Shown: piece by piece, positions 1-64,000 of the stretch
Layout: the number at the start of each line of letters is the position of its first letter
Position numbering within the stretch: position 1 is the stretch's first letter
NCBI GenBank assembly: GCA_964590105.1
Contig: CAZPYM010000001.1
Span: 160,395-224,394, forward strand
Source of the DNA: an uncultured Gammaproteobacteria bacterium
Lineage (GTDB): Bacteria > Patescibacteriota > Patescibacteriia > UBA11705 > JABHMO01
Reading direction: 5' to 3'
Length of the DNA stretch: 64,000 nt
Program-made: the position numbers and the translations under genes
The notes under the pieces: generated by a model
The model's database searches: none
What the model was told of the DNA's origin: nothing
What the model saw: only the letters and a program-made list of their open reading frames with translations

Positions 1-693
1 GCCGATCCATTCGGACTCAAACTGTTTTTCAAATACGGGTTTTAACAGCGACAAAAAACGCTCGATGAATTTTGACGCAAAATATCCCAACAGTTCGATT
101 GATTCGGACAACGACTGCGAACGAAAAAATTTCTTCTTGCCGAAAGTCCTCTCGTCAAACATATCTTTGCTTAAATACTTGCAGACATACACTCCGACAT
201 TGTTTACATTGTCTATTTTGTTGATCTTGATAAAACCTTGTCCCCAGAGAGATTGAATTTCGGCGATTTCAACAAACGGCAATTTGCAAAGCAGGTGATA
301 ATGAACCGCCCCCCGTTTTTGAAATTCGGGAACGGCGAGGTATTCAAAGTCAGGGTATTTGTAGGAAATACGCTTGATGAACTGATTGAAGATATAATTC
401 GCTTCTTTCAGGTCGGTGATGTTTTCGGCAAAAGTCAAAGTCATGAATTTGTTTAATTGCGGGTTGGAGTTGGTCAGCCGGCGGATTTCGGTTTTAGTCC
501 GATTAAGCGAAAATTTCATTTTCTGTTTTTGCGCTTCCAGCTGTTCAAAGGCGTCTAATTGTTTTGGCTCTTTTTGAGGTTTTATATTTTCAAATTGTTT
601 CGTTTCATAATCCCGCCAGATATGTTTTTTGTATTTGAATACTTCAACCTGCTTGCCCGACACCACAACCTTTAAGTTGTAGGGGTAAGCCAT
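1..693 (-). CDS. Rolling-circle replication initiator (HUH endonuclease, pC194/Rep_trans family); 5' partial, runs off the window start.
   Basis: Translating the minus strand by hand from the ATG at 693 gives MAYPYNLKVVVSGKQ... It carries motif I FMTLTF, motif II VHYHLL (HUH) and motif III VYVCKYLSKDMFDE, which resembles the pC194 Rep catalytic YxxK/E region. There is no stop before position 1. The ORF track missed it because it is open-ended. Confidence 0.75.
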   Translation of the reverse strand, partial: MAYPYNLKVVVSGKQVEVFKYKKHIWRDYETKQFENIKPQKEPKQLDAFEQLEAQKQKMKFSLNRTKTEIRRLTNSNPQLNKFMTLTFAENITDLKEANYIFNQFIKRISYKYPDFEYLAVPEFQKRGAVHYHLLCKLPFVEIAEIQSLWGQGFIKINKIDNVNNVGVYVCKYLSKDMFDERTFGKKKFFRSQSLSESIELLGYFASKFIERFLSLLKPVFEKQFESEWIG

Positions 694-774
694 AACAATT
701 TTTCGTTAGATGTGTGGTTATAATCAAGTTAAGAGAAAGCCGATTTTGACTCTCTTTGATCCGTTTACGGCAAC

Positions 775-814
775 CTTTTTTGCCGTCGGTCGGGCAACCC
801 GCCGGACAAAAAAG
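775..814. terminator. GC-rich imperfect hairpin flanked by T6 and A6. Candidate bidirectional terminator or origin-associated stem-loop between rep and the next gene.
   Basis: The sequence is ttttttgccgtcggtcgggcaacccgccggacaaaaaa. Its GGGC/GCCC core stem and the T6/A6 flanks can pair. Confidence 0.25.
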
Positions 815-1032
815 CTTGCCCGTCAAAAATTCGGAAGCCTCAAGACAAAATTCAAAATTCAGTGGCTGTTTTCCGCATCAGGTCAAGTCATTTTAGCGTC
901 AGCTTTTCCCGAATAAAGGTAGTGCGAAGCCTCCACCTTGACTCGGGCAAGCTATCAGACGCTGTGTCTTGCCTGTCCGATACGGCAAACGGCCGGCCTG
1001 CGGACATTTATCATCGGCCGAAATTCATTTAT

Positions 1033-1356
1033 ATGAATAAACAAATTGCGTCCGCTTGGACGGGTTCGGAAAAAACTTCCGACATAGTCCGAAGGCAGAT
1101 TCGCGCCCGCTGGGGCGAAGAAGAAGCCGGCAATTACGATCCTAAAAGTAATTGCTTGACTTTCAGAAGCTGGATTAAAAACGGCTTCAAGGTCAGAAAA
1201 GGCGAAAAAGCCTTAAAGTCCTTTATCGTTATTGAAGAAAAGGACAAGAACGGCCAAACCGTCTGCAAATATCCGAAAAGTATCAGTCTTTTCTATATTC
1301 GGCAGGTTGAGCCGATCGGCAAAGCCTCGAGCGAGGCTACAGTGAGCGAGTCCTAA
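1033..1356 (+). CDS. ArdC-N-like (DUF1738-like) putative ssDNA-binding domain protein. Uncertain.
   Basis: Internal ATG of ORF 862..1356. LTFRSWIKNGFKVRKGEKALKSFIV and SLFYIRQVEP resemble the ArdC N-terminal W.TF.qw...G..VrKGEKg ... vFnveQ signature. It lies on the opposite strand to the phage genes. Confidence 0.4.
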   Translation: MNKQIASAWTGSEKTSDIVRRQIRARWGEEEAGNYDPKSNCLTFRSWIKNGFKVRKGEKALKSFIVIEEKDKNGQTVCKYPKSISLFYIRQVEPIGKASSEATVSES

Positions 1357-1379
1357 CGGATTCGCTCACTTTTTGCCGT

Positions 1380-2078
1380 TTACTTTCTGCTTGTTTTCGA
1401 GTAAGGGGGAATTTCGTTTGAGTTTGGAACCAGTCCCGTGTTGTCGTTTGAGTGTTCCTTTTCGTATTCTCGGTGATATGGGAAAGCGGGATATTCGATA
1501 AAGTTGACCGCTTCATGGGTGTTGTAGCAGTTCGCTTTGGCTTTGCTTAACAGAAAAAATTTTCTTTTCACTGCCCGCCGTCTGATGTTGTCGTCTTTTA
1601 AGTCCTGAAGTTCGAAATACGAAACCATGAACAAAACATGAAACATGTTTTTCACTTCGGCGAAGTGCTGACCCAAATCCCTGATTCGCTTGTCGATGTT
1701 CGAGGTGTGCTGAACGCCCGCCCAAATGTCCAAAGGAATAATTTTGCCGTCTTTGTCTTTTTTGACATCGTGCCTGTGAGCCGAAAACTTCTGCTTGGCC
1801 GAGGGTGGCATTTCCTGCCATTCTCTCGAGTCGAAGTAGCCTTGAGCCTCGTCTATAAAAATTTGCCCGCCTTTTATATGAAGAAGCTCGGGAATTTCCG
1901 ACCAGAAATACACTTTGCCCAATTTCGCTTTATCAATCTTTTTCTTTTCCACATACTTGGAAAAATCCAGTTTCCAGTTGGCGTAAACATCGTAGCCTTT
2001 CAAAAACATTTCCAATGCTCGGTAAGTCATGTAAAGCGTTTTTCCGGCTCCGGGTTTGCCCGTGATGATCGTTATCAT
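1380..2078 (-). CDS. Zot/pI-like P-loop NTPase (filamentous phage assembly ATPase family).
   Basis: MITIITGKPGAGKTLYMTY is a Walker A, and there is a Walker B-like IFIDEAQ. Its position after the pIII/pVI-like genes matches inovirus gene I. It is shorter (232 aa) than classical pI and lacks a TM tail. Confidence 0.65.
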   Translation of the reverse strand: MITIITGKPGAGKTLYMTYRALEMFLKGYDVYANWKLDFSKYVEKKKIDKAKLGKVYFWSEIPELLHIKGGQIFIDEAQGYFDSREWQEMPPSAKQKFSAHRHDVKKDKDGKIIPLDIWAGVQHTSNIDKRIRDLGQHFAEVKNMFHVLFMVSYFELQDLKDDNIRRRAVKRKFFLLSKAKANCYNTHEAVNFIEYPAFPYHREYEKEHSNDNTGLVPNSNEIPPYSKTSRK

Positions 2079-2088
2079 AATTATTTGT

Positions 2089-2334
2089 TTAAGCCTTAAA
2101 GAAAGTGGCGACTTTCATTACCAGAGTAAACAGGAATAAAGTCATTTCCACGAAAAGAACGAGAAGCAGTATCTTGAACAAAACGAATATCGGGAATATC
2201 AGGTCTATTTTTGCGAATGTCGGATTCATCAGAGCGAAAGCGTTATTGACCGCCGTAATGACGGCGTTGCTCGGGTCTGCTTCGGGCAGAAGCCCGAAGA
2301 GTTTAATCAAGATTGTTTCGATGAGATCAAGCAT
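2089..2334 (-). CDS. pVI-like small hydrophobic minor virion protein. Positional call.
   Basis: An 81-aa, largely hydrophobic protein between the pIII-like and Zot-like genes, matching inovirus gVI placement. Confidence 0.4.
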   Translation of the reverse strand: MLDLIETILIKLFGLLPEADPSNAVITAVNNAFALMNPTFAKIDLIFPIFVLFKILLLVLFVEMTLFLFTLVMKVATFFKA

Positions 2335-2339
2335 ATTGG

Positions 2340-4013
2340 TTATTCGTTATCGCTAAAGAGGTGCGTAATCCGAAAGATCACATACACAGCGAACACCAGC
2401 CAAAGAATGGCCACGATGTAAGGACGAAGGCCGGCTGTAAAGTTCTTGACTCTTGAGTCGCTCGCGGAAAATATTTTTACATCCATGTTATACTCGCCGT
2501 CGCCAGAAACCGACTTGAATGTAATGTCGAGGGCGTTGTCGGAAGCGTCCGCATAATCGCCGTTAAACATGTCATAAAACCCGTCGTGAAAAGCGAAGTA
2601 ATAATTGAAGATGATTTTTTTCTTGAGTTCCTCGACCAAACGGGGAAAGAAATAATCGTAATCATCGGGGTTGTAGATAAAGTCCAAATCGGAAACATAA
2701 ATCCCGAACGGATATTGTCTTTTCATTTCGCCCGATTCGGTAAGCTGGACGACATAGTGCAGTCCCTGTTCCTCCGAAGCCTCGAAGTTGACCGTGTAAT
2801 TCCAAGTGTCCGGCATATCCGCCAAATCTTCGTTGTGATAGTTTGCGTCAAGAAGATTGCCGTCGGAGTCATACTGCTTAATGTTGAAATTCATGTTGGC
2901 AAGCTGTTCTTCGGGATAGACAAAGCCGAATGTTATGTCGGCATAAGTCGATCCCGCTGGTAGAGTCAGAGCCGTGTCGAAAATCGGCGAATGAATTTTG
3001 ATGTCATAGTCGTCATAATAATCGAAGTTGAAATACCAGTCGTCGGGATAGCCCTCGATGACTTCGATTCCGTCGACCTCGATAAAATCCATAAGCTCGT
3101 CGTAGTCCACACAGTCGCCCGAAACGCTGTCGATTTCTCTCGCAATAATTCTGTCAGTCAGTCCGCTTTTGTAGAACTGTCCCGAAAATGTCCCGCCCGT
3201 GCAGGCGACCGTGTACTGAATGTCATCAAATCCCAAACAGTCGCTCGTAAATCCGATTCGGTTGGCGCCGTCGGTCGGACATACGCCCTCTATGGTCAGC
3301 CAAGTGTCGTCGATCACGACTTCGCCGTGTTCGGGACTGGAAATGTAAAACGGTGGAGGATTGTTTGACTGAAACAATACATCGTCGAAATAGCCGTAAT
3401 TCTGATCGTAGTTTTGCAGATTCAGATCAACAATGTTCGTGGTTTCGGGGGTAATGCTCACGGGAAAATCGTAATAAGCGGAATACTCGCCGTCGTTTAC
3501 TTTCGCCCGGCATTTTCTGTTTTCAAGATCGTAGTTGACGGTAATGGTCGTCCAAGTATTTGATGTGAATGTTCCGACCGTTGTCGTTCCCTCACCGTGC
3601 AGAAGCTGAACAGTGTTGTCATAGGTTTTGGTCATACAGACATCCATGCTGTTCTCATTTCGGGGACGAAATTCCATTCTTTGCGTATTGCCTCCGCTCA
3701 CACTGCTTTTGTAAAAAGCAAATGAGATCGAGTCCGAATAATCCAATAAATTCGTCCCTATCGTGTAGTGAATAGAACTGCTGTAAGTGCCTCGTTTCGA
3801 ATACACGCTTTTTTGCCCGGATAAAGCTTGTGCCGTCGAAACGGTCGCGGAGCCGTAAACCACAGTCCAATCGCCCTGCCCGTTAAGGTCGCCGACTGAA
3901 AATCCCTCGAAATCTTGATTTGTCCAAGTCGAAGCTAAAGCCGACATTGGAAACAGTACGGAAGCGGTCAGCAATAAGATCGACATTATTTTTAGTTTTG
4001 TATTTCCTTTCAT
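2340..4013 (-). CDS. pIII-like receptor-binding/adsorption minor coat protein. Secreted, with a C-terminal membrane anchor.
   Basis: I chose the start at ATG 4013 (MKGNTKLKIMSILLLTASVLFPMSALAS signal peptide) with AAGGA 8 nt upstream; the ORF-track start at 4052 is a TTG. It is rich in D/Y/N/G, and the C-terminal TM is RPYIVAILWLVFAVYVIF. It sits directly downstream of the major coat gene, as inovirus gIII does. Confidence 0.5.
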   Translation of the reverse strand: MKGNTKLKIMSILLLTASVLFPMSALASTWTNQDFEGFSVGDLNGQGDWTVVYGSATVSTAQALSGQKSVYSKRGTYSSSIHYTIGTNLLDYSDSISFAFYKSSVSGGNTQRMEFRPRNENSMDVCMTKTYDNTVQLLHGEGTTTVGTFTSNTWTTITVNYDLENRKCRAKVNDGEYSAYYDFPVSITPETTNIVDLNLQNYDQNYGYFDDVLFQSNNPPPFYISSPEHGEVVIDDTWLTIEGVCPTDGANRIGFTSDCLGFDDIQYTVACTGGTFSGQFYKSGLTDRIIAREIDSVSGDCVDYDELMDFIEVDGIEVIEGYPDDWYFNFDYYDDYDIKIHSPIFDTALTLPAGSTYADITFGFVYPEEQLANMNFNIKQYDSDGNLLDANYHNEDLADMPDTWNYTVNFEASEEQGLHYVVQLTESGEMKRQYPFGIYVSDLDFIYNPDDYDYFFPRLVEELKKKIIFNYYFAFHDGFYDMFNGDYADASDNALDITFKSVSGDGEYNMDVKIFSASDSRVKNFTAGLRPYIVAILWLVFAVYVIFRITHLFSDNE

Positions 4014-4079
4014 AAATATCCTTTTAAGACGAAAGCGGGGGCTTTTGCCCAAAGTAGTGGCAAGCCCCCGCCGTCAGGC

Positions 4080-4349
4080 CTATCGCATGAAGCGTCTTGC
4101 CAATCGCCAGACGAAGCCGATTGAGAAGATGATCACACCCACAATCACGATGTTGGTGATATTAGCGGTGATAACACCGACAATGTTCTCTTTCATCGTG
4201 TCCACCACACTGGCGGTGGTTGCGGCGACATCCGTGTCAACGGCCGCGAAAGCGGTTGATCCCGCCAACAGTCCGCCTGCTACCGTAAGTGAAAGGGCGG
4301 TCAGTTTGGCCTTGCTTCCCGAGATTAAGCCTTTGATTTTGGTCATCAT
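4080..4349 (-). CDS. Inovirus major coat protein (pVIII-like) precursor.
   Basis: An 89-aa precursor with a signal peptide ending ...STAFA. The mature ~54-aa peptide has an acidic N-terminus, a hydrophobic core (IVIVGVIIFSIGFVW) and a basic C-terminus RLARRFMR, which is the classic g8p architecture. Confidence 0.6.
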   Translation of the reverse strand: MMTKIKGLISGSKAKLTALSLTVAGGLLAGSTAFAAVDTDVAATTASVVDTMKENIVGVITANITNIVIVGVIIFSIGFVWRLARRFMR

Positions 4350-4354
4350 AAGTT

Positions 4355-4507
4355 TTATGAGTTAATTTTTTTAACGAATAACGATAGTACGCCGACCACT
4401 GTCCCGATTATCAGACCGAGGACAATCGCTTTAGCGAAGACGGTTCCTATTAAAAGGAAATCATCCAAGTAGCACGAATTGTTCAGTAAAATATAAGCGG
4501 AACACAT
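4355..4507 (-). CDS. Small hydrophobic virion/assembly protein (pVII/pIX-like). Not in the ORF track (<60 aa).
   Basis: My manual translation gives MCSAYILLNNSCYLDDFLLIGTVFAKAIVLGLIIGTVVGVLSLFVKKINS (50 aa). It is packed 5 nt upstream of the major coat gene. Confidence 0.35.
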   Translation of the reverse strand: MCSAYILLNNSCYLDDFLLIGTVFAKAIVLGLIIGTVVGVLSLFVKKINS

Positions 4508-4508
4508 A

Positions 4509-4619
4509 CTATTTGCCCGAAATAATCGCTAAAAAAATGCTCAAGACCGTGTATAAAACAAGAGGAAAAACGAGGCTCAATCCCACTCCGGCGAATAAAT
4601 TGTTTATCATTCCTGCCAT
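4509..4619 (-). CDS. Small hydrophobic protein (pVII/pIX-like), 36 aa.
   Basis: My manual translation gives MAGMINNLFAGVGLSLVFPLVLYTVLSIFLAIISGK. It lies 1 nt from the neighbouring mini-ORF. Confidence 0.3.
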   Translation of the reverse strand: MAGMINNLFAGVGLSLVFPLVLYTVLSIFLAIISGK

Positions 4620-4621
4620 AT

Positions 4622-4774
4622 TTAGGATTTGAAAATAATCAGGAGGATTATCAACGCCAGCAGTCCGAAGATGACCGCAAATGAAACCGTCAGCAGTTGG
4701 CTGAAAAAATTGATTAAATCCAACGCTTGATCGGTCAGAGCGTATGTTTCGGTTGCCGTTGTAAGAAAATCCAT
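4622..4774 (-). CDS. Small hydrophobic protein (pVII/pIX-like), 50 aa.
   Basis: My manual translation gives MDFLTTATETYALTDQALDLINFFSQLLTVSFAVIFGLLALIILLIIFKS. It lies between the pV-like and coat genes. Confidence 0.35.
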   Translation of the reverse strand: MDFLTTATETYALTDQALDLINFFSQLLTVSFAVIFGLLALIILLIIFKS

Positions 4775-4777
4775 AGA

Positions 4778-5041
4778 TTATTTTTTGTTCGGGATATAGT
4801 AATCCGCGAAAGCCCGCTTTCGTTTCTTGTCCTGAATGTAGTAAGGGAAGATAGACACATTTAAAGACACAGTGTCGCCTTGTTTTCCGATTTTCAAGTC
4901 CATATCGGACACATTAACTTTAATCGGATAGACGCTTCCTTCGGGTTCGATAAAAAGCGTCCGGCTTTTTCCTTCACTCCCGTCTTTGCGGGTGAATTCC
5001 CTTATCTCCTCTTTTTTGAGGACTCCTGTAAGTTTGAACAT
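4778..5041 (-). CDS. Putative ssDNA-binding protein (pV-like, OB-fold-like).
   Basis: An 87-aa protein (the same size as Ff g5p). Its beta-rich pattern includes G/K residues and a conserved aromatic (VYPIKVNV...VSLNVSIFPYY). It is first in the phage structural gene string, as gV is. Confidence 0.4.
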   Translation of the reverse strand: MFKLTGVLKKEEIREFTRKDGSEGKSRTLFIEPEGSVYPIKVNVSDMDLKIGKQGDTVSLNVSIFPYYIQDKKRKRAFADYYIPNKK

Positions 5042-5206
5042 AACTTTTTTGGCTTTTGGTTAATTAGCTCGCAATCGACCTTTTATATTTGCGATTATGT
5101 TTCAAGCATAGAAAATCAATATTCTGAAAAGTTCAGGTAGCCGTTTTCAGAACAATAAAAAAAGCCCCGAATTAAGGGACTTTTACGGTCTTGTTTTTTA
5201 GAATTT

Positions 5207-6013
5207 TTACAGGTATTTACGGTTCAGTTTTACCTTGCCTTTTTTGCCGGTATTGAATTTAAGAAAATCTTTAATGCCGACGGCCTGTTCGATTTTCTTG
5301 TTCAATTCCGCACAGGAGTTGTTGTATTTTTTCCAGTTGTTTTTGTTGGCTTTGTATTCGAGTTCGCCGAATTCGTCCTCGGCGATTTCCGAATAATAAA
5401 AATCGTCGGTCAGATTGTCTTTGTTGGTTATGAAAATATAGTGCAGTATTTTATGGGCGTTCGTTATTTTATCCTGTTTGCTTATCCTGATTTTGTTTCC
5501 TTTAAAGTGAAGTTCGCTTTTGTCTTCATTGAAAAAAGTTTTTTCGTCCTTGTCGTCGCCGTTTAAAAAACACTCCTGATCCAGTCGGTCGAAAATTTCG
5601 CTGTTTACAACTTTGAACGACAAAATCAGCATTTGCTTAGAATAGGGTTTTGAAAAAAGATGACAAAGTGCGCTTAATTCTTCCTTATCATAAGTTCGAC
5701 ATTTCCTCATTTTCTTCATTTTTCCGTAGATTATTTCCAGATTGCTGTAATATGTCCAAAACTCATGCGAAAAAATAGCTTTGCCTTTGACATCGAGAAA
5801 TTTGTCCTCGTCCATACAGTCATCGGGTTCGCCGATGATTTTCGCCGTGTCATCGAATATGCTTTGAAGGATGTTTTTAACGAGCGGGTCGGTGTTAAGG
5901 AAGTAAATGTATTTGTAAACGATAACAAACCGCTGAAAAAAGTTCCGTTCGATCGAAAAAAGACGAGCAAACTCGTTCATCTTTTCTTTGATGTTTTGAG
6001 CGGTAAACTGCAT
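5207..6013 (-). CDS. Hypothetical protein (268 aa from the first ATG; the ORF-track start at 6070 is a TTG).
   Basis: Long ORF with no recognisable motif. It lies between the YjzC-like minigene and the phage module. Confidence 0.4.
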   Translation of the reverse strand: MQFTAQNIKEKMNEFARLFSIERNFFQRFVIVYKYIYFLNTDPLVKNILQSIFDDTAKIIGEPDDCMDEDKFLDVKGKAIFSHEFWTYYSNLEIIYGKMKKMRKCRTYDKEELSALCHLFSKPYSKQMLILSFKVVNSEIFDRLDQECFLNGDDKDEKTFFNEDKSELHFKGNKIRISKQDKITNAHKILHYIFITNKDNLTDDFYYSEIAEDEFGELEYKANKNNWKKYNNSCAELNKKIEQAVGIKDFLKFNTGKKGKVKLNRKYL

Positions 6014-6073
6014 GGCTTTGGGGTATAAAAATGCTTTTTGTTCACAGAAAAGCCAGCAAGAGTGAGTCAAAGT

Positions 6074-6244
6074 TTATCGGTTTTTATGCTTTGTCCTGTC
6101 GACAAGTGTAAAAACCTTAGCTTTGCCGTCATACGGAGGAACACGGTCTCCGCCCGAGAGAGTGATCTCTCGTTTTGTGCCGGTCGGTCTGTACTGACCT
6201 GACACTTTCGCGGTTTGACCCGTCCTGACTTTTACCTTAGGCAT
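6074..6244 (-). CDS. YjzC-like small protein (56 aa). Not in the ORF track.
   Basis: My manual translation gives MPKVKVRTGQTAKVSGQYRPTGTKREITLSGGDRVPPYDGKAKVFTLVDRTKHKNR. The pattern G..A..SG.Y...G.....I.L..G...PP resembles the YjzC family. Confidence 0.35.
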   Translation of the reverse strand: MPKVKVRTGQTAKVSGQYRPTGTKREITLSGGDRVPPYDGKAKVFTLVDRTKHKNR

Positions 6245-6421
6245 AAGTTTGAGGTTAGGTGAATTAGAAATAGAAGCGTCCGACTTTAATCCGCTCCCAA
6301 CTCTGAAAACCTGAAACAGATTTTCAAAAGGAGAGCGATTAAAGTGAGCTAGGCTAAATCATTTTTCACAGCCCCCAAGCTTATTCTCTCGCTGGCTTTA
6401 CTGAAAACAAATTGTAAAATT

Positions 6422-7021
6422 TTATTTTAAATTTCTTATAATTTTTACAACTACACCCCTTATTTCAATTTCTTTTCTATACATCGGTTTATATGTCGGA
6501 TTAGCCGGTTGCAGTCTAATGTTGTCTGTTTCCTTGTAATATTTTTTTAATGTTGCTTCGTTGTCTTCCAGTACGGCCACTATTGTGTCGCCGTTTTCAG
6601 CCGTTTCTTGTTTTTTTACAATTATGATGTCGTCGTCGAATATACCGTCGCCGATCATGGAGTCGCCCTTTGCCCGCAAAGCATAAAGATTTCCTTTAAG
6701 CATAGGTTCTCGGGCTATTCTTACGGTTTCATCTTGTTCTTCAACAGCTTCAATCGGGCTACCGCAGGCAATTACTCCTTTTATGGGTATTTCAAGGTAT
6801 TGGTTTCTTTTTTTAGGCAAATACAAGCCCCGCTCCTTGCGTTCGTCTTTGGCTAAATATCCTTTATCCACAAGCTCGGTTATATGTTCATGCACGGTTG
6901 AGAGGGCGGACAGCCCGAATTTTTCGCCTATCTCTTCATAAAACGGGGAATAACCGTGTTCCTTGATGTATTTGGCGACGAAGTCCAATATCTGCTTTTG
7001 TCTTTTAGTCAGGGTATTCAT
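6422..7021 (-). CDS. lexA: LexA-family repressor (wHTH + S24 peptidase).
   Basis: An N-terminal LexA-type wHTH (LTKRQKQILDFVAKYIKEHGYSPFYEEIGEKFGLS...) is followed by a C-terminal S24 domain with catalytic GDSM Ser and a downstream Lys (ATLKKYY). It is about 199 aa. Confidence 0.8.
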   Translation of the reverse strand: MNTLTKRQKQILDFVAKYIKEHGYSPFYEEIGEKFGLSALSTVHEHITELVDKGYLAKDERKERGLYLPKKRNQYLEIPIKGVIACGSPIEAVEEQDETVRIAREPMLKGNLYALRAKGDSMIGDGIFDDDIIIVKKQETAENGDTIVAVLEDNEATLKKYYKETDNIRLQPANPTYKPMYRKEIEIRGVVVKIIRNLK

Positions 7022-7033
7022 ATGCTATTATAA

Positions 7034-7062
7034 ATTATACCCGAACTGTCCCCGAAGTGCAA
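7034..7062 (-). promoter_or_regulatory. Sigma70-like promoter for lexA (-35 TTGCAC, 17-nt spacer, -10 TATAAT, read on the minus strand).
   Basis: The reverse complement of 7022-7062 reads TTGCACttcggggacagttcgggTATAATttataatagcATATG. No clear palindromic SOS box was recognised. Confidence 0.35.
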
Positions 7063-7183
7063 CATGTAAAATTTGTGGACAAAGATAAATAAAAAGGCTA
7101 TAATTTAAGCAACAAATTAATATATTACTACAAAATTGCGGATGCTCTTGGCGTTTCGCTTGATGATTTAATGAAATAAAAAT

Positions 7184-7537
7184 ATGGAAATAATAAGTTT
7201 TATTATTAATATTGTTCAGGTCATCATTTCAGTACTTAGTTGGCCTTTCAGAAAAATACGAAATATTATGGAAATAAAAAAAATCAGAATAAAACAAAAA
7301 GCTGATCATTTACAGGATGTTAAAGGGATGAGTGTTGATTTGGGTAATGGTGAAAAGGTGCAAATAAACGATGTAGATATTGAGCAACAGGCCAAAACTC
7401 TACAAAATACAACGGGTATGGAATTTAAAGCAACAGGCAAGCAAGAGGCGGAATTGGAAAATATAGACATAAAGAGTCCGATTGGCAGAGTAAAAATTTC
7501 AAAGGGGGTAACTATTAACAAACAAGTGGATCAATAA
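7184..7537 (+). CDS. Hypothetical small protein (117 aa; could start at an internal Met). First gene of the MTase operon.
   Basis: Its ORF ends 3 nt before the methyltransferase start. No recognisable motif. Confidence 0.3.
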   Translation: MEIISFIINIVQVIISVLSWPFRKIRNIMEIKKIRIKQKADHLQDVKGMSVDLGNGEKVQINDVDIEQQAKTLQNTTGMEFKATGKQEAELENIDIKSPIGRVKISKGVTINKQVDQ

Positions 7538-7539
7538 TT

Positions 7540-8556
7540 ATGGCAATATCTTCAAATAAAAATTTACGCAGTGCTAATAAGGCAAAGAAAGATGAGTTTT
7601 ATACTCAGCTTTCAGATATTGAAAAGGAATTAGGGCATTATAAAGAACATTTTAAAAATAAAGTCGTATATTGCAACTGCGATGATCCGCGTGTGAGTAA
7701 TTTCTTTCATTATTTTTCTTATAATTTTGAAAGGTTAGGTCTGAAAAAGTTAATTACCACTTGTTATAAAAATCAGGAAGTAAATTTGTTTAGTCAAAAT
7801 AATTCTGAAAAAGCAATTTATTTGGAATACAAGGGAGATAAAAATGAAAAAAATGTTCCAGACATTGAAGAAATTGGGGTTAAACATTTAAGAAAAGATG
7901 GCGATTTTCGTAGTGAGGAAAGTATAGAACTTTTGAAACAAACCGATATTGTTGTGACAAATCCACCGTTCTCTTTATTTAGAGAGTATGTAGCACAACT
8001 CATGGAGTATGATAAAAAATTTATAATTATTGGAAATTTGAACGCATTAACTTATAAAGAAATATTCAAATTAATTAAAGAAAATAAGATGTGGTTAGGA
8101 GCGAGTATTCATAGTGGCGATAGAGAGTTTGGGGTTCCAAAAGATTATCCATTAACCGCCGCCAGTAGCAGGATTGATGAGAATGGAAATAAATACATTA
8201 GAGTTAAGGGGGTGCGTTGGTATACAAATTTAGATTATAAAGAAAGACATGAAAATTTAATTCTTTATAAAAAATATAAAGGACACGAAGACGAATATCC
8301 AAAATTTGATAATTACAATGCCATTAACATAGACGTGACAAAAGATATTCCAATGGATTATAAGGGTGCAATAGGTGTACCAATTACTTTTATGGATAAA
8401 TACAATCCTGATCAATTTGATATTATTGATGGCATAGGAAGATATAGCATGCTAACAGGGCCCACTGATAAAACAAGAGGAACTTATTTAACTAAAATTG
8501 ATGGTAAACCTAAATATGCACGAATTATTATAAAAAATAAGAAAGTTAATAAATAA
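7540..8556 (+). CDS. N6-adenine (amino-)DNA methyltransferase, EcoRI-methylase-like family.
   Basis: VVTNPPFSLF is motif IV (NPPF). The N-terminal KKDEFYTQ...KVVYCNCDDPRVSNFF...LGLKKLITTCYKNQ matches what I recall of the M.EcoRI family. That is a recollection, not a search. Confidence 0.65.
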   Translation: MAISSNKNLRSANKAKKDEFYTQLSDIEKELGHYKEHFKNKVVYCNCDDPRVSNFFHYFSYNFERLGLKKLITTCYKNQEVNLFSQNNSEKAIYLEYKGDKNEKNVPDIEEIGVKHLRKDGDFRSEESIELLKQTDIVVTNPPFSLFREYVAQLMEYDKKFIIIGNLNALTYKEIFKLIKENKMWLGASIHSGDREFGVPKDYPLTAASSRIDENGNKYIRVKGVRWYTNLDYKERHENLILYKKYKGHEDEYPKFDNYNAINIDVTKDIPMDYKGAIGVPITFMDKYNPDQFDIIDGIGRYSMLTGPTDKTRGTYLTKIDGKPKYARIIIKNKKVNK

Positions 8557-8560
8557 AATT

Positions 8561-9643
8561 ATGAAAATAGAACTTAAAAAAATTACAGTCAGTGAATTAA
8601 CTAACGGCTTTAAAGATAACGACGAAAACGGTGTTGTGGGTTATGGTGGCAAACTTGATATTCGCCCGCCTTATCAAAGAGAGTTTATTTATAAAGATAA
8701 ACAAAGAGACGCCGTTATTGACACTATCACAAGAAACTTTCCTCTAAATGTAATGTATTGGGCTGTGCGTGAAGACGGAAATTTTGAAGTAATAGACGGA
8801 CAACAAAGGACAATTTCAGCTTGCCAGTATGTTAATGGCGATTTTTCGGTGGACGGACTGGCTTTTCATAATTTAACAAAAGATAAGAAAGAACAAATTT
8901 TAAATTATGAATTGACGATATATTTTTGCTCTGGTACTGATAGCGAAAAATTGGAATGGTTTAAAATAATTAATATTGCTGGAGAAAGATTAACCGATCA
9001 AGAATTGAGAAATGCGGTTTATTCGGGTTCGTGGGTATCTGACGCTAAACGCTATTTTAGTAAAAATGGTTGTGCCGCTTATGGAATTGGTAGCGATTAT
9101 CTGAATGGCTCGCCAATTCGGCAAGAATATTTAGAAACTGCTATTAAGTGGATTTCTAATGGGAAAATTGAAAATTACATGTCAAAACACCAGCACGATC
9201 AAAACGCAAGTGCTTTATGGAGATATTTTCAAGATGTTATTACTTGGGTAAGTACAACTTTTACTAAAAAAAGGAAATTTATGAAAGGGGTTGAGTGGGG
9301 TACTCTTTACAACACTTACAAAGACGAAAAATATAATACGAAAGAAATTGAAGAAGAAACAGAAAAATTAATACTTGATGATGATGTAACAAAAAAGAGC
9401 GGTATTTATCCATATATTTTAACTCGCAATGAAAAATATCTTTCTATTCGTGCCTTTTCAGACGCTACCAAACAAAAAATATTTGAGAAACAAAAAGGAG
9501 TTTGCGTAGTATGTAAAGAAAAATTTGAAATTGAAGAAATGGAAGCAGATCATATTACACCTTGGCACGAGGGTGGCAAAACAACAGACAAAAATTGTCA
9601 GATGTTATGCAAAGAATGTAATAGACGAAAGTCTGGTAAATAA
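8561..9643 (+). CDS. DUF262 (ParB-like, DGQQR) + C-terminal HNH nuclease. Putative restriction/type IV-like endonuclease.
   Basis: The N-terminus has IRPPYQREFIY...EVIDGQQRT (DUF262/GmrS-like). The C-terminus CVVCKEK...ADHITPWHEGGKT...NCQMLCKECNRRK is an HNH with two CxxC pairs. Confidence 0.75.
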   Translation: MKIELKKITVSELTNGFKDNDENGVVGYGGKLDIRPPYQREFIYKDKQRDAVIDTITRNFPLNVMYWAVREDGNFEVIDGQQRTISACQYVNGDFSVDGLAFHNLTKDKKEQILNYELTIYFCSGTDSEKLEWFKIINIAGERLTDQELRNAVYSGSWVSDAKRYFSKNGCAAYGIGSDYLNGSPIRQEYLETAIKWISNGKIENYMSKHQHDQNASALWRYFQDVITWVSTTFTKKRKFMKGVEWGTLYNTYKDEKYNTKEIEEETEKLILDDDVTKKSGIYPYILTRNEKYLSIRAFSDATKQKIFEKQKGVCVVCKEKFEIEEMEADHITPWHEGGKTTDKNCQMLCKECNRRKSGK

Positions 9644-9650
9644 AAATTCA

Positions 9651-12600
9651 ATGCTTGAGACCTTAAAAAATAAAATACTAGCAAGAGTTACCGAATGGCG
9701 GCGAGAGCAGTCATTATTTAAGGCTGTACAAGCAGAAAAAAAGATAACTCCAAGTATAAAGAAAATTATTAATAAAGACACAAAACCTCTTTGGTTTTCT
9801 CTTTGGGAAGCCACAATCGTTGTAGCTTTATTTATTTTTTTCTTGATTTTGACGCACGCCCAGACACTTTTCCCATACGAAAAATTTATTGAATTTATGG
9901 AATGGCTTTATCCATTTCAAGGAAGTCCATTCGCACTAACAGACGGCAACCATTATCAGAATTTAATCGCAATACATGCTGGTATAGGTGCGGTTCTTAT
10001 TGGTTTAGCTTTTTTTCTTGCTCAAGAGATCGCAAAAGAAAAAAATAAAGAAGGTTCATACAAAGGATTTGTCATATTACGCAGAACTCGATTTTTCACT
10101 CTTTTACTAGCTGAGATTTTATTTTTCTTTATTTTCGCTTGGGGGTCAGTAAATATCTTGGCAACTATTCCAGTATTTTTAATAGGAATTTTTACCCTTT
10201 ATTCTTTATATAATGCCTTACACTTAATTTTTGATAACTTTGAATTAAAGAAGGAAGAAAAAAAGATATTTTCTGCTAGTTTACATAATAGTTTTCTGAA
10301 AGTTTTAGATTTAGAAATTACAAAGCTAATTGGCGACAGTCAACTACGCAATCTATCAAAGGATTATGAAGGGTTTATTGAAATAACCCCATTTTCTCCT
10401 GTTAATAAACAAAACTACACACCTATTAAAACAAATAAGTCGGGTATATTTACTAACTTAAACCTGAAAACATTAAAAAATTTATTAACAAAGCTTGAAG
10501 AGAAAGCTCCAATGGAAAACGAAGTAGCCACAATGGGTTCTGCCCCTCAAGCTACAATATCTAATCCAAGAACGAGAAATCCTTATTGTTATTTATCGCC
10601 ACGCTTCTTTTCTGATACTAAAGAAGTAAATGATGTGCTTCTTTGGGTTCGAAATGATCTGTTAAAAGATGAGGAAGTTGCAGGCGAGGTTAAAGAACTT
10701 ATACGCAAAGCATTTACAATAACAAAGCTAGATTTTGATTTAGAGCATGCACGAAACGATATAAGAAAATTAAAACTTCTTTCTTTGGATTTAGTAAAGG
10801 ATCAGAGAGGTGATGAACTAAGTGAAGTTTTAAATAATTATACAAAGCTCATTGAGGATTTCTATTCATATTTGGAACCATACGGCGGAGGCTTTTCAGA
10901 AAAGCAAGCCCACGATATGTCTATGGAGATATTTTTCGGAGGACTCAAACCCGTGGCATGGATAAGTGAGGATATTCGGGAAATATTTGAGCGAGGCATT
11001 GAATCTGATAGCAAGGAAATCATTAAAGAAGTTGCTTATCTTCCCGTGCGTTTAATACGATACGCCATTGATTATAAAGACCACTTGATTTTTCAACAAT
11101 TTCAATATTATCCATTTAGACTATATCAAGCTCATGTAAATGCGAAAAAAGCAGGAAAGGATGAATTGGCTACTTTTCTTTTTGATAGATCTTGGCGTTA
11201 TCTAAAAGAAATTTCTGATTATTACTTAGAGCCCAAACTGAAAAAAGATGAAGATTATCCAGAAGAAGAGGTGCGTAATTTTGCATGTGCGATCCTAAAA
11301 ATATTCCAAGGATTGCTTAAAAACTCTTTTGACGAAAGAGATGTTGAAAGTTTTAAAACATACCTATCAACAGCCAGTGGTCTTTTTAGACATTTAGATA
11401 TTACAGATCGTTATGAGAACGAAAAAACAGAGCAGATCGCAGATTTTCTTAAGAACAAAAAGAATGAAATGCTATTTGGTCTTGCCAGCTGGATTTTTTA
11501 TAAACTTGCTCAAAATAAAGACGAGGAAGTAGTTAAACAATTTTATAATGTTATTCAGAACTCCACTCCCTCAAAAATAGAGGAACTCACAAATATATTT
11601 TCTCGTACGCATAGTTTTGAAGTGGAAGATTTTTGGGGGTGGGATAATTGGGAAATGTCCGAAAAAGGAGAGGGGCAAGTACACTCAATACAAATTCTCG
11701 AGAAGTTGGAAAAATTTTACGCGATTAGATCACTTTCTCTTTTATCAGCAAAAAGTAATGAAGAGATTGAAAAAATAGAATTACCACATTCAAGAGATTT
11801 GGCTTATTTAGCAGAAGGCACAAGAGATTTAGTGAAAACTCTCGATGATATCAAAACAAACCCTAAAAACTGGCACTTTGTTTTGAATGATAATTCTATA
11901 AACAAAGTTGATCTGCTAAAAGCTTTACTCACTAAAGCAAAAGAAGTGCAGGAACAAGAAGAAGTGGAACTTAAGAAAGAACAAGCAATTTCACAAAAGC
12001 GAGTACAGGAATTTAAAAAAGAAGTATTGAAGACTTTCTATGAGGGCGCAAATATGCGAGATATTTTTGCAAAACACTTCAACGCATACGAGGATAATAC
12101 AAAAGAGAAGACCGATAAAAAAGATCGATTTGGAATAAACATTGTTGACGATAAAGCATCATTCTTTGACGAGTGGCATGTTCACTATGTTGGTTGTGGT
12201 GAAAACTATGGTCGTGATCTCGCTTCTGGTGAAAATTCATATCTGCTTGATGACATGGCAAAAAATTGTACGGAAATTTCTAAAGAAAATTTTGAGGCAA
12301 CGCTGGCAAAAATTGAAAATTCAGACGATATAGTAATTTTTGCTACAAATATTGCATTTTGGCGATTTTTTGAAGACTCAAAGAACTTCAAGCCAAAGTG
12401 GCAGAGGGATATTGAACAACTTGATGTTAAGGGATTTGGTGGCTGGTATGACTTCAATGGAAAATCAATTCCTGTTTTCGAGACATATCACAGAAAGGTT
12501 GATAAACAGATTTTGATTTTGAACAAATCAAAAATTGGAAAATTTATTCAGTTGTCTCCGCTCAACGAAGAAGAGAAAGAAGAATCTATTGAGGATATTT

Positions 12601-12809
12601 TCTATATGGACATACAGGCATTTTCCGAAAACGAGGAACTGATGGAAGAATTTATCAAAAAACCGCCAGAATGGTTAAAGCAAATTGGAGACGAACAGAA
12701 ACAACGTGAACATTTACGAGAACGAGTTCGTATTCAGATTTTTGAAAGATTTCAGTATAACAAGTCAGAAGTTTTTGAGGGATACAAGCTATTTTTAAAA
12801 GAAGATTAA
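9651..12809 (+). CDS. Large (1052 aa) membrane-anchored protein of unknown function.
   Basis: I chose the start at the first ATG (MLETLKNK...), 8 nt after the HNH stop; the ORF-track start at 9525 is a TTG overlapping the HNH gene. It has 4-5 N-terminal TM helices and then ~800 aa of soluble sequence with no Walker or other catalytic motif I recognise. Confidence 0.5.
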   Translation: MLETLKNKILARVTEWRREQSLFKAVQAEKKITPSIKKIINKDTKPLWFSLWEATIVVALFIFFLILTHAQTLFPYEKFIEFMEWLYPFQGSPFALTDGNHYQNLIAIHAGIGAVLIGLAFFLAQEIAKEKNKEGSYKGFVILRRTRFFTLLLAEILFFFIFAWGSVNILATIPVFLIGIFTLYSLYNALHLIFDNFELKKEEKKIFSASLHNSFLKVLDLEITKLIGDSQLRNLSKDYEGFIEITPFSPVNKQNYTPIKTNKSGIFTNLNLKTLKNLLTKLEEKAPMENEVATMGSAPQATISNPRTRNPYCYLSPRFFSDTKEVNDVLLWVRNDLLKDEEVAGEVKELIRKAFTITKLDFDLEHARNDIRKLKLLSLDLVKDQRGDELSEVLNNYTKLIEDFYSYLEPYGGGFSEKQAHDMSMEIFFGGLKPVAWISEDIREIFERGIESDSKEIIKEVAYLPVRLIRYAIDYKDHLIFQQFQYYPFRLYQAHVNAKKAGKDELATFLFDRSWRYLKEISDYYLEPKLKKDEDYPEEEVRNFACAILKIFQGLLKNSFDERDVESFKTYLSTASGLFRHLDITDRYENEKTEQIADFLKNKKNEMLFGLASWIFYKLAQNKDEEVVKQFYNVIQNSTPSKIEELTNIFSRTHSFEVEDFWGWDNWEMSEKGEGQVHSIQILEKLEKFYAIRSLSLLSAKSNEEIEKIELPHSRDLAYLAEGTRDLVKTLDDIKTNPKNWHFVLNDNSINKVDLLKALLTKAKEVQEQEEVELKKEQAISQKRVQEFKKEVLKTFYEGANMRDIFAKHFNAYEDNTKEKTDKKDRFGINIVDDKASFFDEWHVHYVGCGENYGRDLASGENSYLLDDMAKNCTEISKENFEATLAKIENSDDIVIFATNIAFWRFFEDSKNFKPKWQRDIEQLDVKGFGGWYDFNGKSIPVFETYHRKVDKQILILNKSKIGKFIQLSPLNEEEKEESIEDIFYMDIQAFSENEELMEEFIKKPPEWLKQIGDEQKQREHLRERVRIQIFERFQYNKSEVFEGYKLFLKED

Positions 12810-12872
12810 TCCCGAAAATATAAAATATTTACAGCTATTTTTTTAATAGACCTGTAAATTTTCCACAATACA

Positions 12873-12901
12873 AGTTCTAACATCGTCCGCGACCCCGAGC
12901 C
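12873..12901. repeat. 29-nt direct repeat copy 1 (gttctaacatcgtccGcgaccccgagcca), followed by a hairpin and T-run.
   Basis: It matches 16837-16865 at 28 of 29 positions. It is followed by AAAAGCTCTTCACacttaGTGAAGCGCTTTTGTTTT, a terminator-like hairpin. Confidence 0.6.
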
Positions 12902-13112
12902 AACAAAAGCTCTTCACACTTAGTGAAGCGCTTTTGTTTTGACGAATAACCTTACAAATTAATACAACAGCCAGTGTTTTCAATTGATGTTATATTGTAA
13001 ATAAATAATCCCCTCTAAAAATTGACAAATTATAATTATGGGTATATACTCACTATAAAGATATCCAAAGGTCGAATAGCTAATCGTTATTAAAACATAA
13101 CCATACAAATGT

Positions 13113-13352
13113 ATGCCAAAAATGGATGGAACCGGCCCTGTCGGGCAAGGTGCAGGCACTGGACGAGGAATGGGCCCCTGCGGAGCTGGGAATAGATTGG
13201 GCCGAGGCTGTTGCGGAGGCTTCGGGCAAGGTCGCAGGAGATTTATTGCTCCTAAAAACGAGTTGTCCGCTTTAGAAAACGAGGAAAAAATGTTGCTAGA
13301 AGAGTTAGAAGTTATAAGGGCTGAGAAAGAAGCTCTAACGGTTCAAAAATAA
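13113..13352 (+). CDS. DUF5320-like small protein.
   Basis: MPKMDGTGPVGQGAGTGRGMGPCGAG... shows the Gly-rich MP.GDGTGP.G.GP.TGRG pattern of DUF5320 proteins, plus a C-terminal coiled coil. Confidence 0.5.
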   Translation: MPKMDGTGPVGQGAGTGRGMGPCGAGNRLGRGCCGGFGQGRRRFIAPKNELSALENEEKMLLEELEVIRAEKEALTVQK

Positions 13353-13461
13353 AAGAAGGCACAGGAACTAGCCCCTTTATAAAAGGGGCTAGGGCGCCTT
13401 CTCTTATAAAGGAGAATAACAAATTTATCATAAAGTTTCAATACAAAAGCCAACGTAAAAT

Positions 13462-14199
13462 ATGAAATTAAAAAACAAAGTAGCTATTATTACCGGTGCC
13501 GCCGCTGGTATCGGTAAAGCAATCGCTGAAAAATTTATCAGCGAAGGTGCACTTGTGGTTTTTTCTGATGTCAATGGAGACGATTCTTTCGTTTCTGAAT
13601 TTGGTGGAAAAGCCTTATTTATAAAATGTGATGTTTCTAATTCCAACGAGGTAGACAATTTAATACGCGCAACAGTTAATCATTTTGGCAAAATCGACAT
13701 TATGGTCAACAATGCTGGGATTGGTGGTTTGGGCGGTATTATAGATGTAACCGACGAAAGTTGGGCTAAAACTATAAGTATTAATCTTTCAGGGACAATG
13801 TATTGTATGCGTTCCGCTGCCAAAGCAATGAAAGATCTAGCAATTAAAGGATCAATTATAAATTTAAGTTCTATTTTGGGAAAAGTAGGCTTTAATGGAG
13901 CTATTGCTTATTGCGCCTCCAAAGGAGGCGTAGTTCAACTCACACATGCGGGGGCACTTGATCTTGCCTCGCTACATATTCGGGTAAACGCCATCGCCCC
14001 CGGATTTATTGAGACTAACATGACGAAAGATCTCTTAGAACAAAAAGAATTTAATGATTTAGTTACTTCTTCGACGCCACTCGGTTATGTCGGAAAAACA
14101 AAAGACATTGCTAATGCAGCCGTTTATCTTGCTTCCGACGACTCAAGCTACGTAACAGGCAGTGTTATTTATGTTGACGGAGGCTGGACGGCAAAGTAA
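13462..14199 (+). CDS. SDR family oxidoreductase (FabG-like).
   Basis: TGAAAGIGKA is the Rossmann motif, NNAGI is present, and the catalytic YCASKGG (YxxxK) is present. Confidence 0.85.
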   Translation: MKLKNKVAIITGAAAGIGKAIAEKFISEGALVVFSDVNGDDSFVSEFGGKALFIKCDVSNSNEVDNLIRATVNHFGKIDIMVNNAGIGGLGGIIDVTDESWAKTISINLSGTMYCMRSAAKAMKDLAIKGSIINLSSILGKVGFNGAIAYCASKGGVVQLTHAGALDLASLHIRVNAIAPGFIETNMTKDLLEQKEFNDLVTSSTPLGYVGKTKDIANAAVYLASDDSSYVTGSVIYVDGGWTAK

Positions 14200-14207
14200 T
14201 CAATTTT

Positions 14208-14498
14208 ATGTCAAGACCACAACAATGCTTATGTAAAGCGATAAAATTTAAACCGAATATCAGCTACTTTAAACCACAAGGGGTTCCCATGCGGGATTTA
14301 AAAGTAGTAGAACTTTCGTTAGAAGAAATTGAGGCTTATCGTCTTCGTCATATAGAGGATATGGATCAACAGTTAGCGGCAGAAAAAATGAAAACATCAA
14401 CTAGTACTTATCAAAGAATCCTTAACTCCGCCTACAAAAAGGTCGCGGATGCTATCACCAACGGGAAGGCGATTAAAATTATTAAACACAATAACTAG
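14208..14498 (+). CDS. DUF134/UPF0251-family predicted DNA-binding protein.
   Basis: FKPQGVPMRDLKVVELSLEEIEAYRLRHIEDMDQQLAAEKM...ADAITNGKAIKI matches the conserved UPF0251 layout (F.P.G.P...L...E.EA.RL.D). Confidence 0.55.
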   Translation: MSRPQQCLCKAIKFKPNISYFKPQGVPMRDLKVVELSLEEIEAYRLRHIEDMDQQLAAEKMKTSTSTYQRILNSAYKKVADAITNGKAIKIIKHNN

Positions 14499-14499
14499 T

Positions 14500-15240
14500 A
14501 TGCTGACATTATTAATGATAATTAGCGGGACTTTCGTTATTACTCTATGTGTTTGGGTGGCAGTGCTGTTTATTTTTCTAAAAAAAGAAAACCTAACAAA
14601 AATTACAATGTTCCTCGTTTCTCTGTCAGCCGGCGCCTTAATGGGTGGAGCTTTTTTGCATTTAATGCCCGAGGCTTCAGAACAAATAAGGGCAGACCTA
14701 TTGTTCGGAATTTTCCTTGTCTCTTTTGTAGTTTTCTTTTTGATAGAAAAACTTCTCCACTGGCGGCATTGCCATAAAGCTGACTGTCCGATTCACACTT
14801 TTGGTCACATGAATTTGATCGGCGACAGCATCCATAATTTCATAGATGGGTTGATAATCGCTAGTACATTCATGGTTAACCCAAGCTTAGGCATCGCAAC
14901 CACATTAGCTGTGGCTATTCACGAAATCCCCCAAGAAATTGGTGATTACGGTGTACTGATCCATGCGGGATTTAAAAGCAAAAAAGCCTTAATCCTTAAT
15001 TATTTAGTTGCTCTTACTGTAGTGCTAGGCGGAATAGTTGGATATTTCTTTTTTTCTCATTTGAATAATGTATTACCATACCTCCTTCCCTTTGCGGCTG
15101 GTGGCTTTGTTTATATTGCCGCCTCTGATTTAATGCCAGAAATAAGAAAAGAAACCAACCTTAAAAAATCCATAGGCACATTCATAATATTTATCACGGG
15201 CATATTACTTATGTATTTAGTAAAATTAATAAATCACTAA
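14500..15240 (+). CDS. ZIP family metal (zinc) transporter.
   Basis: It has the HEIPQEIGDYGVL signature, His-rich TM helices and multiple TMs. I chose the start at the ATG just after the upstream stop. Confidence 0.75.
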   Translation: MLTLLMIISGTFVITLCVWVAVLFIFLKKENLTKITMFLVSLSAGALMGGAFLHLMPEASEQIRADLLFGIFLVSFVVFFLIEKLLHWRHCHKADCPIHTFGHMNLIGDSIHNFIDGLIIASTFMVNPSLGIATTLAVAIHEIPQEIGDYGVLIHAGFKSKKALILNYLVALTVVLGGIVGYFFFSHLNNVLPYLLPFAAGGFVYIAASDLMPEIRKETNLKKSIGTFIIFITGILLMYLVKLINH

Positions 15241-15244
15241 AAGT

Positions 15245-15514
15245 ATGAAAGTACTAAAATTTGGGGCAGTTTGGTGCCCAGGATGCCTTGTTATGAAGCC
15301 CAGATGGAAAGAAATAGAAACAGAAAATTCTTGGCTCCAGACAGAATACCATGATTTTGACCAAGACAAAGAAATTGTGGGAAAATATAACATCACTAAT
15401 GTCTTGCCTGTTTTTATATTTTTAGATAAAAATGACAATGAATTTTTGCGTTTAGACGGCGAAATAGAAAAAGACAAACTGATCGAAATCATCAACCAAA
15501 ACAAGGAAAAATAG
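15245..15514 (+). CDS. Thioredoxin-like protein.
   Basis: Contains a WCPGC active-site motif. Confidence 0.6.
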   Translation: MKVLKFGAVWCPGCLVMKPRWKEIETENSWLQTEYHDFDQDKEIVGKYNITNVLPVFIFLDKNDNEFLRLDGEIEKDKLIEIINQNKEK

Positions 15515-15517
15515 ATT

Positions 15518-16789
15518 ATGAAATTTGATATTAAAAAAATATTAGGATTATCACTGCTCACCCTTGTTCTTTTGATTCAACCTATCTACGCTCAAAGCCT
15601 TCCGATCAATGCTTACTTCTTTTATGGTGACGGCTGTCCGCATTGTGCTCAAGAACGACAATTCCTATTTCATGAATTGAAAAGCGAATATCCAAATCTA
15701 GAAATCTATGAATACGAAATCTATAACAACAGAACCAACACCCTTCTCTTGCAACAGGTGTCCGATAAATTAGGGGTCGGCGTGGACGGTGTCCCTTTTT
15801 TAGTTATCAGTGATCAGCACTTTATCGGCTACGCCAATGGCATGACTTCAGCGGCGATAAAAAATAAAATTGCTGAATGTTCATTAGAAAAATGTCCAGA
15901 TTCAGTTGCTTCTGTTGTTGGTGTTGAAACAAAAGAAGTTATGCCGACAATGACAAACAAAACAGAGGGCACTGAACTTAGAAAGGAAACAACTGAAATT
16001 CAATCTCCGTTAAGCGATAATGTTTTAGCAGAGCAAAATAAAAAAATGGTAAAACTACCTTTATTAGGAGAAATTAATGCCGCTAGTTTTTCACTACCCG
16101 TGCTGACTATCGCCATGGGCGCATTGGATGGATTTAATCCTTGTGCGATGTGGACACTTTTATTTTTAATTAGTTTGTTGTTGGGGATGAAAAACAGAAA
16201 AAGAATGTGGGCATTAGGAACAGTATTTATTGTTACTTCAGCTTCCGTTTATTTTTTATTCATGGCCGCTTGGCTTAATTTAATACTATTTTTAGGCTTT
16301 GTTGTTTGGGTCAGAATCTTAATCGGCGTTTTAGCCCTTTTGGGGGGAGGTTACAGTATCAAAGAATTTCTATTTAACAAAGATAGCGGATGTAAAGTGA
16401 CTGGTGATGAAAAAAGACAAAAAACTTTTGATAAGATGAAGCTGGCAGTTCAACAAAATAGCCTGTGGTTAGCAATAGGGGGAATAATCATTTTAGCCTT
16501 TGCTGTCAATTTAGTTGAGCTTATTTGCTCAGCCGGTTTACCAGCGGTATATACACAGGTGTTAGCGTTAAATGAAATGGCTCGTTGGCAATATTACCTC
16601 TATATATTAATATACATTTTCTTTTTCATGTTGGATGATCTCTTTATTTTCTTTATTGCCATGATCACACTCGAAATGACAGGAATTACAACCAAGTATG
16701 CTAAAATTTCTCGCCTCGTTGGCGGATTGATAATGTTAGCGATCGGATTAATGTTGATATTCAAACCTGGCTGGTTGATGTTTGGCTAA
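15518..16789 (+). CDS. Thioredoxin-like domain fused to a CcdA/DsbD-family transmembrane thiol-disulfide transporter.
   Basis: It has a signal/TM segment then GDGCPHCAQE (CxxC). The C-terminal polytopic domain carries the conserved TM cysteine (GFNPCAMW) typical of CcdA/DsbD. Confidence 0.65.
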   Translation: MKFDIKKILGLSLLTLVLLIQPIYAQSLPINAYFFYGDGCPHCAQERQFLFHELKSEYPNLEIYEYEIYNNRTNTLLLQQVSDKLGVGVDGVPFLVISDQHFIGYANGMTSAAIKNKIAECSLEKCPDSVASVVGVETKEVMPTMTNKTEGTELRKETTEIQSPLSDNVLAEQNKKMVKLPLLGEINAASFSLPVLTIAMGALDGFNPCAMWTLLFLISLLLGMKNRKRMWALGTVFIVTSASVYFLFMAAWLNLILFLGFVVWVRILIGVLALLGGGYSIKEFLFNKDSGCKVTGDEKRQKTFDKMKLAVQQNSLWLAIGGIIILAFAVNLVELICSAGLPAVYTQVLALNEMARWQYYLYILIYIFFFMLDDLFIFFIAMITLEMTGITTKYAKISRLVGGLIMLAIGLMLIFKPGWLMFG

Positions 16790-16836
16790 AGTATTTTTCA
16801 GTTTGATTTAAAATTTTAACATGAAGGATGACTTCG

Positions 16837-16865
16837 GTTCTAACATCGTCCACGACCCCGAGCCA
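16837..16865. repeat. 29-nt direct repeat copy 2 (gttctaacatcgtccAcgaccccgagcca), followed by a hairpin and T-run.
   Basis: It lies immediately 3' of the CcdA-fusion gene. It is followed by GGCACCACTCGtttttttaggaaagtGAGTGGTGCtttgtttt. Confidence 0.6.
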
Positions 16866-17355
16866 GGCACCACTCGTTTTTTTAGGAAAGTGAGTGGTGC
16901 TTTGTTTTAAGTTTAACTCGGGTGCCTGGTAAGCCAGAATCTACCTGTTATTCCGGAAAAATGAGTGGTTTTACCTAGGGATATTGTGGAAACTCTGGGA
17001 TTTAGCTATAATATAGACATATTGTTATTTCTTTATATAAAATCATGGGCTAAATATTTTCATTGTTTTTATCAAGTTTGCCCTGGAATTTTAACGATTA
17101 TGACTTGTTAAAACGGTGGGGGTTTGGGGGTAATTGCTGAGTCAGTGGCCATGGGTTATCGACGAAGTAACATCATCATTATATTCAATATCCACCTTGT
17201 GAATAATGGCGCGGGGGACTCAGAACCACGAAAAAGATGCTCTGACGCGAATCAATAACCCCCAAAACTTTTGTTACTTTTGGTTACAAAAGTAAAAGCT
17301 AGAAATAGAGATTTTTGCCTGTCTATACCGAATGATTCACTATAATAACGCATAG

Positions 17356-17384
17356 TTGACGTTTTGCCGGACCTGTGCTATGAT
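17356..17384 (+). promoter_or_regulatory. Sigma70-like promoter (-35 TTGACG, 17-nt spacer, -10 TATGAT) upstream of the RGG/zinc-ribbon gene.
   Basis: catagTTGACGttttgccggacctgtgcTATGATagg, about 40 nt before ATG 17423. Confidence 0.4.
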
Positions 17385-17422
17385 AGGCTTTCTAAAGTAT
17401 AATTAAATAACATAAATTATTT

Positions 17423-17947
17423 ATGGGACAGTTTAACAAGTATGGCGGCGACCGCGGCGGCAAAAGTTATGACCGGGGTAATAAGAGTTTTGGTGGTGGT
17501 GGCAGAAGTTTTGGCGGCGGCGGTGGCAGAAGTTTTGGCGGTGGCGGCGGTACTAGACAGATGTTTCCGGCGGTTTGCGAAGAGTGCGGACAGGCTTGCG
17601 AAGTCCCGTTTCGGCCGACAGGCGCCAGACCGGTTTTTTGCAGCAATTGCTTCAAAGCGCAAGGCGGAGCTGGTTCTAATTTCGAGCCAAGAGATTTTGG
17701 CGGCGGACAAGGCAGACCTGAACGCGACAGAAATGCCGGCGGTAATGCGGGTGGTGTTTCTAAGGTGCAGATTGACATGCTGAATGCAAAGCTGGACAAG
17801 ATTTTATACATTTTGTCAGCTTCAAATTCAAAATCAGAGCCAGTAGTCAAGGAAGCGAAGCAGGAAAAAGTAAAAGAAAAAGCAGTAAAGGCAGAAGTTA
17901 AAAAAGAAAAAGCTCCGGCCAAAAAAGCCAAAGCTAAGAAAAAATAA
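17423..17947 (+). CDS. RGG/Gly-rich zinc-ribbon protein with a Lys-rich C-terminal tail (possible nucleic-acid-binding).
   Basis: It has SFGGGG(R) repeats, then CEECGQACEVPFRPTGARPVFCSNC (CxxC...CxxC zinc ribbon), then a KKEKAPAKKAKAKKK tail. Confidence 0.5.
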   Translation: MGQFNKYGGDRGGKSYDRGNKSFGGGGRSFGGGGGRSFGGGGGTRQMFPAVCEECGQACEVPFRPTGARPVFCSNCFKAQGGAGSNFEPRDFGGGQGRPERDRNAGGNAGGVSKVQIDMLNAKLDKILYILSASNSKSEPVVKEAKQEKVKEKAVKAEVKKEKAPAKKAKAKKK

Positions 17948-18003
17948 AATTTTGCTTTATTAAAAAATCCCGTCGGTGTAGCCGCGGGATTTTGGTTTGC
18001 CTT

Positions 18004-18858
18004 TCAGGCGTGTAAACGATTTTGCATCTTTGTGAAGTGCGTCATGCTGACTCCAAATTTGCCCAATTGACGCTCTGGATGAAATCGTCCGTGAAAATCA
18101 GATCCGCCAGTAATAAAGAGTTTGGACTTGCCGGCAAGCCAAAGGAGCAGGCTGGTTTGATCCAGCGTATTACTGGTATGGAATGCCTCCAATCCGTTAA
18201 GTCCGAATTTTCTCAGTCTGTAGAATATATTGAAGAATTCGTCTTCACCAATTTTTTTTATTACTGCGCCAGGATGAGCAAAGACCGATAGTCCGCCAAG
18301 AGCTTTGATCAATTTGACGGCGTCGATCGTTGTTAGTAGCTCGTGCTTATCGTAGTTGAAATAAGCAATCCCATTTTTCCTGGTCTCAGCCACCGCTTGG
18401 TCGTGCGTTAGACCGTGAAAACGCATGCGGTAATCGCGAAGCCAGAGCTTCATGGCACATGGGCCTTGATAGCCGGTTTTTTCCTTGAGTTCGGCGAGCG
18501 AAACGTTCATTATTCCGGCTTGGCGATAGCTCTCCAGCGCTTTTTCAATACGGGAATTATGCACGCGCCAATTGAGATTGACAGAGTTTTCCATAATTTC
18601 TGTTTGATACAAGTTCATCCCATAGCCGAGGATATGGATGACTGTGCCGTTATACTGAGTCGTTATTTCCACCGCAGGAATACCCAGCATTTCAAATTCT
18701 TGCAGTGCGTCCAAAAATTCCGGGATGCCCCAACTCGTGTCGTGGTCAGCAAGACACACGGCGGTGAGACCGGCCAGCTTTGCCTTTTTCACCACTTCGC
18801 GTGGAGAATCAGCGCCATCTGAGAAATGTGAATGAACATGCATATCCGCTAGGATCAT
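18004..18858 (-). CDS. PHP-domain metal-dependent phosphoesterase.
   Basis: I chose the start at ATG 18858 (MILADMHVHSHFSDGADSP, a PHP His motif) with GGAGGGG 4 nt upstream. Confidence 0.7.
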   Translation of the reverse strand: MILADMHVHSHFSDGADSPREVVKKAKLAGLTAVCLADHDTSWGIPEFLDALQEFEMLGIPAVEITTQYNGTVIHILGYGMNLYQTEIMENSVNLNWRVHNSRIEKALESYRQAGIMNVSLAELKEKTGYQGPCAMKLWLRDYRMRFHGLTHDQAVAETRKNGIAYFNYDKHELLTTIDAVKLIKALGGLSVFAHPGAVIKKIGEDEFFNIFYRLRKFGLNGLEAFHTSNTLDQTSLLLWLAGKSKLFITGGSDFHGRFHPERQLGKFGVSMTHFTKMQNRLHA

Positions 18859-19007
18859 GACCCCTCCTTTGAACAGGACGTTTATAAGCTTAGCATGGAA
18901 TTTTAGAATAATCAAGGATGTATTATTATCTTTGACATTAAGTTGCGTAAGAGATAAAATGTAAATATTGGGCAATTGATTTTGTATAATTTTATCTTAA
19001 ATAACCT

Positions 19008-19799
19008 ATGATTATTCAGGTAAAAAATTTAACAAAAAAATTCAAAGATTTTGTGGCTGTTGATAATATTAGCTTTGAGATCAAGGAAGGTGAAATTTTT
19101 GCCTTTCTTGGTCCGAATGGCGCAGGAAAAAGCACAACCATTAAAATGCTAACCACGCTTCTTCGGCCAACTGCGGGCGAAATTTTATTAAATGGCATTG
19201 ATCCTGTTAAAGATGCCAATAAGGCGCGTCACAGTTTTGGCATTGTTTTTCAGGATCCCAGTCTGGATGATGAGCTGACCGCTTTTGAAAATATGGAATT
19301 TCACGGCGTGCTCTATGACGTGCCGAAAAAAATTAGACGACAAAGGATTGAACAGCTTTTAAAAATCGTTGAACTATGGGAAAGAAGAAAAGAACAAGTG
19401 AAAAAATTTTCCGGGGGCATGAGAAGAAGACTGGAGATTGCGAGAGGCCTACTGCATCATCCCAAAATTTTATTTCTTGACGAACCAACGCTCGGGCTTG
19501 ATCCGCAAACCAGAAATCATATTTGGTCGCATATAAAAGATTTAAATAAAAGCGAAGGCATTACAGTCTTCTTCACAACTCATTATATGGAGGAAGCTGA
19601 TCGCGCGGCTACGAAAATAGCCATTATTGATCATGGTCAGATCATTGCCATGGGAACTTCGGCAGAACTCCAGAAAAAAGCTGGCCAGGATTCGTTGGAA
19701 GACGCTTTTATTGAATTAACCGGGCATGTTATAAGAGACGAAGAAGCTTCCGGCATTGACCAAATGCGCCTTCATCGTCAGATTAGGTCGCGGCATTAA
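19008..19799 (+). CDS. ABC transporter ATP-binding protein.
   Basis: Walker A GPNGAGKST, the ABC signature FSGGMRRRL and Walker B LFLDEPT are all present. Confidence 0.85.
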   Translation: MIIQVKNLTKKFKDFVAVDNISFEIKEGEIFAFLGPNGAGKSTTIKMLTTLLRPTAGEILLNGIDPVKDANKARHSFGIVFQDPSLDDELTAFENMEFHGVLYDVPKKIRRQRIEQLLKIVELWERRKEQVKKFSGGMRRRLEIARGLLHHPKILFLDEPTLGLDPQTRNHIWSHIKDLNKSEGITVFFTTHYMEEADRAATKIAIIDHGQIIAMGTSAELQKKAGQDSLEDAFIELTGHVIRDEEASGIDQMRLHRQIRSRH

Positions 19800-19813
19800 C
19801 AAAATAAAAAAAT

Positions 19814-20557
19814 ATGGGCGTTATTTACATTCTTTGGCTTCGCCAATTAAAACGGTATATTCGTTCAAAGGCCAGAATTGTCGGCTCAATCGGCCAGCCG
19901 CTTTTATTTTTAGTGGCTTTGGGTTTTGGTTTCGGCCCGGTATTTGCAAAAGCGGGAGAGGGCAGTTATATTACTTTTCTGGCGCCCGGCATTATTGCCA
20001 TGAGTATTTTATTTACTTCTGTTTTTACCGGCATAGAAATTATCTGGGATAAGCAATTTGGTTTTTTAAAAGAAACCTTAGTCGCTCCGGTTTCTCGATT
20101 AAAAATAATGATTGGCCGCACTCTCGGCGGGGCAACGGTTGCCATTATTCAGGGATTCATAGTTTTAATTGTTACAGTGCCGCTTGGTTTTCGACCGAAT
20201 GTCGCTGCTCTGCCGCTGGCATTCATTTTCATGTTATTGATTTCACTTTTTTTTACGGCTTTCGGCACTGCCATTGCTTCGCTTCTCAGCGATATGCAGG
20301 GTTTTCAACTGATAATGAATTTTGTTATTATGCCGATTTTCTTTTTGTCGGGTGCGTTATTTCCGACTGACGGATTACCGCCGGCTTTACAAATAGTATT
20401 GAAAGCAAATCCCTTGTATTACGGCATTGACGGAATGCGCGACGCTTTTATGGGGCTGGTAAATTCAGGCATGGGACTTGATTTTATGGTTCTGGGAATT
20501 ATTACAATGATTTTTTTGATAATCGGCAGTTATTTGTTTTCAAAAATACAGATTTAA
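19814..20557 (+). CDS. ABC-2 type transporter permease.
   Basis: A six-TM hydrophobic protein immediately downstream of the ABC ATPase. Confidence 0.7.
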   Translation: MGVIYILWLRQLKRYIRSKARIVGSIGQPLLFLVALGFGFGPVFAKAGEGSYITFLAPGIIAMSILFTSVFTGIEIIWDKQFGFLKETLVAPVSRLKIMIGRTLGGATVAIIQGFIVLIVTVPLGFRPNVAALPLAFIFMLLISLFFTAFGTAIASLLSDMQGFQLIMNFVIMPIFFLSGALFPTDGLPPALQIVLKANPLYYGIDGMRDAFMGLVNSGMGLDFMVLGIITMIFLIIGSYLFSKIQI

Positions 20558-20578
20558 TTTTATTATCGACCGCCTGAT

Positions 20579-21403
20579 ATGCCTGGTTTTGTAAAAATAG
20601 CCTGGTACGGCAAACATTTTGGCGAAGAGCCGCCGCTCATTGGCAATGAATCGCAAGGAGCGGCGTGTATTTTTTTTAGCGGTTGCAATTTGCATTGCGT
20701 ATATTGTCAAAATTATCAGATCTCGCAACAAAACCTTGGGAAAAAATATTCAGTTGAAGCGTTAGCGGAAATAATGCTTCAGTTGCAAAAAGAAAATTCT
20801 GTTTGTATTGACCTTGTAACTCCAACGATTTGGTGGCCGGCAATTAAAAAGGCGATTATGATTGCCAAGAAAAAAGGTTTGACAATCCCTATCGTTTGGA
20901 ATTCAAATGCGTATGAGCCTGTTCAAATGTTGAAAGAGCTTGAAGAACTGGTGGATATTTACTTACCGGATTTTAAATACGGAGACAATCAATTGGCGGA
21001 AAAATATTCAGGCATAAAAAATTATGTTGAAACAGCTGAGGCCGCAATTCAGGAAATGCTCCGACAAGTCGGACTTTTGGAAACTAATGAATGCGGGCTG
21101 GCCGGTCGCGGTTTAATTGTCAGGCATTTGGTTTTGCCGGCAAACATTGAAAACAGCGAAAAAGTTTTTCAAATTATTTCTTCCATAAATTCCAACGTCC
21201 ACGTCAGTTTAATGTTTCAATACTTTCCGGCTTGGCGGGCGAAGGCGTTTCGCGAGATCAACAGACCTTTAACTTCAGAAGAATGTTCAATCGCCAGCGA
21301 CTTTTTGTCAAATGCCGGATTAAACAATGGCTGGACGCAGGAACAGGGGAGCAGTGAATTACTGATTCCTGATTTTCGGCTGGAGAATCCATTCGAAAAA
21401 TAA
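20579..21403 (+). CDS. Radical SAM enzyme (PflA/NrdG-like activase family).
   Basis: Contains a CNLHCVYC (Cx3Cx2C) cluster motif near the N-terminus. Confidence 0.6.
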   Translation: MPGFVKIAWYGKHFGEEPPLIGNESQGAACIFFSGCNLHCVYCQNYQISQQNLGKKYSVEALAEIMLQLQKENSVCIDLVTPTIWWPAIKKAIMIAKKKGLTIPIVWNSNAYEPVQMLKELEELVDIYLPDFKYGDNQLAEKYSGIKNYVETAEAAIQEMLRQVGLLETNECGLAGRGLIVRHLVLPANIENSEKVFQIISSINSNVHVSLMFQYFPAWRAKAFREINRPLTSEECSIASDFLSNAGLNNGWTQEQGSSELLIPDFRLENPFEK

Positions 21404-21446
21404 GATTCTTTGATTTTTTTGAGTAAATTCGCTATACTGTTATAGT

Positions 21447-22139
21447 ATGGTTAAAAAATACAAAAACGTTTTGATTACCGGCGACCTGCATCTGGGCGAC
21501 GTTGGTTTTCATGATGAGGAAAAATTGGTTGATGAAATAAAAAACCGGCGACCTGAGCTCGTAGTTTTTGGCGGCGACACGTTTGATCCGTGGCGCGGGA
21601 ATTCAGTTGAAGAATTAATCGCCAGATATAATAAGTTGTTTTCATTTCTAAAAAACATTAGCGGCCGGGTGGTGTTTTTGCGCGGCAATCATGATCCGGA
21701 TATTGACCCTTTGCGCCGGATTGGCTTTAGCGTGCGCAAAACTTTCAAATATATTTCCGCGACCAATAAAAGAGTGAAAATTATCCATGGCCATGAGTTT
21801 GATACGGATTGTCGTCGGTTTGAGTTTTTAACCAGAAAATTTGTTTATCTGGAAGAAAAAATCAACCGCTTGCTTCTCACTTTTGGCAATGAAAAATTAT
21901 TCCGGGCGATCAGCCTACTCGGAAATCTTGATTTAATTCGCATCCTGAATAATTTTCAAAAACGCATAAAGTATTATCGCAGCACAGACATTCTTGTTTT
22001 CGGCCACACGCACGTGCCGCTTGTCGGCGCGAAAAGCAAGTTGGAGTTTTACAACTGGGGCGGCTGGCAAAATGATTTGGGCATTAGGCCGGGGATTATT
22101 GTTAATAAAGGAGGTAGTGTGAATTTGGTGCAAGTGTGA
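21447..22139 (+). CDS. Calcineurin-like metallophosphoesterase.
   Basis: Contains the MPP motifs GDLHLGD, GGDTFD, GNHD, GHEFD and GHTH. Confidence 0.75.
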   Translation: MVKKYKNVLITGDLHLGDVGFHDEEKLVDEIKNRRPELVVFGGDTFDPWRGNSVEELIARYNKLFSFLKNISGRVVFLRGNHDPDIDPLRRIGFSVRKTFKYISATNKRVKIIHGHEFDTDCRRFEFLTRKFVYLEEKINRLLLTFGNEKLFRAISLLGNLDLIRILNNFQKRIKYYRSTDILVFGHTHVPLVGAKSKLEFYNWGGWQNDLGIRPGIIVNKGGSVNLVQV

Positions 22140-22216
22140 GGGGCGTCTTGAACTATGATTTATGTGATTAAATGAATACTATGATTTAAGGAAAAATAAT
22201 GATTTAAGAAAAAACA

Positions 22217-22627
22217 ATGATTGAAGAGAATAATATTATTGACGAAAAATACAAATATTCGGAATTGACTGCCAAGATAATCGGAGCGGCCATGGAAGTT
22301 CACGGGATTTTGGGCAATGGTTTTCAAGAAGTAATATATCAGCGGGCATTGGCAATTGAATTGCAAAGCCGAGGGCTGTCCTTTGTGAGAGAACAAGAAA
22401 TGCAAATTGAATACAAAGGGCATGATATCGGAACAAGAAGAGTTGATTTTTTTGTTGAAGACAAGGTAATGGTTGAAATTAAAGCAGTGATTCAACTTGA
22501 AGATGTGCATCTGGCGCAAGCCATTAATTATTTGGAAACTTATGACTTGGAAATCGGTTTGCTGATGAATTTCGGCTCAAAAAGTTTAGGATTTAAAAGG
22601 CTGATGAGAAAGTTACGAAAATCATAG
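22217..22627 (+). CDS. GxxExxY family protein (PD-(D/E)xK-like).
   Basis: Contains LGNGFQEVIYQRAL, the G..E..Y signature. Size is about 136 aa. Confidence 0.7.
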   Translation: MIEENNIIDEKYKYSELTAKIIGAAMEVHGILGNGFQEVIYQRALAIELQSRGLSFVREQEMQIEYKGHDIGTRRVDFFVEDKVMVEIKAVIQLEDVHLAQAINYLETYDLEIGLLMNFGSKSLGFKRLMRKLRKS

Positions 22628-22716
22628 TCCATCAAATAATCATAATTAATCATAGTTCAAGACAATATTATCATGAGCAAATACTACACGGCTAAAAGCG
22701 TGGGAAATAGTAAAAT

Positions 22717-23229
22717 ATGGAAAACAAGTGCAAAAAAAATAATTTAGCCTTCATCGATGGGCAGAATTTGTATTTGGGCACCGGTTCGGAAGAACCGGCA
22801 TGGAAGGTTGATTTGATAAAGTTTCGAGAATATTTATTTCGTAAATATCACGTGCAAAAAGCATACTATTTTTTAGGTTTTGTTGACGAAAAGTATCAGA
22901 ATTTATATGAAGAAATTCAAAATGCGGGTTTTATTTTGATTTTTCGTCAGCACAATTCCGCAATGCTCGGCAAGAAAAAAGGAAATGTTGATTCTGATAT
23001 TATATTTTCAATAATGAAAAAAATGTATAAAAAGGAGCTGTTTGATAAAATAGTTTTGGTTTCCGGAGATGGAGATTATAAAGCGTTAGTTGATTTTTTA
23101 ATTGAGGAAAAAAGGCTGGAAAAGGTTTTGTTTCCAAATAAAAAGTTTGCTTCTTCGTTGTACAAAAAAATAACCAGAGTTTACTATGATTATTTGTTAA
23201 ATATAAAACACCGAATTAAATTTAAATAA
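22717..23229 (+). CDS. NYN/LabA-like (PIN-related) domain protein.
   Basis: Contains LAFIDGQNLY and VLVSGDGDYKALVDFL, which are NYN-domain acidic motifs. Confidence 0.65.
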   Translation: MENKCKKNNLAFIDGQNLYLGTGSEEPAWKVDLIKFREYLFRKYHVQKAYYFLGFVDEKYQNLYEEIQNAGFILIFRQHNSAMLGKKKGNVDSDIIFSIMKKMYKKELFDKIVLVSGDGDYKALVDFLIEEKRLEKVLFPNKKFASSLYKKITRVYYDYLLNIKHRIKFK

Positions 23230-23362
23230 AAAAGGGGGCCTTTGATCTTTCGATCGCCGGGACCCTTTTGTCTTGATGTCTATATTATACATTAACTATA
23301 TCAAATGTCAACAAAACAATATAGTTTAATATAATTTTACCAAAAATAACTGTGGATAATTT

Positions 23363-24115
23363 ATGTCAAAATATTACACCGCCAAAAGATCAAAAAATTA
23401 TTTTGATCCAAAATCAAAAGCACCATTCAAACTTTCGCGTTCAAAAATAGATTTATTTATTGATTGCCCTCGTTGTTTTTATCTTGATCGCAAATTGGGC
23501 GTTGGCCGGCCGCCGGGTTATCCTTTTACTTTGAATTCCGCGGTTGATCATTTACTGAAAAAAGAATTTGATATTCACCGCGCCCGCGGCAAAGCGCATC
23601 CGCTGATGGAAGCGTATGGAGTGAAGGCGATTCCCTTTGCGCACAGTGATTTGGATAAATGGCGGGAAAATTTTATCGGCGTGCAGTTTCATCACGAGCC
23701 GACTAATTTTATTATTACCGGCGCGGTTGATGATATTTGGATTAATGAAAAAGGCGAGTTAATTGTGGTTGATTACAAAGCCACGGCCAAAGACGGCAAG
23801 ATTGACGCCCTGGATCAGGATTGGCACGACGGCTACAAACGGCAAATGGAAGTTTACCAGTGGCTCCTGCGGCAGAACGGATTTCCGGTTTCCAGCACTG
23901 GCTATTTTGTCTACGCTAATGGGAAAAAAGATGTTAAAGCGTTTGACGCCAAATTGGAATTCGAAGTAACCTTGATTGCTTATAAAGGCTCTGATAATTG
24001 GGTCGTGCCCGCGATTACTGCTGCGTACAAATGTTTGTCCTCGAAAACTTTGCCCAAGGCTGATTCTGACTGCGACTTTTGCAATTATTTTGCCGAGCGC
24101 AGACAGCTAGATTAG
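23363..24115 (+). CDS. PD-(D/E)xK nuclease family protein with four Cys (Cas4/RecB-nuclease-like). Stand-alone.
   Basis: It has N-terminal CPRCFY and C-terminal CDFCNY Cys pairs, plus IVVDYKATAK...YKRQMEVYQ, a D..EVK-like nuclease core. No CRISPR array is nearby. Confidence 0.45.
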   Translation: MSKYYTAKRSKNYFDPKSKAPFKLSRSKIDLFIDCPRCFYLDRKLGVGRPPGYPFTLNSAVDHLLKKEFDIHRARGKAHPLMEAYGVKAIPFAHSDLDKWRENFIGVQFHHEPTNFIITGAVDDIWINEKGELIVVDYKATAKDGKIDALDQDWHDGYKRQMEVYQWLLRQNGFPVSSTGYFVYANGKKDVKAFDAKLEFEVTLIAYKGSDNWVVPAITAAYKCLSSKTLPKADSDCDFCNYFAERRQLD

Positions 24116-24316
24116 GAAAATAAAATGATTTTATTTTAGAAAGTTTATTGGCTTGGACTTTTTATTTGTTTTTAAATTTTTGATTTATGCAATTATACTT
24201 TGCATTCCACGGGGTCCGGGGTGAAGTTCGCCCATGCCTTTCCCGCGAACAGTAATTGCGCCCACGCGAATTCGGAACCCCGGCGCTTTTTGCTACTTTT
24301 TGGCGCCAAAAAGTAG

Positions 24317-24400
24317 AATCATTGGCAGTTGTTTTTTAGCGATGATAAATTTAAAAATAAAAAACCCTCTGCTGTGCTAAGCAGGGGTTTTGCGTTTAGT
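24317..24400. terminator. Bidirectional rho-independent terminator region between convergent genes.
   Basis: aaaaaCCCTCTGCTGTGCTAAGCAGGGGttttgcgttt is a hairpin flanked by A- and T-runs. Confidence 0.45.
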
Positions 24401-25940
24401 CCGTTTCAGGTCGGACAATTCTTCTGATTGCCTTCATCCGGATTGCTTTGTCTTCATAGCGTTCAAATCCGTAGGCCCAGAGCAACTCCTCCGGAATATC
24501 GTAATTATCATTTACGTGATGCAGCAAGCGGAGTTCAGCCGCAATAGTCAGATCAAGAACAGGAAGCTTGCGAATGTATAACCGGATTTCACCACAGCTG
24601 ACGCAGTTCAATAGTCCGGCAGGCAGTGAATTTGCGTCAATGTTTTTTGCGCGGCACACGAGCGCCGCATAGATCTGCAGGACTTGGCGATCCATGTTTG
24701 CCCACAGGATTTGTTTGCCACGAAAAGCAAGTCCGAATCGCCGACCTTCGAGCTCAACTATTTTGACGGGTTGTCCGGGCAAAAGCTTCGCAAGCAGTTT
24801 GCGCCGCGACAATATGACGAGAAGAGCTTCGTTTTGCTTGCGCAGCTGGTTTCCATAGCTGATGACATAATACCTACAGTAGGCAAACGCGTATTTTTCA
24901 ATTTGCTTGTCGCTCATTTTTTTCCAGTGAGTGTCGCCGTTCGTTGTCAGCGGCAGAGCAAACGTTTCATCGCCAAGCGTTTCCTGGCGTTCTTTGGGCA
25001 GTCCGAATAGCGTATAGTGCAGTGCGCGTCGGAGCAGGCATTTGTACAAGCCCTTGTCAGTTTTTTTCCTTTTGGACATTTGTGCCGGAGTGGCGATATT
25101 GAATTCCAGGCGATACGCCCGCGCATAGGCCAGAACCTTGTCATTGGTCAGTTGTCTCCAACTGATCTTTTCTCTATTCCTTGGCATTCGGAATTCAATG
25201 CCGGCCAGAACAATTGTCAGTGGCGGCAGAACTTCATCAATTTTTTTCCTTTCATGCAGTTTTGTGTACAGTGAATGATATTTTCTCTTCAACTGAGACC
25301 TGGAAACAATGCCGTGTTCAGCGAGATAATCAAGAGCAAAACTTACGAGCTTTTTGTTGTCAATTAGTTCCCAGTTTACCATACTGTTTTTGTGTACGGG
25401 AATAATGTGCGTTGTTCCATTCAGTTCGAGGGTTTTTGTCGCAGAGCGGGGAAATACGTCTGCGATCCAGACTTTTTGCCGTAGTCTGCGGTACAATCCC
25501 TGGTGTCTGCGCGGGCCGTTACAAAGCGCGGCCGAGCCGGTAATGCCGAATTCAAGACAATACGCTTTGGCATAAGCAATGGTTTGTCTTTTGCTCATTT
25601 TTGACCAAGCGATGCGGCCGGCCACATTGAGCGGAATTCTGTATGTCTTGCCGGCCAGCGGTTCAGACCTGGTTTTCGGTCGGTCAAAGACAATTGCGGT
25701 TAGCTTCCCTCGCTGAAGAACTGTTGCCATTCCCGGATTTTTATGCGGGCCTGTTTCCAGTTCTCTAAAAGTCCTAATGCCGTATTCTTTCCGGTATGCT
25801 TTGGCGTATTTGATTTTTTGTTTTTTGCTCATTGTTTTCCAGTTGATTCTTGTCTTGCTTAGCATCCGGATTTTGAATTCAGTTTTGTCAAGCGTTATAT
25901 GGCCATATAGCCGTCCGTTTTCAACGGTGAATTTTTCCAT
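24396..25940 (-). CDS. Tandem-repeat protein (about six repeats of ~75 aa) of unknown function.
   Basis: Internal repeats of the form ..IP...G..W..MS.KQ.I.YAKAY..E[YF]GI....L.......GLY..L.++ recur, e.g. WKTMSKKQKIKYAKAYRKEYGI, WSKMSKRQTIAYAKAYCLEFGI, WRQLTNDKVLAYARAYRLEFNI, WKKMSDKQIEKYAFAYCRYYVI. Confidence 0.5.
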   Translation of the reverse strand: MEKFTVENGRLYGHITLDKTEFKIRMLSKTRINWKTMSKKQKIKYAKAYRKEYGIRTFRELETGPHKNPGMATVLQRGKLTAIVFDRPKTRSEPLAGKTYRIPLNVAGRIAWSKMSKRQTIAYAKAYCLEFGITGSAALCNGPRRHQGLYRRLRQKVWIADVFPRSATKTLELNGTTHIIPVHKNSMVNWELIDNKKLVSFALDYLAEHGIVSRSQLKRKYHSLYTKLHERKKIDEVLPPLTIVLAGIEFRMPRNREKISWRQLTNDKVLAYARAYRLEFNIATPAQMSKRKKTDKGLYKCLLRRALHYTLFGLPKERQETLGDETFALPLTTNGDTHWKKMSDKQIEKYAFAYCRYYVISYGNQLRKQNEALLVILSRRKLLAKLLPGQPVKIVELEGRRFGLAFRGKQILWANMDRQVLQIYAALVCRAKNIDANSLPAGLLNCVSCGEIRLYIRKLPVLDLTIAAELRLLHHVNDNYDIPEELLWAYGFERYEDKAIRMKAIRRIVRPETD

Positions 25941-26075
25941 GGGCGCCTCCTTTTGTTAAATGTAAAAGTACAATAGTTAAATGTTAAGCTGATTTAGTGT
26001 TTGTGTCAATGGAAAATTGTCGACTTGACCCGGATGTGATAAGATTATAGTGATAAATAATTAATTCTTATTTTT

Positions 26076-26333
26076 ATGAAAAAATCTTTTACTTCTGAAG
26101 AAGCTGCTGCGGTGGCACAGAAAATCGGTCTGGATTTTTCCAAAGTGGAATATGATCTGGAACAATTTCGCATGGGCATGGATATTGAACTTGAACACGG
26201 ATTGATTGACTCTGAAACAAATGTTACCAATGACGATCCTTTCGCGACCGGCAAAATCGCTTGGGCGCATTTAAAAGAAATTTTTGATTATTATGATCGT
26301 TTGGAAAAAATGGAAAAAGAAGCGGGGAGCTAG
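26076..26333 (+). CDS. DUF5661-like small protein.
   Basis: Contains ELEHG...TNVT.DD....KIA.AHL.E..DYY. The assignment is by recollection. Confidence 0.35.
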   Translation: MKKSFTSEEAAAVAQKIGLDFSKVEYDLEQFRMGMDIELEHGLIDSETNVTNDDPFATGKIAWAHLKEIFDYYDRLEKMEKEAGS

Positions 26334-26400
26334 AGGAGAAGGGCGGATTGGTGGATTAGTGAATTAGCGATTAGTGAAATAAAATACAAATTAAGAGAAT

Positions 26401-27363
26401 ATGCGGATTAGAAGCAAAGAAAAAAGAGGTGTAATCTCTTCAAAAAAATTTGATCAGATACCGGCTGAAGCCGAGCGCGAGATGACCCAAGTTTTTGATT
26501 CGCCCGGAAAAATTTTGATTAAGGTTCATTTTGGCGAGCCGGGCAATAAAGCGGCTTTAGTTCCGGCTGATGTCGCTTTTATAATTGATTGGCTAAAGGC
26601 ACGAGGACTTGAACCGATTTTTATTGATAGCCCGGTTGCTTACAATTCGCCGCGCAATTCGGTTAAAGGATATGAACAAGTGGCGAAAGATCGCGGTTAT
26701 GCCAAGTTGGCGCCGATTATTATTTCTAATGATTACGTTGACGTGAAGGCCAAGAATTTTACTGTGCAGGTAATAAAAGAATTGGCCAAGGCGGAAAACG
26801 TTTTAGTGATCTCTCATGTTAAGGGACATTATTGTTCCGGCTTTGGCGGCGCCATTAAAAATTTGGCCATGGGCGGCGTGACAAAAAAAACCAAAGGAGA
26901 AGAACATACTTTCGGTAAACCGAAATGGGTCGGCGAGTGCGATGGCTGTGGTCTGTGCGTCAAACAATGTCCGTCCAAGGCAATAAAAATGGTTGAAGGA
27001 AAAGCGAAAATTTTGCTTGACGATTGCTGGGGCTGTTCAATCTGTGAAGTGAACTGTCCGAGTCTCGCGCCGCAAGTCGCACTGTTTGACGATTTGCTTG
27101 GGCAGGCGGCGGCCGCGGTGATCAGCAAATTGCCGCTAAAAACTTATTATATAAATATCTTGAAAAATATTTCCAAATTGTGCGACTGCGAATCAGACTG
27201 CGGCGAAATCATTGCGCCGGACGCGGGCGTTTTATTTTCAATGGATCCGGTCGCCATTGACCGGGCGAGCTTGGAAAAAATTGGCAAGCAGATCTTCATG
27301 GACGCCAATTACAAAGATCCGGCATCGCAGATTGATTCTGCTGAAAAATATATTTGCAAATAA
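26401..27363 (+). CDS. DUF362-family protein with two 4Fe-4S ferredoxin-type cysteine motifs.
   Basis: A DUF362-like N-terminus (KVHFGEPGN) is followed by CDGCGLCVKQCP and CWGCSICEVNCP. The start could instead be the internal Met at 26482. Confidence 0.6.
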   Translation: MRIRSKEKRGVISSKKFDQIPAEAEREMTQVFDSPGKILIKVHFGEPGNKAALVPADVAFIIDWLKARGLEPIFIDSPVAYNSPRNSVKGYEQVAKDRGYAKLAPIIISNDYVDVKAKNFTVQVIKELAKAENVLVISHVKGHYCSGFGGAIKNLAMGGVTKKTKGEEHTFGKPKWVGECDGCGLCVKQCPSKAIKMVEGKAKILLDDCWGCSICEVNCPSLAPQVALFDDLLGQAAAAVISKLPLKTYYINILKNISKLCDCESDCGEIIAPDAGVLFSMDPVAIDRASLEKIGKQIFMDANYKDPASQIDSAEKYICK

Positions 27364-27458
27364 TTCAAATAAGTAACGCTTCCTTTAGGGTGCGAAACAG
27401 CGGGCTGAAATAATCAGCCGGAAGCGCGCGCTGAAGCGCAAGGTAATTTAAAAATTTT

Positions 27459-27764
27459 ATGAAAATTAAAAAACAAATTTTGCACGGATTTCTGCTGGCG
27501 CTCGGCGTTTTAGTTTATGTAGCGCTGGTGTCCTTTATCATGCACAGTGGCGAAAAGGCATTTGGCAATGACAATCAAATTTTTACTGTCGTCGCAATGT
27601 TGATGCTCCTGGTTTTGTCGGCGGCGATTGTCGGCAGTCTGATTTTTGGCCTGCCTATTTACTATATTTTTGACAAACAGATCCGGCCGGCTCTTCATCA
27701 ATTGCTCATAAATCTCGGCTGGCTGGCGGTTTTAACGACGGTCGTGTTGCTTTTGATGATTTAG
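27459..27764 (+). CDS. Small membrane protein (2-3 TM), hypothetical.
   Basis: Hydrophobic 101-aa ORF. Confidence 0.4.
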   Translation: MKIKKQILHGFLLALGVLVYVALVSFIMHSGEKAFGNDNQIFTVVAMLMLLVLSAAIVGSLIFGLPIYYIFDKQIRPALHQLLINLGWLAVLTTVVLLLMI

Positions 27765-28051
27765 AGTTATCCACAAGAGAAATTTTTACTTGATATTTTT
27801 TAATTTTGCTTTATACTGGCGATATAGAATAGCGTTGAAAATTAATAACAATGCAACCACCGGCGCCGGGCAGAATTTTTGGCGCAGGAATCAACATGAA
27901 AAACATTAGCTTATTCGGAGGAGAAATTTTGCCTCCCCATGGAAGACATTTAGGAAGTTTGAAAGATCAATCTTGGTCAAAATAGCGGCTTGGAATTAAG
28001 CGCTTTTTTTATTGCTGTTTAGCGATCTGGCTTCGAGGGCGTTTATCAAAT

Positions 28052-29461
28052 ATGAAAGAAAATAAAAACAATAAAAAGCAGTCACGGTTTCAATCGAAAA
28101 TAAAAATTGACTCACTTGTCCGGCGCAATGGCTTTAATATTGTTTTTGGCGGAGAAAATAGATATGGCGTCAGATATGATACGGAAATATTTTCCGGTCT
28201 TAATTTGAACTTGAAAAAAACTTTGGCGGATAATTTTGTTTACGCGCGTACGCGTCAGCTGGCTTTTGGCGTTGATCCTGTCATGGAATACCAATTTGCC
28301 CGCCCTGACCTAGCTGATTTCGCTGATTTTGGCATAGTCAAAGATTTTGGCAAGATCGCCGACGCCAATGGCCAGAAAACAAAAAAATTTATTAATGCTT
28401 TTCAGGCTGACAAGAAAAAAAAAATAAGTTATTCAGTTGATAGGCGGCGATATCCCTTAATTCCTCAAAAGCAAACACTTGCGAATCGGGCGATTTTGGC
28501 AATTTCTTTTGGCAAAGACAGCTTGCTGTCATATGGCTTGGCAAAGGAATTGGGTATTGATTGTCGTCTTGTTTTTGTCCGTGAAATGGAAAATCTGAAC
28601 AGCGTGGAAGCTAAGTTCAAACGTCGAATTATTCGCGATTTTATTAAAAAAGAGAGCGTTCAGATTAGCTACTTGTATGACAATGCTGACGAGATATTCA
28701 TGTCAAAAGTTCTTAATCGAAAAATAAAAGAATTTGACAATACCAATGGCATGCTGGCTTTTTTGCTGGAGCTCTTGCCGCTGGCATATTATCATCGCGC
28801 CAAATATGTTATTTTCGGCAATGAGGCTAATTTTTCTGATTATTTTATTAATCGCGATGGGTACAAGGCTTTTCCGTCTTTTGATCAATCTGTTGTTTAC
28901 GCGAAAAAGCTTAATCAATATTTGATGCGTTGTACGCGCGGCAATTTGCAATCGGTGAGCTTGGTGGAGCCGCTGTACAATTTAGCTGAAATGCGGATCT
29001 TGCATCACCGGTATCCTGATTTACTCCAGTATTTGATGTCCTGCTCGCCGGAAAAGCGCGGCAGTGAAAAGTGGTGCTATGAATGCCCCATGTGCGCAAA
29101 AGCATATTTGTATTTTGTGGCTGTTGGCGGCGTCCCCAAACAAATTGGTTTTAACAGAAATTTTTTTGAAAAAAAATATCTACGTCAATATGCGCTTTTT
29201 TCCACAGAAATGCCTCGCGCTTATGAAAAACCGCCGGCTGTGCGCGACGAACAGCTTTTGGCGTTTCTCCTCTCGTATCGGCGGGGGATTCGTGGCGACT
29301 TGATGGAATTATTCGTAAAAAATTTTTTGTTTGAGGCGAAGAAAAGAGAAAAATCCTTGCGTCAAAAGTTTTTTTCTTTGCATGCTTTTGCCTCAGTGCC
29401 CGGATGTTATGAAAAAAAATTATCTAATATTTTTAAAACCGAATTAAAAGAATTTTTATGA
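28052..29461 (+). CDS. PP-loop-like (adenine nucleotide alpha-hydrolase superfamily) protein with a C-terminal CxxC. Function unknown.
   Basis: ISFGKDSLLSYGLAKELG resembles the SGGxDS PP-loop. The C-terminus carries WCYECPMC. It overlaps the downstream ATP-grasp gene by 4 nt (ATGA). Confidence 0.4.
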   Translation: MKENKNNKKQSRFQSKIKIDSLVRRNGFNIVFGGENRYGVRYDTEIFSGLNLNLKKTLADNFVYARTRQLAFGVDPVMEYQFARPDLADFADFGIVKDFGKIADANGQKTKKFINAFQADKKKKISYSVDRRRYPLIPQKQTLANRAILAISFGKDSLLSYGLAKELGIDCRLVFVREMENLNSVEAKFKRRIIRDFIKKESVQISYLYDNADEIFMSKVLNRKIKEFDNTNGMLAFLLELLPLAYYHRAKYVIFGNEANFSDYFINRDGYKAFPSFDQSVVYAKKLNQYLMRCTRGNLQSVSLVEPLYNLAEMRILHHRYPDLLQYLMSCSPEKRGSEKWCYECPMCAKAYLYFVAVGGVPKQIGFNRNFFEKKYLRQYALFSTEMPRAYEKPPAVRDEQLLAFLLSYRRGIRGDLMELFVKNFLFEAKKREKSLRQKFFSLHAFASVPGCYEKKLSNIFKTELKEFL

Positions 29462-31887
29462 AGAATGGCAATGATTTCAGTGGCAAAACCATACTGCTGG
29501 TTAATTCCGGATCAATTAAAAAACGATTCATATTGCAGCGCTTGAAAAAATTGGGCGTAAAAATTATTTGTCTTAACGGCGAAAAAAATTGGGCTCAGGC
29601 CTATGTTGATAGTTGGATAATAGCTGATAATACCAATTATCGCGAGGCGGTCGGAGCAGTCAAGGATTTTTTGAACAATAATCCGCAAGAGCGGCTGGAC
29701 GGTGCGCTGACCTTTTGGGAAGACGATGTTTTGTTGACTGCGAAAATTATAGATAAATTCAATTTAATCGGTACGCCCTACGCCATCGCAAAAAATATCA
29801 GAAATAAATTCGCTTTTCGCGAATTTTGCCGCTCGAACAATCTGCCGTCGCCAAAGTACGCTCTGTTGAAAAGCGCGGCGGATATTCAAAATTTACCGCC
29901 GGATTTCAAATTTCCCCTGGTGATTAAGCCTGCTTACGGAGCCAGCAGCGCTTATGTTGTGAGAGTTGATAATCAGGAAGATTTGCTTAGCACTTACAAT
30001 TACATCAAGAAAAATATTTCATCCAAAATTGAAAGTGCGCTTATCGAAGGCGTGGATATTTTCGTGGAGGAATACATAGACGGCGACGAAGTGGACGTGG
30101 ACATTGTCTTGCAGAACGGCAAAATAAAGTTTTATTCGATTTCAGACAATTATCAGACAAAAGAGCCGTTTTTTGTCGAAACTGGACAATCGATTCCGTC
30201 CGGGCTTTCAAAAAAGATTCAATTTGACCTTATCTCCTCGGCGGAGGAAATTTTGGAAAAGATGGGCGTGCAAAATGGCGTTATCCATTTTGAAGCTAAG
30301 TCAACTCTCTCCGGGCCGGTTCCAATTGAAATAAATTTGCGCATGGGCGGCGACGAGGTGCATTCTTTTGTCAAAGGAGCTTGGGGAATTGATCTTATTG
30401 ACGCCGCGGTCATGGTGGCCTTGGGATATTTTGTTCCAAAGGTTCAAATTCCTGAAATGCCAAAGAAGTACATGACGGGAGTTTATTTTTTGACTGATTG
30501 CTCGGGCATTTTGTCCAAATTGGAGATTCGGCCGGAATTATCCAAATTGCCATCTTTGGAAGAGGTGCATTTTTTCAAACGAATAGGAGACGCGATATTG
30601 GTTCCGCCGGAGGGCTATGAATATTTGGGCTGGATCACGGTTTCCGGTTACAGCTTGCTTGACGCTCAAGAAAATTTAAAGCAGGCGCTTAAATACATTC
30701 AGTATGAAGTGGCCAAATTTGCTCCGGAATCTTCCATCGGGAAAACTTCTCGCAAAAATAGTTTTTCTCAGGCCGAACTTCACGGCAATTTGCTTGTTCA
30801 TCGCGTCAAAATTGAAAAAATCAGAGTTATTAAAAAAGAGGATCAGCGAAATTTGCACGTCGGCATTGCCTGTAATGTTTTTGAAAACAATGATGGAAAG
30901 AATAATGTTGAACAGGAATTGATGTCAGTCGGACGCAATATCGAGGCGGCCCTGAAAGAACGCGGATATCGCACGACTTTTTTCAATTTCAATCAAATTG
31001 AAAAAGTATTTAATGATTTAAAGAATAGTGACGTGGATATTGTTTTTAATGTTTGCGAGCGCATTAACAATTCAAGCTTGCTCGAGCCGCATGCGGCAGC
31101 TTTGCTTGATATTTTGGGAGTGCCTTATACCGGATCAAATCCCTCTACCTTGAGCTTATGCATTGACAAGATTAGAGTAAAAAAATTGCTTTCGTATCAC
31201 AAAGTGCCGACCCCGCGCTGGGATTTTGCATATGAGTTGGACGACGAAATCGACAGCAATCTGAAATACCCGCTGATCGTCAAGCCCGCTAATACGGATA
31301 ATTCAATCGGCATTAATAATGATTCAGTGGTGTCGAATAAAGAAGAATTAAACCGTCAATTAAAAAAAATCATTGTTGAGATCGGCAGTCCGGCCTTGAT
31401 CGAAGAATTTATTGAAGGAGACGAATATGATGTCTCAATACTTGGAAGCGAGGATGATGATCTGCGCGTTTTGCCATTATCGAGGTCAATATTTAAAAAC
31501 ATGAAACAGGGGGATTGGCATATTTACACCCATGAAATGAAATTCGGCGAGAACTCATTGGATCAATTCGGTATAGTTGTGCAAAGACCGCCAAAAAATA
31601 TTAGTAAAAAATTGGAAACGCTCATGACTGAAATTGCGCTGGATACATATAATATACTAGGCTGTCACGACTATGGACGGGTTGAAATCAGAGTGGACAA
31701 AGATGACAATCCGTATGTACTGGAATTAAATCCGAATCCATCCATTAACATTAAAGATTGTGTCCCTTCGGTCGCGGATTTGTCGGGACTGGGTTATGAA
31801 GATTTTTTGGAGAATATTATCAGCATGGCTATACGGCGCTATCGCAACCGTCCGCCATATTATCATCTGAAAACAAATTCCATGTGA
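29458..31887 (+). CDS. Tandem double ATP-grasp ligase (two Ddl/RimK-like modules).
   Basis: There are two sets of ATP-grasp motifs: LVIKPAYGASSAYVVRV...EEYIDGDEVDVDIV and LIVKPANTDNSIGINNDSVV...EEFIEGDEYDVSIL...VLELNPNPSI. Confidence 0.75.
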   Translation: MKNGNDFSGKTILLVNSGSIKKRFILQRLKKLGVKIICLNGEKNWAQAYVDSWIIADNTNYREAVGAVKDFLNNNPQERLDGALTFWEDDVLLTAKIIDKFNLIGTPYAIAKNIRNKFAFREFCRSNNLPSPKYALLKSAADIQNLPPDFKFPLVIKPAYGASSAYVVRVDNQEDLLSTYNYIKKNISSKIESALIEGVDIFVEEYIDGDEVDVDIVLQNGKIKFYSISDNYQTKEPFFVETGQSIPSGLSKKIQFDLISSAEEILEKMGVQNGVIHFEAKSTLSGPVPIEINLRMGGDEVHSFVKGAWGIDLIDAAVMVALGYFVPKVQIPEMPKKYMTGVYFLTDCSGILSKLEIRPELSKLPSLEEVHFFKRIGDAILVPPEGYEYLGWITVSGYSLLDAQENLKQALKYIQYEVAKFAPESSIGKTSRKNSFSQAELHGNLLVHRVKIEKIRVIKKEDQRNLHVGIACNVFENNDGKNNVEQELMSVGRNIEAALKERGYRTTFFNFNQIEKVFNDLKNSDVDIVFNVCERINNSSLLEPHAAALLDILGVPYTGSNPSTLSLCIDKIRVKKLLSYHKVPTPRWDFAYELDDEIDSNLKYPLIVKPANTDNSIGINNDSVVSNKEELNRQLKKIIVEIGSPALIEEFIEGDEYDVSILGSEDDDLRVLPLSRSIFKNMKQGDWHIYTHEMKFGENSLDQFGIVVQRPPKNISKKLETLMTEIALDTYNILGCHDYGRVEIRVDKDDNPYVLELNPNPSINIKDCVPSVADLSGLGYEDFLENIISMAIRRYRNRPPYYHLKTNSM

Positions 31888-32034
31888 TAGGTTTGTTTTC
31901 ATGGCGACTTTATTTTAAACCGATGAAAAATCATGGCGTATGCTATGTTTTTTTATGTTTGATTGAATTGATTTTTTAGGCTGATTATGTTAATCTTTAT
32001 TTAGAAATAAGTTAATTTATAATGCTTTTTTATT

Positions 32035-33618
32035 ATGCAAAAATTAAAGGTTATTGGTTCCGTAGTGACCGTAATTTTAATAATTATAATTGTTTTCGGC
32101 TTTGCTGTGAATTTTATTCTGGGATCTGCTGAAATGCCGGACCCGGTCATTCAGGTTATAGTTGAAAAAGGCCAGGTTTGGCACCGCGGGCAAGGCGATA
32201 TTGATTTTCAAGAGGTTGACAGCCAGATTCAGGCTGTAGCGGGAGATATTGTGAAAACAGGAGATAATTCAGTGGCCAGAATTTCATTTTTTGGCACGCA
32301 GGAGCTAATGATGGACGAGGATTCGGAAGTGATAATTACGGCGGGCATGATAGACCAAAATTCGCCGCTCCTGACCCAGGTCAAAGTGAAGTTGATCAAA
32401 GGGCAGGTTTGGGCTCGGTTGATGGAGCTATTGCATCCACAGGCGGCTTTTGAAGTGGAGGCCGGCAACGTGGTGGCCACAGTGCGCGGGACTTCATTTA
32501 ACGTGGCTCTGACGGACACTTATGTAGAGGTGTTTGTTTATGAAAATGAAGTCGCGATTTATGAAAAATCGAGCGAGGCGTTTCTGGCGGCACTGCAAAC
32601 TGGACAGATTTTTAGATATGATTTATTAAATAAAAAATTTGAAATTAATAGCGCGAATGTATTAGATCTGAAAACCAGCCAAAGAGAAAATCCTTGGATA
32701 CTGAATAATATGATGATGAATAGGGAATTTAAAAATTTTGTGGAATTCAATCGACAGCTGATTTTGAAAAAAATAAAAGTTTTACCAGACTCAAAATGGT
32801 TTAGATTAAAATTATTCGGCGAGCGGCTTCGCGGTTTTATTGCGCTTGATAAAGATTCATATCAACAAAAATTAAATGCTAAGAGAGCCATCGAAGCGCA
32901 AGCAATGTTTGATGCCGGCAAAATTGACCAAGCAATCGCTCATTTGCGCGAGTTTGGCATTAATAAAGAAAATTGTCCGACATTTGCCAGACTGCAATCA
33001 TTTGATGCGAATTTTACTGATAAGCTGGCTCGAAATGAGCAAGTGCGGGAATTCTTTTTTAGTGAAATGTTAAATGTGGCTGAGAAAGATTTTGTCGGCG
33101 CCAGGACTCAAAATATTAATTCAAAAATACAGTTACCGGTTGAATCAGACACTTTGAAAATCGAGGAGCCAGAGATCAAAGTTAATATTGAAGCGCCAAG
33201 CAAACCTGCAGAGCCGGCAACTGTACTGCCAACTGTGGAAACCGAACAGCCCAAAGCCCCAGAAAGCGCTCCGGTAGTGAAAGAACCCGTGGAAAATCAG
33301 ACAGCGCCGGCAGAACCGGCTAAACCGGTCAGCTTAAAAATCTCCGCTGATAAAGTGAATTTGTCATCCGGCGGACAAGCTGTTCTAGACGCTTTGCTCG
33401 AATATAGTGACAAAACAAGTTCAAATGTTACTGCGGATACTGTTTTGTCGCTTGGGCCCGATGATCTGACCGGTGAGTACGCCGGCAGTTTGAATGGAAA
33501 TATTTTTTCTGCGAGTGACCGAGGCGGCAAGGCGTACATCAAAGGCACTTACAGAACTTTAGATGGACAATCGTTTAGCGACAATCTGACAATTACTGTT
33601 TTGATAATGGTGAATTAA
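32035..33618 (+). CDS. FecR-domain protein with an N-terminal TM and a Pro/Ala/Glu-rich linker.
   Basis: GDIVKTGDNSVARISFFGTQ...GQVWARL...VATVRGTSFNV is a FecR domain. It has a single N-terminal TM. Confidence 0.6.
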   Translation: MQKLKVIGSVVTVILIIIIVFGFAVNFILGSAEMPDPVIQVIVEKGQVWHRGQGDIDFQEVDSQIQAVAGDIVKTGDNSVARISFFGTQELMMDEDSEVIITAGMIDQNSPLLTQVKVKLIKGQVWARLMELLHPQAAFEVEAGNVVATVRGTSFNVALTDTYVEVFVYENEVAIYEKSSEAFLAALQTGQIFRYDLLNKKFEINSANVLDLKTSQRENPWILNNMMMNREFKNFVEFNRQLILKKIKVLPDSKWFRLKLFGERLRGFIALDKDSYQQKLNAKRAIEAQAMFDAGKIDQAIAHLREFGINKENCPTFARLQSFDANFTDKLARNEQVREFFFSEMLNVAEKDFVGARTQNINSKIQLPVESDTLKIEEPEIKVNIEAPSKPAEPATVLPTVETEQPKAPESAPVVKEPVENQTAPAEPAKPVSLKISADKVNLSSGGQAVLDALLEYSDKTSSNVTADTVLSLGPDDLTGEYAGSLNGNIFSASDRGGKAYIKGTYRTLDGQSFSDNLTITVLIMVN

Positions 33619-33626
33619 TTTTTCCA

Positions 33627-35618
33627 TTGTTTATGGTAAGTAAAAAAGTAAAATCATTCAGTGCCGTGATAGTTGTCGCGTTTGCCGTCGGCATTGTGTT
33701 TTTATTGATGGACTTTGGTGTGTTTTCGTTGTTTGACGCGCTTTTTCAGGATAAGCTATTTATTCAAGAAAATTTATCTGGTCAGGTTGTAATTATCGGA
33801 ATTGACGATAAATCCATTCAGCAATACGGCGAATGGCCGTGGATGCGCGACAAGCACGCGGACATGATTGAAAAGCTGGAACAATCAGGCGCAAAAGTGA
33901 TCGGCTATGATGTGACATTTAGCGAACGAGGCCAGGGGGATGAAGCTTTGCTTCAAACGCTCGGCAAATATAACAATCTGGTCTTTCCTATGGAAGGACA
34001 AATTATAGTCAGTGAGAATGAAAAGCCGAAATTCAAAAGTGTTTTATGGCCAATAAATGAGATTAGGCAAGGCGCTTTTGTCGGCCATGTGAATTTTGTT
34101 CTTGACAGTGATGGCAAGATTAGGCGGACAGCCAATTATGTTAAATATAATGATTTGAATATTGCGCCGTTTTTTGTCGGCGTCCTGCAAAAAGGCGGCT
34201 ATTGGCAGGAGGAAAACGACCTGTTTCCATCTTTGTATGATTTTGATAAATACGGTTTGTTCAGAATTAGATTCTTGGGCCCGGAGCAAACATTCAAATA
34301 CTATTCTTTTGCCGACGTAATGCAGAGTGATTTTGACGCCGGAATCTTGAACAACAAAATTGTTCTGGTGGGCGCGGTGGCGAGCGATTTGCATGACGAA
34401 TTTTATACCGCTTCCACGCGGACCAGCGCTATGTCCGGCGTAGAAGTGCAGGCCAATCTGATTGATGGTTATTTGCAACAGAAAACTATCAGGGAAATTA
34501 ACAATATTTTTTATTATTTAATATTATTTGTTGTTCTCGGAATAGCGGGTGGATTGATTGTTTTTAGGACAAATTGGTATTATTCATTGCCTTTGTTGAT
34601 TGCCCTCATCGTTTTATATTTAATCGGCGTGGCGCTGGCTTTTGCTTTTGAATATTTGATTTCAATTTTATATCCGCTTTTGCTGATTATAATAATTTTC
34701 GCTTTTGGTTATTTGGTAAAGTATCTTTTTGAATCGCAGGAAAAGAAAAAAATCCGCGCCGGTTTTTCGCAATACGTTGCCAAAGAGGTTGTTGATGAAT
34801 TGATCGCTCACCCGGAAAAATTAAATCTTGGTGGCGAGCGACGGGAACTGACAATTTTATTTTCCGATATCCGCGGTTTTACCGGCTTGTCCGAAAAAAT
34901 GAAGCCAGAGGAGCTGGTAAATTATCTGAACGATTATTTGACTGAAATGACCGGCGTAATAATGCAAACTCGTGGCGTGGTTGATAAATTTATCGGCGAC
35001 GCAATCATGGCTTTTTGGAATTCGCCGCTTGACAATGAAAATCACCGGCAGGACGGATTACGGACAGCTATTTTAATGCAGCGCTGTTTGAAGCTGTTTA
35101 ATATCAAAATGAAACAAAGAGGCGAGCCGGAAATTGAAATTGGCATCGGCCTTAATTCCGGCGAAGTAGTTGTCGGCAATCTGGGTTCGCGGGAGCGATT
35201 TGATTATACGGCCATTGGCGATGATGTTAATCTGGCCTCGCGGCTCGAAAGTTTAACAAAATATTACGGTGTTGGTATTTTGGCTTCTGAAAAAACCGTA
35301 TTGCCGGCAAAAGCAGGTTTTGCTATTCGATATTTGGACACGGTGGCTGTCAAGGGTAAGCAAACCGGCGTGAGAGTTTATCAAGTACTGGGTTTTGTTG
35401 AAGACAAAAAACAATTTGCTGATTTGATTGAAGAATTTGAAGCGGCGACTGAATTATATTTAAATCAAAAATGGCCGGAAGCAATAGCTGCCTTTGAAAA
35501 ATTGCAAAAAAAATATCCTGATGACCGGCCGATTGAAATGTATTTGACCCGGATTCGCGAGTATCAGGAAAAGCCGCCGGAAAATTTTGACGGAGTGTTT
35601 CGAGCGAGCTTTAAGTAG
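33627..35618 (+). CDS. CHASE2-sensor class III adenylate/guanylate cyclase.
   Basis: A periplasmic CHASE2-like region and TM helices precede the cyclase core FSDIRGFTGLSEKM...FIGDAIMAFW. Confidence 0.8.
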   Translation: MFMVSKKVKSFSAVIVVAFAVGIVFLLMDFGVFSLFDALFQDKLFIQENLSGQVVIIGIDDKSIQQYGEWPWMRDKHADMIEKLEQSGAKVIGYDVTFSERGQGDEALLQTLGKYNNLVFPMEGQIIVSENEKPKFKSVLWPINEIRQGAFVGHVNFVLDSDGKIRRTANYVKYNDLNIAPFFVGVLQKGGYWQEENDLFPSLYDFDKYGLFRIRFLGPEQTFKYYSFADVMQSDFDAGILNNKIVLVGAVASDLHDEFYTASTRTSAMSGVEVQANLIDGYLQQKTIREINNIFYYLILFVVLGIAGGLIVFRTNWYYSLPLLIALIVLYLIGVALAFAFEYLISILYPLLLIIIIFAFGYLVKYLFESQEKKKIRAGFSQYVAKEVVDELIAHPEKLNLGGERRELTILFSDIRGFTGLSEKMKPEELVNYLNDYLTEMTGVIMQTRGVVDKFIGDAIMAFWNSPLDNENHRQDGLRTAILMQRCLKLFNIKMKQRGEPEIEIGIGLNSGEVVVGNLGSRERFDYTAIGDDVNLASRLESLTKYYGVGILASEKTVLPAKAGFAIRYLDTVAVKGKQTGVRVYQVLGFVEDKKQFADLIEEFEAATELYLNQKWPEAIAAFEKLQKKYPDDRPIEMYLTRIREYQEKPPENFDGVFRASFK

Positions 35619-35859
35619 TTAAACGTTATAAGGTAAAAGGTAAAAGTTGGAAAAGATAAAGGAGGTCTACTAGATTAACTGAATTTCCGCCATAGGTGGA
35701 TGCGCCTTTGGCGCAAACTTAATTAACTTGGTCAACTTGGTTAACTCTCTTCCTAATTAGCGATCGCGACCGTTCAGTACTAAAAGTTAAAAAGCTCGGC
35801 TGAGGATGGTCGAGCTTTTTGATTGTCAAACAGGCGAATAATTGCTAATATTGGTTTGT

Positions 35860-37080
35860 ATGGAAAAGCCTTTCAATATCAGACCGCTCGCCGATCGTAT
35901 GCGGCCCAGCTCGCTGGACTTTTTTTTGGGTCAGGAAGAAATCGTGGGAGACAAAACATTATTGCGGCAGGCGATTGAATCTGACCGCGTACCGTCCATG
36001 ATTTTTTGGGGTCCGCCCGGCACCGGCAAAACAACCTTGGCCCACATTATTGCCAATTCAACCAAGTCAAATTTTATTAGAATCAGTGCGGTCGCAAGTG
36101 GAGTGAAAGATCTGCGGGAAATTATCAGTAGCGCTGAAGCGGCCGGCCGACTGGGTGAAAGCACGATTCTTTTTATTGACGAGATCCACCGCTGGAGCAA
36201 ATCGCAACAAGATTATCTTTTGCCGATCGTGGAACGCGGCACAGTTACTTTGATCGGCGCCACCACGGAAAACCCGAGTTTTGAAGTGAGGGGGGCGCTG
36301 TTGTCTCGTTGCCGGGTTTTTGTTTTGAAGCAATTAACAGCCGAACAAATTAAAAAAATAATTGAGCAAGCACTTGAGGACAAAGAAAAAGGGCTGGGGG
36401 ATTTGAACATAAAAATTAATTCAGAAGTAATTGAGATGATTGCCGGGATGAGCAATGGCGACGCGCGAACCGCACTGAATATTCTGGAATATGCGAGTTC
36501 AATTGACAAAAATATTACAGCTGAAATTGTTAAACAGGCATTTCAAAAATCGCATTTAATGTATGACAAAAACGGCGACGAGCATTACAATATAATTTCT
36601 GCCTTGCACAAGGCAATGCGCGGTTCGGACGCCAATGCCGCGCTGTATTGGCTGGCGCGAATGCTCGAGGCCGGCGAGGATCCTCTCTACGTCGCGAGAA
36701 GAATTGTCCGGTTTGCATCTGAGGATATCGGCCTGGCCAATTCTCGAGCCTTGGAGCAGGCGGTAGCCGCGTATCAAGCCTGTCATTTTCTTGGAATGCC
36801 GGAATGTAATTTGGCAATAGCGCAAGCGGTTGTTTATATGGCTAAATGCACAAAGTCTAACCAGCTGTACTCAGCTTATCAAAAAGTTCAAAAAGATATT
36901 GAACAATTTGGCAATCTGCCGGTGCCACTGCACATTCGAAACGCGCCGACCAAACTTATGAAAGAGTTGGGTTACGGTAAAGAATACAAGTACAGTCCGG
37001 ACTTTGATTACAATGAAAAACAGCAGTATTTGCCGGATGAATTGAAAAATAAAAATTATTTAGGTGTTGACAAAGCCTAG
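35860..37080 (+). CDS. rarA: Replication-associated recombination protein A (RarA/MgsA AAA+ ATPase).
   Basis: Contains [21 protein letters not shown] and the RarA C-terminal helical domain. I chose the start at the first ATG; the ORF-track start is a TTG. Confidence 0.85.
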
Positions 37081-37139
37081 ACTTGCAGGCAAAATAAGAA
37101 TGAAATTTAGTAACTGCGCACTTTATAGGGAGGAGTGCC

Positions 37140-37400
37140 ATGACAGATCCGTACGATCTCAAGAGTTTACCAACAAAAGTTCTTTTGCAGTATTTGCAAG
37201 CGGCGCGCGAAAAGCGAGGCCGGTATTATCCGGTTCCAGGCGGGCACGCGATTTCCAATGACGACATCAAAGCTGAATTGAAAAAGCGCGAGCATGTGCC
37301 CAATAAGCAGGAAGCTCGCGTTGTGAGGCGGGAACGGGCTTATCGCGATCAGGCGCGGCGTAATCGACGAAAATCGCAGAAAAAAAGGCGTGGCTGGTGA
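37140..37400 (+). CDS. Small basic hypothetical protein.
   Basis: An 86-aa protein with an Arg/Lys-rich C-terminus. Confidence 0.35.
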   Translation: MTDPYDLKSLPTKVLLQYLQAAREKRGRYYPVPGGHAISNDDIKAELKKREHVPNKQEARVVRRERAYRDQARRNRRKSQKKRRGW

Positions 37401-37536
37401 GCTACGTGACACAAAGCAAGCTTTTGACGGCTTGCTTTTTACTTGTCAAATCTTGTCAATTGTAATATAATTAAGCTGATTTTAATAATTAATAAAATTT
37501 GCAAAATTTAACAAATTTGCAGGAAAATTAAACATT

Positions 37537-38109
37537 ATGCCAACGACAATCATCTACATTGTAATCGCAGTCGTCCTGATCATCATTTTTTGGCTGGTGG
37601 CTGTGTACAATGGATTAATTAAATTGAGAAATCGCGTTGATGAAGCTTTCTCCGATGTTGATGTTCAGCTGAAAAGACGCTATGACCTGATTCCAAATCT
37701 AATGGAAACAGTCAAGGGTTACATGCAGCACGAAGCCGGCACCCTGCAAAAAGTTACTGAAGCGAGAACAGCGGCGATGAGCGTTCACGACGACAAAAAC
37801 GCTTCAATGGAAGACAAAGGCAAAGCGGAAAATATGCTTAGTGGCGCGCTCAAAACTTTGTTTGCGGTAGCGGAAAGTTATCCGGATCTAAAAGCTTCAG
37901 CAAACTTTGCCAAACTTCAAGACGAGCTGAGCGACACTGAAAACAAAATTCAGGCCGCGCGCCGATTTTTCAATGGCAATGTCCGCGACTTCAATACCAA
38001 AATCCAGGTTTTCCCGAACAATATGATTGCCAATGGACTTGGCTTTAAAAAGTATGAATTTTTTGCCGCGGAAGAAGGGGAAAGGGAAAACGTTAAAGTG
38101 AAATTCTAA
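37537..38109 (+). CDS. lemA: LemA family protein.
   Basis: An N-terminal TM is followed by the LemA conserved core (GLIKLRNRVDEAFSDVDVQLKRRYDLIPNL...). Confidence 0.8.
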   Translation: MPTTIIYIVIAVVLIIIFWLVAVYNGLIKLRNRVDEAFSDVDVQLKRRYDLIPNLMETVKGYMQHEAGTLQKVTEARTAAMSVHDDKNASMEDKGKAENMLSGALKTLFAVAESYPDLKASANFAKLQDELSDTENKIQAARRFFNGNVRDFNTKIQVFPNNMIANGLGFKKYEFFAAEEGERENVKVKF

Positions 38110-38267
38110 AAGCCGAAAATAAAAAGAATCAAAGAGGTTGAGCTCATTTTTAGATTTCTGAAAAGGCCTAAATAAAAATATGAGAAATTTTGTTATCGTA
38201 GAACATATTGTTATAACAATTATTGTGTGATGCAATTTGGTGGATATAAAAGAAAAAGGAGGGGAAA

Positions 38268-38804
38268 ATGAGGATTAGGTTACTAATGCGAAAGGAAGTG
38301 CCGACTTTACTGGCACTTTACCAAGCCGCTTTTATGGGCAAACCATGGTTTATGTCATGGTCGTTGGAGAAGACAAAAAATTTATTCCAGGAGAGATCGG
38401 CGTTACCTGATTTTCTGTGTCATGTTTTAATAAAAGATGGCGTTATTGTAGCTGCGCACGGCTATAATCGTTTTTCAGACTGGAAACAATTAGGGGAATA
38501 TTTAGGCCCGACTGTAGGTGAAGACCTTGCTGTCCAATTGGCTGGCAGTGAAATATATTATGAAAATCTGCTTATCACCGACACTAAGGTTCAGGGTCGC
38601 GGTTTGGCGACAAGGTTAAGACAAGAAGTTTTTCGTCGCCTGCGCCGAAAGATTAATTCGCAAAAGGCAGTCGTGATTGCGCGTTATCGGTCAGATAATT
38701 TTGGAACAATCCAGAGTGCGAAAAAATGCGGCTTTGTTCACAGTGGAATTGAGTCGCCATTGCCAAATGGCCTGTTCTTTCAGTATTGGCAACTCATTTT
38801 GTAA
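38268..38804 (+). CDS. GNAT-family acetyltransferase (tentative).
   Basis: VQGRGLATRL resembles GNAT motif A (Q/RxxGxG/A). Confidence 0.4.
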   Translation: MRIRLLMRKEVPTLLALYQAAFMGKPWFMSWSLEKTKNLFQERSALPDFLCHVLIKDGVIVAAHGYNRFSDWKQLGEYLGPTVGEDLAVQLAGSEIYYENLLITDTKVQGRGLATRLRQEVFRRLRRKINSQKAVVIARYRSDNFGTIQSAKKCGFVHSGIESPLPNGLFFQYWQLIL

Positions 38805-38852
38805 ATAAAAGGCCGGCGTGTCCGGCCTTAATTCAATAAATATAATTTACAT

Positions 38853-39743
38853 ATGTACTCGCAAATTGACACGAACAAAAGAAATTCAGTATTCTTGGTT
38901 GTAATATTTTTTGGCGTCCTGCTTGGAGTTGGCTATGCTTTTGATTATTTTTACGGCTTTGAGGGCGTGCCTTATGTTGGCCTGACAATTGCGCTCGCAG
39001 TTTCATTATTAATGACTGCTGTTTCATATTTCAAAGGCGACAAAATCGCTCTGGCCGCTACCGGCGCCAAGCCGATTAGTAAGGAGCAAAATCCTTACGT
39101 CTACAATCTGGTTGAAAACCTCTGCATTACAGCCGGCTCGCCAATGCCTGCGATCTACATTATCGAAGACGCGGCAATCAATGCTTTTGCTACCGGCAGA
39201 AAACCGGAGCTTTCTTCAATCGCAATCACAACCGGCGCGATTTCCAAACTTGAAAATGAAGAACTCGAAGGAGTGCTGGCGCATGAACTTTCACATATTA
39301 AAAATTTTGATATTCGTTTTATGATGCTGGTCGCAGTGCTGGTCGGGACAATCGCGATCTTGGCTGATATTTTTTTACGGTTGAGTTTTTTTGGCGGACG
39401 CGGCCGATCGCGGGAAAACAAAGGCGGCGGTCCAATAATTTTTATAATTGGGCTCATCTTTATAATTATCTCTCCGATAATTGCTCAGCTGATCAAATTT
39501 GCCATTTCCAGAAGAAGAGAATATCTGGCTGATGCTTCGGGCGCGCTCCTGACCCGCTATCCAGCCGGATTGGCCAATGCCCTTGAGAAAATTCGACAGG
39601 AAAACATTCCTATGCAACGCGCTTCAAAAGCAACCGCGCATTTATTTATTTCCAATCCGTTCCAAGGACAAAAAATTAAAAATGTTTTTTCCACTCATCC
39701 GCCGATTGAGGACAGAATTAGAAAGCTAAGGGAAATGGCCTAG
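38853..39743 (+). CDS. htpX: HtpX-like M48 zinc metalloprotease.
   Basis: Contains HELSHIKNFD (HExxH), TM helices, and a LemA-HtpX neighbourhood. Confidence 0.8.
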   Translation: MYSQIDTNKRNSVFLVVIFFGVLLGVGYAFDYFYGFEGVPYVGLTIALAVSLLMTAVSYFKGDKIALAATGAKPISKEQNPYVYNLVENLCITAGSPMPAIYIIEDAAINAFATGRKPELSSIAITTGAISKLENEELEGVLAHELSHIKNFDIRFMMLVAVLVGTIAILADIFLRLSFFGGRGRSRENKGGGPIIFIIGLIFIIISPIIAQLIKFAISRRREYLADASGALLTRYPAGLANALEKIRQENIPMQRASKATAHLFISNPFQGQKIKNVFSTHPPIEDRIRKLREMA

Positions 39744-39784
39744 TTGAATAATAAATTACAATAATAAATAACAAATTACAGAAA

Positions 39785-40579
39785 GTGGCAATTATGACAG
39801 AAAAGATAATAAACAGTAAGGACAATGAAAAAATAAAATTGCTAAGAAAATTGCAGCAAAAAAAATATCGCCGGCAATATGGTTTGTTTCTGGTTGAAAA
39901 TTTAAAGACAATTATGGACGCGCTAGCCGGAAAATATGCTTTTGAAATGCTTTATGTGACTCAAGAATTTATTAACGCCCACGAAAAAGAATTCAGCGCT
40001 GTAATTGAAAAACAAAAGGCCAGTGAATATTTTGTTCTGCCGGCTAATCTTTTTAATGAACTTTCTGAATTGGATACACCGGCCGGTATTTGCGCGGTTT
40101 ATAAAATCCCGAAGCAGCAACTTGATTTCACTGAAAATATTATTTATTTGAATGCTGTTGCTGATCCGGGAAACCTGGGAGCGATTTTGCGATCAGCTGT
40201 TGCCTTTGACTTCAAAAATATTATCGTTGACGAAAAATGCGTTGATATTTATAACGCCAAAACTATTCAGGCGGCCAAGAATTCAATTTTTGAATTGAAT
40301 ATTGTTGAAGATAGCGGCAGAAAGTTATTAGCTGAAGCGAAAAGCAAAGGTTTAAAAATAATTGCAACTTCAATGACTTCGCGAGCAAAAGAATTGTTTG
40401 GCTGGCGGGCAAAGGGAAAGCTTTGTTTGGTTTTTGGTAGCGAAGCGCGCGGTATTGATAGCGAATTAATTCAGATCTCAGATAAAATTATAAAAATAAA
40501 GATTAGCCGGAAAATTGAATCGCTCGGTGTAAGTAGCGCAGTAGCCATTGTTTTGTATCATATTTATCAACAGGCGTAA
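39785..40579 (+). CDS. SpoU/TrmH family RNA 2'-O-methyltransferase.
   Basis: Contains NLGAILRSA and LVFGSEARGI motifs. Confidence 0.75.
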   Translation: MAIMTEKIINSKDNEKIKLLRKLQQKKYRRQYGLFLVENLKTIMDALAGKYAFEMLYVTQEFINAHEKEFSAVIEKQKASEYFVLPANLFNELSELDTPAGICAVYKIPKQQLDFTENIIYLNAVADPGNLGAILRSAVAFDFKNIIVDEKCVDIYNAKTIQAAKNSIFELNIVEDSGRKLLAEAKSKGLKIIATSMTSRAKELFGWRAKGKLCLVFGSEARGIDSELIQISDKIIKIKISRKIESLGVSSAVAIVLYHIYQQA

Positions 40580-40629
40580 TTTGCCTTTTTATTTTAAAAT
40601 CATTAAAATTAATTAAGAACAATATAATA

Positions 40630-40776
40630 GTTATCAAGAGAGCAGCGAGGGATCTAGCCCCGTGACCTGCCGACAACCCTTGGATTATCCAAGAAGGTGT
40701 CAATTCTAGCCCATTTGGGGGAGATAAGCATTGTTTTACTATGCAAAAACTCTTCTTATTTGGGAAGAGATTTTTT
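40630..40776 (+). ncRNA. SAM-I (S-box) riboswitch aptamer plus intrinsic terminator upstream of metK.
   Basis: uUAUCAAGAGAGcagcGAGGGAucuaGCCCcgUGAccugccgACAACC...GGUGUCAAUUCUagcc...GAGAUAAgc follows the SAM-I consensus (the P1 strands UUAUC/GAUAA pair, with GAGGGA, GCCC..UGA, GCAACC-like, GGUGCCAAUUCC-like). The terminator is CTCTTCttatttggGAAGAGaTTTTTT at 40750-40776. Confidence 0.7.
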
Positions 40777-40798
40777 ATTAATAATTTATACTAAGTCT

Positions 40799-41755
40799 AT
40801 GCTTAAAACAGCAGAATCAGTGTCCCCGATGCATCCGGACAAAATTTGTGACAGGATTTCTGACGCCATCCTGGATGTTTGTCTGACCCATGATCCGTAT
40901 TCGCGGGTGGCAGTGGAAACAATGGGAGGACATGGTGTTATTACCATTACGGGCGAGATTACTTCAACCGCAATATTTGATGCGGAAAAAATCGCCAAGC
41001 GCGTGGCCGGCGATCAGTATCAGGTCAGTGTTAATATTGTCCAGCAATCGCCGGACATTGCCCGCGGTGTTGATCCGGGCGGAGCCGGCGATCAGGGCAT
41101 TATGGTTGGCTATGCATCAGCTGAAACGCCGGAATACATTCCTCTTGAAGTGAAACTTTCGCGCGATTTGTGCAAAGTTTTGTTTGTCAAGTATAAAACT
41201 GACGGAAAAACGCAAATTACTCTTGAAGATGCTAAAATCAAAACTGTGGTTGCTAGTTTTCAGCATGCCAAAGCCGATGATCTGAGGCAATTAATTGCAA
41301 CTTGGCTGGAAGGCAAATTAACGACAGATGATTTGCAAGTTTTTGCTAATCCGGCGGGCGATTGGTCGCAGGGCGGATTTGAAGCAGATACCGGCGTTAC
41401 CGGTAGAAAATTGATTGTGGATAACTACGGCCCTCGCGTGCCGATCGGAGGCGGCGCATTTTCCGGCAAAGATTCAACTAAGGTCGACCGTTCAGCCGCC
41501 TATATGGCAAGAAAAGTGGCAGTTGATTATTTGAAAAAAAATAATGCCAGAGAAGTGGTGTGTCATTTGGCTTATTCGATCGGCGTGGCCGAACCGGTCA
41601 TGGCGGTCGTTGATATTGACGGGCGCAAAGAAAAAGTTGAAGGCTATGATTTATCGCCAAAAGGTATTATTGAATTTCTTGAATTGCGCAAGCCGCAGTT
41701 TGAACATACTGCTGAGTTCGGACACTTTGGCAATGGATTCAAGTGGGACAATTAA
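40799..41755 (+). CDS. metK: S-adenosylmethionine synthetase (short form, 318 aa).
   Basis: AESVSPMHPDKICDRISDAILDVCL is the MetK N-terminal motif. I chose the start at the first ATG; the ORF-track start is a GTG inside the riboswitch. Confidence 0.8.
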   Translation: MLKTAESVSPMHPDKICDRISDAILDVCLTHDPYSRVAVETMGGHGVITITGEITSTAIFDAEKIAKRVAGDQYQVSVNIVQQSPDIARGVDPGGAGDQGIMVGYASAETPEYIPLEVKLSRDLCKVLFVKYKTDGKTQITLEDAKIKTVVASFQHAKADDLRQLIATWLEGKLTTDDLQVFANPAGDWSQGGFEADTGVTGRKLIVDNYGPRVPIGGGAFSGKDSTKVDRSAAYMARKVAVDYLKKNNAREVVCHLAYSIGVAEPVMAVVDIDGRKEKVEGYDLSPKGIIEFLELRKPQFEHTAEFGHFGNGFKWDN

Positions 41756-41831
41756 ATAATAAGCCGCGGTTTTTTTTATAAATAAAGTATGTTATAATAA
41801 ATCTAGGAAATTAAATAATTATAATAACATT

Positions 41832-42026
41832 ATGAAAAAAAGAAGTTCAAATCAGTCAAACGGGAAGCAATGTAAAACAAACGTCATTAAAGGGAGCGAT
41901 TTTTGGTTAAATATTCAAGCCGGAATTATCATTGTCGCAATTATCAGTTTAACTGCAGTTTTGGGGTATATTGTGGGTTTAACCGTGGTGGATGTATTTC
42001 CTTCATTGGCTTCGTCTGGTATTTAA
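41832..42026 (+). CDS. Small membrane protein, hypothetical.
   Basis: A 64-aa ORF with one TM. Confidence 0.3.
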   Translation: MKKRSSNQSNGKQCKTNVIKGSDFWLNIQAGIIIVAIISLTAVLGYIVGLTVVDVFPSLASSGI

Positions 42027-42324
42027 GATGAAATAAAATAATATTCTGCAAAACATTGCCGATAATATGCCAAATGTCGGCAATTTTTTTTACTGAAGTT
42101 TTTGATGTTGTTTTGCTAAGTGGCGAGCGCGCCAGACAAAGCAGACGATTATTCAAGATCCAATTAGACAGACGGATATTTGACTTCAAATACGGGTCGG
42201 CCAAACGGGATGTTGTTTGTGTTTTTGTTGTTTGCGGATGTAATCTTTGTTACTCAAAAGAGCAAGCGTACAGTCTAAAAAAAATACGGGTCCTGCCATC
42301 GAGCAGGCCCGTTTTTTTAAAAAA

Positions 42325-44427
42325 TTATTTCGCAAAGTAAAATATGTGATTCGCGCCATTATCAGTTATATACCAGTCGTCGGCGATTTGTTTTGTTTCG
42401 GCAATAATATTTTTCGAGTTGCTCCAATAATCAGCAACTACGAAATATAAATCATTCACCCCGGTCAATTCCATGGCTTGCTCTACAAATTCGCGTCGTG
42501 GTTCCACAAAAACCATTTTTTCATAAAACTGGTAAAGGTTATTTTTAGTGCCATTGGGAAGCGAGTAATAAAAATTACTATTATAATAATGTTTAAACCC
42601 GGCCTCGCGTATCGCGGCCGCGCCGAGCATTTGATTTGCCAGCACAACATAGTTTTGCGCGGCTGCGCCGGCAATCAGCTGAACCGTTTCAATATCGGCG
42701 CTAGTCACATTATATTCCTGCGAGTCTTTGTAATTGTCTTTTATTGGATACGAAAAATACAAACTCATGACTAGGCCGATCGTTAAAATAAAAATGCAGA
42801 ATAGTTTGAACGTCCAGAGTCCTCGTTGACGAAACCCATATTCAAAGAGCTTGTAAAATAAATAAACCACAATCGGTAAAAGAAAATATAGCGCTAGCTC
42901 CAGAATTCGATTTAAATATTGATCGCGATTTTGATTAGTGGCAAATTCAAAGTTTAGAATCGTTTTCGTAAAGACAAAGTTAACAAGCAGAATTGCGCCG
43001 ATAATGACATGTGGCAAAAAGGCCTTTTCTTGCTTTTGATAGAAAACTAACCAAATGCTAAACAGCGCGATGATTAAAAAAATTAATTTATAATTAAATC
43101 CATAAACATAAAACAAGTCTTGAATAAAATTAAATTGTTTATCAAAAATGAAAAAATTAAAATTAAATATCGTTGACGGGCTGGGAATTAAAAGGCTGAC
43201 CTTGAGTCCGTTAATAACCGAGTTCAGCACAAAAAGAGCGGGAAAAACAATGAGACCGGCAATGACCAGCAAAGCTTGAACTCCGCGTTGAATAAGTTTT
43301 TTATTAAATAAATCCCGGCTGATTATAAACAAAACAAAAAGTAGGATTGGAATTCCGAAAAGCGGATGAATGGCGCAGGTGATGACGGACAAAAACAGTA
43401 GAAAAGATCTGGGCATTTCGGAGCGGGGAATAAAACTTAGGAAAATAATAACCAAGCACAAAAGATTGGTCAGCCCCTGTGGCGTAGTATTGATGAAATA
43501 AGTGGCCGGCAGGACAAGCGCGGACAAGCAAGCGGCAAAGGAATATTTTTTTTCAAGTTTTAATCCTTGAGTCAGGCCGGCGTAAACAGAAATCGGAAAA
43601 AATATTGAAAAGCTGATCGGCAGGAGTGCTTTGTTTATCAACTCAACGGAAACTTGCAATAAATTGTGCAAGAAAATAATAATTGAATATTCGCCGATAT
43701 AATAAAACGTTTTTGGCAAAATTATTCCATTGGCCACAATCTCTTTAATGGCGGCCAAATGCAAAAAAGGATCATAACCATAGCCGATTTTGTAAATTAT
43801 TAAAGCAACAGAAGAAATGAGCAGTGTGTGAAGGCAAAGCAGGAAAAGCGAGAAATTCGACCATTTGTTTTTTAGTAAAATAATAATCAGAAGTGCGGTC
43901 CCAACAGTAAAGTAAATAAAAAAATTGTTCGGCACAATATTCCATGGTGAAGAAATTGCATCAGCTGTGCGCGCCAGAAAAAGCTGGCGGAAGTTCAAAG
44001 CAAGCAAAATTAAATAGGCAAGAATAAAAAGTTTCGGCTTCAAGTCAAATATAAATGTTTTAATTGCCACAAGCGTGTTGGCCAGAGAAAGGGAAGAAGG
44101 GGATTTGTGGCCATATAATTCAATTGCTAAAGAGACGGCCAGAAGGCTAATCAAAAAAATGACTGTATTGATCAGATACACATAAAAGCAAATCCATAGT
44201 ATAATAGAATTAATTCCGACAAAAACGAGAAGGCCAAAAGGCACCTGAAACCAGCGTTCCATTTTGGGAAATAAAACTACGCCAAGTCTCTGGCCGTAAA
44301 AACACAAAATAATCGCGCTGATAATTATTCCTAGTAGCGCGTTGTGAATAAAGCTCAAATTTGCTAAAATGATTCCGGCAAATACGAGCGTGCGGATGAT
44401 TTTGACTGCTTTGGTTTGAATGCTCAT
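42325..44427 (-). CDS. Large polytopic membrane protein, possibly a GT-C-type glycosyltransferase or a YfhO-like protein.
   Basis: A 700-aa protein with more than 12 TM helices and a C-terminal soluble domain. No specific motif was recognised. Confidence 0.4.
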   Translation of the reverse strand: MSIQTKAVKIIRTLVFAGIILANLSFIHNALLGIIISAIILCFYGQRLGVVLFPKMERWFQVPFGLLVFVGINSIILWICFYVYLINTVIFLISLLAVSLAIELYGHKSPSSLSLANTLVAIKTFIFDLKPKLFILAYLILLALNFRQLFLARTADAISSPWNIVPNNFFIYFTVGTALLIIILLKNKWSNFSLFLLCLHTLLISSVALIIYKIGYGYDPFLHLAAIKEIVANGIILPKTFYYIGEYSIIIFLHNLLQVSVELINKALLPISFSIFFPISVYAGLTQGLKLEKKYSFAACLSALVLPATYFINTTPQGLTNLLCLVIIFLSFIPRSEMPRSFLLFLSVITCAIHPLFGIPILLFVLFIISRDLFNKKLIQRGVQALLVIAGLIVFPALFVLNSVINGLKVSLLIPSPSTIFNFNFFIFDKQFNFIQDLFYVYGFNYKLIFLIIALFSIWLVFYQKQEKAFLPHVIIGAILLVNFVFTKTILNFEFATNQNRDQYLNRILELALYFLLPIVVYLFYKLFEYGFRQRGLWTFKLFCIFILTIGLVMSLYFSYPIKDNYKDSQEYNVTSADIETVQLIAGAAAQNYVVLANQMLGAAAIREAGFKHYYNSNFYYSLPNGTKNNLYQFYEKMVFVEPRREFVEQAMELTGVNDLYFVVADYWSNSKNIIAETKQIADDWYITDNGANHIFYFAK

Positions 44428-44455
44428 GTTTAAATTCTAGCACTAATTTACAAAA

Positions 44456-44971
44456 ATGAAAATCAGCGAAAAAAATTTTTTATTTACAGTTAAAATATTG
44501 ATTTGGCTTATTTTTGCAATCATAATTGTTTTTTTGGTCTGGCAAAAGGCGGCTCCCGCAGGACAGGTAACATATTTTTGGGATTTTTCAGAAAAGCCGC
44601 GTTTTATAAGCGATTTTTATCCGGTCGGCAGAGTTGCCTTGACGGACGGAATGCAGATTATAAATTCAGAGCCGGTGTATATTGATGTTTATTCGCCGCG
44701 CAGGTTTTCCAAAGCAAAAGTTAAAATAGTTTACCGCAGTCCCGCGCTGGAAACCAAGTTTGGAATAAAACTGAATGTCAATGACTGGGGTTTTTATTTT
44801 GAAAAACTACCGGCCACGGGTGAGCAATTTCAGGAGGCTGATTTGGAATTTAGCTTAGCCAAAGCGCAGCTCATCGGGAACAAGATCAAGTTTTCTTTAG
44901 CCGGCCCGGAAATAGATTCCAGCGTAGAAAAAATTATTTTGGATTCAATCGAAATAAATTTAATCAAATAA
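44456..44971 (+). CDS. Hypothetical membrane-anchored protein.
   Basis: N-terminal TM, 171 aa. Confidence 0.4.
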   Translation: MKISEKNFLFTVKILIWLIFAIIIVFLVWQKAAPAGQVTYFWDFSEKPRFISDFYPVGRVALTDGMQIINSEPVYIDVYSPRRFSKAKVKIVYRSPALETKFGIKLNVNDWGFYFEKLPATGEQFQEADLEFSLAKAQLIGNKIKFSLAGPEIDSSVEKIILDSIEINLIK

Positions 44972-44972
44972 A

Positions 44973-45149
44973 ATGAAAAATATTTTACAATCTTTATTTT
45001 CCAGTTTGTTTATCTTTTGGATCATTCTCGGCGTGCTCGAGCTGGTCATGCCCGGGTTTGCTATTTATTATATAAATTTGAATTGGCTGTTGCTAACTGT
45101 GATTGTAATGGGTTTTGTAAACTTACTAATTTTAGCTGACAAAAAATAG
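44973..45149 (+). CDS. Small membrane protein (58 aa). Not in the ORF track.
   Basis: My manual translation gives MKNILQSLFSSLFIFWIILGVLELVMPGFAIYYINLNWLLLTVIVMGFVNLLILADKK. It starts 2 nt after the upstream stop. Confidence 0.3.
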   Translation: MKNILQSLFSSLFIFWIILGVLELVMPGFAIYYINLNWLLLTVIVMGFVNLLILADKK

Positions 45150-45200
45150 TACTTATGTTACAATATATAAAATAACTAATTTTATTAGAAATTATTTTCT

Positions 45201-47093
45201 TTGAATTATATGGCACATAGAATTACGATGAATACGCAGTCATTGCAGAAAAATTTTCCTGAAGTATACCAGGATTTTTTCGCTAAATGCAATTTTGTAA
45301 CTTCGGCGCCAATTCAGTTTGACTGGTGCGGATCACATGCCTGGAGAATTGGCGGAATTTCAATATATCAGAAGTTGCCAATTAGGACTTATGTTGGCAT
45401 CGAAAAAATAGAAAAGGAAAACACGATTGAAATCGGCGATATGCTGGTTTTTAATCCGTTAGAGCAAACTTTTATTGATTCAACGGAAAGATTTTCCGGC
45501 TGGGATCGCCTACCCGAGATATTGCAACAAATAATCAAAGAGGATTTTCAAGGTCAGGGAGATTTTCCCGGATTTCGATTGCATTTTTTAGACGAGATGT
45601 CAGAATCTCATGGATATTCTGTCGCTGCGGAAACGGCTAATCTAAGTCTTTTGCTCCATCTGTATTTCGGGAAAGTATCTCCGGCCGAAGCGAGTTCAAT
45701 GGTTTTGATTCCGGGTGAAAAGTTTTTTACTAAAGATAGTTTGTTGTCTGAAAAAATGGACGGCATTATAAATATCGGCTGGAAAATGATTGTTTGTTGC
45801 GGTTGGAAAAGCTCTGCGGGGAATACGGTAAAATGTGCTTTTGTTAAATCAAATTATCCTGTGATTTCTTTTACGGAAAAGCGACAAGGAGATATTGAAA
45901 ATTTTGATGGCGCTGGCGCCCCGCTAAATTTGGAAAAAGATCCAGATTATGTATTTAAAATGAAAAGCTGGATTTTTCGTATGGAAAAATTGTTTAATCT
46001 GAATCCGACTGCGTGCTTTCCCCTCGATTTAGCGTTTATATATCCTGGATTTGGAAGATTGTTTGCTGACAGCACTGATTACACGGTCAATTATGTTATC
46101 CCGGCTATTAATGATCTTGCTGATTTTGCAAAAAAAACATTTGGAGAATACCTTGGAAAAGAAAAGACCGATCACGTTCCGGATTTTTTTAGTGAATGTA
46201 ACAAGGGAAAGGATCAATTTTGGCAGCGTTACTTGCAACTCAATTCAATAATCTCTCTCAAATTATTAAAGTCTATTCAGCTACTTTATAAGCAGCGAGC
46301 ATCACAGGAATCTCTCGCGGAGCTGTTTAAAGCAATAAAAGATATTGCTCGTTCCCGCGGTTTGTTTAGCGAGGAACATTCATTAAATCTTCAACATATT
46401 AGACATAAAATAGTGAAAGTCGCAGCAAAAACTGCCGGCGGTACTGATGTGGCAACCAGGTTTTTTAATTATGGGCAATTGGACGGCGGCATAATGGTGG
46501 TGGCGCCATATCAAAAATTTCGACGCGCCTTGCTGGAGGTTATTGAAGATTTGCAAAAAAATTATAATAAGGATATTTGTTTGGATTATGCTTCATGGAT
46601 TGACGGAACGGATTGTGACGCTATCGTCGTGGAACAATGTCTCGAGTCGGGGTTATATTCAAAATATATCCAGCCGAACTCAATTAAATTATTTGATTGG
46701 GAGGCTGGAAGCAGTCATCAGCGAGTGGTTAAGAAAAATGAAGATATTATCAAACAAGATTTTGATTTATTTTTGGATTTAATTGAAAATAAGATTTATA
46801 TCCGCGGAGAAAGCATTTCTTCAAAACAATTGCCCTCGCAAAAAGCAACGGCGGAACTTTTGGAATTTTTGTTAAATCATCCGGGTGAACTTCTGACAAA
46901 CAAACAACTTCCTGAAACCGGTTATTCCAAATACCGAAATGAATTGCAGGGAAAAATAATTACGCCATTGTCAAAACTTTTGAAAGAAAAAACCAAAAAA
47001 GATTTGGGACTAAAAATAACCGGCAAACTGATGAACTTTTTTGTGGAGTTTAATCCACGGAATTTAAAAATCGGAGTTATTGACCGAATATAA
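45201..47093 (+). CDS. Hypothetical protein with a C-terminal OmpR/PhoB-type winged-helix (trans_reg_C-like) domain.
   Basis: The C-terminus ...IYIRGESISSKQLPSQKATAELLEFLLNHPGELLTNKQL resembles the trans_reg_C DNA-binding domain. The N-terminal 400 aa are unassigned (weak GHMP-like pattern). Confidence 0.45.
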   Translation: MNYMAHRITMNTQSLQKNFPEVYQDFFAKCNFVTSAPIQFDWCGSHAWRIGGISIYQKLPIRTYVGIEKIEKENTIEIGDMLVFNPLEQTFIDSTERFSGWDRLPEILQQIIKEDFQGQGDFPGFRLHFLDEMSESHGYSVAAETANLSLLLHLYFGKVSPAEASSMVLIPGEKFFTKDSLLSEKMDGIINIGWKMIVCCGWKSSAGNTVKCAFVKSNYPVISFTEKRQGDIENFDGAGAPLNLEKDPDYVFKMKSWIFRMEKLFNLNPTACFPLDLAFIYPGFGRLFADSTDYTVNYVIPAINDLADFAKKTFGEYLGKEKTDHVPDFFSECNKGKDQFWQRYLQLNSIISLKLLKSIQLLYKQRASQESLAELFKAIKDIARSRGLFSEEHSLNLQHIRHKIVKVAAKTAGGTDVATRFFNYGQLDGGIMVVAPYQKFRRALLEVIEDLQKNYNKDICLDYASWIDGTDCDAIVVEQCLESGLYSKYIQPNSIKLFDWEAGSSHQRVVKKNEDIIKQDFDLFLDLIENKIYIRGESISSKQLPSQKATAELLEFLLNHPGELLTNKQLPETGYSKYRNELQGKIITPLSKLLKEKTKKDLGLKITGKLMNFFVEFNPRNLKIGVIDRI

Positions 47094-47115
47094 AGTTAGA
47101 TAAAAAAGATTGCCT

Positions 47116-48174
47116 TTAATCGGACAATCTTTTTGTTTTAGGAAAATAGCCAAGAAGTTTTTTGTAAATCCATGAGCAGAACCAGGAAACGGCAATGCTC
47201 AAAATCGTCGAAATAATAAATACCAGAATAAATTTAGCATAAAAATTGATTGGCGCGGTTTTTAGCTTGTAAAAAAATGCCTGGACGATTGGGAAATGAA
47301 TCAGGAATATCCACAAGCTGATTTTACCCAACCGGCAAATAAAATTGAATATAAAAGTTTGTTTTGTAAATAAGTTTTTAAAATAAAACAAAATAATAAG
47401 AATAACCGGCCCGAAAAATAGTCTATGGTTAAAGTAACCGGACGGTTGGATAAAGAAAATTAATAAATATAGGAAAATACCTGCGAGCCACCAGACCAGC
47501 TTGATTTTCTGACGGTCAAAACGAATGAAAAAATTCTGGTGTTTGGTCCCGTAAACAAAGAAAAATAAAAATGGAAAAAACAGAGGAATGTCATAGACGT
47601 AACACAAGCCTGGAATGTAGTGACTAATTAGAGAAACAGCAAAACTAATGAAAAGCAGTGAGCGATTATTTTTGACGGCAAGAAGTAATGGGTAAATCAG
47701 ATAGAATTGGATCAGAACAATAATAAAATAATAGGGAACAAGCGTATTGCCGGAAATTATCAGGTAGAGAAAGTCAGCCGGCGCTTTGCCACTCGCCGAC
47801 AATATCATCAAACTGACAAATAAGTACGGAATTAAAATCCTGACAATTTTGCGCCAATAAAACGTTTTCCAATTCGGAATGTTTTGTTGTAAAAGAATCC
47901 CTGAACAAATGAAAAAAACCGGGACTGCAAACCGGCTGACATTATTGATGAAAAATGAAAATGTTGAATGTTCGGGAAAATAATAAACAAAAAAATATTC
48001 AACGTGGATCAGGATGACCGCCAGGATGGCCAGGCCTTTTATAAAATCAAAATAATTTTGCCGTTCTCCCGGGCGTTCCACCGGCTTCTGTTCTGGCGAA
48101 CTAAAAAAGTGGCGCCGTAAATAGGGGACAAGCAGGATGAAAAGGCTTAAAATTGGCAGGGATAAGTTTTCCAT
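47116..48174 (-). CDS. Acyltransferase family 3 (OatA-like) membrane protein.
   Basis: DFIKGLAILAVILIHV at the N-terminus and a polytopic membrane topology. Confidence 0.7.
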   Translation of the reverse strand: MENLSLPILSLFILLVPYLRRHFFSSPEQKPVERPGERQNYFDFIKGLAILAVILIHVEYFFVYYFPEHSTFSFFINNVSRFAVPVFFICSGILLQQNIPNWKTFYWRKIVRILIPYLFVSLMILSASGKAPADFLYLIISGNTLVPYYFIIVLIQFYLIYPLLLAVKNNRSLLFISFAVSLISHYIPGLCYVYDIPLFFPFLFFFVYGTKHQNFFIRFDRQKIKLVWWLAGIFLYLLIFFIQPSGYFNHRLFFGPVILIILFYFKNLFTKQTFIFNFICRLGKISLWIFLIHFPIVQAFFYKLKTAPINFYAKFILVFIISTILSIAVSWFCSWIYKKLLGYFPKTKRLSD

Positions 48175-48358
48175 ACCTATATTTTACTTGATTTTGATTA
48201 AATTTGAAATAAAGAGGATGCAAAGATGCTTAATTTAGCGTTTTTTTGTTTTCATAAGAATTTCAGTATATTTCATTTGCCAAAAAAATTATAATTAAGT
48301 CAGAAAGAATAAACAGGGGCTTGAAAAGCCAGATGATTTCCGTAAATAATGTATAGAT

Positions 48359-48508
48359 ATGGTAGTCAGAAAAAACAAAAACAAACCTCAAAGGCGGGTA
48401 TTAAGAATTTTTGCCTATAGCAAGGATGGGGAAGTGGCGGAGGTGGTGGAGCATGTATATGAGGGCGATGATTTGGTGCAAAAGAGGATTATAGACAAAG
48501 AGCAGTAA
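48359..48508 (+). CDS. Small ORF (49 aa), hypothetical. Not in the ORF track.
   Basis: My manual translation gives MVVRKNKNKPQRRVLRIFAYSKDGEVAEVVEHVYEGDDLVQKRIIDKEQ. It is flanked by two copies of an 18-nt motif. Confidence 0.25.
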   Translation: MVVRKNKNKPQRRVLRIFAYSKDGEVAEVVEHVYEGDDLVQKRIIDKEQ

Positions 48509-48599
48509 ATTTTTTATAAAAATTTCAGTATCTTTCATAAATCTTGACGACTAAAATGCAAGTGACAATAGTTAATATCGTTAACCTGGAGGTGGTAGC

Positions 48600-48806
48600 A
48601 TGGCGAATTTCACGGTAGTAAAAAAGAATGGTAGCAAAGAGAAGGTCGAGGCTGACATGGTGCAATGGACTGGTGGTGGTGCTGGTTTCAGAAATTATGG
48701 GGATATCCATAGGCATTACCGAAAGGAAGTTTATGGACGTGACCTCGACCACGTGGAAGATAATAATGGCAATCGTATCGCGTGCGGTCCAGCTCGTGGA
48801 GAATAA
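48600..48806 (+). CDS. High-GC island small protein 1 (68 aa), unknown.
   Basis: Strong SD GGAGGTGG 4 nt before the ATG. A downstream hairpin GAGGACAGA...TCTGTCCTC follows. The local GC is far above the flanks. Confidence 0.45.
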   Translation: MANFTVVKKNGSKEKVEADMVQWTGGGAGFRNYGDIHRHYRKEVYGRDLDHVEDNNGNRIACGPARGE

Positions 48807-48916
48807 TGAAATTATGTGAGGACAGACAGCCAAGTCTCTCTGTCCTCGCCTTTATGGCGAATCCAAACAATAATGTTTGGGTTTGGCTAGAGGCTCATTA
48901 CATTGGAGGGATTGCT

Positions 48917-49123
48917 ATGTACAACGATTATCTGCCCCCGTTGTTGGAGAAACCCATTACCATGTTTGATCGAGAAGCTGACAGTATCCGCTTTCGGGCG
49001 GGTCAGCTGACTGCGAACGAGCTGGCTTTCGATGTGCGCCGGCGCGCTGGTGCCTTGACCATGACGGAAGAGGCTCAGCAGATCATGGCGAACGTCAATC
49101 GCATCATGCCACTCAGTTTTTGA
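48917..49123 (+). CDS. High-GC island small protein 2 (68 aa). Paralog of protein 5.
   Basis: SD GGAGGG before ATG 48917. It shares ...A.AIR...G.LTA.E.A.D..RRAG......EEAQ.IMANVNRI.PL with 49839..50087. Confidence 0.5.
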   Translation: MYNDYLPPLLEKPITMFDREADSIRFRAGQLTANELAFDVRRRAGALTMTEEAQQIMANVNRIMPLSF

Positions 49124-49164
49124 AAGGGCGAATAAATCTCATTGACTTTTATGGAGGTGCAAAC

Positions 49165-49404
49165 ATGAACAACAATGATTGGTTTTACAAACCCACGTAT
49201 TATGGCGCGTCGCATTCAGCGCCAACAACGGAAAAGTGGTTTGATACCCCGCCAATTGGTGGAGGAGAGCCACATTTTCCTTGTGTGAGATCGCCTGAAC
49301 TTCCGTCGCTTGCAGCTCCTGCAGTAGATTTCGGTTATATTCCGCCGGGCGTAAAGCTTCTGCCTTATGACCCGACCCCGTATTCGGACTTCATGGATTG
49401 GTAG
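49165..49404 (+). CDS. High-GC island small protein 3 (79 aa), Pro/Tyr-rich, ends in DW.
   Basis: SD GGAGGTG before the ATG. It is followed by the hairpin GCGAGAACA...TGTTCTCGC. Confidence 0.45.
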   Translation: MNNNDWFYKPTYYGASHSAPTTEKWFDTPPIGGGEPHFPCVRSPELPSLAAPAVDFGYIPPGVKLLPYDPTPYSDFMDW

Positions 49405-49516
49405 TCTTTCTAATGATGCGAGAACAGATTGATTCTAATTTGTTCTCGCCTTTATGGCGAATCTAAACAATGATGTTTGGATCCGGCTAGAGGCACCTTA
49501 CAAAAGGAGAACGAAA

Positions 49517-49711
49517 ATGGCACAGAATGATCAGGGTTGGAACCAGCTGGTGCGGGATCCGCAGAGTTTCATGACCGACGTGCTCGACACCGGAGATGGG
49601 GTCAATGTGCATGACACCTTCCGTTTCAACACTGATGGCGACGCCATCGGTCGGTCGCACACCACGGTCGAGGTCGACGGACAGTTCAAGCGTCTGAACC
49701 ACGACTGGTAA
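49517..49711 (+). CDS. High-GC island small protein 4 (64 aa), ends in DW.
   Basis: SD AAGGAGAA before the ATG. It is followed by the hairpin GGCAGCCAtcatTGGCTGCC. Confidence 0.45.
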   Translation: MAQNDQGWNQLVRDPQSFMTDVLDTGDGVNVHDTFRFNTDGDAIGRSHTTVEVDGQFKRLNHDW

Positions 49712-49838
49712 GATGAACAAGGGCAGCCATCATTGGCTGCCCGTCTATCCTTGCCAATTACTCAATATGTAATTTGTAATGATAGGCGTTGTTCTTTTCA
49801 ATTATCTACAAATTAGTTTTACCGAAGGGAGGAATAGC

Positions 49839-50087
49839 ATGAGCAGATGGCAATATGAATTTTCATCAGGGAGAACTATTCTCGTTGAAGAGATTTGGGA
49901 ATCTTTGCCGGAAGTGCCTGCAAGCATGTTTGACAAGCAAGCGTCTGCCATTCGTCGTATCACAGGCGACCTGACTGCAGACGAATTTGCCCATGACATT
50001 CTGCGCAGAGCAGGCGTGCGTTCCAGGGCCGAGGAAGCCCAGGATATCATGGCCAACGTCAATCGAATCCTGCCGCTCGGGCATTAA
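49839..50087 (+). CDS. High-GC island small protein 5 (82 aa). Paralog of protein 2.
   Basis: SD GGGAGGAA before the ATG. Its C-terminus EEAQDIMANVNRILPLGH matches EEAQQIMANVNRIMPLSF of protein 2. Confidence 0.5.
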   Translation: MSRWQYEFSSGRTILVEEIWESLPEVPASMFDKQASAIRRITGDLTADEFAHDILRRAGVRSRAEEAQDIMANVNRILPLGH

Positions 50088-50217
50088 GTAGAGAACTCAG
50101 AAAAAGTCCATTCGCAAAGTGAGGGAAGCAGGTCATTCTTTTTCTCTCCTCTATAGTGAACCGGAACAAATAGTTTGGATTCACTTTGAGAAATAGTTCT
50201 AACAAAGGAGGATCGTC

Positions 50218-50478
50218 ATGGACATTGACCGACAGATGTTTCTGCAAGGGCCGTGCGATGGCTGCCCGTTGCGTATGCACGGTGAGCCGCAATCGCAGTG
50301 CCGATTCTGCGATCGCAATCCGTATCAGCAGAAACCGTGGTGGCCGGTACCGGTGTCGCCACCGCCGATTTTCGAGCCGTATCCGTCGCCGTTCCCGCCG
50401 CTGCCGCCTTACCCGCCGATTTTCGATCCGTATCCTCCGCCGTTCCCGCCGCCATTCTACTTCGATCCGCGCTGCTAG
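50218..50478 (+). CDS. High-GC island small Cys/Pro-rich protein 6 (86 aa).
   Basis: SD AAAGGAGGA before the ATG. It has N-terminal CDGCP...CRFCD and a P/F/Y-rich repeat tail (PIFEPYPSPFPPLPPYPPIFDPYPPPFPPPFYFDP). It is followed by the terminator GGGGCAAACgcattgtGTTTGCCCC + T-run. Confidence 0.5.
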   Translation: MDIDRQMFLQGPCDGCPLRMHGEPQSQCRFCDRNPYQQKPWWPVPVSPPPIFEPYPSPFPPLPPYPPIFDPYPPPFPPPFYFDPRC

Positions 50479-50601
50479 CCCTTGACTGGCAGAAACGGGG
50501 CAAACGCATTGTGTTTGCCCCATATTTTTTTATTTTAAAATTTTTTGCTATAATACATCTACAAGACAAATAAAAATAAAAACCTATGATGACATCGTTT
50601 T

Positions 50602-50973
50602 TTGCTGGCAAAATTGTTCGGTTTATTTTTCTTTATCATTGGCGTCTTGTTGTTAGCTAGGAGACGTTACTTTGAGGCAATTGCCAAGGGATTTGCCAAG
50701 CAAGATCTTTTGCTTTATTTTGCCGGACTGCTAAATCTTATCTTGGGATTACTGCTCGTTTTAAATCATAATGTTTGGCAGGATTCTTGGCGTATAGTAA
50801 TATCAGTTGTTGGCTGGTTGGTTTTGCTGAAGGGTTTGTTTATATTATTTTTCAGCGAAATCGTAGCAAAATTGCTTAAATGGATATGCAAATACAATAA
50901 TTATTTTTATTTCGCGGGCGCGATTGCAATATTGCTCGGCTTGTATTTTTTGTATCAAGGCTTTTGGATCTAA
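50602..50973 (+). CDS. Small membrane protein, hypothetical. Only a TTG start is available.
   Basis: A 123-aa, 4-TM ORF with no in-frame ATG, hence low confidence. Confidence 0.3.
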   Translation: MLAKLFGLFFFIIGVLLLARRRYFEAIAKGFAKQDLLLYFAGLLNLILGLLLVLNHNVWQDSWRIVISVVGWLVLLKGLFILFFSEIVAKLLKWICKYNNYFYFAGAIAILLGLYFLYQGFWI

Positions 50974-51090
50974 AAAATTCTTTAAATAATAGAATTCCGA
51001 ATTTGGGTTCTATTATTTTGATTAAAATCAATTCCCGGGCGGCTGTTTATAATTAAATAAAAGTTTGCTATAATAATATCAGATATACAT

Positions 51091-52419
51091 ATGAACAAGG
51101 ACGGACAACTCCCCTTGGCGGACAATAAAAAAGAGGTTAAGGTGCTTAAAAAGCGAATTTTTGGCAGTTTTTTTGCCACGCAAAAAAGGCAGAAAAAAGT
51201 TTACGAGCAGATCAAGGAAAGAGCGGCCGGTGATTTTGATTTTTATATAATGTCTCTTTTTGCCGGCATTATAATTACGCTTGGTATAATTATTGATTCG
51301 GCGGCTGTGGTTATCGGCGGCATGCTGATCGCGCCTCTGGTCTGGCCGATCCTGGCCATGGCTCTCGGCGTTTGCATGGGACGGCCGAGATTATTGCAAA
51401 CAGCGCTCGGGACAATACTGAAGAGTACTCTAGTAATTCTGCTGGTGGCTATTTTACTCGGCTTGATTGTGCCTGATTTGGTAATTGAAAATAAAGAATT
51501 TTTACAGAGAACCAGTCCGACACTGTTTGAACTTTTGATCGGTCTGGCTGCCGGATTTGTCGGGGCATTTATAATTGCTTATCCGAAAATAGGTTCGGCG
51601 ATTGCCGGCGTAGTCATGGCCGCGGCGATTGTGCCGCCAATTGCGACAATTGGGTTATCAATAGGCCGCGGCGATTTTGACGCGGCGGCAGGAGCGCTCT
51701 TGTTGTTCTTGTCGAATTTGATTGCTATTACTTTTGCCGCTACAATTTTATTTTTAATTTCAAATTTTTCTCCGACCAGTGAAATCGGACATGAAAAAAG
51801 CAAAAGCGGATTCCGTTGGTCTTTGCTTTTTCTAGTGATAATTTTCATCCCTCTAATTCTAACCACCAAGCAAACAGCAGAAGCAGTGAAAAATAATAAA
51901 ATTATCAAGGGCGTGGTGCAGTCATCGCTCGAGCAAGTTTCAGTTTCCGAGCTTCAAATATCTGAGCAAAACGGTATTCTGACGGCCTCTCTGACACTCA
52001 ATGCCAATGAAAGCATAACCAAAGATCAAATAAGCGCCATGGAAAATATTTTATTAAAGCAACTCGGCAAGCCGGTGATTTTGAAAATAAAAATTTTGCC
52101 GGTTGTTGAAGCGGGCGATGATGTTTTTAGCAAATGGAAAAAAATTATGGATATTGAAAGCGCGCTTGAACAAGAAAAACAAAAACAATTGGAACAGGAA
52201 AAACTTGATGAAGATCTAGTGAAGTGCCCGGTAGCGGTTAACGGAATAAAAATAATTAGAGCGTATCCAATCTCAATCGGTTGTCCTGTTTGTCCGAAAG
52301 TTATTTCTTGCGGCGACGGACGAGAATTTCCGGGACAATCATTCAATGAAGCTCTGGGCGAGTGCGAAGATTTATTGTTTGCCGGAGGCGCTCCGTGTTT
52401 TCAGGAAGCCAGCGAATAG
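51091..52419 (+). CDS. DUF389-family integral membrane protein with a C-terminal soluble domain.
   Basis: Contains FYIMSLFAGIIITLGIIIDSAAVVIGGMLIAPLVWPI, the DUF389 conserved hydrophobic region. Confidence 0.55.
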   Translation: MNKDGQLPLADNKKEVKVLKKRIFGSFFATQKRQKKVYEQIKERAAGDFDFYIMSLFAGIIITLGIIIDSAAVVIGGMLIAPLVWPILAMALGVCMGRPRLLQTALGTILKSTLVILLVAILLGLIVPDLVIENKEFLQRTSPTLFELLIGLAAGFVGAFIIAYPKIGSAIAGVVMAAAIVPPIATIGLSIGRGDFDAAAGALLLFLSNLIAITFAATILFLISNFSPTSEIGHEKSKSGFRWSLLFLVIIFIPLILTTKQTAEAVKNNKIIKGVVQSSLEQVSVSELQISEQNGILTASLTLNANESITKDQISAMENILLKQLGKPVILKIKILPVVEAGDDVFSKWKKIMDIESALEQEKQKQLEQEKLDEDLVKCPVAVNGIKIIRAYPISIGCPVCPKVISCGDGREFPGQSFNEALGECEDLLFAGGAPCFQEASE

Positions 52420-52692
52420 AAAGAAAATTACAAATTACAAATAACGAATTACAAGCAAATCACAAATTACAAATATGGAATTGATAATTTTGACGGCATA
52501 GTCGTCAAGGTGATATTGATTGCTTCGTAATTGAGAATTGGGACAAATTTAAATTAAGTTCAAGTAGGTTAATATGCTTTGTCTTTTTTGATGAGCGCTT
52601 GACGGTTTGTGATTTGTGTTTTGTAATTTTACTTTATTGTTTGTAATTTGTTTGTGTCTTATAATTTGTATTTTGTTATTTATTATTATTTT

Positions 52693-53361
52693 ATGCACAA
52701 CATCACCATCCCTCTGATTGTCGGATCGGCGGCAATTGATTCCATTAATCCATGCGCTTTCGCGGTTTTGATTTTTTTGATTTTATATTTAATAGCCGTG
52801 AAAAATAAAAATAAAATGCTGGCGATTGGGTTGGTTTATATTTTTATTGTGTTTCTGGTTTATTTTTTGGCCGGAATCGGATTACTTAGTTTTATCCAAA
52901 GCGTTCATGTTACAAAATATTTCTATTATTTTACAGCGGTTTTGGCCATAATTCTTGGTTTAATTAATTTGAAAGATGTGTTTTGGAGCGGCAATGGAAT
53001 GACGCTGGCTATCCCGGATTCAAAAAAAGCCCTGATCCAAAAATATATTAAAAAAGCGACTTTGCCGGCCGCAATTGTTCTCGGCGTGCTCGTTGCTTTG
53101 TTTGAACTGCCCTGCACCGGAGGAGTTTATTTGGCTGTTTTGTCATTATTGGCTGATAAAAACACCTGGTTGCAGGCAGTGCTTTATTTGTTGCTGTATA
53201 ATTTAATTTTTGTTCTGCCTTTACTGATTATTTTGCTGGCCGTTTACTATGGCCTGCCGCCTGAAAAAGTCGAAGCCTGGCGAAAAGAAAAAAAGAAATG
53301 GATGCGGCTGGTTATTGGTTTGGTTTTAATCGGACTTGGAATTATTATGCTTTTTATATAA
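52693..53361 (+). CDS. Membrane protein with TM cysteines (possibly CcdA/DsbD-like or a metal transporter). Tentative.
   Basis: Contains SINPCAF and ELPCTGG in separate TM helices. I chose the start at the first ATG; the ORF-track start is a TTG. Confidence 0.4.
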   Translation: MHNITIPLIVGSAAIDSINPCAFAVLIFLILYLIAVKNKNKMLAIGLVYIFIVFLVYFLAGIGLLSFIQSVHVTKYFYYFTAVLAIILGLINLKDVFWSGNGMTLAIPDSKKALIQKYIKKATLPAAIVLGVLVALFELPCTGGVYLAVLSLLADKNTWLQAVLYLLLYNLIFVLPLLIILLAVYYGLPPEKVEAWRKEKKKWMRLVIGLVLIGLGIIMLFI

Positions 53362-53512
53362 ACGATGAATTGTTCTGATTAACCTAATTCACCTAATTAT
53401 TCTAAATAAGGTCTAAGCTCCAAATCCTAAATTCAGAAAATAGAATAATTAAGTCATTGGAATTTAGTTAGGTTAATTAGAATAATTAAGACAATTAGAA
53501 TAATTTTATTAT

Positions 53513-53764
53513 ATGTCAGAAAAACAAATTGGACGCATTACTCACTATTTTGACAACCTGGGCGTGGCGGTGCTGAATTTGGAAGGCAAGCTAAAAGTGG
53601 GCGACAAGATTAGAATTCAGGGAGGCGAGGTCGAGTTTGAGCAAGTGATTGAATCTATGCAGATTGATCGAGAGCCAATTGACAAAGCCAAAAAGGGCGA
53701 TGATGTCGGCATGAAGGTAAAGGAAAGAGTAAGGCAGGGCTATCGGGTTTTTTTAGTAAAATAA
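53513..53764 (+). CDS. Small beta-barrel protein (EF-Tu domain 2-like). Tentative.
   Basis: An 83-aa protein with a GRITHYF...VAVLNLEGKLKVGDKIRI pattern. Confidence 0.35.
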   Translation: MSEKQIGRITHYFDNLGVAVLNLEGKLKVGDKIRIQGGEVEFEQVIESMQIDREPIDKAKKGDDVGMKVKERVRQGYRVFLVK

Positions 53765-53934
53765 AACCTGATGCAAGTTCTTGGTTGGTTCAAATTAAGT
53801 AAAAACAGCAAAAGGTCAGCTTGAAAAACCGGCAGGATACTGTTATAATTATTACGGATTAGTTTAAGCTTAGATAACATAGTTTGCCCGTCAAATCAAT
53901 GGTTAGCGAGCAATTAGCTTTATTTTAATTATTT

Positions 53935-55539
53935 ATGTCAAAGGTTACCGATAGGTTAATAAAAAATTTCCTTGAAGCTGAGTACAGAACGCCTATAGAT
54001 GAAATTCTAAAAGTTAATGCTGTGATCGGCAAGGCGGCCTTTGTTTACGAAAAAGTGCGCAATGCTATTGATTATCAGGAAGAGCATTTGATCCGCAAAA
54101 GCGCGATTTACCGAATTTTAAAAAGAAAACTATTGCTAGAAAAGGTTATTTTGGAAAATTATTTATTGGATAAATATCACCATGAAAATCTGCCAAAGCA
54201 ATTATTGCAGGAATTGATTCGCGGCGGCTATATTAGAGATAAAGTCCCAGTGCAAATGGTCAAGGTTGTAGACGACATTATCCAAAAATACAATGTTCTC
54301 CTGGCCAAGATTAAAGAGTCAGAAGGTAAATTGACCAGAAAACAATGGAAATATTTTTTGGAAATGTGTTCGGTTGAAATAGAATTGGCCGTTATTCCCC
54401 CGAAAAAAGAAAAAGCTCTGATCAATGCCATGTTTTCGGTTTACAATCCTAGAATAAAGTTCAAAAATCAGGATATTACTGATCAGGAAAAAGAACTGCA
54501 GGCATATTTATGCTGTCACCGCGTGTTGTTTAAATGGGATGAGGCAATGCTCCGAACATTGTTACTCGGGCTTTATTATCCTCAATGGAAAAAAGCGGAT
54601 GAAGCTACTATCGGAAAGATCGCCAATAATATTGGCAAGATTGTGGCGGAAATAGACAAGCAAATTGCTCATCCCCTGAAAAATCAGGTGCAAAAAGTTT
54701 TGCAGAAAAAGGCGATTATATTTTGGATAATTCAGGATATTTTGGAAAGTGAACCCAAAAAGGCAAAACAGATTTTCGGTGATGCCGAGCTTTTGGAAGA
54801 AGAAATAAAAAAACAAGTACATAAACGTTACAAGGGCGTGCGGGTAAAGCTGCGGCGCGGTGTGGTTAGAAGTATTATTTACGTGTTTTTTACTAAAATG
54901 GTTTTAGCTTTGGCGCTCGAATTTCCTATGGATTGGTATTTGAACGGCGCGATTAATTATGTTTCAGTTGCAATAAATATTTTATTCCCGCCATTTTTGA
55001 TGTTTGTAGTCGCCATACTTATCCGCATGCCGAAGAAGGAAAACACCACGAAGATTGTGAATGAAATTAGTCAGATCGCGCTAAAGCAAAATGAGGGAAA
55101 GATGTATGAGCTAAAGCCTTTTCATGGGCGGAGCAAAATTTCGCGTTATATTTTTAATTTGATCTACGGTTTAACCTTTCTTTTTTCGATAATGATGATA
55201 TTTACTGTGCTGTACAAGTGGGGTTTTAATTTTTTTAGCAGTTTAATATTTGTTCTGTTTCTGACTTTGGTGAGCTTTTTTGGCATGCGCATCCGCCGGC
55301 CGGTTCAGGATTTGCTGGCTGTTGAAAGACGCGAGAGCATCATCGGTTCCATTGTTGATTTTTTCGCCCTGCCTTTTGTCAGCATGGGGCGCTGGATGTC
55401 GGGTAAGTTTTCCAAGATTAATGTTCTGGCCATGTTTTTGGATTTAATTATTGAAGCGCCGTTTAAATTGCTGATTGAGGTTTTTGAGGATTTATTTGGT
55501 TTTATCCGGGAGAAAAAAGAGGAGGTGATGGATGATTAG
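53935..55539 (+). CDS. Hypothetical protein with a C-terminal polytopic membrane domain.
   Basis: 534 aa with multiple TM helices in the C-terminal half. Confidence 0.5.
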   Translation: MSKVTDRLIKNFLEAEYRTPIDEILKVNAVIGKAAFVYEKVRNAIDYQEEHLIRKSAIYRILKRKLLLEKVILENYLLDKYHHENLPKQLLQELIRGGYIRDKVPVQMVKVVDDIIQKYNVLLAKIKESEGKLTRKQWKYFLEMCSVEIELAVIPPKKEKALINAMFSVYNPRIKFKNQDITDQEKELQAYLCCHRVLFKWDEAMLRTLLLGLYYPQWKKADEATIGKIANNIGKIVAEIDKQIAHPLKNQVQKVLQKKAIIFWIIQDILESEPKKAKQIFGDAELLEEEIKKQVHKRYKGVRVKLRRGVVRSIIYVFFTKMVLALALEFPMDWYLNGAINYVSVAINILFPPFLMFVVAILIRMPKKENTTKIVNEISQIALKQNEGKMYELKPFHGRSKISRYIFNLIYGLTFLFSIMMIFTVLYKWGFNFFSSLIFVLFLTLVSFFGMRIRRPVQDLLAVERRESIIGSIVDFFALPFVSMGRWMSGKFSKINVLAMFLDLIIEAPFKLLIEVFEDLFGFIREKKEEVMDD

Positions 55540-55699
55540 ACGCATTACACATAACACGGAGCACGGAACACGAGACATAAAACATGGAATATCGTTATAC
55601 AATATTGGCTTTAAGTTTTTGCGAGATGTAATTCAATTATTTCGGCTGTTATTAAGTGAGACAAACAAAAAATACTCTTCAATTTGGAGTATTTATTTT

Positions 55700-55745
55700 T
55701 AAAATAGGAATTAGTTGGGTGGACGGCGGGTGAGTAATCACCTCG
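55700..55745. terminator. Bidirectional terminator hairpin.
   Basis: GGGTGGACGGCGGGTGAgtaaTCACCTCGCCGCCCACCC, a ~17-bp stem with 2 mismatches, sits between convergent genes. Confidence 0.5.
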
Positions 55746-55762
55746 CCGCCCACCCGGCCTTG

Positions 55763-56113
55763 TTAGAGCGTGCGAATAACGGCACGCCCATACTTTCTGT
55801 CGCAGTGAGTGATATTCAGGATGTGCCATCCCTGATCCTGTGTGAACTGGACTTTGAACATGCGCGGGTGGAACATTCCTTGCCAGCGCTCAACAAAGGG
55901 ATACCGAGCAATCCAGTGCTCGAATTCCTCAATTCCGCCTTGCCGGAGGATGCCCAGGGCACAAATTGCGACATCAGTTCTGAAGCCACCTTTTTCATCG
56001 GGATACGACGAGAGCCGGTTGCAGAGCTTCGTTGCCAACATCCCGACCATGGGCGGGAACGCGGTGGCGACGAAAATCATCAATGAACGAAGTATGTCTG
56101 AAAGTACTTGCAT
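55763..56113 (-). CDS. Hypothetical protein (116 aa) in a locally GC-elevated segment.
   Basis: I chose the start at the ATG with AAGGAGAAAAC just upstream on the minus strand. The overlapping plus-strand ORFs are rejected. Confidence 0.45.
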   Translation of the reverse strand: MQVLSDILRSLMIFVATAFPPMVGMLATKLCNRLSSYPDEKGGFRTDVAICALGILRQGGIEEFEHWIARYPFVERWQGMFHPRMFKVQFTQDQGWHILNITHCDRKYGRAVIRTL

Positions 56114-56359
56114 GTTTTCTCCTTCTTGTTTGTGATTCAAATCGAACTATATGGTGTCTGGATCTAGAACTGAATATAATATCATAAAAATTAGGGCATG
56201 TCAATAAGACCACATCAAATTTGGCTAAAATAAGTCACGATAACGTAAAATTGCTTAAATAATTGGAAAAAGTATAAAGCCTCTGCGTCGATTTATTGAT
56301 ATTATTTTATGTAATCATAATATTTAAATGTCACTTCTTGCTTTTCACAGAGTTAAAAT

Positions 56360-56388
56360 TTGACATGATTGGTTTAGTGTGCTATTAT
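56360..56388 (+). promoter_or_regulatory. Strong sigma70-like promoter (-35 TTGACA, 17-nt spacer, -10 TATTAT) driving a leaderless micro-ORF.
   Basis: TTGACAtgattggtttagtgtgcTATTATaattttgtATG. Confidence 0.5.
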
Positions 56389-56396
56389 AATTTTGT

Positions 56397-56456
56397 ATGA
56401 AAAAATTCACTCAAACAACCAATTGTAATAATAATAACCGCCCAAGCGTTGGTTGA
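56397..56456 (+). CDS. Leaderless 19-codon micro-ORF with an Asn-codon run (MKKFTQTTNCNNNNRPSVG). Candidate leader peptide.
   Basis: My manual translation. The ATG lies about 8 nt downstream of the -10 box. It has 5 Asn codons in 6 positions, and a terminator follows. Confidence 0.3.
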   Translation: MKKFTQTTNCNNNNRPSVG

Positions 56457-56482
56457 GTGTTTTAGTTAAAATAAAACAGTTG

Positions 56483-56504
56483 GCCGGCGCGAGCCGGTTT
56501 TTTT
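56483..56504 (+). terminator. Rho-independent terminator immediately upstream of tRNA-Asn.
   Basis: CCGGCgcgaGCCGG + TTTTTTT. Confidence 0.55.
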
Positions 56505-56510
56505 AATTGT

Positions 56511-56585
56511 TTCGGGATAGTAAAATTGGTATAACATCGCGCTGTTAACGCGAAGTTCCAGGTTCGAGCCCTGGTCCCGGAGCCA
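56511..56585 (+). tRNA. tRNA-Asn (anticodon GTT).
   Basis: I folded it by hand. Acceptor TTCGGGA/TCCCGGA, anticodon stem TCGCG/CGCGA with loop CTGTTAA, T-arm CCAGG-TTCGAGC-CCTGG, discriminator G and CCA. Length 75 nt. Confidence 0.85.
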
Positions 56586-56653
56586 TAAAAAATAAATTTA
56601 GATATAAAAAGACCAGGGCGAGATCCCGCCACTCGCGAGCGGCGGCGAGAAGT

Positions 56654-57097
56654 TTATCCCGAGTTAAAGCGAGGGAAGCCCTGGTCCCGGAGCCAAACAG
56701 GACAGCCATCAGAATTGGCGGCTGTTTTTGTTTGTGTGTTTGCGAGATTTAGCACTAAATCAAAGGGTTTTTTGAGTTGAAAGGTAAGAACTTTACCTGT
56801 TACTGTTGGGTTTTGAAGTATATAATTTAAAAATGTTCTTTTTTTAGCAATTTCAGAACTTTTTTCAAAAATAGTCTTTGCTCTGCGAGCTACAGAAATG
56901 ACTGTGGCAACAGTAGTTTGATTATTATAATCGGCTTTTGTGTGTTCAGATAGTTCAATTTCAAGGGTTTGTATTTGGTCTTGGTATTTTTGATGTTTCC
57001 TGTCATATGTATCCTTAGTAATACACCCCTTGGTGTGTGTTTTGTTGTTGCTATTGACAGATAATCTATTATGATATATACTTAAACTGTTAAACAA
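56654..57097 (-). pseudogene. TTG-initiated ORF overlapping the att repeat. Possible remnant of a recombinase or other element gene. Very uncertain.
   Basis: There is no ATG start. It sits where an integrase would be expected next to attL. Confidence 0.15.
56677..56695 (+). repeat. Direct repeat of the tRNA-Asn 3' end (19/19 nt: agccctggtcccggagcca). att-like.
   Basis: An exact copy lies 110 bp downstream of the tRNA. Confidence 0.7.
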
Positions 57098-57122
57098 GTA
57101 TTTAATTATTTAATCAATAACG

Positions 57123-57458
57123 ATGCTTAGCAAAAAAGAAATTCAAAAAAACCGCAAAATGTTGACCACAGCCGACAAAAGCATGGCGGCGACATTTAAG
57201 GTATTGGGTGATGTTAATCGCTACCGAATTTTTCGCGTCCTTGTGGAGCAGCCAAAGCTTTCTGTAAGTGCCATCGCCGAGATCCTGGACATCTCTCTGC
57301 CTCTGACATCACAACATATCAAAGTTTTAGTGAATAGCAACCTGCTCCAAAAAGTGCGGGATGGAAAAAGAATTTTTCCAAAAATTAAACAAGATAATCC
57401 GTTCGTTCCTGCCATACTTAAAACAATTAAATTGGCTTACAAGTCACGGATTAAATAA
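57123..57458 (+). CDS. ArsR/SmtB family transcriptional regulator.
   Basis: ATFKVLGDVNRYRIFRVL...LSVSAIAEILDISLPLTSQHIKVLVNSNLL is an ArsR-type HTH. Confidence 0.75.
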   Translation: MLSKKEIQKNRKMLTTADKSMAATFKVLGDVNRYRIFRVLVEQPKLSVSAIAEILDISLPLTSQHIKVLVNSNLLQKVRDGKRIFPKIKQDNPFVPAILKTIKLAYKSRIK

Positions 57459-57952
57459 ATAAAATATTATGAAAAAAATGCTCTGATTCTGCTCGCTGTC
57501 GTTTTTCGGTTTTAATGGTTGGTGCTGGCTGTACAAAAGTCGATATTAATGAAGATAATTTGGCTTATACTGAAAGAAATAATCAAATGGTTGTTAGCGC
57601 TATTATTAGAACGGGAGTAAAAATTGTTACAACAAAAGTTGCGACAAAGGTAAATACGACAACTAACCCAAAACATTACGGAAAAGAAAAACAATGTGTG
57701 GACAATTACCATCGCCATCATCTGTTGTGATTATTGACGGTGTGGATGTTGTTAAAATAATTACTGAATCAAATGCTTGATAAGAACAGTAACGGTAAAG
57801 GTCTCCAATATTTTAAATTATACAAAATTGATTTGAATCAAAACGCATTATTCCAATTTGGTGAGTTTGACAGCGCGTACACTAAAATTGGAGATTGGAA
57901 ATAATATAACTCACTTAATTATATAACTTACTTAATTAATTAAAAAATAATT

Positions 57953-58819
57953 ATGAAAAAAACTTTATTACTGCTGGCCATGGCTACCGCTATATTAATG
58001 GTGGGGGGCGGTTGTTCGAAGCAAGATACGAATGATCAAACAAGCGCTGGTGACAATACTGCCACCACTGTTGCTGATGGGACTGCAGACTGGAAAACAT
58101 TCCTTGGTTCTCAGTTCCAATTTTCATTTAAGTATCCGCGCGATTGGTTTATAACCAAAGGCTCTAGCATAGAATCTCAGCCAGAAGCAGTATTCATTTC
58201 CGAAGTAAAGCTTGAAGAGGGCGGGGAGGATCTTGGCAATTTAAGTATAGTTGTAAATAAATCTTCTCTTGAAAAAAATATACGAAAAAACTTGATAAGT
58301 CGTGAGGAAATTACTTTCGCTGATCGACCAGCAACAAAAATAAAATTTACTGGTGATTGGGGTCCAGCAATGATTTCTATACTTGTTCCCTATGACAAAT
58401 ATACTTTTGTCATCAGTTACGATCCAGAAGACAAAAACTATTCGAGCATAGAAAAAATACTAAACAGTTTTTCTTTTGAGACGACAGCGCAATCAGACTT
58501 GGAAACCTATTCGTCTGAAAAATATTCTTTCAAATATTCCAATGGATATAAGATTGACGATTCAAATGAATATGTACTCTATCTAACAAAAGAAAAAAAT
58601 AGAAAACTTGTAATTTTTCAGGCAAAAGAGGGCCACTATGGAGAAGGAGGTATTCAACTGGGAGCACCTCAAGAACAAATTGATCAAGAGGTCCCAAAAG
58701 AACAATTGACAGTTGGTAGCGGCGAAAATGAATATGACATATGGATATATTACAGCAAGGATGACGCTACTGCGGAAGGTGAATTGGATGCGATTTTTAA
58801 TTCAATAACAGTTAAATAA
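57953..58819 (+). CDS. Putative lipoprotein, unknown function.
   Basis: Signal peptide with lipobox-like ...MVGGGC. It shares the F.F..P..W motif with 59543..60397. Confidence 0.5.
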   Translation: MKKTLLLLAMATAILMVGGGCSKQDTNDQTSAGDNTATTVADGTADWKTFLGSQFQFSFKYPRDWFITKGSSIESQPEAVFISEVKLEEGGEDLGNLSIVVNKSSLEKNIRKNLISREEITFADRPATKIKFTGDWGPAMISILVPYDKYTFVISYDPEDKNYSSIEKILNSFSFETTAQSDLETYSSEKYSFKYSNGYKIDDSNEYVLYLTKEKNRKLVIFQAKEGHYGEGGIQLGAPQEQIDQEVPKEQLTVGSGENEYDIWIYYSKDDATAEGELDAIFNSITVK

Positions 58820-58841
58820 AATTATAATTAACTTTAACTAT

Positions 58842-58991
58842 ATGTTGTGGACAATCGCTGTAATTCTAATCGTTCTTTGGTTGCTCGGTTTCGTCGCCTT
58901 TCATGTCTTAGGGTCTTTTATCCATCTCCTGCTGGTGATCGCTATTATCGTCGTACTCATTAGAGTGATCAAAGGTCAAAAAGTATTATAA
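58842..58991 (+). CDS. lmo0937-family small membrane protein (49 aa). Not in the ORF track.
   Basis: My manual translation gives MLWTIAVILIVLWLLGFVAFHVLGSFIHLLLVIAIIVVLIRVIKGQKVL. A paralog lies at 61313. Confidence 0.5.
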   Translation: MLWTIAVILIVLWLLGFVAFHVLGSFIHLLLVIAIIVVLIRVIKGQKVL

Positions 58992-59033
58992 GTCAAAAAT
59001 GAAAGATAATATTTATTATTAACCATAAATCAT

Positions 59034-59378
59034 ATGGATTCAACTAATTCACCCAGCACCAAGCCCTTATATCGCGGAACTCAAATCGTCTGGTATCTTG
59101 TTGGCCTTGTTGAGATCTTACTGATGTTTCGTTTCCTATTAAAGCTGTTCGGCGCCAATGTTGCGGCTGGATTTACCAATTTCATTTACACAGTTTCCAT
59201 GCCATTCGCCGTACCATTCATCAGTGTGTTTGGTACAAGTCGAGTAGAGGGCGCTTTGTTTGAATGGACTACGCTTTTGGCGATGTTCGTTTACTTGCTT
59301 ATTGGTTGGGGTATTACCAAACTTTTCTTAATCGGTAAAACTGTTTCGACACCAGAGGCGGCCAGTAAGCTTAATTAA
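59034..59378 (+). CDS. YggT family membrane protein.
   Basis: LLKLFGAN...PF...GALFEWTTLLAMFVYLLIGWGI is YggT-like. Confidence 0.55.
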   Translation: MDSTNSPSTKPLYRGTQIVWYLVGLVEILLMFRFLLKLFGANVAAGFTNFIYTVSMPFAVPFISVFGTSRVEGALFEWTTLLAMFVYLLIGWGITKLFLIGKTVSTPEAASKLN

Positions 59379-59542
59379 TGAAAAACAAATCTTGTAGCGG
59401 CCAAATTCTTTGAAATTTATTCATTATAAATTTACCCAAATCACTATGGTAAGGTGTAAGGTGTACCCTTTGTCTAGACAGTAATATGGGGTGAAAGAGG
59501 CAAAAGAAGAAGAGGCAAAAAATAATTTCTAATTCTAAACTT

Positions 59543-60397
59543 ATGAAATCAAACACATTTAAAATCGTTCTCGCTGTAATAGTTACCGCAATCATCGTTA
59601 GTGGAGGAGTTTATTATTGGCACCAAAGTAAAAGCGTCGAGGTGTCTAGTGGCAAGTATGAGAATTCCAAATACGGTTTTACTTTAAATTTTCCGAAAAA
59701 TTGGGGAGAAATAAAAGAAGAGGTGGAAAATGCCAGCCTGGGCTCAAAAATTGATTATCATAACTTTTTGCTAACATCCATGGTGGATCCACAGCGCTAT
59801 ATCAAAATTCAAGTATTAAAGAATGAAGATGTAGACGCCCCTTTTGTGGTAGACAATCCACAGGTATTAATCACTAGTGATTCAACTCATAGTTACTATT
59901 ACTCAGGTGCCGGTGACAGTGCCGGCAAACCAGGGATGGAGGATCAAAAATATTTTGATATTCAAAAAGAAGTAAAGGAAGTCAGCGAAACTTTTGCCCT
60001 TACACTTAATATTGAAACCAATGAGGCTATCATATCTGGATCAAACGATGCTAGCCAAATCAGAACGAAAATCTTTACAAACACTTCTGGTGATTACTCT
60101 GTTAATTATCCAGCGGATTGGAGTCAAGGCGTAAATGGTGCACCAGACCCATTACTTATTGAAAAAGTATATTTCTTCAGAAGCCCAGCAGAACAAAGTA
60201 AAGGCTTTGATACCGTCAATATCACAAAATTTTCTAGCAAAGGGGCTAGCTATGAAGAACTGCTTGAACAAAATCCAGATTATATAATTAAGGAGAGTAA
60301 AGGGATGATATATGTTTTAACGTATTCAAATAAAAACTTCCCTGAAGAAACTCGTAAAATTTTTGAACTAATTTCAGATTCGTTTCAAATGAATTAA
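59543..60397 (+). CDS. Membrane-anchored or secreted hypothetical protein.
   Basis: N-terminal TM anchor, 284 aa. Confidence 0.45.
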   Translation: MKSNTFKIVLAVIVTAIIVSGGVYYWHQSKSVEVSSGKYENSKYGFTLNFPKNWGEIKEEVENASLGSKIDYHNFLLTSMVDPQRYIKIQVLKNEDVDAPFVVDNPQVLITSDSTHSYYYSGAGDSAGKPGMEDQKYFDIQKEVKEVSETFALTLNIETNEAIISGSNDASQIRTKIFTNTSGDYSVNYPADWSQGVNGAPDPLLIEKVYFFRSPAEQSKGFDTVNITKFSSKGASYEELLEQNPDYIIKESKGMIYVLTYSNKNFPEETRKIFELISDSFQMN

Positions 60398-60536
60398 CGT
60401 GAGTTATTCTTCGCCTATCAGCCCAAAGTAGTTAAATAAAAAATTTAATGAGCCCTTTATAGAGGCGCTGGAATTTTCCAGGCTCCTTCAAGGGCTCATT
60501 GAGCTCTTCCACAGATCAAGCAAAGAGGGGTAGAAA

Positions 60537-61139
60537 ATGAAGAACATGTTAGTGTTTGTAGCATTAATCATCTTGTGTGTCAGCTGTGGCGTTGAAAACG
60601 ACGCTGATTGGGATGCTGGTGACGTTGCTGGCGATGTTGAGGAATTGACCAATTGCGGAGAAGTATACGGATGTGGCAACAACGTACCGTTGTACTATTC
60701 AACCGAGGGGGTTGATGTTGAAGTCTCAATGGTGGATGCTCCGTTCGGTTTTACTGCCGAAAAGTTGATGGCAATGGCCGACGAGTGTGGAACTACGTAT
60801 GAACCAGGCTACTTCGAGGCGCTGGTGAAAACGTTCACCGACACCGACATCGGTGGCGTCAAACTACAGTTTGTCTTTAGGTATGAGGGAGAAAGCCAAG
60901 ACAGTGATTCATTTGTTGTCACCCTCTTACAGAACTATCCGGGGTACAAATCTATGGAGGAATTTCAAAAGGATTTCGCTCTTTGCTATGCGGGAGGAGA
61001 TGCTTATCCAATGATGTTTAACTCCCATTGGCTCCTCTTTGAAAACTCCTGCTCCACCGGATTCAATGATGGTTCCGGACTACCAATTGGATGCCAAGAA
61101 GTAAAGGACATCGTCTCCCCTTCGCTTAAGCTCAATTAA
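60537..61139 (+). CDS. Putative lipoprotein or secreted protein, hypothetical.
   Basis: Signal peptide ending CVSCG, 200 aa. Confidence 0.45.
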   Translation: MKNMLVFVALIILCVSCGVENDADWDAGDVAGDVEELTNCGEVYGCGNNVPLYYSTEGVDVEVSMVDAPFGFTAEKLMAMADECGTTYEPGYFEALVKTFTDTDIGGVKLQFVFRYEGESQDSDSFVVTLLQNYPGYKSMEEFQKDFALCYAGGDAYPMMFNSHWLLFENSCSTGFNDGSGLPIGCQEVKDIVSPSLKLN

Positions 61140-61312
61140 GTGAAGACACAGGTTTAATCATCCTGCGAAAATGATTCGCTCTACCAAAGAAGTTTCCAGT
61201 ATCAAGCAATTGGTATTAGAATTCTAAAAGCAGAGTGACGGCGATGGGGATTGGAATTCAATCCCCGCCATAAATTTCTAGTGAGTATGGCTTTATTCTT
61301 AACTTTAATTAT

Positions 61313-61462
61313 ATGTTGTGGACAATAGCTGTCATTTTAATTATTTTGTGGTTGCTTGGACTTGTTACTTCCTACACTCTTGGAGGCTTCATCCACATCT
61401 TGTTTGTAATCGCCGTTATTGTAGTACTAATCAGATTAATTAAAGATCAAAAATTAATATAA
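61313..61462 (+). CDS. lmo0937-family small membrane protein (49 aa), second copy.
   Basis: My manual translation gives MLWTIAVILIILWLLGLVTSYTLGGFIHILFVIAVIVVLIRLIKDQKLI. About 60 nt of its upstream region is also duplicated. Confidence 0.5.
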   Translation: MLWTIAVILIILWLLGLVTSYTLGGFIHILFVIAVIVVLIRLIKDQKLI

Positions 61463-61797
61463 ATTATATGGCACACGATAAAATTATTGATCATAAAGAT
61501 GAAAAAAACGTCTGTATCAAGAATATTATAAAAAGTGATTGAAAGACGCCAGAGAAAGTATCTAAAAAAAGAAGAAATAGAGGAATAAAAAGAGATTGAA
61601 AAAATTATAATCACATAAATTGATTATGAAAAAGAAAGTCATTGTTATTTTAGTAGTAATTGTTTCATGCCTTGGCTTTTAGCAAAGGGTGTTTTACAAT
61701 AGAAGATCAGGACTCGAATAGGGGAGCTGGAGTGGCGGAAGCTCTTACAAGAGTATATCTGTCTGCCGGCAGGCAGGCGAAGTGACGAGTGAGATGT

Positions 61798-61813
61798 CCT
61801 GGTCCCGGAGCCA
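61798..61813 (+). repeat. Third copy of the tRNA-Asn 3' end (16 nt: cctggtcccggagcca). Candidate attR.
   Basis: It matches 56570-56585 and 56680-56695 and is followed by hairpins. Confidence 0.65.
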
Positions 61814-61926
61814 TGAACCACTCGCTCATTTCATTCGTTCGGGTTCATGGCAGCCCAAGAGTAATAAGTGAGTGGTTCATGCAGTGAACTTGAGGAACGA
61901 ATAGTTCACTGCTATAATATAGTTGT

Positions 61927-62185
61927 ATGAATTTTTCTTATGTTTATAGCTTAAAAAATTTAAGAGATGGAAAGTTTTATGTTGGTCTAGCCGCGGATTT
62001 AAATAGAATGGTTTTAGAACATCAAAAAGGAAAAATATTTCAACATCAAAACGTTTGCCGCTGGGGTTAATTTATTATGAAGCGTTTTTGTCTAAGAAAG
62101 ATGCTCAAAGAAGAGAGCGGTATTTTAAAACAAAAAAGGAAAAACTACTTTGAGGCAGATGCTTCGTGAGTATTTAATAATATGA
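61927..62185 (+). pseudogene. GIY-YIG (UPF0213-like) nuclease gene interrupted by two frameshifts at A-runs.
   Basis: Frame 1 gives MNFSYVYSLKNLRDGKFYVGLAADLNRMVLEHQKGK. The next frame gives STSKRLPLGLIYYEAFLSKKDAQRRERYFKTKKEK. A third gives TTLRQMLREYL. Together these match GIY-YIG small proteins. Confidence 0.55.
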
Positions 62186-62322
62186 TAAGATTAATTACGA
62201 AATTGAATACTTGTACTTGCTCTCTCGCTATATATTTCTCGAGAGCAGGTTGTTGATTTTAAAAAAAATATCACTTTTGACTCTCGGGAAACCGAGATTT
62301 TTTTATTAACTAATTTATAAAT

Positions 62323-63210
62323 ATGATATATAAAAACATTCTACAAACAATTGGCAATACGCCGATTGTGAAAATCAATAAGTTGAATTCGAATAAGAAA
62401 GTAAATGTTTTCGCTAAGCTGGAAGGCCAAAATCCTGGTGGTTCAGTGAAAGACCGAGCCGCAATTTTTATGATTGAACAGGCTGAAAAGTCCGGTGAAT
62501 TAACTGCGGATAAAATAATTCTCGAAGCAACATCCGGTAATACGGGAATTGGCTTGGCTCTGGTTGCCGCCGTCAAAGGTTATAAAACAAAAATTGTAAT
62601 GTCAGCCGGCGCGAGCAGAGAAAGAAAGCAAATTCTAAAGTTACTTGGCGCGCAAATAACTGAAACGCCCGCAGGATTAAGAACAGACGGCGCAATTCAA
62701 ACGGCCAGGAAAATGTTTAATAAACATCCAGAGCTTTATTGGATGCCAAACCAGTTTGATAATCGAAATAATTCAAAGGCGCATTTTGAAGGAACAGCAA
62801 AGGAGATTATTCGCGAGGTGCCGAAGATTACAATTTTTGTGGCCGGAATCGGAACTTCGGGAACTTTAATGGGGATAAGCAGAAAACTGAAAAAATATAA
62901 TCGAAAAATTAAAATTGTCGGGGTTGAATCTGCCTATATAAAAGGAGTTCCCGGATTGAAAAATTTGCAAAAATCAATTATGCCGAAGATTTATAATCAA
63001 TCGCAAATTGATGAGAAAGTTGAAGTTGATTTGGAGCAGGCTTTCAAAGTTGTGAAGCAATTAGCGGTCAAAGAAGGGCTTTTGGTCGGCTTGAGTAGCG
63101 GAGCGGCAATGTACATGGCTTTAAAAATTGCCAAGCAAATTAATTCCGGAAATATTGTTGTTTTAATGCCGGATAGGATTGAAAAGTATTTGAGCTTGGG
63201 CTTGTTTTGA
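62323..63210 (+). CDS. PLP-dependent cysteine synthase / O-acetylserine sulfhydrylase family enzyme.
   Basis: GNTPIVKINKL...NPGGSVKDRAA (PLP lysine motif)...ATSGNTGIGLA...GIGTSGT are CysK/CysM-type motifs. Confidence 0.85.
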   Translation: MIYKNILQTIGNTPIVKINKLNSNKKVNVFAKLEGQNPGGSVKDRAAIFMIEQAEKSGELTADKIILEATSGNTGIGLALVAAVKGYKTKIVMSAGASRERKQILKLLGAQITETPAGLRTDGAIQTARKMFNKHPELYWMPNQFDNRNNSKAHFEGTAKEIIREVPKITIFVAGIGTSGTLMGISRKLKKYNRKIKIVGVESAYIKGVPGLKNLQKSIMPKIYNQSQIDEKVEVDLEQAFKVVKQLAVKEGLLVGLSSGAAMYMALKIAKQINSGNIVVLMPDRIEKYLSLGLF

Positions 63211-63330
63211 CGAAAATTATAATCGCGCACCTGTGGTTGGTGAATTATGGATTATTCGCTTGCCGAATTGTTTTATAAATAGTTTTTGAAATAAAAAGGG
63301 ATTTATTGATGTCAATAAATCCCTTTTGAA

Positions 63331-64000
63331 TTAGATTTCGAATAAGTTAAGACAAACCTTAACATATTCGAGAACCTCGTCAACGTTTGATGTAGCGCCA
63401 AACATTCTGAATTCAATTGTTTTAGTCGAGGGTTTGTACCTGACCAAATCCCAAACATTTTTTTCTCCGCCTTTGGCGTTGATGTAACTCATTATGTCCG
63501 CAAAGGAGGCAAATACCTGTGGCACGCCCGTTGTTTCAGCCATAGATCTGTAGGCGTTGATTCTCATGCGGTTCGAGTGGTCGCCAATAGCAATAAGCGC
63601 ATCGATGACATTCTCGCGGCAAAAATTAATCAGCTTTACTGCCTCATCTTCATCCGCAGAAATATGAACATGAACAGCCGCGACAATAGACGCGGCGATT
63701 TTTCTTTCCGGAGAAATAGCTTGCCAGATTTCTTGATGCCGAGAATCAAACGGGTTTACTTCTAGTGCTGTTATTCTGCTTGTTTCCATAAATTCAGAAT
63801 AATCAAACGTCAAGCCGAGCTGGCTGGCTACGTCTGACATTATCTGATCATTAGTAATTAACGCGCTTCTCAGTTCTTTCAGATTGCGGCAAGGCAAAGT
63901 TCTGTCCTCAATCTGACCGGCAAAGAGTTCGTGAGTAAATAAGCTTTCCGGCAAGCTGTTTTCCCCGGCGAGTTTGTGCACTGCTGGCAGTAAGATCCCA
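63331..64000 (-). CDS. Hypothetical protein, possibly a carboxylate-amine ligase (GCS2-like). May extend beyond the window end.
   Basis: ORF 63331..63981 in the track. Weak resemblance only (..IEFRMFGAT..). Low-confidence functional guess. Confidence 0.3.
   Translation of the reverse strand, partial: GILLPAVHKLAGENSLPESLFTHELFAGQIEDRTLPCRNLKELRSALITNDQIMSDVASQLGLTFDYSEFMETSRITALEVNPFDSRHQEIWQAISPERKIAASIVAAVHVHISADEDEAVKLINFCRENVIDALIAIGDHSNRMRINAYRSMAETTGVPQVFASFADIMSYINAKGGEKNVWDLVRYKPSTKTIEFRMFGATSNVDEVLEYVKVCLNLFEI

Follow-up and report, generated by a model that had tools for sequence, protein, structure and literature searches.

Gene content of the element

The window, that is, the whole stretch of 64,000 nucleotides analysed here, begins with an array of minus-strand genes (positions 1–5041) encoding an ssDNA-binding protein, three mini-proteins, a coat protein, an adsorption protein, a pVI-like protein, a Zot/pI ATPase and an HUH Rep, with all ORFs at the positions and on the strand given in the initial annotation. 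This array was far above chance expectation, as judged from the HMM matches of Zot and Rep, hydropathy, recurrence and dN/dS, and was found again in more than 30 loci.

The rep gene (1–693, minus strand) covers residues 1–231 of a 259-aa HUH rolling-circle initiator, the final 28 aa of which lie before the window start; a full-length copy is present on L001 at 11386–12165. The motifs FMTLTF, HYHLL and YVCKYLSKD, read directly at 447, 303 and 189, and the run-off at the window start were present as initially described. The accompanying labels (pC194-type, Rep_trans family) were rejected: Rep is a member of PF23343 (REP_ORF2-G2P; 75.3 bits, cut-off 27.8) that carries a two-tyrosine YxxKY motif and also matches phrog_3419 (4.7e-31), and it had no match to Rep_trans PF02486 or pC194-type Rep_1 PF01446 at E ≤ 1. 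Its nearest phage relatives were the Reps of RSM/Rs551-type inoviruses.

The Zot/pI-like assembly ATPase (1380–2078, minus strand; 232 aa) showed a Walker A (GKPGAGKT) and a Walker B motif (IFIDEA). In the search against PF05707 that the initial annotation had suggested, it scored 34.4 bits (cut-off 20.3), and it matched phrog_197 (3.8e-18) and phrog_1675 (M13 protein I; 2.4e-9). Unlike canonical pI, it has no transmembrane (TM) segment, the maximum KD19 hydropathy being 0.91. The closest database relatives of both Zot and Rep were inoviruses. Between zot and rep, a conserved ORF missed by the initial annotation lies on the opposite strand (1033–1356, plus strand; 107 aa from ATG). It contains a weak ArdC-N-like ssDNA-binding domain (PF08401; 22.4 bits, cut-off 22.6), for which the homologue in L017 exceeded the cut-off with 25.0 bits. 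The ORF was found in nearly all relatives covering the zot–rep gap (59–75% identity; dN/dS 0.18–0.23), was not detected in L037 and L049, and may encode an anti-restriction or regulatory protein.

In hydropathy analysis, the counterparts of pVIII, pIII, pVI and pVII/pIX had the signal peptides, anchors and single helices that such proteins should have. The hydrophobic protein in the pVI position (2089–2334, minus strand; 81 aa, TM-like stretch at residues 38–79) had no HMM match; its position is fixed across relatives, with 58–90% identity and a dN/dS of 0.03–0.04. The pIII-like adsorption protein (2340–4013, minus strand; 557 aa, extending to 4052 if started at TTG) has a signal peptide at residues 7–30 and a membrane anchor at 525–554, and had no match in Pfam or PHROG. 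Its C-terminal part is conserved and its N-terminal third variable, so that in most relatives just the C-terminal ~60–65% aligns; hypervariability of the receptor-binding N-terminus is as expected of ongoing host-range selection. The major coat protein precursor (4080–4349, minus strand; 89 aa, dN/dS 0.05–0.09) begins with a signal peptide, after which the mature protein has an acidic N-terminus, a single TM helix and a basic C-terminal tail (RLARRFMR). Its only HMM matches were weak: phrog_12997 (unknown function; E = 0.019), phrog_34573 ("major head protein"; E = 0.05) and, in Pfam, TrbC/VirB2 pilin (E = 0.018). Three mini-ORFs of 50, 36 and 50 aa (4622–4774, 4509–4619 and 4355–4507, minus strand) occupy the pVII/pIX position, each with one TM helix; their order is kept in relatives (dN/dS 0.08–0.24). 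The coat, pIII-like, pVI-like and mini-proteins were assigned from features and position alone, without HMM support.

The first gene of the array (4778–5041, minus strand) encodes an 87-aa protein for which the AF2 model gave an all-beta OB fold (pLDDT 92.9). Fold matches of this model all had E ≥ 0.1, the best being archaeal RPA OB domains and, after them, the Ff gene V protein, and a profile search of PDB sequences retrieved RPA at E ~ 0.01. Based on the model, the protein is predicted to be an ssDNA-binding functional analogue of Ff pV.

Some of these features would also fit a non-viral integrative element, such as a rolling-circle plasmid capable of integration, or a gene cluster for a pilus or for secretion that employs a soluble Zot-like ATPase and small proteins resembling pilins. 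No TM segment is present in the Zot homologue, the coat protein resembles pilins weakly, ArdC-N-like domains are typical of conjugative plasmids, and no structural gene matched an annotated virion-protein family at E < 0.01. We nevertheless consider this explanation very improbable, since the array matches Ff gene for gene in order, sizes and features, the PHROG matches of Zot are inovirus morphogenesis families, the nearest relatives of Zot and Rep are inoviral, and a close relative was classed as an inovirus by an inovirus-detection study (PMC6813254). Moreover, profile searches of the element retrieved no relaxase, coupling protein or T4SS genes. An inovirus-like element with an Ff-like gene order, as initially proposed, was corroborated, including the lack of a secretin-like gene within the element (profile searches).

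Conserved genes beyond the array

The conserved genes of the element do not end at 5041; those further on had been overlooked. The span initially given was correct for the genes it contained and underestimated the extent of the element, the conserved core of which reaches at least 7045 and, with the defence cassette described below, probably about 12.8–13.1 kb. An intrinsic-terminator-like hairpin (5160–5184, minus strand; a nine-pair stem followed by a T run) separates the structural operon from a gene of 287 aa (5207–6070, minus strand; called as 268 aa on L001). This gene was present in every relative extending so far (52–77% identity) and had no match in Pfam, PHROG or PADLOC. It is followed by a basic ORF of 56 aa (6074–6244, minus strand; dN/dS 0.09), conserved at 62–89% identity in several relatives and weakly matching phrog_3202, and by a LexA-type repressor of 199 aa (6422–7021, minus strand). 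The repressor combines winged-helix (PF01726, 62.6 bits) and S24 autopeptidase (PF00717, 102.5 bits) domains with a Cys-Gly cleavage motif, GDSM and LKK, and is conserved alongside the element in 14 loci whose flanks are non-syntenic. DNA similarity to L017 begins 24 nt upstream of the lexA ATG.

Integration site and host

Identical DNA was found inside a 237-kb ENA contig in which rep is followed by a large serine recombinase (LSR), tRNA-Asn and host genes, and the proteins of the window also sit on a 563,767-bp NCBI contig. Extension beyond the window start, as initially proposed, recovered the missing part of rep and, after it, a small ORF, a structured non-coding element that is conserved, the LSR gene and the tRNA-Asn gene, which is overlapped antisense by the 3' end of the LSR ORF. 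The LSR domains all exceeded the Pfam cut-offs, and the non-coding hairpin upstream of int is conserved and covarying. The window copy is integrated and not episomal; the initial annotation had left both options open at the window edge, and only the first of them held. That a circular episomal genome was misjoined to the chromosome during assembly is hardly credible. Several contigs of 5–6 kb do carry the phage core alone, but they are linear sub-fragments with scattered break points and 100% identity to the long contig, assemblies of 237, 23 and 563 kb, which are independent of each other, span both junctions, and relatives lie within contigs as long as 621 kb.

The host is a member of the Patescibacteria (CPR), in agreement with the CPR-like host initially suggested: the best named homologues of its RarA were all from Patescibacteria/Parcubacteria, and relatives of the element occur in MAGs of Falkowbacteria, Magasanikbacteria and Komeilibacteria. 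Nine relatives were found in IMG/VR. In all 15 LSR-bearing relatives the int ORF overlaps a tRNA gene (for Asn, Glu, Gln, Trp or Ser) in antisense by 15–61 nt. One relative carries a tyrosine integrase; the 3' end of tRNA-Gly is repeated there as 25-bp att sites, which bound an 11.4-kb prophage with an Abi gene. Serine and tyrosine integrase modules have been swapped among relatives, and six different tRNA targets are used by the same element in different CPR genomes, where flanking host genes are non-syntenic between loci and the element proteins 55–90% identical.

Defence cassette and distal end

A divergent control region (7022–7183) with a promoter-like site on the plus strand (7076–7104; 11 of 12 positions matched) separates lexA from a low-GC (30–34%) defence cassette (7184–12809, plus strand), which comprises a 117-aa ORF, type II restriction-modification (R-M) genes and a 1052-aa protein. 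The R-M genes encode a type II DNA methyltransferase (7540–8556, plus strand; PADLOC MTase_II, 1.1e-132; Pfam EcoRI_methylase) and a type II restriction enzyme of the DUF262/GmrSD-N+HNH type (8561–9643, plus strand; PADLOC REase_II, 1.3e-133; Pfam GmrSD_N and HNH). In nearly every relative examined this position is filled by differing MTase/REase/Abi cassettes, and in L036 the defence cassette lies inside 25-bp att repeats. By analogy, the R-M cassette is probably variable cargo of the element; inclusion of the cassette rests on this analogy because the distal att site of the window copy was not found. The genes beside lexA are most likely phage-carried defence cargo benefiting the lysogen.

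The distal end (attL) falls most probably within 12810–13112, where GC and gene content shift and a terminator hairpin is located (12904–12940). No significant tRNA remnant or repeat was detected at this end and no displaced tRNA-Asn fragment anywhere in the window, the sole match in the attL zone being GAGCCAA (7 nt; 12897–12903), which is at chance level. No site free of the prophage was recovered.

Nature of the element and proposed life cycle

The missing tRNA fragment could point to a degraded or domesticated relic, an old immobile filamentous prophage whose genes, if retained at all, would serve the host. In line with this, no circular form was seen (none of the IMG/VR relatives was circular by terminal overlap), and the assemblies were 100% identical and chromosomal in all samples. 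A relic is very unlikely, however, given that every ORF of the element is intact and all tested genes are under strong purifying selection, with dN/dS of 0.03–0.24 for all small genes compared, mini-ORFs included, and a pN of just 0.06–0.11 for Zot, in which synonymous sites are saturated. The diversity of tRNA targets and host neighbours, the hypervariable pIII-like N-terminus and the exchange of integrase types likewise argue against immobility. We are fairly confident that the window opens with one end of a temperate, inovirus-like (Tubulavirales) prophage that is intact and sits in the chromosome of a member of the Patescibacteria. The prophage is real, its Ff-like morphogenesis and replication module is complete, and it looks functional.

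In the proposed life cycle, the LexA-like repressor, an S24 autopeptidase, would silence the prophage until it is itself cleaved via RecA-type signalling. The serine recombinase would then excise the element, perhaps aided by the small ORF downstream of rep, and the two-tyrosine HUH Rep would nick an origin, for which the conserved structured element between rep and int is the probable candidate, and drive rolling-circle replication. The resulting ssDNA would be coated by the 87-aa OB-fold protein, which would be replaced at the membrane by the coat, pIII-like, pVI-like and three mini-proteins, powered by the Zot ATPase. As CPR cells lack an outer membrane, no secretin would be required.

Comparison with known filamentous phages

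The element shares with Ff (M13/fd/f1, Inoviridae) the circular order of rep, ssDNA-binding protein, small hydrophobic proteins, major coat, adsorption protein, pVI-like protein and Zot/pI ATPase, an 87-aa ssDNA-binding protein of equal size, and a coat protein with signal peptide and basic tail. Sequence similarity to Ff is, however, confined to the ATPase domain (phrog_1675, 2e-9). The element further differs in having a PF23343 Rep instead of Phage_CRI, no pIV secretin, an ATPase without TM or periplasmic domain and three mini-proteins instead of two, and in being a temperate element that encodes an integrase as well as a LexA-type repressor. With the Thermus filamentous phages OH3, phiOH16 and Zuza27, compared for the ATPase gene alone, the morphogenesis ATPase aligned over 96% of the 232-aa Zot at only 21% identity.

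The Ralstonia RSM/Rs551-type inoviruses have the Rep family in common with the element (28% identity), and phages of this type reportedly insert into the host genome at a tRNA gene. The recombinase of phiRSM is small and resolvase-like, whereas the element and its relatives use large serine recombinases that contain recombinase and zinc-ribbon domains; the RSM/Rs551 hosts are diderm and the structural proteins unrelated in sequence. Integration through a serine recombinase is attributed to RSM/Rs551-type phages where PMC7192596 cites Askora et al. (2011). Interchangeable defence cassettes (R-M, Abi and others) at a fixed position in a conserved filamentous prophage are likewise known as phage-encoded hypervariable regions (pHVRs) of Vibrio CTX-like inoviruses, which belong to another host phylum and phage family (PMC12715192). 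Unlike these, the cassette of the element adjoins a LexA-type repressor, the two being divergently transcribed, and its location inside the att sites is putative for serine-recombinase copies.

Prophages of the family that includes the element had already been described from CPR genomes by Roux et al. (2019; Nat Microbiol, PMC6813254), and the initial statement that filamentous phages are poorly documented in Patescibacteria was overstated. The published exemplar, contig Ga0076004_106/LCRX01000006 of Candidatus Magasanikbacteria bacterium GW2011_GWA2_56_11, has a Zot 80% identical to that of the window. The CPR inoviruses of that study, including IMG/VR UViGs such as 2711768762_000001, share with the window copy the host clade, the gene order from lexA to the integrase and a serine recombinase abutting a tRNA gene, with identities of 79–90% for Zot, 72% for Rep and 52–90% for the coat protein. 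The window copy differs from its relative there in the tRNA target (Asn vs. Glu), the serine recombinase subfamily (25% identity), the pIII N-terminus and the cassette, which is of type II R-M/GmrSD-like composition as compared to a ResIII helicase-type restriction subunit with an N6_N4 MTase.

Gene content and order of the element

The inovirus-like nature of the element at the start of the window and its CPR host, both proposed in the initial annotation, were borne out, and ORF listing and translation confirmed every gene placed there on the minus strand between 1 and 5041. These genes encode an 87-aa protein (4778–5041), three mini-proteins of 50, 36, and 50 aa (4622–4774, 4509–4619, and 4355–4507), an 89-aa protein (4080–4349), a 557-aa protein (2340–4013), an 81-aa protein (2089–2334), a 232-aa P-loop protein (1380–2078), and Rep, which begins at 693, carries the motifs FMTLTF, HYHLL, and YVCKYLSKD, and runs off position 1. 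When the window proteins were mapped, one order was kept across 34 loci: (lexA), a 56-aa ORF, a gene of ~270 aa, the ssDNA-binding protein, the 50/36/50-aa ORFs, the coat protein, the pIII-like protein, the pVI-like protein, Zot, an antisense ArdC-N-like ORF, rep, a small ORF, the integrase, and a tRNA gene. Pairwise dN/dS against relatives was 0.03–0.24 for the ssDNA-binding protein, the coat protein, the three mini-ORFs, the pVI-like protein, the antisense ORF, and the 56-aa ORF, and pN for Zot, whose synonymous sites were saturated, was only 0.06–0.11, indicating that these are real genes under selection.

The antisense ORF (1033–1356, plus strand) is conserved between zot and rep and runs counter to the entire phage operon. 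It has a borderline ArdC-N domain (ssDNA-binding, anti-restriction), and its homologues elsewhere reach 160–189 aa. The gap separating the ~270-aa gene from the ssDNA-binding gene is a second variable spot, with insertions of 1–2.8 kb in relatives (L026 2650–5450, L020 5843–6592, and the same gap in L043, L049, and L051). A nucleotidyltransferase-like gene is among the inserts, and L051 has a tRNA-Met gene there (6056–6127), inside the element.

Morphogenesis ATPase and structural proteins

The Zot assignment of the 232-aa protein held: PF05707 was matched at 34.4 bits against a cut-off of 20.3, and the PHROG matches included phrog_197 ('Zot-like toxin', 3.8e-18) and phrog_1675 ('morphogenesis, protein I of M13', 2.4e-9). 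The element thereby has the pI/Zot-like morphogenesis ATPase of inovirus-like phages (Tubulavirales; Roux et al., 2019). Homologues formed >70 clusters at 75–90% identity; among deposited phage genomes, identity to any inovirus was at most 29%, and the ATPases of Thermus filamentous phages aligned over 96% of the window Zot. Canonical pI, the Ff gene I protein, has a transmembrane (TM) helix after the ATPase domain that leads to a periplasmic domain contacting the secretin. In contrast, no TM segment was found in the window Zot (1380–2078; maximum KD19 hydropathy 0.91), and it was equally absent from the homologues, all of 230–250 aa, so that these proteins do not conform to canonical pI.

Pfam and PHROG searches with the structural genes returned no significant family match, only the coat protein matching weakly (E ≥ about 0.02); their assignments fit the expected features, on which they rest. 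The 89-aa coat protein has a signal peptide (19–37), an acidic mature N-terminus, one TM helix (55–85), and a basic tail (RLARRFMR), and lies in a small-gene array, as is typical of the small major coat protein of inovirus-like phages, here without HMM support. A signal peptide and a C-terminal anchor were recognised in the 557-aa protein, whose N-terminal third varies more among relatives than any other stretch of the element, as would be expected for a receptor-binding domain. Membrane helices were found in the 81-aa protein and in each of the three mini-proteins.

For the 87-aa protein, AlphaFold gave a confident all-beta model (pLDDT 92.9). The best fold matches were archaeal RPA OB domains (probability 1.0, TM 0.48), followed by the Ff gene V protein (TM 0.33), all with E ≥ 0.1, and a profile search against PDB sequences likewise retrieved RPA OB domains at E~0.01. 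No Pfam or PHROG match was obtained, hence the protein was not placed in the Ff gene V family. On the basis of the model, it is best described as a putative OB-fold ssDNA-binding analogue of pV outside the gene V family.

Rep and a candidate origin

The family labels originally given to Rep, Rep_trans and pC194-type, were wrong. Profile searches at E ≤ 1 gave no match to either Rep_trans (PF02486, the pT181/CTXphi RstA type) or Rep_1 (PF01446, the pC194 type). Instead, Rep covered the full 99-position profile of PF23343 (REP_ORF2-G2P) with a score of 75.3 bits (cut-off 27.8) and also matched phrog_3419 ('rolling circle DNA replication initiation') at 4.7e-31. The HUH motif HYHLL and the catalytic tyrosine motif YVCKY could be read directly, motif 3 (YVCKYLSK) holding two tyrosines. 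A two-Tyr HUH motif is the phiX174/P2-type arrangement, whereas the pC194 type has Tyr and Glu. Judged from its sequence, the element carries an HUH rolling-circle Rep of family PF23343. The closest deposited phage Reps were those of uncultured inoviruses (37%) and of Ralstonia Rs551/RSM-type inoviruses (28%).

The gap from the small ORF that follows rep to the integrase contains a non-coding element of ~130 nt, located at 17308–17438 of L007, a contig that extends the same locus, or ~290–420 nt before window position 1. It was 74–88% identical in 18 of the 21 loci compared, with invariant GGGGCGG and CCGTCCCTTTTTG motifs and covarying stems; the pairing obtained with RNAalifold differs from the single-sequence folds. 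This element upstream of int is the obvious candidate for an origin of replication or a packaging signal.

Integration at tRNA genes

The initial annotation had left undecided whether the element is integrated or episomal. The window copy is a prophage, since the contig continues beyond rep into a recombinase, a tRNA-Asn gene, and host genes. An exact-sequence look-up of Zot retrieved the same DNA at 100% identity in a 237,112-bp ENA contig and in several shorter ones, and host proteins from the window were found on a 563,767-bp NCBI contig. Beyond the window start follow, in order, the last 28 codons of rep, a 72-aa ORF, a 127-bp spacer, a 544-aa large serine recombinase, tRNA-Asn, and host genes (NYN, Macro, NUDIX, and DHH). 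The recombinase (12507–14141 of L001, a contig reaching outside the window) has the Resolvase catalytic, recombinase, and zinc-ribbon domains that define large serine recombinases (PF00239, 63.8; PF07508, 36.4; PF13408, 31.7; all above cut-offs). The tRNA-Asn(GTT) gene is on the opposite strand, and the recombinase ORF overlaps it with its last 42 nt. The short contigs of 5–6 kb were linear sub-fragments, not circles, and a terminal-overlap test of the IMG/VR relatives found none to be circular. The ends of the short contigs were rejected as att sites, as exact look-ups of LexA and of a 287-aa protein gave 100% identical sub-fragments of one locus with scattered break points.

The same arrangement recurred in all 15 large serine recombinase loci compared (L007 17450–19117; L017, L035, L038, L041, L042, and L044–L052), in which the ORF extends by 15–61 nt, in antisense orientation, into the gene of a tRNA for Asn, Glu, Gln, Trp, or Ser. 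Where this is tRNA-Asn or tRNA-Glu, the recombinase stop codon overlaps the anticodon. The stop codon could not be taken as a marker of the crossover, because the ORFs of the Gln cases read 21 nt past the anticodon. The filamentous phage phiRSM integrates at a tRNA-Ser gene and uses a small serine recombinase. According to one survey (PMC7192596), tRNA genes are not a known target of S-Ints, the large serine type.

Including the Gly case, the tRNA beside the integrase across relatives was thus Asn, Glu, Gln, Trp, Ser, or Gly. The last was found in L036, a Falkowbacteria relative with a tyrosine integrase and an HTH_17 excisionase-like ORF instead of the serine recombinase. There, the 3' end of tRNA-Gly occurs at both ends as a perfect 25-bp direct repeat, which delimits a prophage of 11.4 kb, bounded by the host trigger-factor gene.

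Some loci showed other configurations. In the related locus L020, only the 5' half of tRNA-Asn is kept, passing into phage DNA at the anticodon loop, with no intact tRNA, and this junction occurs in two tandem copies ~110 nt apart (14396–14552). These copies look like the remnant of repeated integration, or of an integration that destroyed its target. Distant relatives (L022–L024; identity of Zot 53%, of Rep 34%) lie on a 243-kb contig that has neither an integrase nor a tRNA gene. Their Laminin_G_3 protein is a separate one, Mur ligase/FemAB and M23 peptidase genes border them, and their route of integration may be different. The host of the window copy has two different tRNA-Asn(GTT) genes ~58 kb apart, at 56511–56585 of the window and at 19043–19117 of L007. 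The latter, at the prophage junction, has a typical bacterial sequence, from which that of the gene in the window differs.

Extent of the element, LexA, and the restriction-modification cassette

The span of 1–5041 first assigned to the element was too short. The element reaches at least 7045, because lexA, the 56-aa ORF, and the ~270-aa gene accompany it in loci with unrelated flanks and DNA similarity to the Magasanikbacteria relative begins at window 7045, 24 nt upstream of the lexA start codon. The product is a LexA/CI-type S24 repressor with a LexA DNA-binding domain (PF01726, 62.6 bits) and an S24 peptidase domain (PF00717, 102.5 bits), in which GDSM, LKK, and a Cys-Gly site, as in UmuD, could be read directly, and autocleavage is predicted.

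Beyond lexA, on the opposite strand, lies a block with a GC content of 30–34%, compared to 42–47% in the core. This restriction-modification (R-M) cassette consists of a 117-aa ORF, a type II methyltransferase, a type II restriction enzyme (DUF262/HNH type), and a 1052-aa protein; the adjacent methyltransferase and restriction enzyme form a type II R-M system (PADLOC MTase_II, 1.1e-132; REase_II, 1.3e-133). The 1052-aa protein (9651–12809) had no Pfam match and a weak match to a PtuA-like ATPase (E = 1.4e-4). Nearly every relative with enough flanking sequence carried a different lower-GC cassette at the same position, L050 being an exception. Among these cassettes are some that pair D12, N6_N4, type I HsdM-S, type III Mod, or C5 methylases with ResIII, HinP1I, or AlwI nucleases, and some with an Abi_2 gene, and in the Falkowbacteria relative the Abi gene lies within the att repeats. 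Because of these same-position cassettes and the Abi gene inside the repeats, we think by analogy that the R-M cassette of the window is probably cargo of the element, which would then measure ~15 kb and end at ~12.8–13.1 kb of the window.

The distal end was approached in several ways. Scans of the window for a displaced tRNA-Asn fragment or att repeat (blastn-short, Smith-Waterman, and k-mer matching) gave nothing above background, and GAGCCAA at 12897–12903 was rejected as an att remnant, since a match of only 7 nt is at chance level. A search of metagenomes through the host adh_short gene found no prophage-free relative, and the neighbours were not syntenic. Essentially no host gene was common to the flanks of the loci compared, so the borders could not be set by comparative genomics. 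In several metagenomic relatives of the host adh_short gene (window 13462–14199), tRNA genes were directly adjacent on the upstream side (L056–L058, L063, and L066–L072). This would fit a tRNA locus as the ancestral neighbour at the presumed distal end, and is only suggestive. In the Magasanikbacteria prophage, an ORF with 54% identity to the small one after rep, and homologous to it, was observed on the far side of the R-M cassette (L017 161–328; L046 273–440), which hints at phage-related DNA on both sides of the cassette.

Hosts and relatives

The host taxonomy was drawn from homologues of RarA, of which the best named ones (72–76% identity) occurred only in MAGs of Patescibacteria, Parcubacteria, Paceibacterota, and Portnoybacteria. 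Relatives of the element were found in 9 IMG/VR contigs and 21 GTDB species representatives, and they occur in MAGs named Candidatus Falkowbacteria, Magasanikbacteria, and Komeilibacteria. Ten loci bore the label 'uncultured Gammaproteobacteria' (L034, L035, L037, L039, L042–L044, L048, L051, and L052), and other odd labels were Omnitrophota (L040), Micrarchaeota (L053, a 2.8-kb contig), Cloacimonas (P0260), and Bacteroidales (P0300). These public MAG labels conflict with the host clade of a CPR-type prophage, and are probably default names or belong to mislabelled or misbinned contigs. Outside the element, in host sequence, window positions 40628–40730 contain a SAM riboswitch (Rfam RF00162, 66 bits), upstream of a 352-aa ORF.

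The conserved core, the swapped integration modules, the many targets, and the purifying selection, all read from the compared loci, argue against a relic and for a phage that is mobile and functional. Few prophages have been recognised in CPR bacteria, whose genomes are tiny, so that a well-preserved, widespread family of temperate filamentous phages is of use for work on gene flow and virus-host biology in this group. The value of the present analysis is mainly descriptive: it provides the full gene map, the correct Rep family, and the module for integration at tRNA genes, with either a serine or a tyrosine integrase. It further describes a LexA-type switch carried by the element, a hairpin that is a candidate for an origin or packaging signal, and a defence hotspot comparable to that recently described in Vibrio inoviruses.

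Comparison with known systems

Inovirus prophages of Vibrio have hypervariable regions (pHVR) with defence genes, including R-M and Abi (PMC12715192), in which swappable cassettes occupy one constant site within the borders of the prophage. Here, both the constancy of the site and the swapping were recovered in nearly all relatives with enough flank. As for the location inside the borders, the cassette of L036 lies within the att repeats, whereas the distal border of the window copy was not found by the repeat and tRNA search.

It may be, although this is less likely than not, that the family departs from textbook filamentous phages in three ways not jointly described, namely tRNA-targeting large serine recombinases, a soluble Zot without TM segment, and a LexA-flanked R-M/Abi hotspot shuttling between CPR genomes. 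That reading implies, from the TM-less Zot, an assembly machine built differently from pI/pXI–pIV, and if all three departures were true, the family would be a main vehicle by which defence genes are exchanged among bacteria that are otherwise regarded as prophage-poor. We regard the recombinases, the Zot, and the hotspot as side observations of note. The novelty implied in the initial annotation did not stand, as inoviruses of the Candidate Phyla Radiation had already been reported by Roux et al. (2019; PMC6813254), whose Supplementary Table 4 holds 9 CPR sequences and names as an example Ga0076004_106 (141 kb) of Magasanikbacteria bacterium GW2011_GWA2_56_11. The prophage of that contig is L046, with a Zot 79–80% identical to that of the window; a close relative is therefore the published exemplar, and the element belongs to a known, already catalogued group of CPR inoviruses.

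What the first reader, a model, noticed from the sequence alone, without database searches (positions are those of the whole stretch)
7184..12809. Four-gene operon: small protein, EcoRI-family-like m6A methyltransferase, DUF262-HNH nuclease, 1052-aa membrane-anchored protein. Candidate novel restriction/defence module.
The genes are separated by 3, 5 and 8 nt, so they form one transcription unit. The MTase has the NPPF motif. The nuclease combines a DUF262/GmrS-type DGQQR domain with a canonical HNH (CxxC...HxxH...CxxC) in place of the usual DUF1524. The fourth gene encodes about 1050 aa with 4-5 N-terminal TM helices and no recognisable enzymatic motif. Large membrane-anchored partners are not a component of classical Type II or IV systems. 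The block sits next to a prophage and LexA, as defence islands typically do. The pairing of MTase + DUF262-HNH + giant membrane protein does not correspond to any named system I know.
Basis: partly seen in the sequence, partly recalled or inferred. Interest (0 to 1): 0.7.

Follow-up and report, generated by a model that had tools for sequence, protein, structure and literature searches.

The report
Restriction operon plus capsid-fold membrane protein
An ordinary two-gene restriction-modification system is followed in the same operon by a large uncharacterised membrane protein whose tail end is predicted to fold like a phage capsid protein. Relatives of that protein sit directly behind many different restriction systems in other bacteria, which marks it as a likely new kind of anti-phage companion gene.

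Summary
The four co-directional genes exist as described, with spacers of 2, 4 and 7 nt.

- **The restriction-modification pair is ordinary.** The EcoRI-family methyltransferase and the DUF262-HNH nuclease match PADLOC's MTase_II and REase_II models over their full length. The pair is very common and occurs without the large protein.
- **The 117-aa gene is real** (dN/dS 0.13). It travels with the leader of this R-M family, next to a truncated HTH gene, and not with the large protein.
- **The 1052-aa protein ("BIG") is the interesting part.** It matches nothing in Pfam, NCBIfam, PADLOC or PHROGs, yet it belongs to a large family of 1585 clusters at 50% identity.
- **Genomic linkage.** In about 31 of 54 non-redundant loci, BIG directly follows an R-M system on the same strand. 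These cover Types I, II, IIS, IIG and III. Downstream genes show no such enrichment (p≈6e-7).
- **Mobility.** BIG is exchanged as a discrete cassette and also occurs alone.

Best reading: a self-contained R-M companion defence gene, possibly a capsid-mimic sensor coupled to a membrane effector. The function is untested.

The parts
7076..7104 (+). Promoter-like site (TGGACA-17-TATAAT), candidate operon promoter
   Evidence: 11 of 12 matches, the best + strand site in the region. This is a consensus match only; the total count of sites is not above the shuffles.
7132..7179 (+). Remnant (last ~15 codons, YKIADALGVSLDDLMK*) of an XRE-type HTH, controller-like gene. It marks the left edge of the island.
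   Evidence: 93.8% nt identity to L066 2341-2388 and 88.7% to L079, where the intact gene ends ...KKIADALGVSLDDLMKK*. HTH_3 genes precede the R-M in L071 and L084.
7184..7537 (+). 117-aa protein with one N-terminal TM helix. A real gene of unknown role that travels with the R-M leader.
   Evidence: TM segment 1-19. A 93%-identical copy in L079 precedes a different R-M allele without BIG. dN/dS 0.13. No Pfam, PADLOC or PHROG hit. Absent from L066, L004 and L038.
7540..8556 (+). EcoRI-family N6-adenine DNA methyltransferase (modification subunit)
   Evidence: Pfam PF13651 3.3e-142, full length; PADLOC MTase_II 1.1e-132. NPPF motif present.
8561..9643 (+). DUF262 (GmrSD_N, DGQQR) + HNH endonuclease, the restriction subunit of a Type II R-M
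   Evidence: Pfam GmrSD_N 1.3e-16, HNH 7e-14; PADLOC REase_II PDLC03418 1.3e-133 covering 1-360 of the protein and 1-372 of the model. Always directly after an EcoRI-like MTase, except in L079 where an AbiU2-like gene lies between them.
9651..12809 (+). BIG: 1052-aa membrane-anchored protein of an uncharacterised family; an R-M-associated cassette
   Evidence: 75 word-indexed homologs and 1585 50%-identity clusters. AF2 pLDDT 86.5, pTM 0.71. R-M linkage shown.
9795..10229 (+). BIG residues 49-193: four TM helices. TM2-4 is the most conserved part, with polar H109, E155 and N168. Candidate effector module.
   Evidence: Hydropathy; conservation; AF2 helices.
10371..10730 (+). BIG residues 241-360: small α/β domain with a disordered loop (290-308), the most variable region. 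Candidate specificity module.
   Evidence: entropy 2.41; identity to distant members 0.27.
10731..12080 (+). BIG residues 361-810: all-α helical-repeat (solenoid) scaffold
   Evidence: secondary structure; only generic helical-repeat matches.
12081..12806 (+). BIG residues 811-1052: predicted HK97-fold (encapsulin or major-capsid-protein-like) domain
12902..12938 (+). Hairpin (16-nt arms, 94% complementary, 5-nt loop) followed by TTTTG; likely operon terminator
   Evidence: (I14).

Best explanation
The locus is a horizontally acquired, low-GC island that stacks two separable modules in one transcription unit.

**Module 1: a conventional Type II restriction-modification system.** The EcoRI-family m6A methyltransferase marks host DNA. 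The DUF262-HNH enzyme cuts unmarked incoming DNA. The system carries a leader made of a now-truncated HTH controller-like gene and a small membrane protein.

**Module 2: BIG, a self-contained accessory gene.** It recombines as a cassette onto the 3' end of R-M operons of any type. Its predicted topology is N-terminus in the cytoplasm, four TM helices, and about 860 cytoplasmic residues. These comprise a stalk helix continuous with TM4, a variable α/β domain, an α-solenoid arm and a terminal HK97-fold domain.

**Most likely mechanism (inferred).** BIG is a second-line anti-phage protein. HK97-fold subunits are built to oligomerise with like-folded subunits. The capsid-like domain therefore probably engages phage head-assembly proteins, or oligomerises itself when they are present. 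That event either is relayed through the solenoid and stalk to the conserved TM bundle and collapses membrane integrity (abortive infection), or it traps capsomers at the membrane and poisons head assembly. Phages that escape restriction because they are already methylated would be caught late in infection.

**Shown:** gene structure, domain predictions, R-M linkage, modular exchange.
**Inferred:** the defence role, capsid sensing, and the membrane effector.
For: - **R-M identity.** (full-length MTase_II and REase_II models). The pair is conserved in 9 distinct contexts.
- **Island.** GC 30-34% against 40-45% in the flanks. The HTH gene is truncated at 7132.
- **BIG family and architecture.**
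- **Linkage.** About 31 of 54 non-redundant loci have an R-M system directly upstream on the same strand: Type II EcoRI-like, DpnII, HpaII, Sau3AI/MutH-like, AlwI (IIS), IIG, Type I and Type III.
- **Directional control.** 23 of 76 nearest upstream proteins are DNA methyltransferases, against 0 of 59 downstream; Fisher p = 6e-7.
- **Operonic spacing.** Spacers are mostly under 60 nt in R-M-linked loci and 150-600 nt in solo loci.
- **Modularity.** The REase is 88% identical in L066 while BIG is 41%. BIG is 77% and 74% identical in L002 and L034, where the upstream genes are unrelated. Homology ends at the gene borders.
- **Autonomy.** A solo copy lies between housekeeping genes in Exiguobacterium.
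- **Defence and mobile-element company.** Shedu SduA_C, GmrSD_N, RhuM, Abi_C, AbiEii, NYN, PIN, DUF5677 and serine recombinases.
- **Conservation.** TM2-4 is the most conserved region, with intramembrane H109, E155 and N168. The α/β domain is the most variable.
- **Not phage cargo.** No hit in IMG/VR or in 50,697 phage genomes.
Against: - There are no functional data of any kind.
- The fold is predicted, not solved, and sequence identity to capsid proteins is only 5-14%. There is no profile-level match to them.
- No oligomer or BIG-capsid complex could be modelled here.
- About 40% of loci have no adjacent R-M, so linkage could reflect shared mobility or defence-island clustering rather than cooperation.
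- Most loci come from metagenome bins and short contigs. Loci sharing ancestry are not fully independent.
- Nothing identifies the TM bundle as a pore. It has no similarity to known effectors, and PADLOC gave only a weak PtuA hit (E 1.4e-4) in helical-repeat region 731-835.
- A sensor of diverse capsids might be expected to vary more than the HK97 domain does.
Confidence: 0.45

Rival explanations
1. One reading: MTase, DUF262-HNH nuclease and the membrane protein (with or without the small protein) form one obligate multi-component restriction/defence system, in which the large protein is a dedicated partner of this nuclease.
For: Tight operon. The same three genes are adjacent in L001/L038, L004 and L066, and lie nearby in L060.
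Against: The R-M pair is far more common than BIG and occurs without it. BIG follows at least 10 unrelated R-M types and also stands alone. Recombination breakpoints fall exactly at the REase/BIG junction.
Confidence: 0.05
2. BIG works with the R-M enzymes at the membrane during DNA entry. It marks or organises the site of phage genome injection or DNA uptake, and the capsid-like domain binds DNA or ejected phage proteins so that restriction acts on entering DNA. This would be comparable in logic to the membrane-bound nuclease SNIPE.
For: Membrane anchoring. Strict 3' operonic position behind R-M systems of all types. There is a precedent for membrane-localised defence at injection (PMC13190303, listed).
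Against: A physical partnership with enzymes as different as Type I, IIS, IIG and III systems is hard to envisage. BIG also occurs without any R-M. No DNA-binding or nuclease domain was detected.
Confidence: 0.15
3. BIG is not a defence protein. It is a membrane-tethered HK97-fold assembly with a cellular or mobile-element maintenance role, such as an encapsulin-like lattice, an envelope scaffold or an exclusion function. Its linkage to R-M reflects co-mobility or a preferred insertion site for R-M cassettes.
For: Serine recombinases and conjugation genes lie near several loci. About 40% of loci lack an R-M. The HK97 domain is fairly conserved, as expected for a self-assembling unit. Some encapsulins carry TM extensions (PMC8346489).
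Against: The enrichment is directional and operonic, which random island clustering would not produce. No cargo enzyme or encapsulin-type operon partner is present. Neighbours are dominated by defence-type genes.
Confidence: 0.2
4. BIG is a guard of restriction, of the PrrC or PARIS type. It senses phage anti-restriction proteins or inactivation of the neighbouring R-M and then kills the cell.
For: It is embedded in R-M operons, like prrC in EcoprrI (PMC12707154).
Against: The R-M partners are biochemically unrelated, so a common sensed feature is unlikely. There is no anticodon-nuclease, ATPase or other PrrC/PARIS domain. Solo copies exist.
Confidence: 0.08

Closest known systems
Type II R-M systems with an EcoRI-family (PF13651) m6A methyltransferase and an HNH restriction endonuclease (PADLOC models MTase_II PDLC03297 and REase_II PDLC03418)
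   Same: Full-length matches of both enzymes. The MTase-REase order and few-nt spacing are conserved across many genomes. An upstream HTH controller-like gene is present in relatives.
   Different: Nothing essential differs. In this copy the HTH gene is truncated to 15 codons, a 117-aa membrane-protein gene sits in the leader, and the MTase has a shorter variable segment (338 aa against 373 aa). The recognition sequence is unknown.
GmrSD / BrxU / SspE family (DUF262 + DUF1524) Type IV modification-dependent nucleases
   Same: N-terminal DUF262 (ParB-like, DGQQR) domain and a His-Me type nuclease at the C-terminus.
   Different: The C-terminus is a classical zinc-ribbon HNH (PF01844), not DUF1524. 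The gene is strictly paired with a methyltransferase, which implies modification-blocked rather than modification-dependent cleavage (inferred).
Encapsulins and HK97-fold major capsid proteins (e.g. 7bcv, 9bhu, 2e0z, 1ohg, 1yue)
   Different: No sequence-level similarity (Pfam, PHROGs and PDB profiles are all negative). The domain is fused behind ~800 residues of membrane anchor and solenoid. There is no cargo, portal, terminase or scaffold neighbourhood, and the family is absent from phage genomes. Shell formation is unknown.
Family 3 encapsulins with C-terminal MFS-like TM helices (Andreas & Giessen 2021, PMC8346489)
   Same: An HK97-fold domain combined with 4-5 TM helices in one polypeptide.
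   Different: The domain order is reversed, there is no solenoid, the context is a biosynthetic gene cluster, and those proteins are detectable as Phage_capsid by Pfam.
R-M-embedded accessory abortive-infection genes (PrrC in EcoprrI; Abi, RhuM or AbiU2-type inserts)
   Same: A gene riding in an R-M operon that plausibly provides a second defence layer. The same R-M family here also hosts AbiU2-like, DUF2130 and other inserts.
   Different: BIG has no nuclease or ATPase domain, is membrane-anchored, is linked to all R-M types, and always sits at the 3' end.
Defences that sense or interfere with virion assembly (CapRel-SJ46, Lit, Avs; Tai tail-assembly inhibition, PMC11364771; satellite capsid remodelling by Sid, CpmB or TcaP)
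   Same: Conceptual only: recognition of, or interference with, phage structural proteins.
   Different: None of these uses an HK97-fold domain of its own tethered to the membrane. BIG shows no homology to any of them.

Membership tests
Type II restriction-modification system | DNA methyltransferase with catalytic (D/N)PP(Y/F) motif and an intact family domain | tested here: met
   PF13651 3.3e-142 covering residues 8-334 and profile positions 1-345; NPPF present. PADLOC MTase_II 1.1e-132.
Type II restriction-modification system | Adjacent endonuclease with an intact catalytic motif that belongs to a recognised REase family | tested here: met
   HNH 7e-14 with CxxC...DH...N...CxxC. PADLOC REase_II PDLC03418 1.3e-133, full length.
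Type II restriction-modification system | MTase-REase pairing conserved across unrelated genomes | tested here: met
   An EcoRI_methylase lies immediately upstream of the DUF262-HNH gene in L001/L032/L033/L038, L004, L060, L066, L071/72, L073 and L074-77. In L079 an AbiU2-like gene lies between them.
Type II restriction-modification system | Cleavage of a defined sequence that is blocked by the cognate methylation | not testable with these tools
   Needs methylome data and in vitro digestion.
GmrSD-type Type IV restriction enzyme | DUF262 N-terminal domain | tested here: met
   GmrSD_N 1.3e-16.
GmrSD-type Type IV restriction enzyme | DUF1524 C-terminal nuclease domain | tested here: not met
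   No DUF1524 hit; PF01844 HNH instead.
GmrSD-type Type IV restriction enzyme | Stand-alone, modification-dependent enzyme with no cognate MTase | tested here: not met
   Paired with an EcoRI-like MTase in every locus examined. The biochemistry was not tested.
Encapsulin (Families 1-4) | HK97-fold shell protein | tested here: met
Encapsulin (Families 1-4) | Sequence membership in the Pfam families used to define them: Linocin_M18 (PF04454), Phage_capsid (PF05065), DUF1884 | tested here: not met
   No Pfam hit at E<=0.1 and no PDB profile hit.
Encapsulin (Families 1-4) | Operon with cargo enzyme or targeting peptide; self-assembly into an icosahedral shell | tested here: not met
   Neighbours are R-M and defence genes; no cargo-type enzymes were found. 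Assembly is not testable here.
Phage / prophage major capsid protein | Encoded in a virus genome alongside portal, terminase and scaffold genes | tested here: not met
   No relative in IMG/VR or in 50,697 phage genomes. No PHROG hit. Neighbourhoods lack head genes.
Known anti-phage systems in PADLOC-DB 2.0.0 | Significant match of BIG to any system component model | tested here: not met
   Only PtuA at E 1.4e-4, 19 bits, over helical-repeat region 731-835.
PrrC-like R-M guard | Embedded in or attached to an R-M operon | tested here: met
PrrC-like R-M guard | ABC-ATPase-like N-domain plus anticodon nuclease domain | tested here: not met
   No such domains. The structure is TM + solenoid + HK97.

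The most novel reading that the evidence does not exclude
BIG founds a third class of cellular HK97-fold proteins, after phage capsids and encapsulins. It would be a membrane-anchored immune protein that uses a domesticated capsid-like domain as a molecular mimic, either to detect or to poison phage head assembly, and a conserved four-helix membrane module as the effector. It would spread as a plug-in cassette behind restriction-modification systems of every type.
Probability: 0.3. Interest if true: 0.9.

Novelty: categorically new. Interest (0 to 1): 0.8.

Why it matters
- **Capsid fold outside shells.** HK97-fold proteins are known only as virus capsids and encapsulin shells. A large, widespread family that fuses this fold to a membrane anchor would be a new case of exaptation of a capsid protein. 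It bears on how viral and cellular versions of the fold are related.
- **A general R-M companion.** A gene that attaches to Type I, II, IIS, IIG and III R-M operons suggests a general, type-independent way of backing up restriction. It may be especially important in Patescibacteria, where few defence systems have been identified.
- **A new defence principle.** If the capsid-mimic idea holds, this is structural mimicry of the virion shell, and it is directly testable by cloning a single gene.
- **The ordinary part.** The MTase/DUF262-HNH pair is an ordinary Type II R-M and should not be counted as novel.

Tried and rejected
- **Sequence searches of BIG.** Pfam, NCBIfam, PADLOC and PHROGs gave no meaningful hit.
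- **afdb50 fold library.** Not available.
- **Profile of the C-terminal domain against PDB sequences.** No capsid hit.
- **IMG/VR scan and tblastn against phage genomes.** Nothing. The plasmid search gave one hypothetical protein in Pseudanabaena.
- **Literature searches** for HK97-fold defence or membrane proteins and for R-M-linked membrane proteins. No description of this family was found.
- **LdgA and DdgA**, Patescibacteria-restricted defence genes of unknown fold (PMC12366544). They could not be compared because no sequences or supplements are held.
- **Flanking direct repeats or target-site duplication of the island.** None convincing.
- **Idea that the 117-aa gene and the 117-aa gene before BIG in L057 are homologous.** Rejected: BLASTP E 0.31.
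- **Idea that the 582-aa protein following the same R-M in L074 is a truncated BIG.** Rejected: no HMM hit.
- **Idea that the small ORF is a split-off N-terminus of the MTase.** Rejected: the MTase N-termini align, and the length difference lies in a C-terminal variable segment.
- **Internal promoter before BIG.** Only 9-of-12 consensus matches, and the region has fewer promoter-like sites than the shuffles.

Full report
**Observation**

The window carries four co-directional ORFs:
- 7184-7537, 117 aa
- 7540-8556, 338 aa
- 8561-9643, 360 aa
- 9651-12809, 1052 aa

The spacers are 2, 4 and 7 nt. The block has 30-34% GC against 40-45% on both sides. A promoter-like site lies upstream at 7076-7104. 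A strong hairpin followed by a T-run lies 95 nt downstream, at 12902-12938. LexA is divergently transcribed at 6422-7021. Further upstream, a Zot/M13-protein-I-like ATPase (phrog_197, 3.8e-18) indicates a filamentous-phage remnant.

**The enzymes are an ordinary R-M system**

The 338-aa protein is a full-length EcoRI-family methyltransferase (PF13651, 3.3e-142; NPPF present). The 360-aa protein combines DUF262/GmrSD_N (DGQQR) with a zinc-ribbon HNH domain. PADLOC's REBASE-derived models MTase_II and REase_II (PDLC03418) match both over their full length, at 1e-132 and 1e-133.

The nuclease family is very large. A search returned more than 8000 hits at E<=1e-20, and over 120 clusters share at least 81% identity with the query, spanning several phyla. 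Its gene always follows an EcoRI-like MTase.

The pair occurs without the large protein in several arrangements:
- alone in a 4.5-Mb genome (L073)
- with an HTH gene, a T5orf172 gene, DUF2130 and a 729-aa protein (L071)
- with an unrelated 582-aa protein (L074)
- with a HEPN/AbiU2-like gene inserted between MTase and REase (L079)

The strict MTase pairing and the HNH domain in place of DUF1524 argue against a GmrSD-type Type IV enzyme.

**The small gene and the left border**

The 117-aa ORF has one N-terminal TM helix and matches no family. A 93%-identical copy in L079 differs at 22 nucleotides, giving dN/dS 0.13. It is therefore a real gene.

In L079 the small gene lies between an XRE-type HTH gene and a different allele of the R-M (MTase 51% identical, REase 63%). 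No BIG lies downstream in that locus. The window retains only the last 15 codons of that HTH gene (7132-7179, YKIADALGVSLDDLMK*). In L066 the same HTH tail abuts the MTase directly. The small gene thus belongs to the R-M leader, and the island's left edge is a truncated controller-like gene.

**The large protein (BIG) belongs to a big, unannotated family**

BIG has no Pfam, NCBIfam or PHROG hit. Its only PADLOC hit is weak (PtuA, E 1.4e-4, in helical-repeat region 731-835). The word-indexed search gave 75 homologs. These come mostly from Patescibacteria, but also from bins labelled Spirochaetes, Atribacter, Clostridia and Gammaproteobacteria, and from Exiguobacterium profundum. An exhaustive profile search found 1585 clusters at 50% identity with E<=1e-3, and 734 with E<=1e-30. 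Nearly all are 1000-1200 aa long and align end to end.

**Structure**

AlphaFold2 on a 70-sequence alignment gave pLDDT 86.5 and pTM 0.71. The predicted parts are:
- four TM helices (49-193), with an N-in topology by the positive-inside rule
- a 43-residue helix continuous with TM4
- a small α/β domain (241-360) containing a disordered loop
- an all-α solenoid (361-810)
- a C-terminal α/β domain (811-1052)

There is no sequence-level relation to capsid families. The family is absent from IMG/VR and from 50,697 phage genomes.

TM2-4 is the most conserved region, with polar H109, E155 and N168 inside the membrane. The 241-360 domain is the most variable.

**Genomic association**

I fetched 31 loci from species-representative genomes and 33 from metagenomes. 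Further loci were found by exact protein look-up. After removing duplicates at 95% or higher BIG identity, about 54 loci have usable upstream sequence. In about 31 of them, BIG directly follows an R-M system on the same strand:

| R-M type upstream of BIG | Loci |
|---|---|
| EcoRI-like MTase + DUF262-HNH | W, L001 group, L004, L066; L060 at 3.6 kb |
| DpnII systems | L007, L020, L039 |
| HpaII | L052 |
| MutH/Sau3AI-like + C5 MTase + Vsr | L010 |
| AlwI (Type IIS) | L009, L012 |
| Type IIG | L016, L046, L059 |
| Type I | L011, L022, L024, L043, L048, L068, L082 |
| Type III | L013, L015 group, L029, L045, L056, L067, L084 |
| MTase + unknown partner | L002, L006 |

With one uniform method, 23 of the 76 nearest upstream proteins are DNA methyltransferases. 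Many Res, HsdS and REase families are present as well. None of the 59 nearest downstream proteins is a detectable R-M protein. Fisher's test gives p = 6e-7.

Spacers to the upstream gene are mostly under 60 nt in R-M-linked loci (median about 12-26 nt). They are 150-600 nt in loci without an R-M.

BIG also stands alone between housekeeping genes in Exiguobacterium. It lies beside PIN genes on a Pseudanabaena plasmid and on a conjugative or integrative element with AbiEii and a serine recombinase. Other neighbours include Shedu SduA_C, GmrSD_N, RhuM, Abi_C, NYN and DUF5677.

**Modularity**

Within the clade sharing at least 63% identity with the window's BIG, the upstream modules differ:
- EcoRI-like/DUF262-HNH (W, L001, L004)
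- N6_N4 MTase + unknown genes (L002)
- a divergently oriented D12 MTase (L034)
- an SNase-family nuclease (L035)
- a DpnII system (L039)

Conversely, L066 has an REase 88% identical to the window's, but a BIG that is only 41% identical. Nucleotide homology with L066 stops at 9645, the end of the REase gene. Homology with L002 and L034 covers only BIG, at 9817-12813 and 9692-12805. BIG is therefore a discrete cassette that recombines at the R-M/BIG junction.

**Interpretation**

The locus stacks a conventional Type II R-M with an independent, widely distributed accessory gene. Guilt by association, operonic placement, cassette behaviour, presence on mobile elements and low GC all point to a defence role. 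This role is inferred, not shown.

The architecture suggests a sensor-transducer-effector arrangement. A cytoplasmic HK97-fold domain sits at the end of a solenoid arm. A variable α/β domain and a stalk helix connect it to a highly conserved TM bundle with intramembrane polar residues.

HK97-fold subunits are built to oligomerise with like-folded subunits. The simplest hypothesis is that the domain engages phage head-assembly proteins, or self-assembles in response to them. That event would either trigger membrane permeabilisation (abortive infection) or trap capsomers at the membrane. Either outcome would catch phages that escaped restriction. I give the overall reading about 0.45 and the specific capsid-mimic mechanism about 0.3.

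The rivals are:
- cooperation with R-M at the DNA-entry site (0.15)
- a non-defence membrane-tethered HK97 assembly that co-mobilises with R-M (0.2)
- a PrrC-like guard of restriction (0.08)

**Comparison and novelty**

The R-M pair is a member of a known family. BIG fails every membership test for encapsulins, phage capsid proteins, PrrC-like guards and the PADLOC systems. It shares only the predicted fold with the first two. I found no description of this family in the searchable literature. The closest architectural precedent is Family 3 encapsulins with C-terminal TM helices (PMC8346489), which differ in domain order, context and sequence.

**Caveats**
- All structural statements rest on predictions.
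- Most loci are metagenomic.
- Related loci are not fully independent.

Noticed in passing
window 7132-7179: The last ~15 codons of an XRE-type HTH (controller-like) gene survive directly upstream of the operon. The intact gene precedes the same R-M family in L079, and HTH_3 genes precede the R-M in L071 and L084. This R-M copy appears to have lost its regulator.
   Followed up: yes
window 6422-7021 (-); L057 ~6530-7126 (-); L009 2101-2637: A LexA homolog lies next to the BIG operon in three separate loci. In L057 the LexA-like region and an N6_N4 methyltransferase fall in one 507-aa ORF (5597-7120, - strand). This may reflect an insertion hotspot, SOS control or a fusion; it is unexplained.
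   Followed up: partly
window 1380-6250 (- strand genes): A Zot/M13-protein-I-like ATPase (1380-2078, phrog_197 3.8e-18), a 570-aa secreted or anchored protein (2340-4052) and an 87-aa ORF (4778-5041) together look like an inovirus-type prophage remnant.
   Followed up: partly
L079 1670-2377; L071 3808-7292; L074 7099-8847: The same EcoRI-MTase/DUF262-HNH R-M family hosts different accessory genes in other genomes: a HEPN_AbiU2-like gene inserted between MTase and REase, DUF2130 plus a 729-aa protein, and a 582-aa unknown protein. The 3' end and interior of this operon act as a docking site for variable genes.
   Followed up: partly
window 7540-8556 vs P0341: The MTase is 338 aa, whereas most members of its 90% cluster are 373 aa. 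The difference is a replaced or shortened segment near the C-terminus (after ...NPDQF), possibly the target-recognition region. The Pfam domain is still complete.
   Followed up: partly
L008, L012, L017, L020, L022, L028, L035, L058, L083: Large serine recombinases (Resolvase + Recombinase + Zn_ribbon_recom) lie within a few kb of BIG in many loci. L083 also has RepL-like and TraG/TrwB-like genes. This suggests carriage on integrative or conjugative elements.
   Followed up: partly
L043 6542-7753; L048 4048-7911; L016 3107-4903: Other defence-type genes are wedged between an R-M and BIG or precede them: a Shedu SduA_C-domain protein, a 1287-aa protein with no Pfam hit, and a 598-aa GmrSD_N protein.
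   Followed up: no
L078 (Pseudanabaena galeata plasmid pPg_05) 6823-9888: A 1021-aa hypothetical protein matches only the HK97-like C-terminal part of BIG by tblastn (28.5% identity, E 5e-18). It follows two PIN-domain genes and an 802-aa unknown protein. This is a divergent branch of the family on a cyanobacterial plasmid.
   Followed up: partly
L001 4755-5063; L032 4442-4750; L033 4699-5007: In the closest BIG relatives (86% identical), a conserved 102-aa gene follows BIG after 5 nt. It is absent from the window, where BIG is followed by a terminator hairpin.
   Followed up: no
window 13113-13352: A 79-aa ORF with a Gly-rich N-terminus (MPKMDGTGPVGQGAGTGRGMGPCGAG...) and its own promoter-like site (13022-13050) marks the return to host-like GC. 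From memory it resembles DUF5320; this was not tested.
   Followed up: no

What the first reader, a model, noticed from the sequence alone, without database searches (positions are those of the whole stretch)
48590..50530. Compositionally foreign high-GC island of six tiny genes (64-86 aa) with paralogs, strong SDs, and individual hairpins and a shared operator. Undescribed small-protein cassette.
GC rises from about 36% in the flanks to about 60% over 1.9 kb (one 60-nt stretch counted at 62%). All six ORFs have canonical GGAGG-type SDs, unlike most host genes here. Each is followed by its own stem-loop. Proteins 2 and 5 are paralogs (shared ...EEAQ.IMANVNRI.PL.. C-terminus and A.AIR...G.LTA.E.A.D..RRAG core). 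Proteins 3 and 4 both end in -DW and begin M-x-x-ND-W/Q. Protein 6 is Cys- and Pro-rich with PxFxPYP repeats. Protein 1 contains a W-T-G tripeptide. No transposase, integrase or larger enzyme is present. The composition and translation signals suggest recent acquisition from a high-GC Gram-positive-like donor. The content looks like a family of small secreted or effector-like or toxin/antitoxin-like peptides with no known homologs I can name.
Basis: seen in the sequence. Interest (0 to 1): 0.75.

Follow-up and report, generated by a model that had tools for sequence, protein, structure and literature searches.

The report
Shuffled small-gene array with hairpin spacers
An uncultured low-GC bacterium carries an operon of six or seven tiny genes of unknown function, separated by a conserved two-hairpin RNA element, and related bacteria hold different tiny genes between the same element at the same chromosomal site, so it may be an undescribed kind of gene-cassette locus.

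Summary
The island is real but overstated. GC is 50.1% against 39.3% for the rest of the window, not 60%. About half of the excess comes from amino-acid composition. Only g2, g4 and g6 have non-host synonymous composition. All six + strand ORFs have GGAGG-type SDs, while 13 of 14 neighbouring host genes have none and look leaderless. g1 and the g2/g5 family are under purifying selection. No small protein matches Pfam, NCBIfam, PHROGs, PADLOC, phage or plasmid data.

The "shared operator" is the tip of a 79-nt module of two abutting hairpins. It has strong covariation, folds better on the sense strand, is absent from Rfam, and occurs only inside the island.

A genome whose flanking proteins are 36-53% identical has an array at the same site with different small genes and the same module (90% nt identity). 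Homology between versions breaks at module edges. A conserved promoter, TTTCA-N5-TTTCA-N14-TAnnAT, precedes the array. g2's closest relative lies in a 60%-GC contig.

I read it as a lineage-specific, hypervariable small-protein cassette operon punctuated by a new structured RNA element, not a single recent foreign insertion and not an integron. The proteins' function is unknown.

The parts
45210..47093 (+). Conserved upstream neighbour, a 627-aa protein of unknown function. Candidate regulator, not established.
   Evidence: The ortholog sits directly before the array in L015. It is 36% identical overall, but the C-terminal ~115 aa are ~85% identical. Trans_reg_C scores only E 0.047, below cut-off. 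PDB DrrD scores E 0.56. The single-sequence AF2 model has pLDDT 62 and its best Foldseek hits are Roadblock-like at E 0.07, not wHTH.
48261..48295 (+). Promoter-like site P1: TTTCAGTATATTTCA-N14-TATAAT, upstream of the 49-aa ORF.
   Evidence: This composite motif has only two matches in the 64 kb, against 0.00 expected. It aligns with the motif in L015.
48359..48508 (+). 49-aa ORF with no SD and lower GC. Possibly the first gene of the unit.
   Evidence: Against strain L013, 10 of 15 differences fall at codon position 3. It is called as a gene in several assemblies.
48523..48557 (+). Promoter-like site P2: TTTCAGTATCTTTCA-N14-TAAAAT, upstream of g1.
   Evidence: The motif is kept in strain L013 while the rest of the spacer diverges. 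L015 has a one-mismatch version with TATAAT at the same spacing.
48600..48806 (+). g1, 68 aa, hydrophilic and Gly-rich.
   Evidence: SD GGAGGTG. pN/pS is 0.13 against L005, with 30 of 40 differences at position 3. All 8 differences against L013 are synonymous. Codon GC3 is host-like. No homologs beyond its own 90% cluster.
48817..48895 (+). Two-hairpin module, copy 1 (hairpin A 48817-48847, hairpin B 48848-48895).
   Evidence: CM R1 99.9 bits. MFE -42.5 kcal/mol, z -4.9, against -33.8 for the antisense strand. Covariation.
48917..49123 (+). g2, 68 aa, predicted three helices, paralog of g5.
49165..49404 (+). g3, 79 aa, rich in Pro and aromatic residues, acidic. It shares a cassette with g2, with no module between them.
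   Evidence: SD GGAGGTG. Host-like GC3. No family or homolog found. Coding status rests on the SD and ORF only.
49417..49495 (+). Two-hairpin module, copy 2.
   Evidence: CM R1 84.6 bits. MFE -40.2 kcal/mol, z -7.0, against -29.6 for the antisense strand.
49517..49711 (+). g4, 64 aa, acidic.
   Evidence: SD AAGGAG. GC3 is 0.75, above all 288 host 70-codon windows. No homologs.
49721..49787 (+). Module-like pair of abutting hairpins with the same architecture but a different sequence.
   Evidence: The fold of 49712-49838 gives hairpin A directly followed by a 45-nt bulged hairpin, z -6.2. The sequence-based CM does not find it.
49839..50087 (+). g5, 82 aa, paralog of g2.
   Evidence: SD GGGAGG. 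GC3 0.52.
50120..50193 (+). Degenerate two-hairpin module, copy 4.
   Evidence: CM R1 28.9 bits, E 1e-4. It is weakly structured on its own, z -0.6.
50218..50478 (+). g6, 86 aa, with an N-terminal CxxC...CxxC and a Pro-rich repeat tail.
   Evidence: SD AAGGAGG. GC3 0.72. Tandem 51-nt repeat. It resembles the Pro-rich ORF upstream of g1' in L006, E 3e-5, low complexity. The start of the alternative minus-strand ORF lies in the terminator loop.
50497..50531 (+). Intrinsic terminator closing the array.
   Evidence: An 11-bp stem with 7 GC pairs, followed by a T run. The arrays in L005 and L015 also end in hairpin plus T run, while internal A hairpins lack one.

Best explanation
This is a chromosomal, lineage-specific, hypervariable operon of small-protein genes (a 'cassette array') in an uncultured low-GC bacterium, probably of the Patescibacteria/CPR type, whose own genes are mostly leaderless.

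Transcription and translation:
- The array appears to be transcribed from promoters in which a TTTCA-N5-TTTCA direct repeat sits 14 nt upstream of the -10 box. This suggests dependence on an activator. The conservation is shown; the mechanism is inferred.
- Transcription probably reads through internal hairpins that lack a U tract and stops at one canonical terminator after g6 (inferred).
- Each small ORF is translated from its own strong Shine-Dalgarno site (shown in the sequence).

The module:
- Between cassettes lies a ~79-nt module of two abutting hairpins, A and B. Covariation and sense-strand-specific G.U pairs indicate that it folds on the sense strand, i.e. in the mRNA.
- I infer that it punctuates the polycistronic RNA. 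It would be a processing and stability element that leaves each cistron with a protective 3' hairpin A and 5' hairpin B and a free SD.
- Being the most conserved DNA of the locus, it would also serve as portable homology at which cassettes are gained, lost and swapped. Breakpoints at module edges are shown; the recombination mechanism is inferred.

The cargo:
- Origins are mixed. g1 and g3 are compositionally host-like. g2, g4 and g6 are not, and g2's nearest relative is in a 60%-GC organism, which implies horizontal capture.
- The proteins are hydrophilic, lack signal peptides, and are Zn-knuckle-like, Pro-rich or small helical. Their function is not known. My guess is stoichiometric binders or modulators used in dealings with a partner organism or mobile elements.
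For: Real coding genes:
- g1 pN/pS is 0.13, and all 8 differences in strain L013 are synonymous.
- The 66-aa cassette compared between L005 and L015 has pN/pS 0.19.
- The g2/g5/P0008 family is recovered by a whole-library HMMER search.

SD against leaderless host.

The module is structured and specific to this locus:
- RNAalifold predicts two abutting hairpins with compensatory pairs.
- Over 9 copies, 94% of cells are paired and 17 of 29 pairs show changes on both sides. No shuffle of 500 reaches this. The covariation score is 0.445 against at most 0.143 for slid controls.
- The sense strand is 9-10 kcal/mol more stable than the antisense strand.
- The CM finds copies only inside the arrays across 96 kb searched.
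- No Rfam match at E<=1.

Same site, different cargo:
- The L015/L016/L017 array lies between orthologs of the 627-aa protein and the 123-aa membrane protein.
- Flank identities are 36-53% aa, while the module is 90% nt identical.

Breakpoints:
- The window and L005 share g1 plus the module and diverge exactly at the next SD.
- L005 and L015 share the module plus the 66-aa gene, with homology starting exactly at hairpin A.

Other points:
- Promoter motif.
- A terminator occurs only at array ends.
- Mixed composition. g2 is 69% identical to P0008, whose gene has 64% GC and 76% GC3.
Against: - Only three array versions were recovered (the window type, L005/L006, and L015-17), so 'hypervariable' rests on few genomes.
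- No transcript data exist. The operon structure, read-through and processing are all inferred.
- The covariation alignment of 9 copies was fitted to the model, which inflates pairing (caveat).
- The module could act as single-stranded DNA rather than RNA.
- g3, g4 and g6 have no comparators, so their coding status rests on the SD, ORF length and composition alone.
- Remote homologs of g3, g4 and g6 were never properly searched, because the concatenated query failed.
- The host phylum rests on one 50%-identity hit to a Saccharibacteria MAG.
- The proposed regulator was not confirmed.
- Nothing indicates what the proteins do.
Confidence: 0.55

Rival explanations
1. An ordinary small operon of lineage-specific ORFan genes. 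The hairpins are just leaky terminators or stabilisers duplicated along with neighbouring sequence, and the differences between genomes reflect ordinary gene gain and loss at a flexible spot. No cassette logic is involved.
For: - Intercistronic stem-loops and flexible islets are common (general knowledge).
- Only three versions were seen.
- The g5-g6 copy of the module is degenerate, and the g2-g3 spacer has none.
Against: - The module is 90% identical between genomes whose flanking proteins are 36-53% identical, and it is better conserved than synonymous sites of adjacent genes (pS 0.6-0.7).
- Homology breakpoints coincide with module edges in two independent comparisons.
- Compensatory changes maintain both hairpins.
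Confidence: 0.2
2. One reading: one recent horizontal acquisition of a high-GC island from a high-GC Gram-positive-like donor.
For: - The GC excess and SD usage are unlike the host.
- g2, g4 and g6 have GC3 of 0.66-0.75, at or beyond the host range.
- The only outside relative of g2/g5 sits in a 60%-GC contig.
Against: - An array with the same promoter motif and module occupies the same site in a distant relative.
- g1 and g3 match host codon composition. About half the GC excess is explained by amino-acid content: expected GC is 0.46-0.53 with host codons.
- The module is not found in the high-GC contig.
- No mobility genes are present.
Confidence: 0.12
3. An anti-defence or mobile-element-derived islet, like acr/aca loci or phage morons. 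It would hold small diverse inhibitor proteins that turn over quickly, with g2/g5 as the helical regulator.
For: - The genes are small, diverse ORFans with rapid turnover.
- g2 is a three-helix protein.
- The g2 homolog P0008 lies beside a PD-(D/E)xK NucC-like nuclease gene.
Against: - There are no phage or plasmid genes nearby.
- tblastn finds nothing in 50,697 phage and 72,556 plasmid records.
- Scans of IMG/VR contigs for g1, g3, g4 and the g2/g5 family found no relatives; g6 was not scanned.
- No PHROG hits.
- No HTH fold match above noise.
Confidence: 0.08
4. An integron-type array (CALIN), in which the hairpins are attC sites recombined by a tyrosine integrase encoded elsewhere.
For: Conceptually similar: promoterless small ORFs, each followed by a structured element, with variable content downstream of a common promoter.
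Against: - No RYYYAAC...GTTRRRY pair occurs on either strand of the island, and neither core motif occurs in any module.
- The element is two separate hairpins, not one bulged hairpin.
- It folds better on the sense (top) strand, whereas attC sites recombine as the bottom strand (the attC property is from established knowledge).
- No integrase lies within +/-10 kb or among 20 other ORFs.
Confidence: 0.05

Closest known systems
Integron gene-cassette arrays and CALINs (attC-delimited cassettes)
   Same: Short, mostly promoterless ORFs follow a common promoter. Each unit ends in a conserved-structure element. Content differs between relatives, with exchange points at the element. Cassette composition is heterogeneous.
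   Different: There are no attC core sites and no integrase. The junction is two abutting hairpins favoured on the sense strand. Every ORF has its own strong SD. The host is a CPR-like bacterium. The exchange mechanism is unknown.
Intercistronic RNA stem-loops: REP/BIME elements in E. coli operons and RNase III sites between phage T7 early genes (from established knowledge)
   Same: Stable hairpins lie between cistrons of a polycistronic mRNA. There they act as 3' stabilisers or processing sites and set differential expression. That is the working model proposed here.
   Different: REP/BIME elements are dispersed genome-wide, while this module is confined to one locus. It has no sequence or Rfam relation to them. 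No processing has been shown here.
Phage and prophage anti-defence (acr-aca) loci and moron clusters
   Same: Clusters of small, fast-turning-over ORFan genes with strong expression signals.
   Different: This locus has no mobile-element context and no phage homologs. It occupies a conserved chromosomal position flanked by orthologous host genes.
Activator-dependent promoters with direct-repeat boxes replacing the -35 (pho-box type; from established knowledge)
   Same: Two 5-nt direct repeats one helical turn apart sit at a fixed 14-nt distance from a good -10 box, with no -35. The arrangement is conserved across strains and genera.
   Different: No response regulator has been identified. The neighbouring protein's conserved C-terminal domain does not reach the Trans_reg_C threshold or a wHTH fold match.

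Membership tests
Integron cassette array / CALIN | attC sites with R'' (RYYYAAC) and R' (GTTRRRY) cores at the base of one imperfect hairpin | tested here: not met
   No such pair 40-150 nt apart occurs on either strand of 48500-50600, and neither core occurs in any of the four modules.
Integron cassette array / CALIN | Recombinogenic fold on the bottom strand | tested here: not met
   The sense strand folds at -42.5 and -40.2 kcal/mol, against -33.8 and -29.6 for the antisense strand. G.U pairs exist only on the sense strand.
Integron cassette array / CALIN | IntI tyrosine recombinase adjacent (integron). It may be absent in a CALIN. | tested here: not met
   No Phage_integrase domain among called genes within +/-10 kb or among 20 further ORFs. 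The rest of the genome was not available.
Dispersed extragenic repeats (REP/BIME, MITE, BOX-like) | Many copies scattered in intergenic regions across the genome | tested here: not met
   CM R1 finds copies only inside the arrays in 96.6 kb (window, L004, L005, L006, L014, L015). The best hit outside an array scores 10.7 bits, E 2.4. Whole genomes were not searched.
Known structured RNA families (Rfam 15) | A covariance-model match | tested here: not met
   No hit at the gathering score in the island and none at E<=1 in 48200-50700.
Intrinsic terminator (for hairpin A) | A GC-rich stem followed by a U run | tested here: not met
   Internal A hairpins are followed by CCTTTATGG or similar. Only the array-terminal hairpins carry T runs.
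Type II toxin-antitoxin pair | A recognisable toxin domain plus a DNA-binding antitoxin in a two-gene operon | tested here: not met
   No Pfam, NCBIfam or PADLOC family at E<=0.1, apart from a 13.6-bit sub-threshold Unstab_antitox match on g5.
Anti-CRISPR / anti-defence locus | Located in a phage, prophage or plasmid, with an associated HTH (aca) regulator | tested here: not met
RiPP precursor cluster | Adjacent modifying enzyme and transporter, with a shared leader peptide | tested here: not met
   Neighbours are an Acyl_transf_3 membrane protein, DUF389 and unknown proteins. The apparent shared N-terminus 'MANxNN.VW' lies inside hairpin B. It lacks an ATG in one copy, is closed by a stop in L015, and varies non-synonymously.
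OmpR/PhoB-type winged-helix regulator (for the 627-aa neighbour) | A Trans_reg_C domain or wHTH fold | tested here: inconclusive
   PF00486 scores E 0.047, 14.2 bits against a cut-off of 26.2. PDB 1kgs scores E 0.56. The AF2 single-sequence model has pLDDT 62, and its best Foldseek hits are Roadblock/LC7-like at E 0.07.

The most novel reading that the evidence does not exclude
A gene-cassette system specific to CPR-like bacteria and unrelated to integrons. An ~80-nt two-hairpin element would both punctuate the operon mRNA and act as the exchange site for small-protein genes. This would let tiny-genome bacteria stockpile and shuffle small effector or modulator proteins, some captured from high-GC organisms, under one signal-responsive promoter.
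Probability: 0.25. Interest if true: 0.8.

Novelty: new variant of a known kind. Interest (0 to 1): 0.62.

Why it matters
If the cassette reading holds, modular exchange of small genes at a fixed chromosomal platform exists outside integrons. It would exist in a lineage with minimal genomes, where each retained locus is likely to matter.

The locus also supplies a new, well-supported structured RNA motif that is absent from Rfam. It adds several small-protein families with no homologs among billions of sequences. It also gives a clear case of SD-led genes embedded in a leaderless genome.

It offers testable handles on how uncultured episymbiont-like bacteria acquire and express accessory small proteins: a covariance model, a promoter motif and defined cassette boundaries.

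Tried and rejected
1. Family scans of all six proteins, the L005, L015 and L014 relatives, and the flanks against Pfam, NCBIfam, PHROGs and PADLOC gave nothing significant.
2. The 5.8-billion-protein search found only self hits for g5 and g1. A concatenated query of g1, g3, g4 and the L005 proteins returned nothing, not even self hits. That hack failed and wasted a search, so g3, g4 and g6 have had no proper remote-homolog search.
3. A full HMMER search with the g2/g5 profile found only P0008 plus three repetitive false positives.
4. GTDB species representatives hold no g2/g5 relative. The DUF389 neighbour gave only a 50%-identity Saccharibacteria MAG with no synteny.
5. Viral contigs hold no relatives of g1, g3, g4 or g2/g5, and no copy of the module pattern.
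6. tblastn against phages and plasmids gave nothing.
8. The idea that the 627-aa neighbour ends in an OmpR-type wHTH was not confirmed.
9. I rejected the reading of the 62-nt repeat as a conserved N-terminal extension or leader peptide (MANxNNxVW). The ATG is missing in L005 copy b, a stop follows in L015, there is no SD, and 5 of 7 differences between the window copies fall at codon positions 1 or 2.
10. The attC reading was rejected.
11. Literature searches for comparable loci found nothing relevant.
Full report

The stretch 48590-50530 has 50.1% GC against 39.3% for the rest of the window. It is the richest 1.9-kb stretch of the 64 kb, and the next best elsewhere is 47.6%. In 300-nt windows it reads 0.42-0.57, with flanks at 0.33-0.38.

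Six + strand ORFs are present. After correcting four starts by one base they are:

| Gene | Coordinates | Length |
|---|---|---|
| g1 | 48600-48806 | 68 aa |
| g2 | 48917-49123 | 68 aa |
| g3 | 49165-49404 | 79 aa |
| g4 | 49517-49711 | 64 aa |
| g5 | 49839-50087 | 82 aa |
| g6 | 50218-50478 | 86 aa |

Each has GGAGG or AGGAG 6-7 nt before its ATG. Of 14 called host genes around the island, 13 have no SD. Most of those carry a TAnnnT box about 6 nt before the ATG, so they look leaderless. The contrast in translation signals is therefore real and striking.

Five of the six genes are followed by hairpins. The 42-nt g2-g3 spacer has none.

g2 and g5 are paralogs, 59% identical over 58 aa with E 8e-21. 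The shared ends of g3 and g4 are not backed by any detectable similarity. g6 has 27 Pro and 5 Cys, with an in-frame 51-nt tandem duplication.

The island is not an assembly artefact. Contigs from at least seven independent assemblies (ENA, JGI, Logan) match the window at 100% across the left junction and the interior. A related genome has an array at the same site (see section 5).

**2. Are the ORFs genes?**

- g1 differs from the L005 version at 40 positions, 30 of them third codon positions (pN/pS 0.13).
- In the closer strain L013, all 8 differences in g1 are synonymous, while the spacer upstream has diverged heavily.
- A 66-aa cassette shared by L005 and L015 gives pN/pS 0.19.
- The g2/g5 family has a third member, P0008.
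- g3, g4 and g6 have no comparators. Their status rests on SD, ORF and composition.
- For g6, gene callers chose a 97-aa minus-strand ORF. Its ATG lies in the loop of the terminator hairpin. A similar Pro-rich repeat ORF precedes g1' on the same strand in L006. I therefore prefer the + strand.

**3. What are the proteins?**

Nothing recognisable. No Pfam, NCBIfam, PHROG or PADLOC family reaches significance. g1 and g5 have no relatives in a 5.8-billion-protein collection beyond their own clusters. A full HMMER scan of 1.84 billion representatives with the g2/g5 profile finds one true relative, P0008. There are no phage, plasmid or viral-contig relatives.

All the proteins are hydrophilic with no hydrophobic segment, and several are acidic. 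g2 is predicted as three helices (pLDDT 69), with no fold match.

The other array versions encode equally odd proteins: two 67-aa DnaJ-like CxxCxGxG proteins, further Cys-rich and Pro-rich proteins, and others.

**4. The "shared operator" is a structured two-hairpin module.**

The 62-nt repeat is part of a 79-nt unit. Hairpin A has the form GAGGACAGACAG-N6-CTGTCTGTCCTC. It is immediately followed by a 47-nt bulged hairpin B, RCCUUUAUGGCGAAUCYAAACA-N4-UGUUUGGRUYYGGCWAGAGGY. B ends 8-20 nt before the next SD.

- RNAalifold recovers both hairpins, with compensatory pairs such as G-C to A-U at the base of B.
- A covariance model built from five copies finds four more diverged copies, all intergenic within the arrays. 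It finds none elsewhere in 96 kb.
- Over nine copies, 94% of cells pair and 17 of 29 pairs show double changes. No shuffle of 500 reaches this, and the covariation score of 0.445 compares with at most 0.143 for slid controls. The caveat is that this alignment was fitted to the model.
- Several pairs are G.U on the sense strand. The sense strand folds 9-10 kcal/mol better than the antisense strand, and antisense CM scores are far lower. This points to RNA, or top-strand ssDNA.
- The g4-g5 spacer has the same A-then-B architecture with an unrelated sequence (z -6.2).
- Rfam has no match.
- The in-frame ATG inside hairpin B, which reads "MANPNNNVW...", is not a conserved start. It is absent in one copy, followed by a stop in L015, has no SD, and varies non-synonymously.

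**5. The locus is a platform with exchangeable content.**

A pattern scan of JGI metagenomes for the hairpin B core retrieved L015, L016 and L017, which are one organism. There the array lies between orthologs of the window's 700-aa membrane protein, 171-aa protein and 627-aa protein on one side and the 123-aa membrane protein on the other. These flanking proteins are 53%, 47%, 36% and 41% identical to their window counterparts.

The small genes in that array are different, but the module is 90% identical at the nucleotide level. A third version (L005/L006) has g1', the 66-aa gene also seen in L015, a 120-aa gene and a Cys/Pro-rich gene.

Homology between versions starts or stops at module edges:
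- The window and L005 share g1 plus the module and diverge exactly at the next SD.
- L005 and L015 share the module plus the 66-aa gene, with homology beginning at the first base of hairpin A.

Units can hold two genes, as with g2+g3 here and c2+c3 in L015. Arrays end in canonical hairpin-plus-T-run terminators, whereas internal A hairpins lack T runs.

**6. Promoter.**

TTTCAGTATnTTTCA-N14-TAnnAT occurs exactly twice in the window, against 0.00 expected. One copy lies before a 49-aa ORF (48261-48295) and one before g1 (48523-48557). The motif survives in strain L013 although the surrounding spacer has changed. A one-mismatch version with TATAAT at the same spacing precedes the L015 array.

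Two direct repeats one helical turn apart, taking the place of a -35, suggest an activator-dependent promoter. This is an inference from established promoter biology.

The adjacent 627-aa protein has a far better conserved C-terminal ~115 aa than the rest of its length (85% against about 30%). Its resemblance to OmpR-type DNA-binding domains is sub-threshold, and a low-confidence model does not support it. The regulator remains unidentified.

**7. How foreign is it?**

With host codon usage, the amino-acid content of the island genes alone predicts 46-53% GC, against a host gene mean of 40%. Roughly half the excess is therefore compositional at the protein level.

- g1 and g3 have exactly the expected GC3.
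- g2 (0.66), g4 (0.75) and g6 (0.72) lie at or beyond the maximum of 288 host 70-codon windows.
- g5 is intermediate.
- g2 is closer to P0008 (69%) than to its paralog g5 (59%). The P0008 gene has 64% GC and sits in a 60%-GC contig, beside a PD-(D/E)xK nuclease gene.

Horizontal capture of some cassettes is therefore likely. The platform, promoter and module belong to the low-GC lineage.

**8. Interpretation.**

The best reading (confidence about 0.55) is a lineage-specific, inducible operon that serves as a platform for exchangeable small-protein cassettes, punctuated by a new structured RNA module.

Shown:
- the genes are real for g1, g2/g5 and the 66-aa family
- the module's structure and its restriction to this locus
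- the syntenic platform with different cargo
- breakpoints at module edges
- the conserved promoter
- the mixed composition

Inferred:
- polycistronic transcription
- the module's role as a processing and stability element
- its use as recombination homology
- activator control

Protein function is unknown. I can only guess at small binding or modulator proteins relevant to a partner organism or to mobile elements.

Rivals:
- An ordinary flexible operon with duplicated spacers (0.2).
- A single recent high-GC acquisition (0.12).
- An anti-defence-type islet (0.08).
- An integron or CALIN (0.05). This is rejected on the absence of attC cores, the strand of folding and the lack of an integrase.

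**9. Novelty and score.**

The components (proteins, RNA motif, promoter box) are undescribed in the libraries searched. A literature search found nothing comparable. The overall kind, a flexible small-gene array with structured junctions, has precedents in integrons and REP-punctuated operons. I therefore rate it a new variant of a known kind. I give about 25% to it being a distinct cassette system.

Interest is 0.62. The structural and comparative evidence is solid, but only three versions are known, there are no expression data, and no function has been identified.

Noticed in passing
window 38853-57458 (starts of called genes): Host genes are almost all SD-less. A TAnnnT box sits about 6 nt before the ATG, so this looks like a predominantly leaderless genome. 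One exception is a 56-aa ORF at 55532-55702, which has AGGAGGTG and overlaps the end of the preceding gene.
   Followed up: partly
window 37140-37400: An isolated SD-led (GGAGG-6-ATG), GC-rich (52%) ORF of 86 aa, very basic, followed by a terminator-like hairpin. It sits just after the RarA-like gene. It is compositionally like the island genes but has no module.
   Followed up: partly
window 55700-56150: A GC-rich (~54%) stretch upstream of tRNA-Asn (56511-56585) with only overlapping, unconvincing ORFs on both strands. There is no Rfam match at E<=1. It may be a structured RNA or a decayed gene.
   Followed up: partly
window 40628-40730: A SAM-I riboswitch (66 bits) immediately upstream of the S-adenosylmethionine synthetase gene. 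This is an ordinary arrangement.
   Followed up: no
window 7540-12809: A probable restriction or defence cluster: an EcoRI-type adenine methyltransferase (E 3e-142), a GmrSD_N+HNH nuclease, and an unannotated 1094-aa protein.
   Followed up: no
window 17423-17947: A local GC peak (57%) that encodes a 174-aa protein with Gly-rich repeats, a CxxC...CxxC zinc-ribbon-like motif and a Lys-rich tail.
   Followed up: no
window 47116-48174 (-): An Acyl_transf_3 membrane acyltransferase lies between the 627-aa gene and the array in the window. It is absent at that position in L015, so the region just upstream of the array is also variable.
   Followed up: partly
window 48861, 48911, 49070, 49181, 50078 (contig ends of L009, L011, L012, L008, L010): Several independent short-read assemblies break inside the island, at or near the module or the g2/g5 repeat. 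This may reflect strain-level heterogeneity of the array within the sampled populations.
   Followed up: no
L015 10618-11499: Next to the array in the related genome lies a 293-aa protein with a LIM-type zinc-finger domain and a DA1-like metallopeptidase motif, both domains typical of eukaryotes. g6 and the L006 ORF carry FPPP/PPxW-type proline motifs.
   Followed up: no
L015 10-3966: Four tandem paralogous membrane-protein genes (160-371 aa) lie upstream of the syntenic block in the related genome.
   Followed up: no
L014 2231-2578: In the 60%-GC contig, the only outside homolog of g2/g5 lies two small genes upstream of a PD-(D/E)xK NucC-like nuclease gene (PADLOC E 2e-15).
   Followed up: partly
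window 29458-31887: An 809-aa protein that appears to fuse two ATP-grasp modules. The C-terminal half is D-Ala-D-Ala ligase-like and the N-terminal half resembles carbamoyl-phosphate synthase.
   Followed up: no
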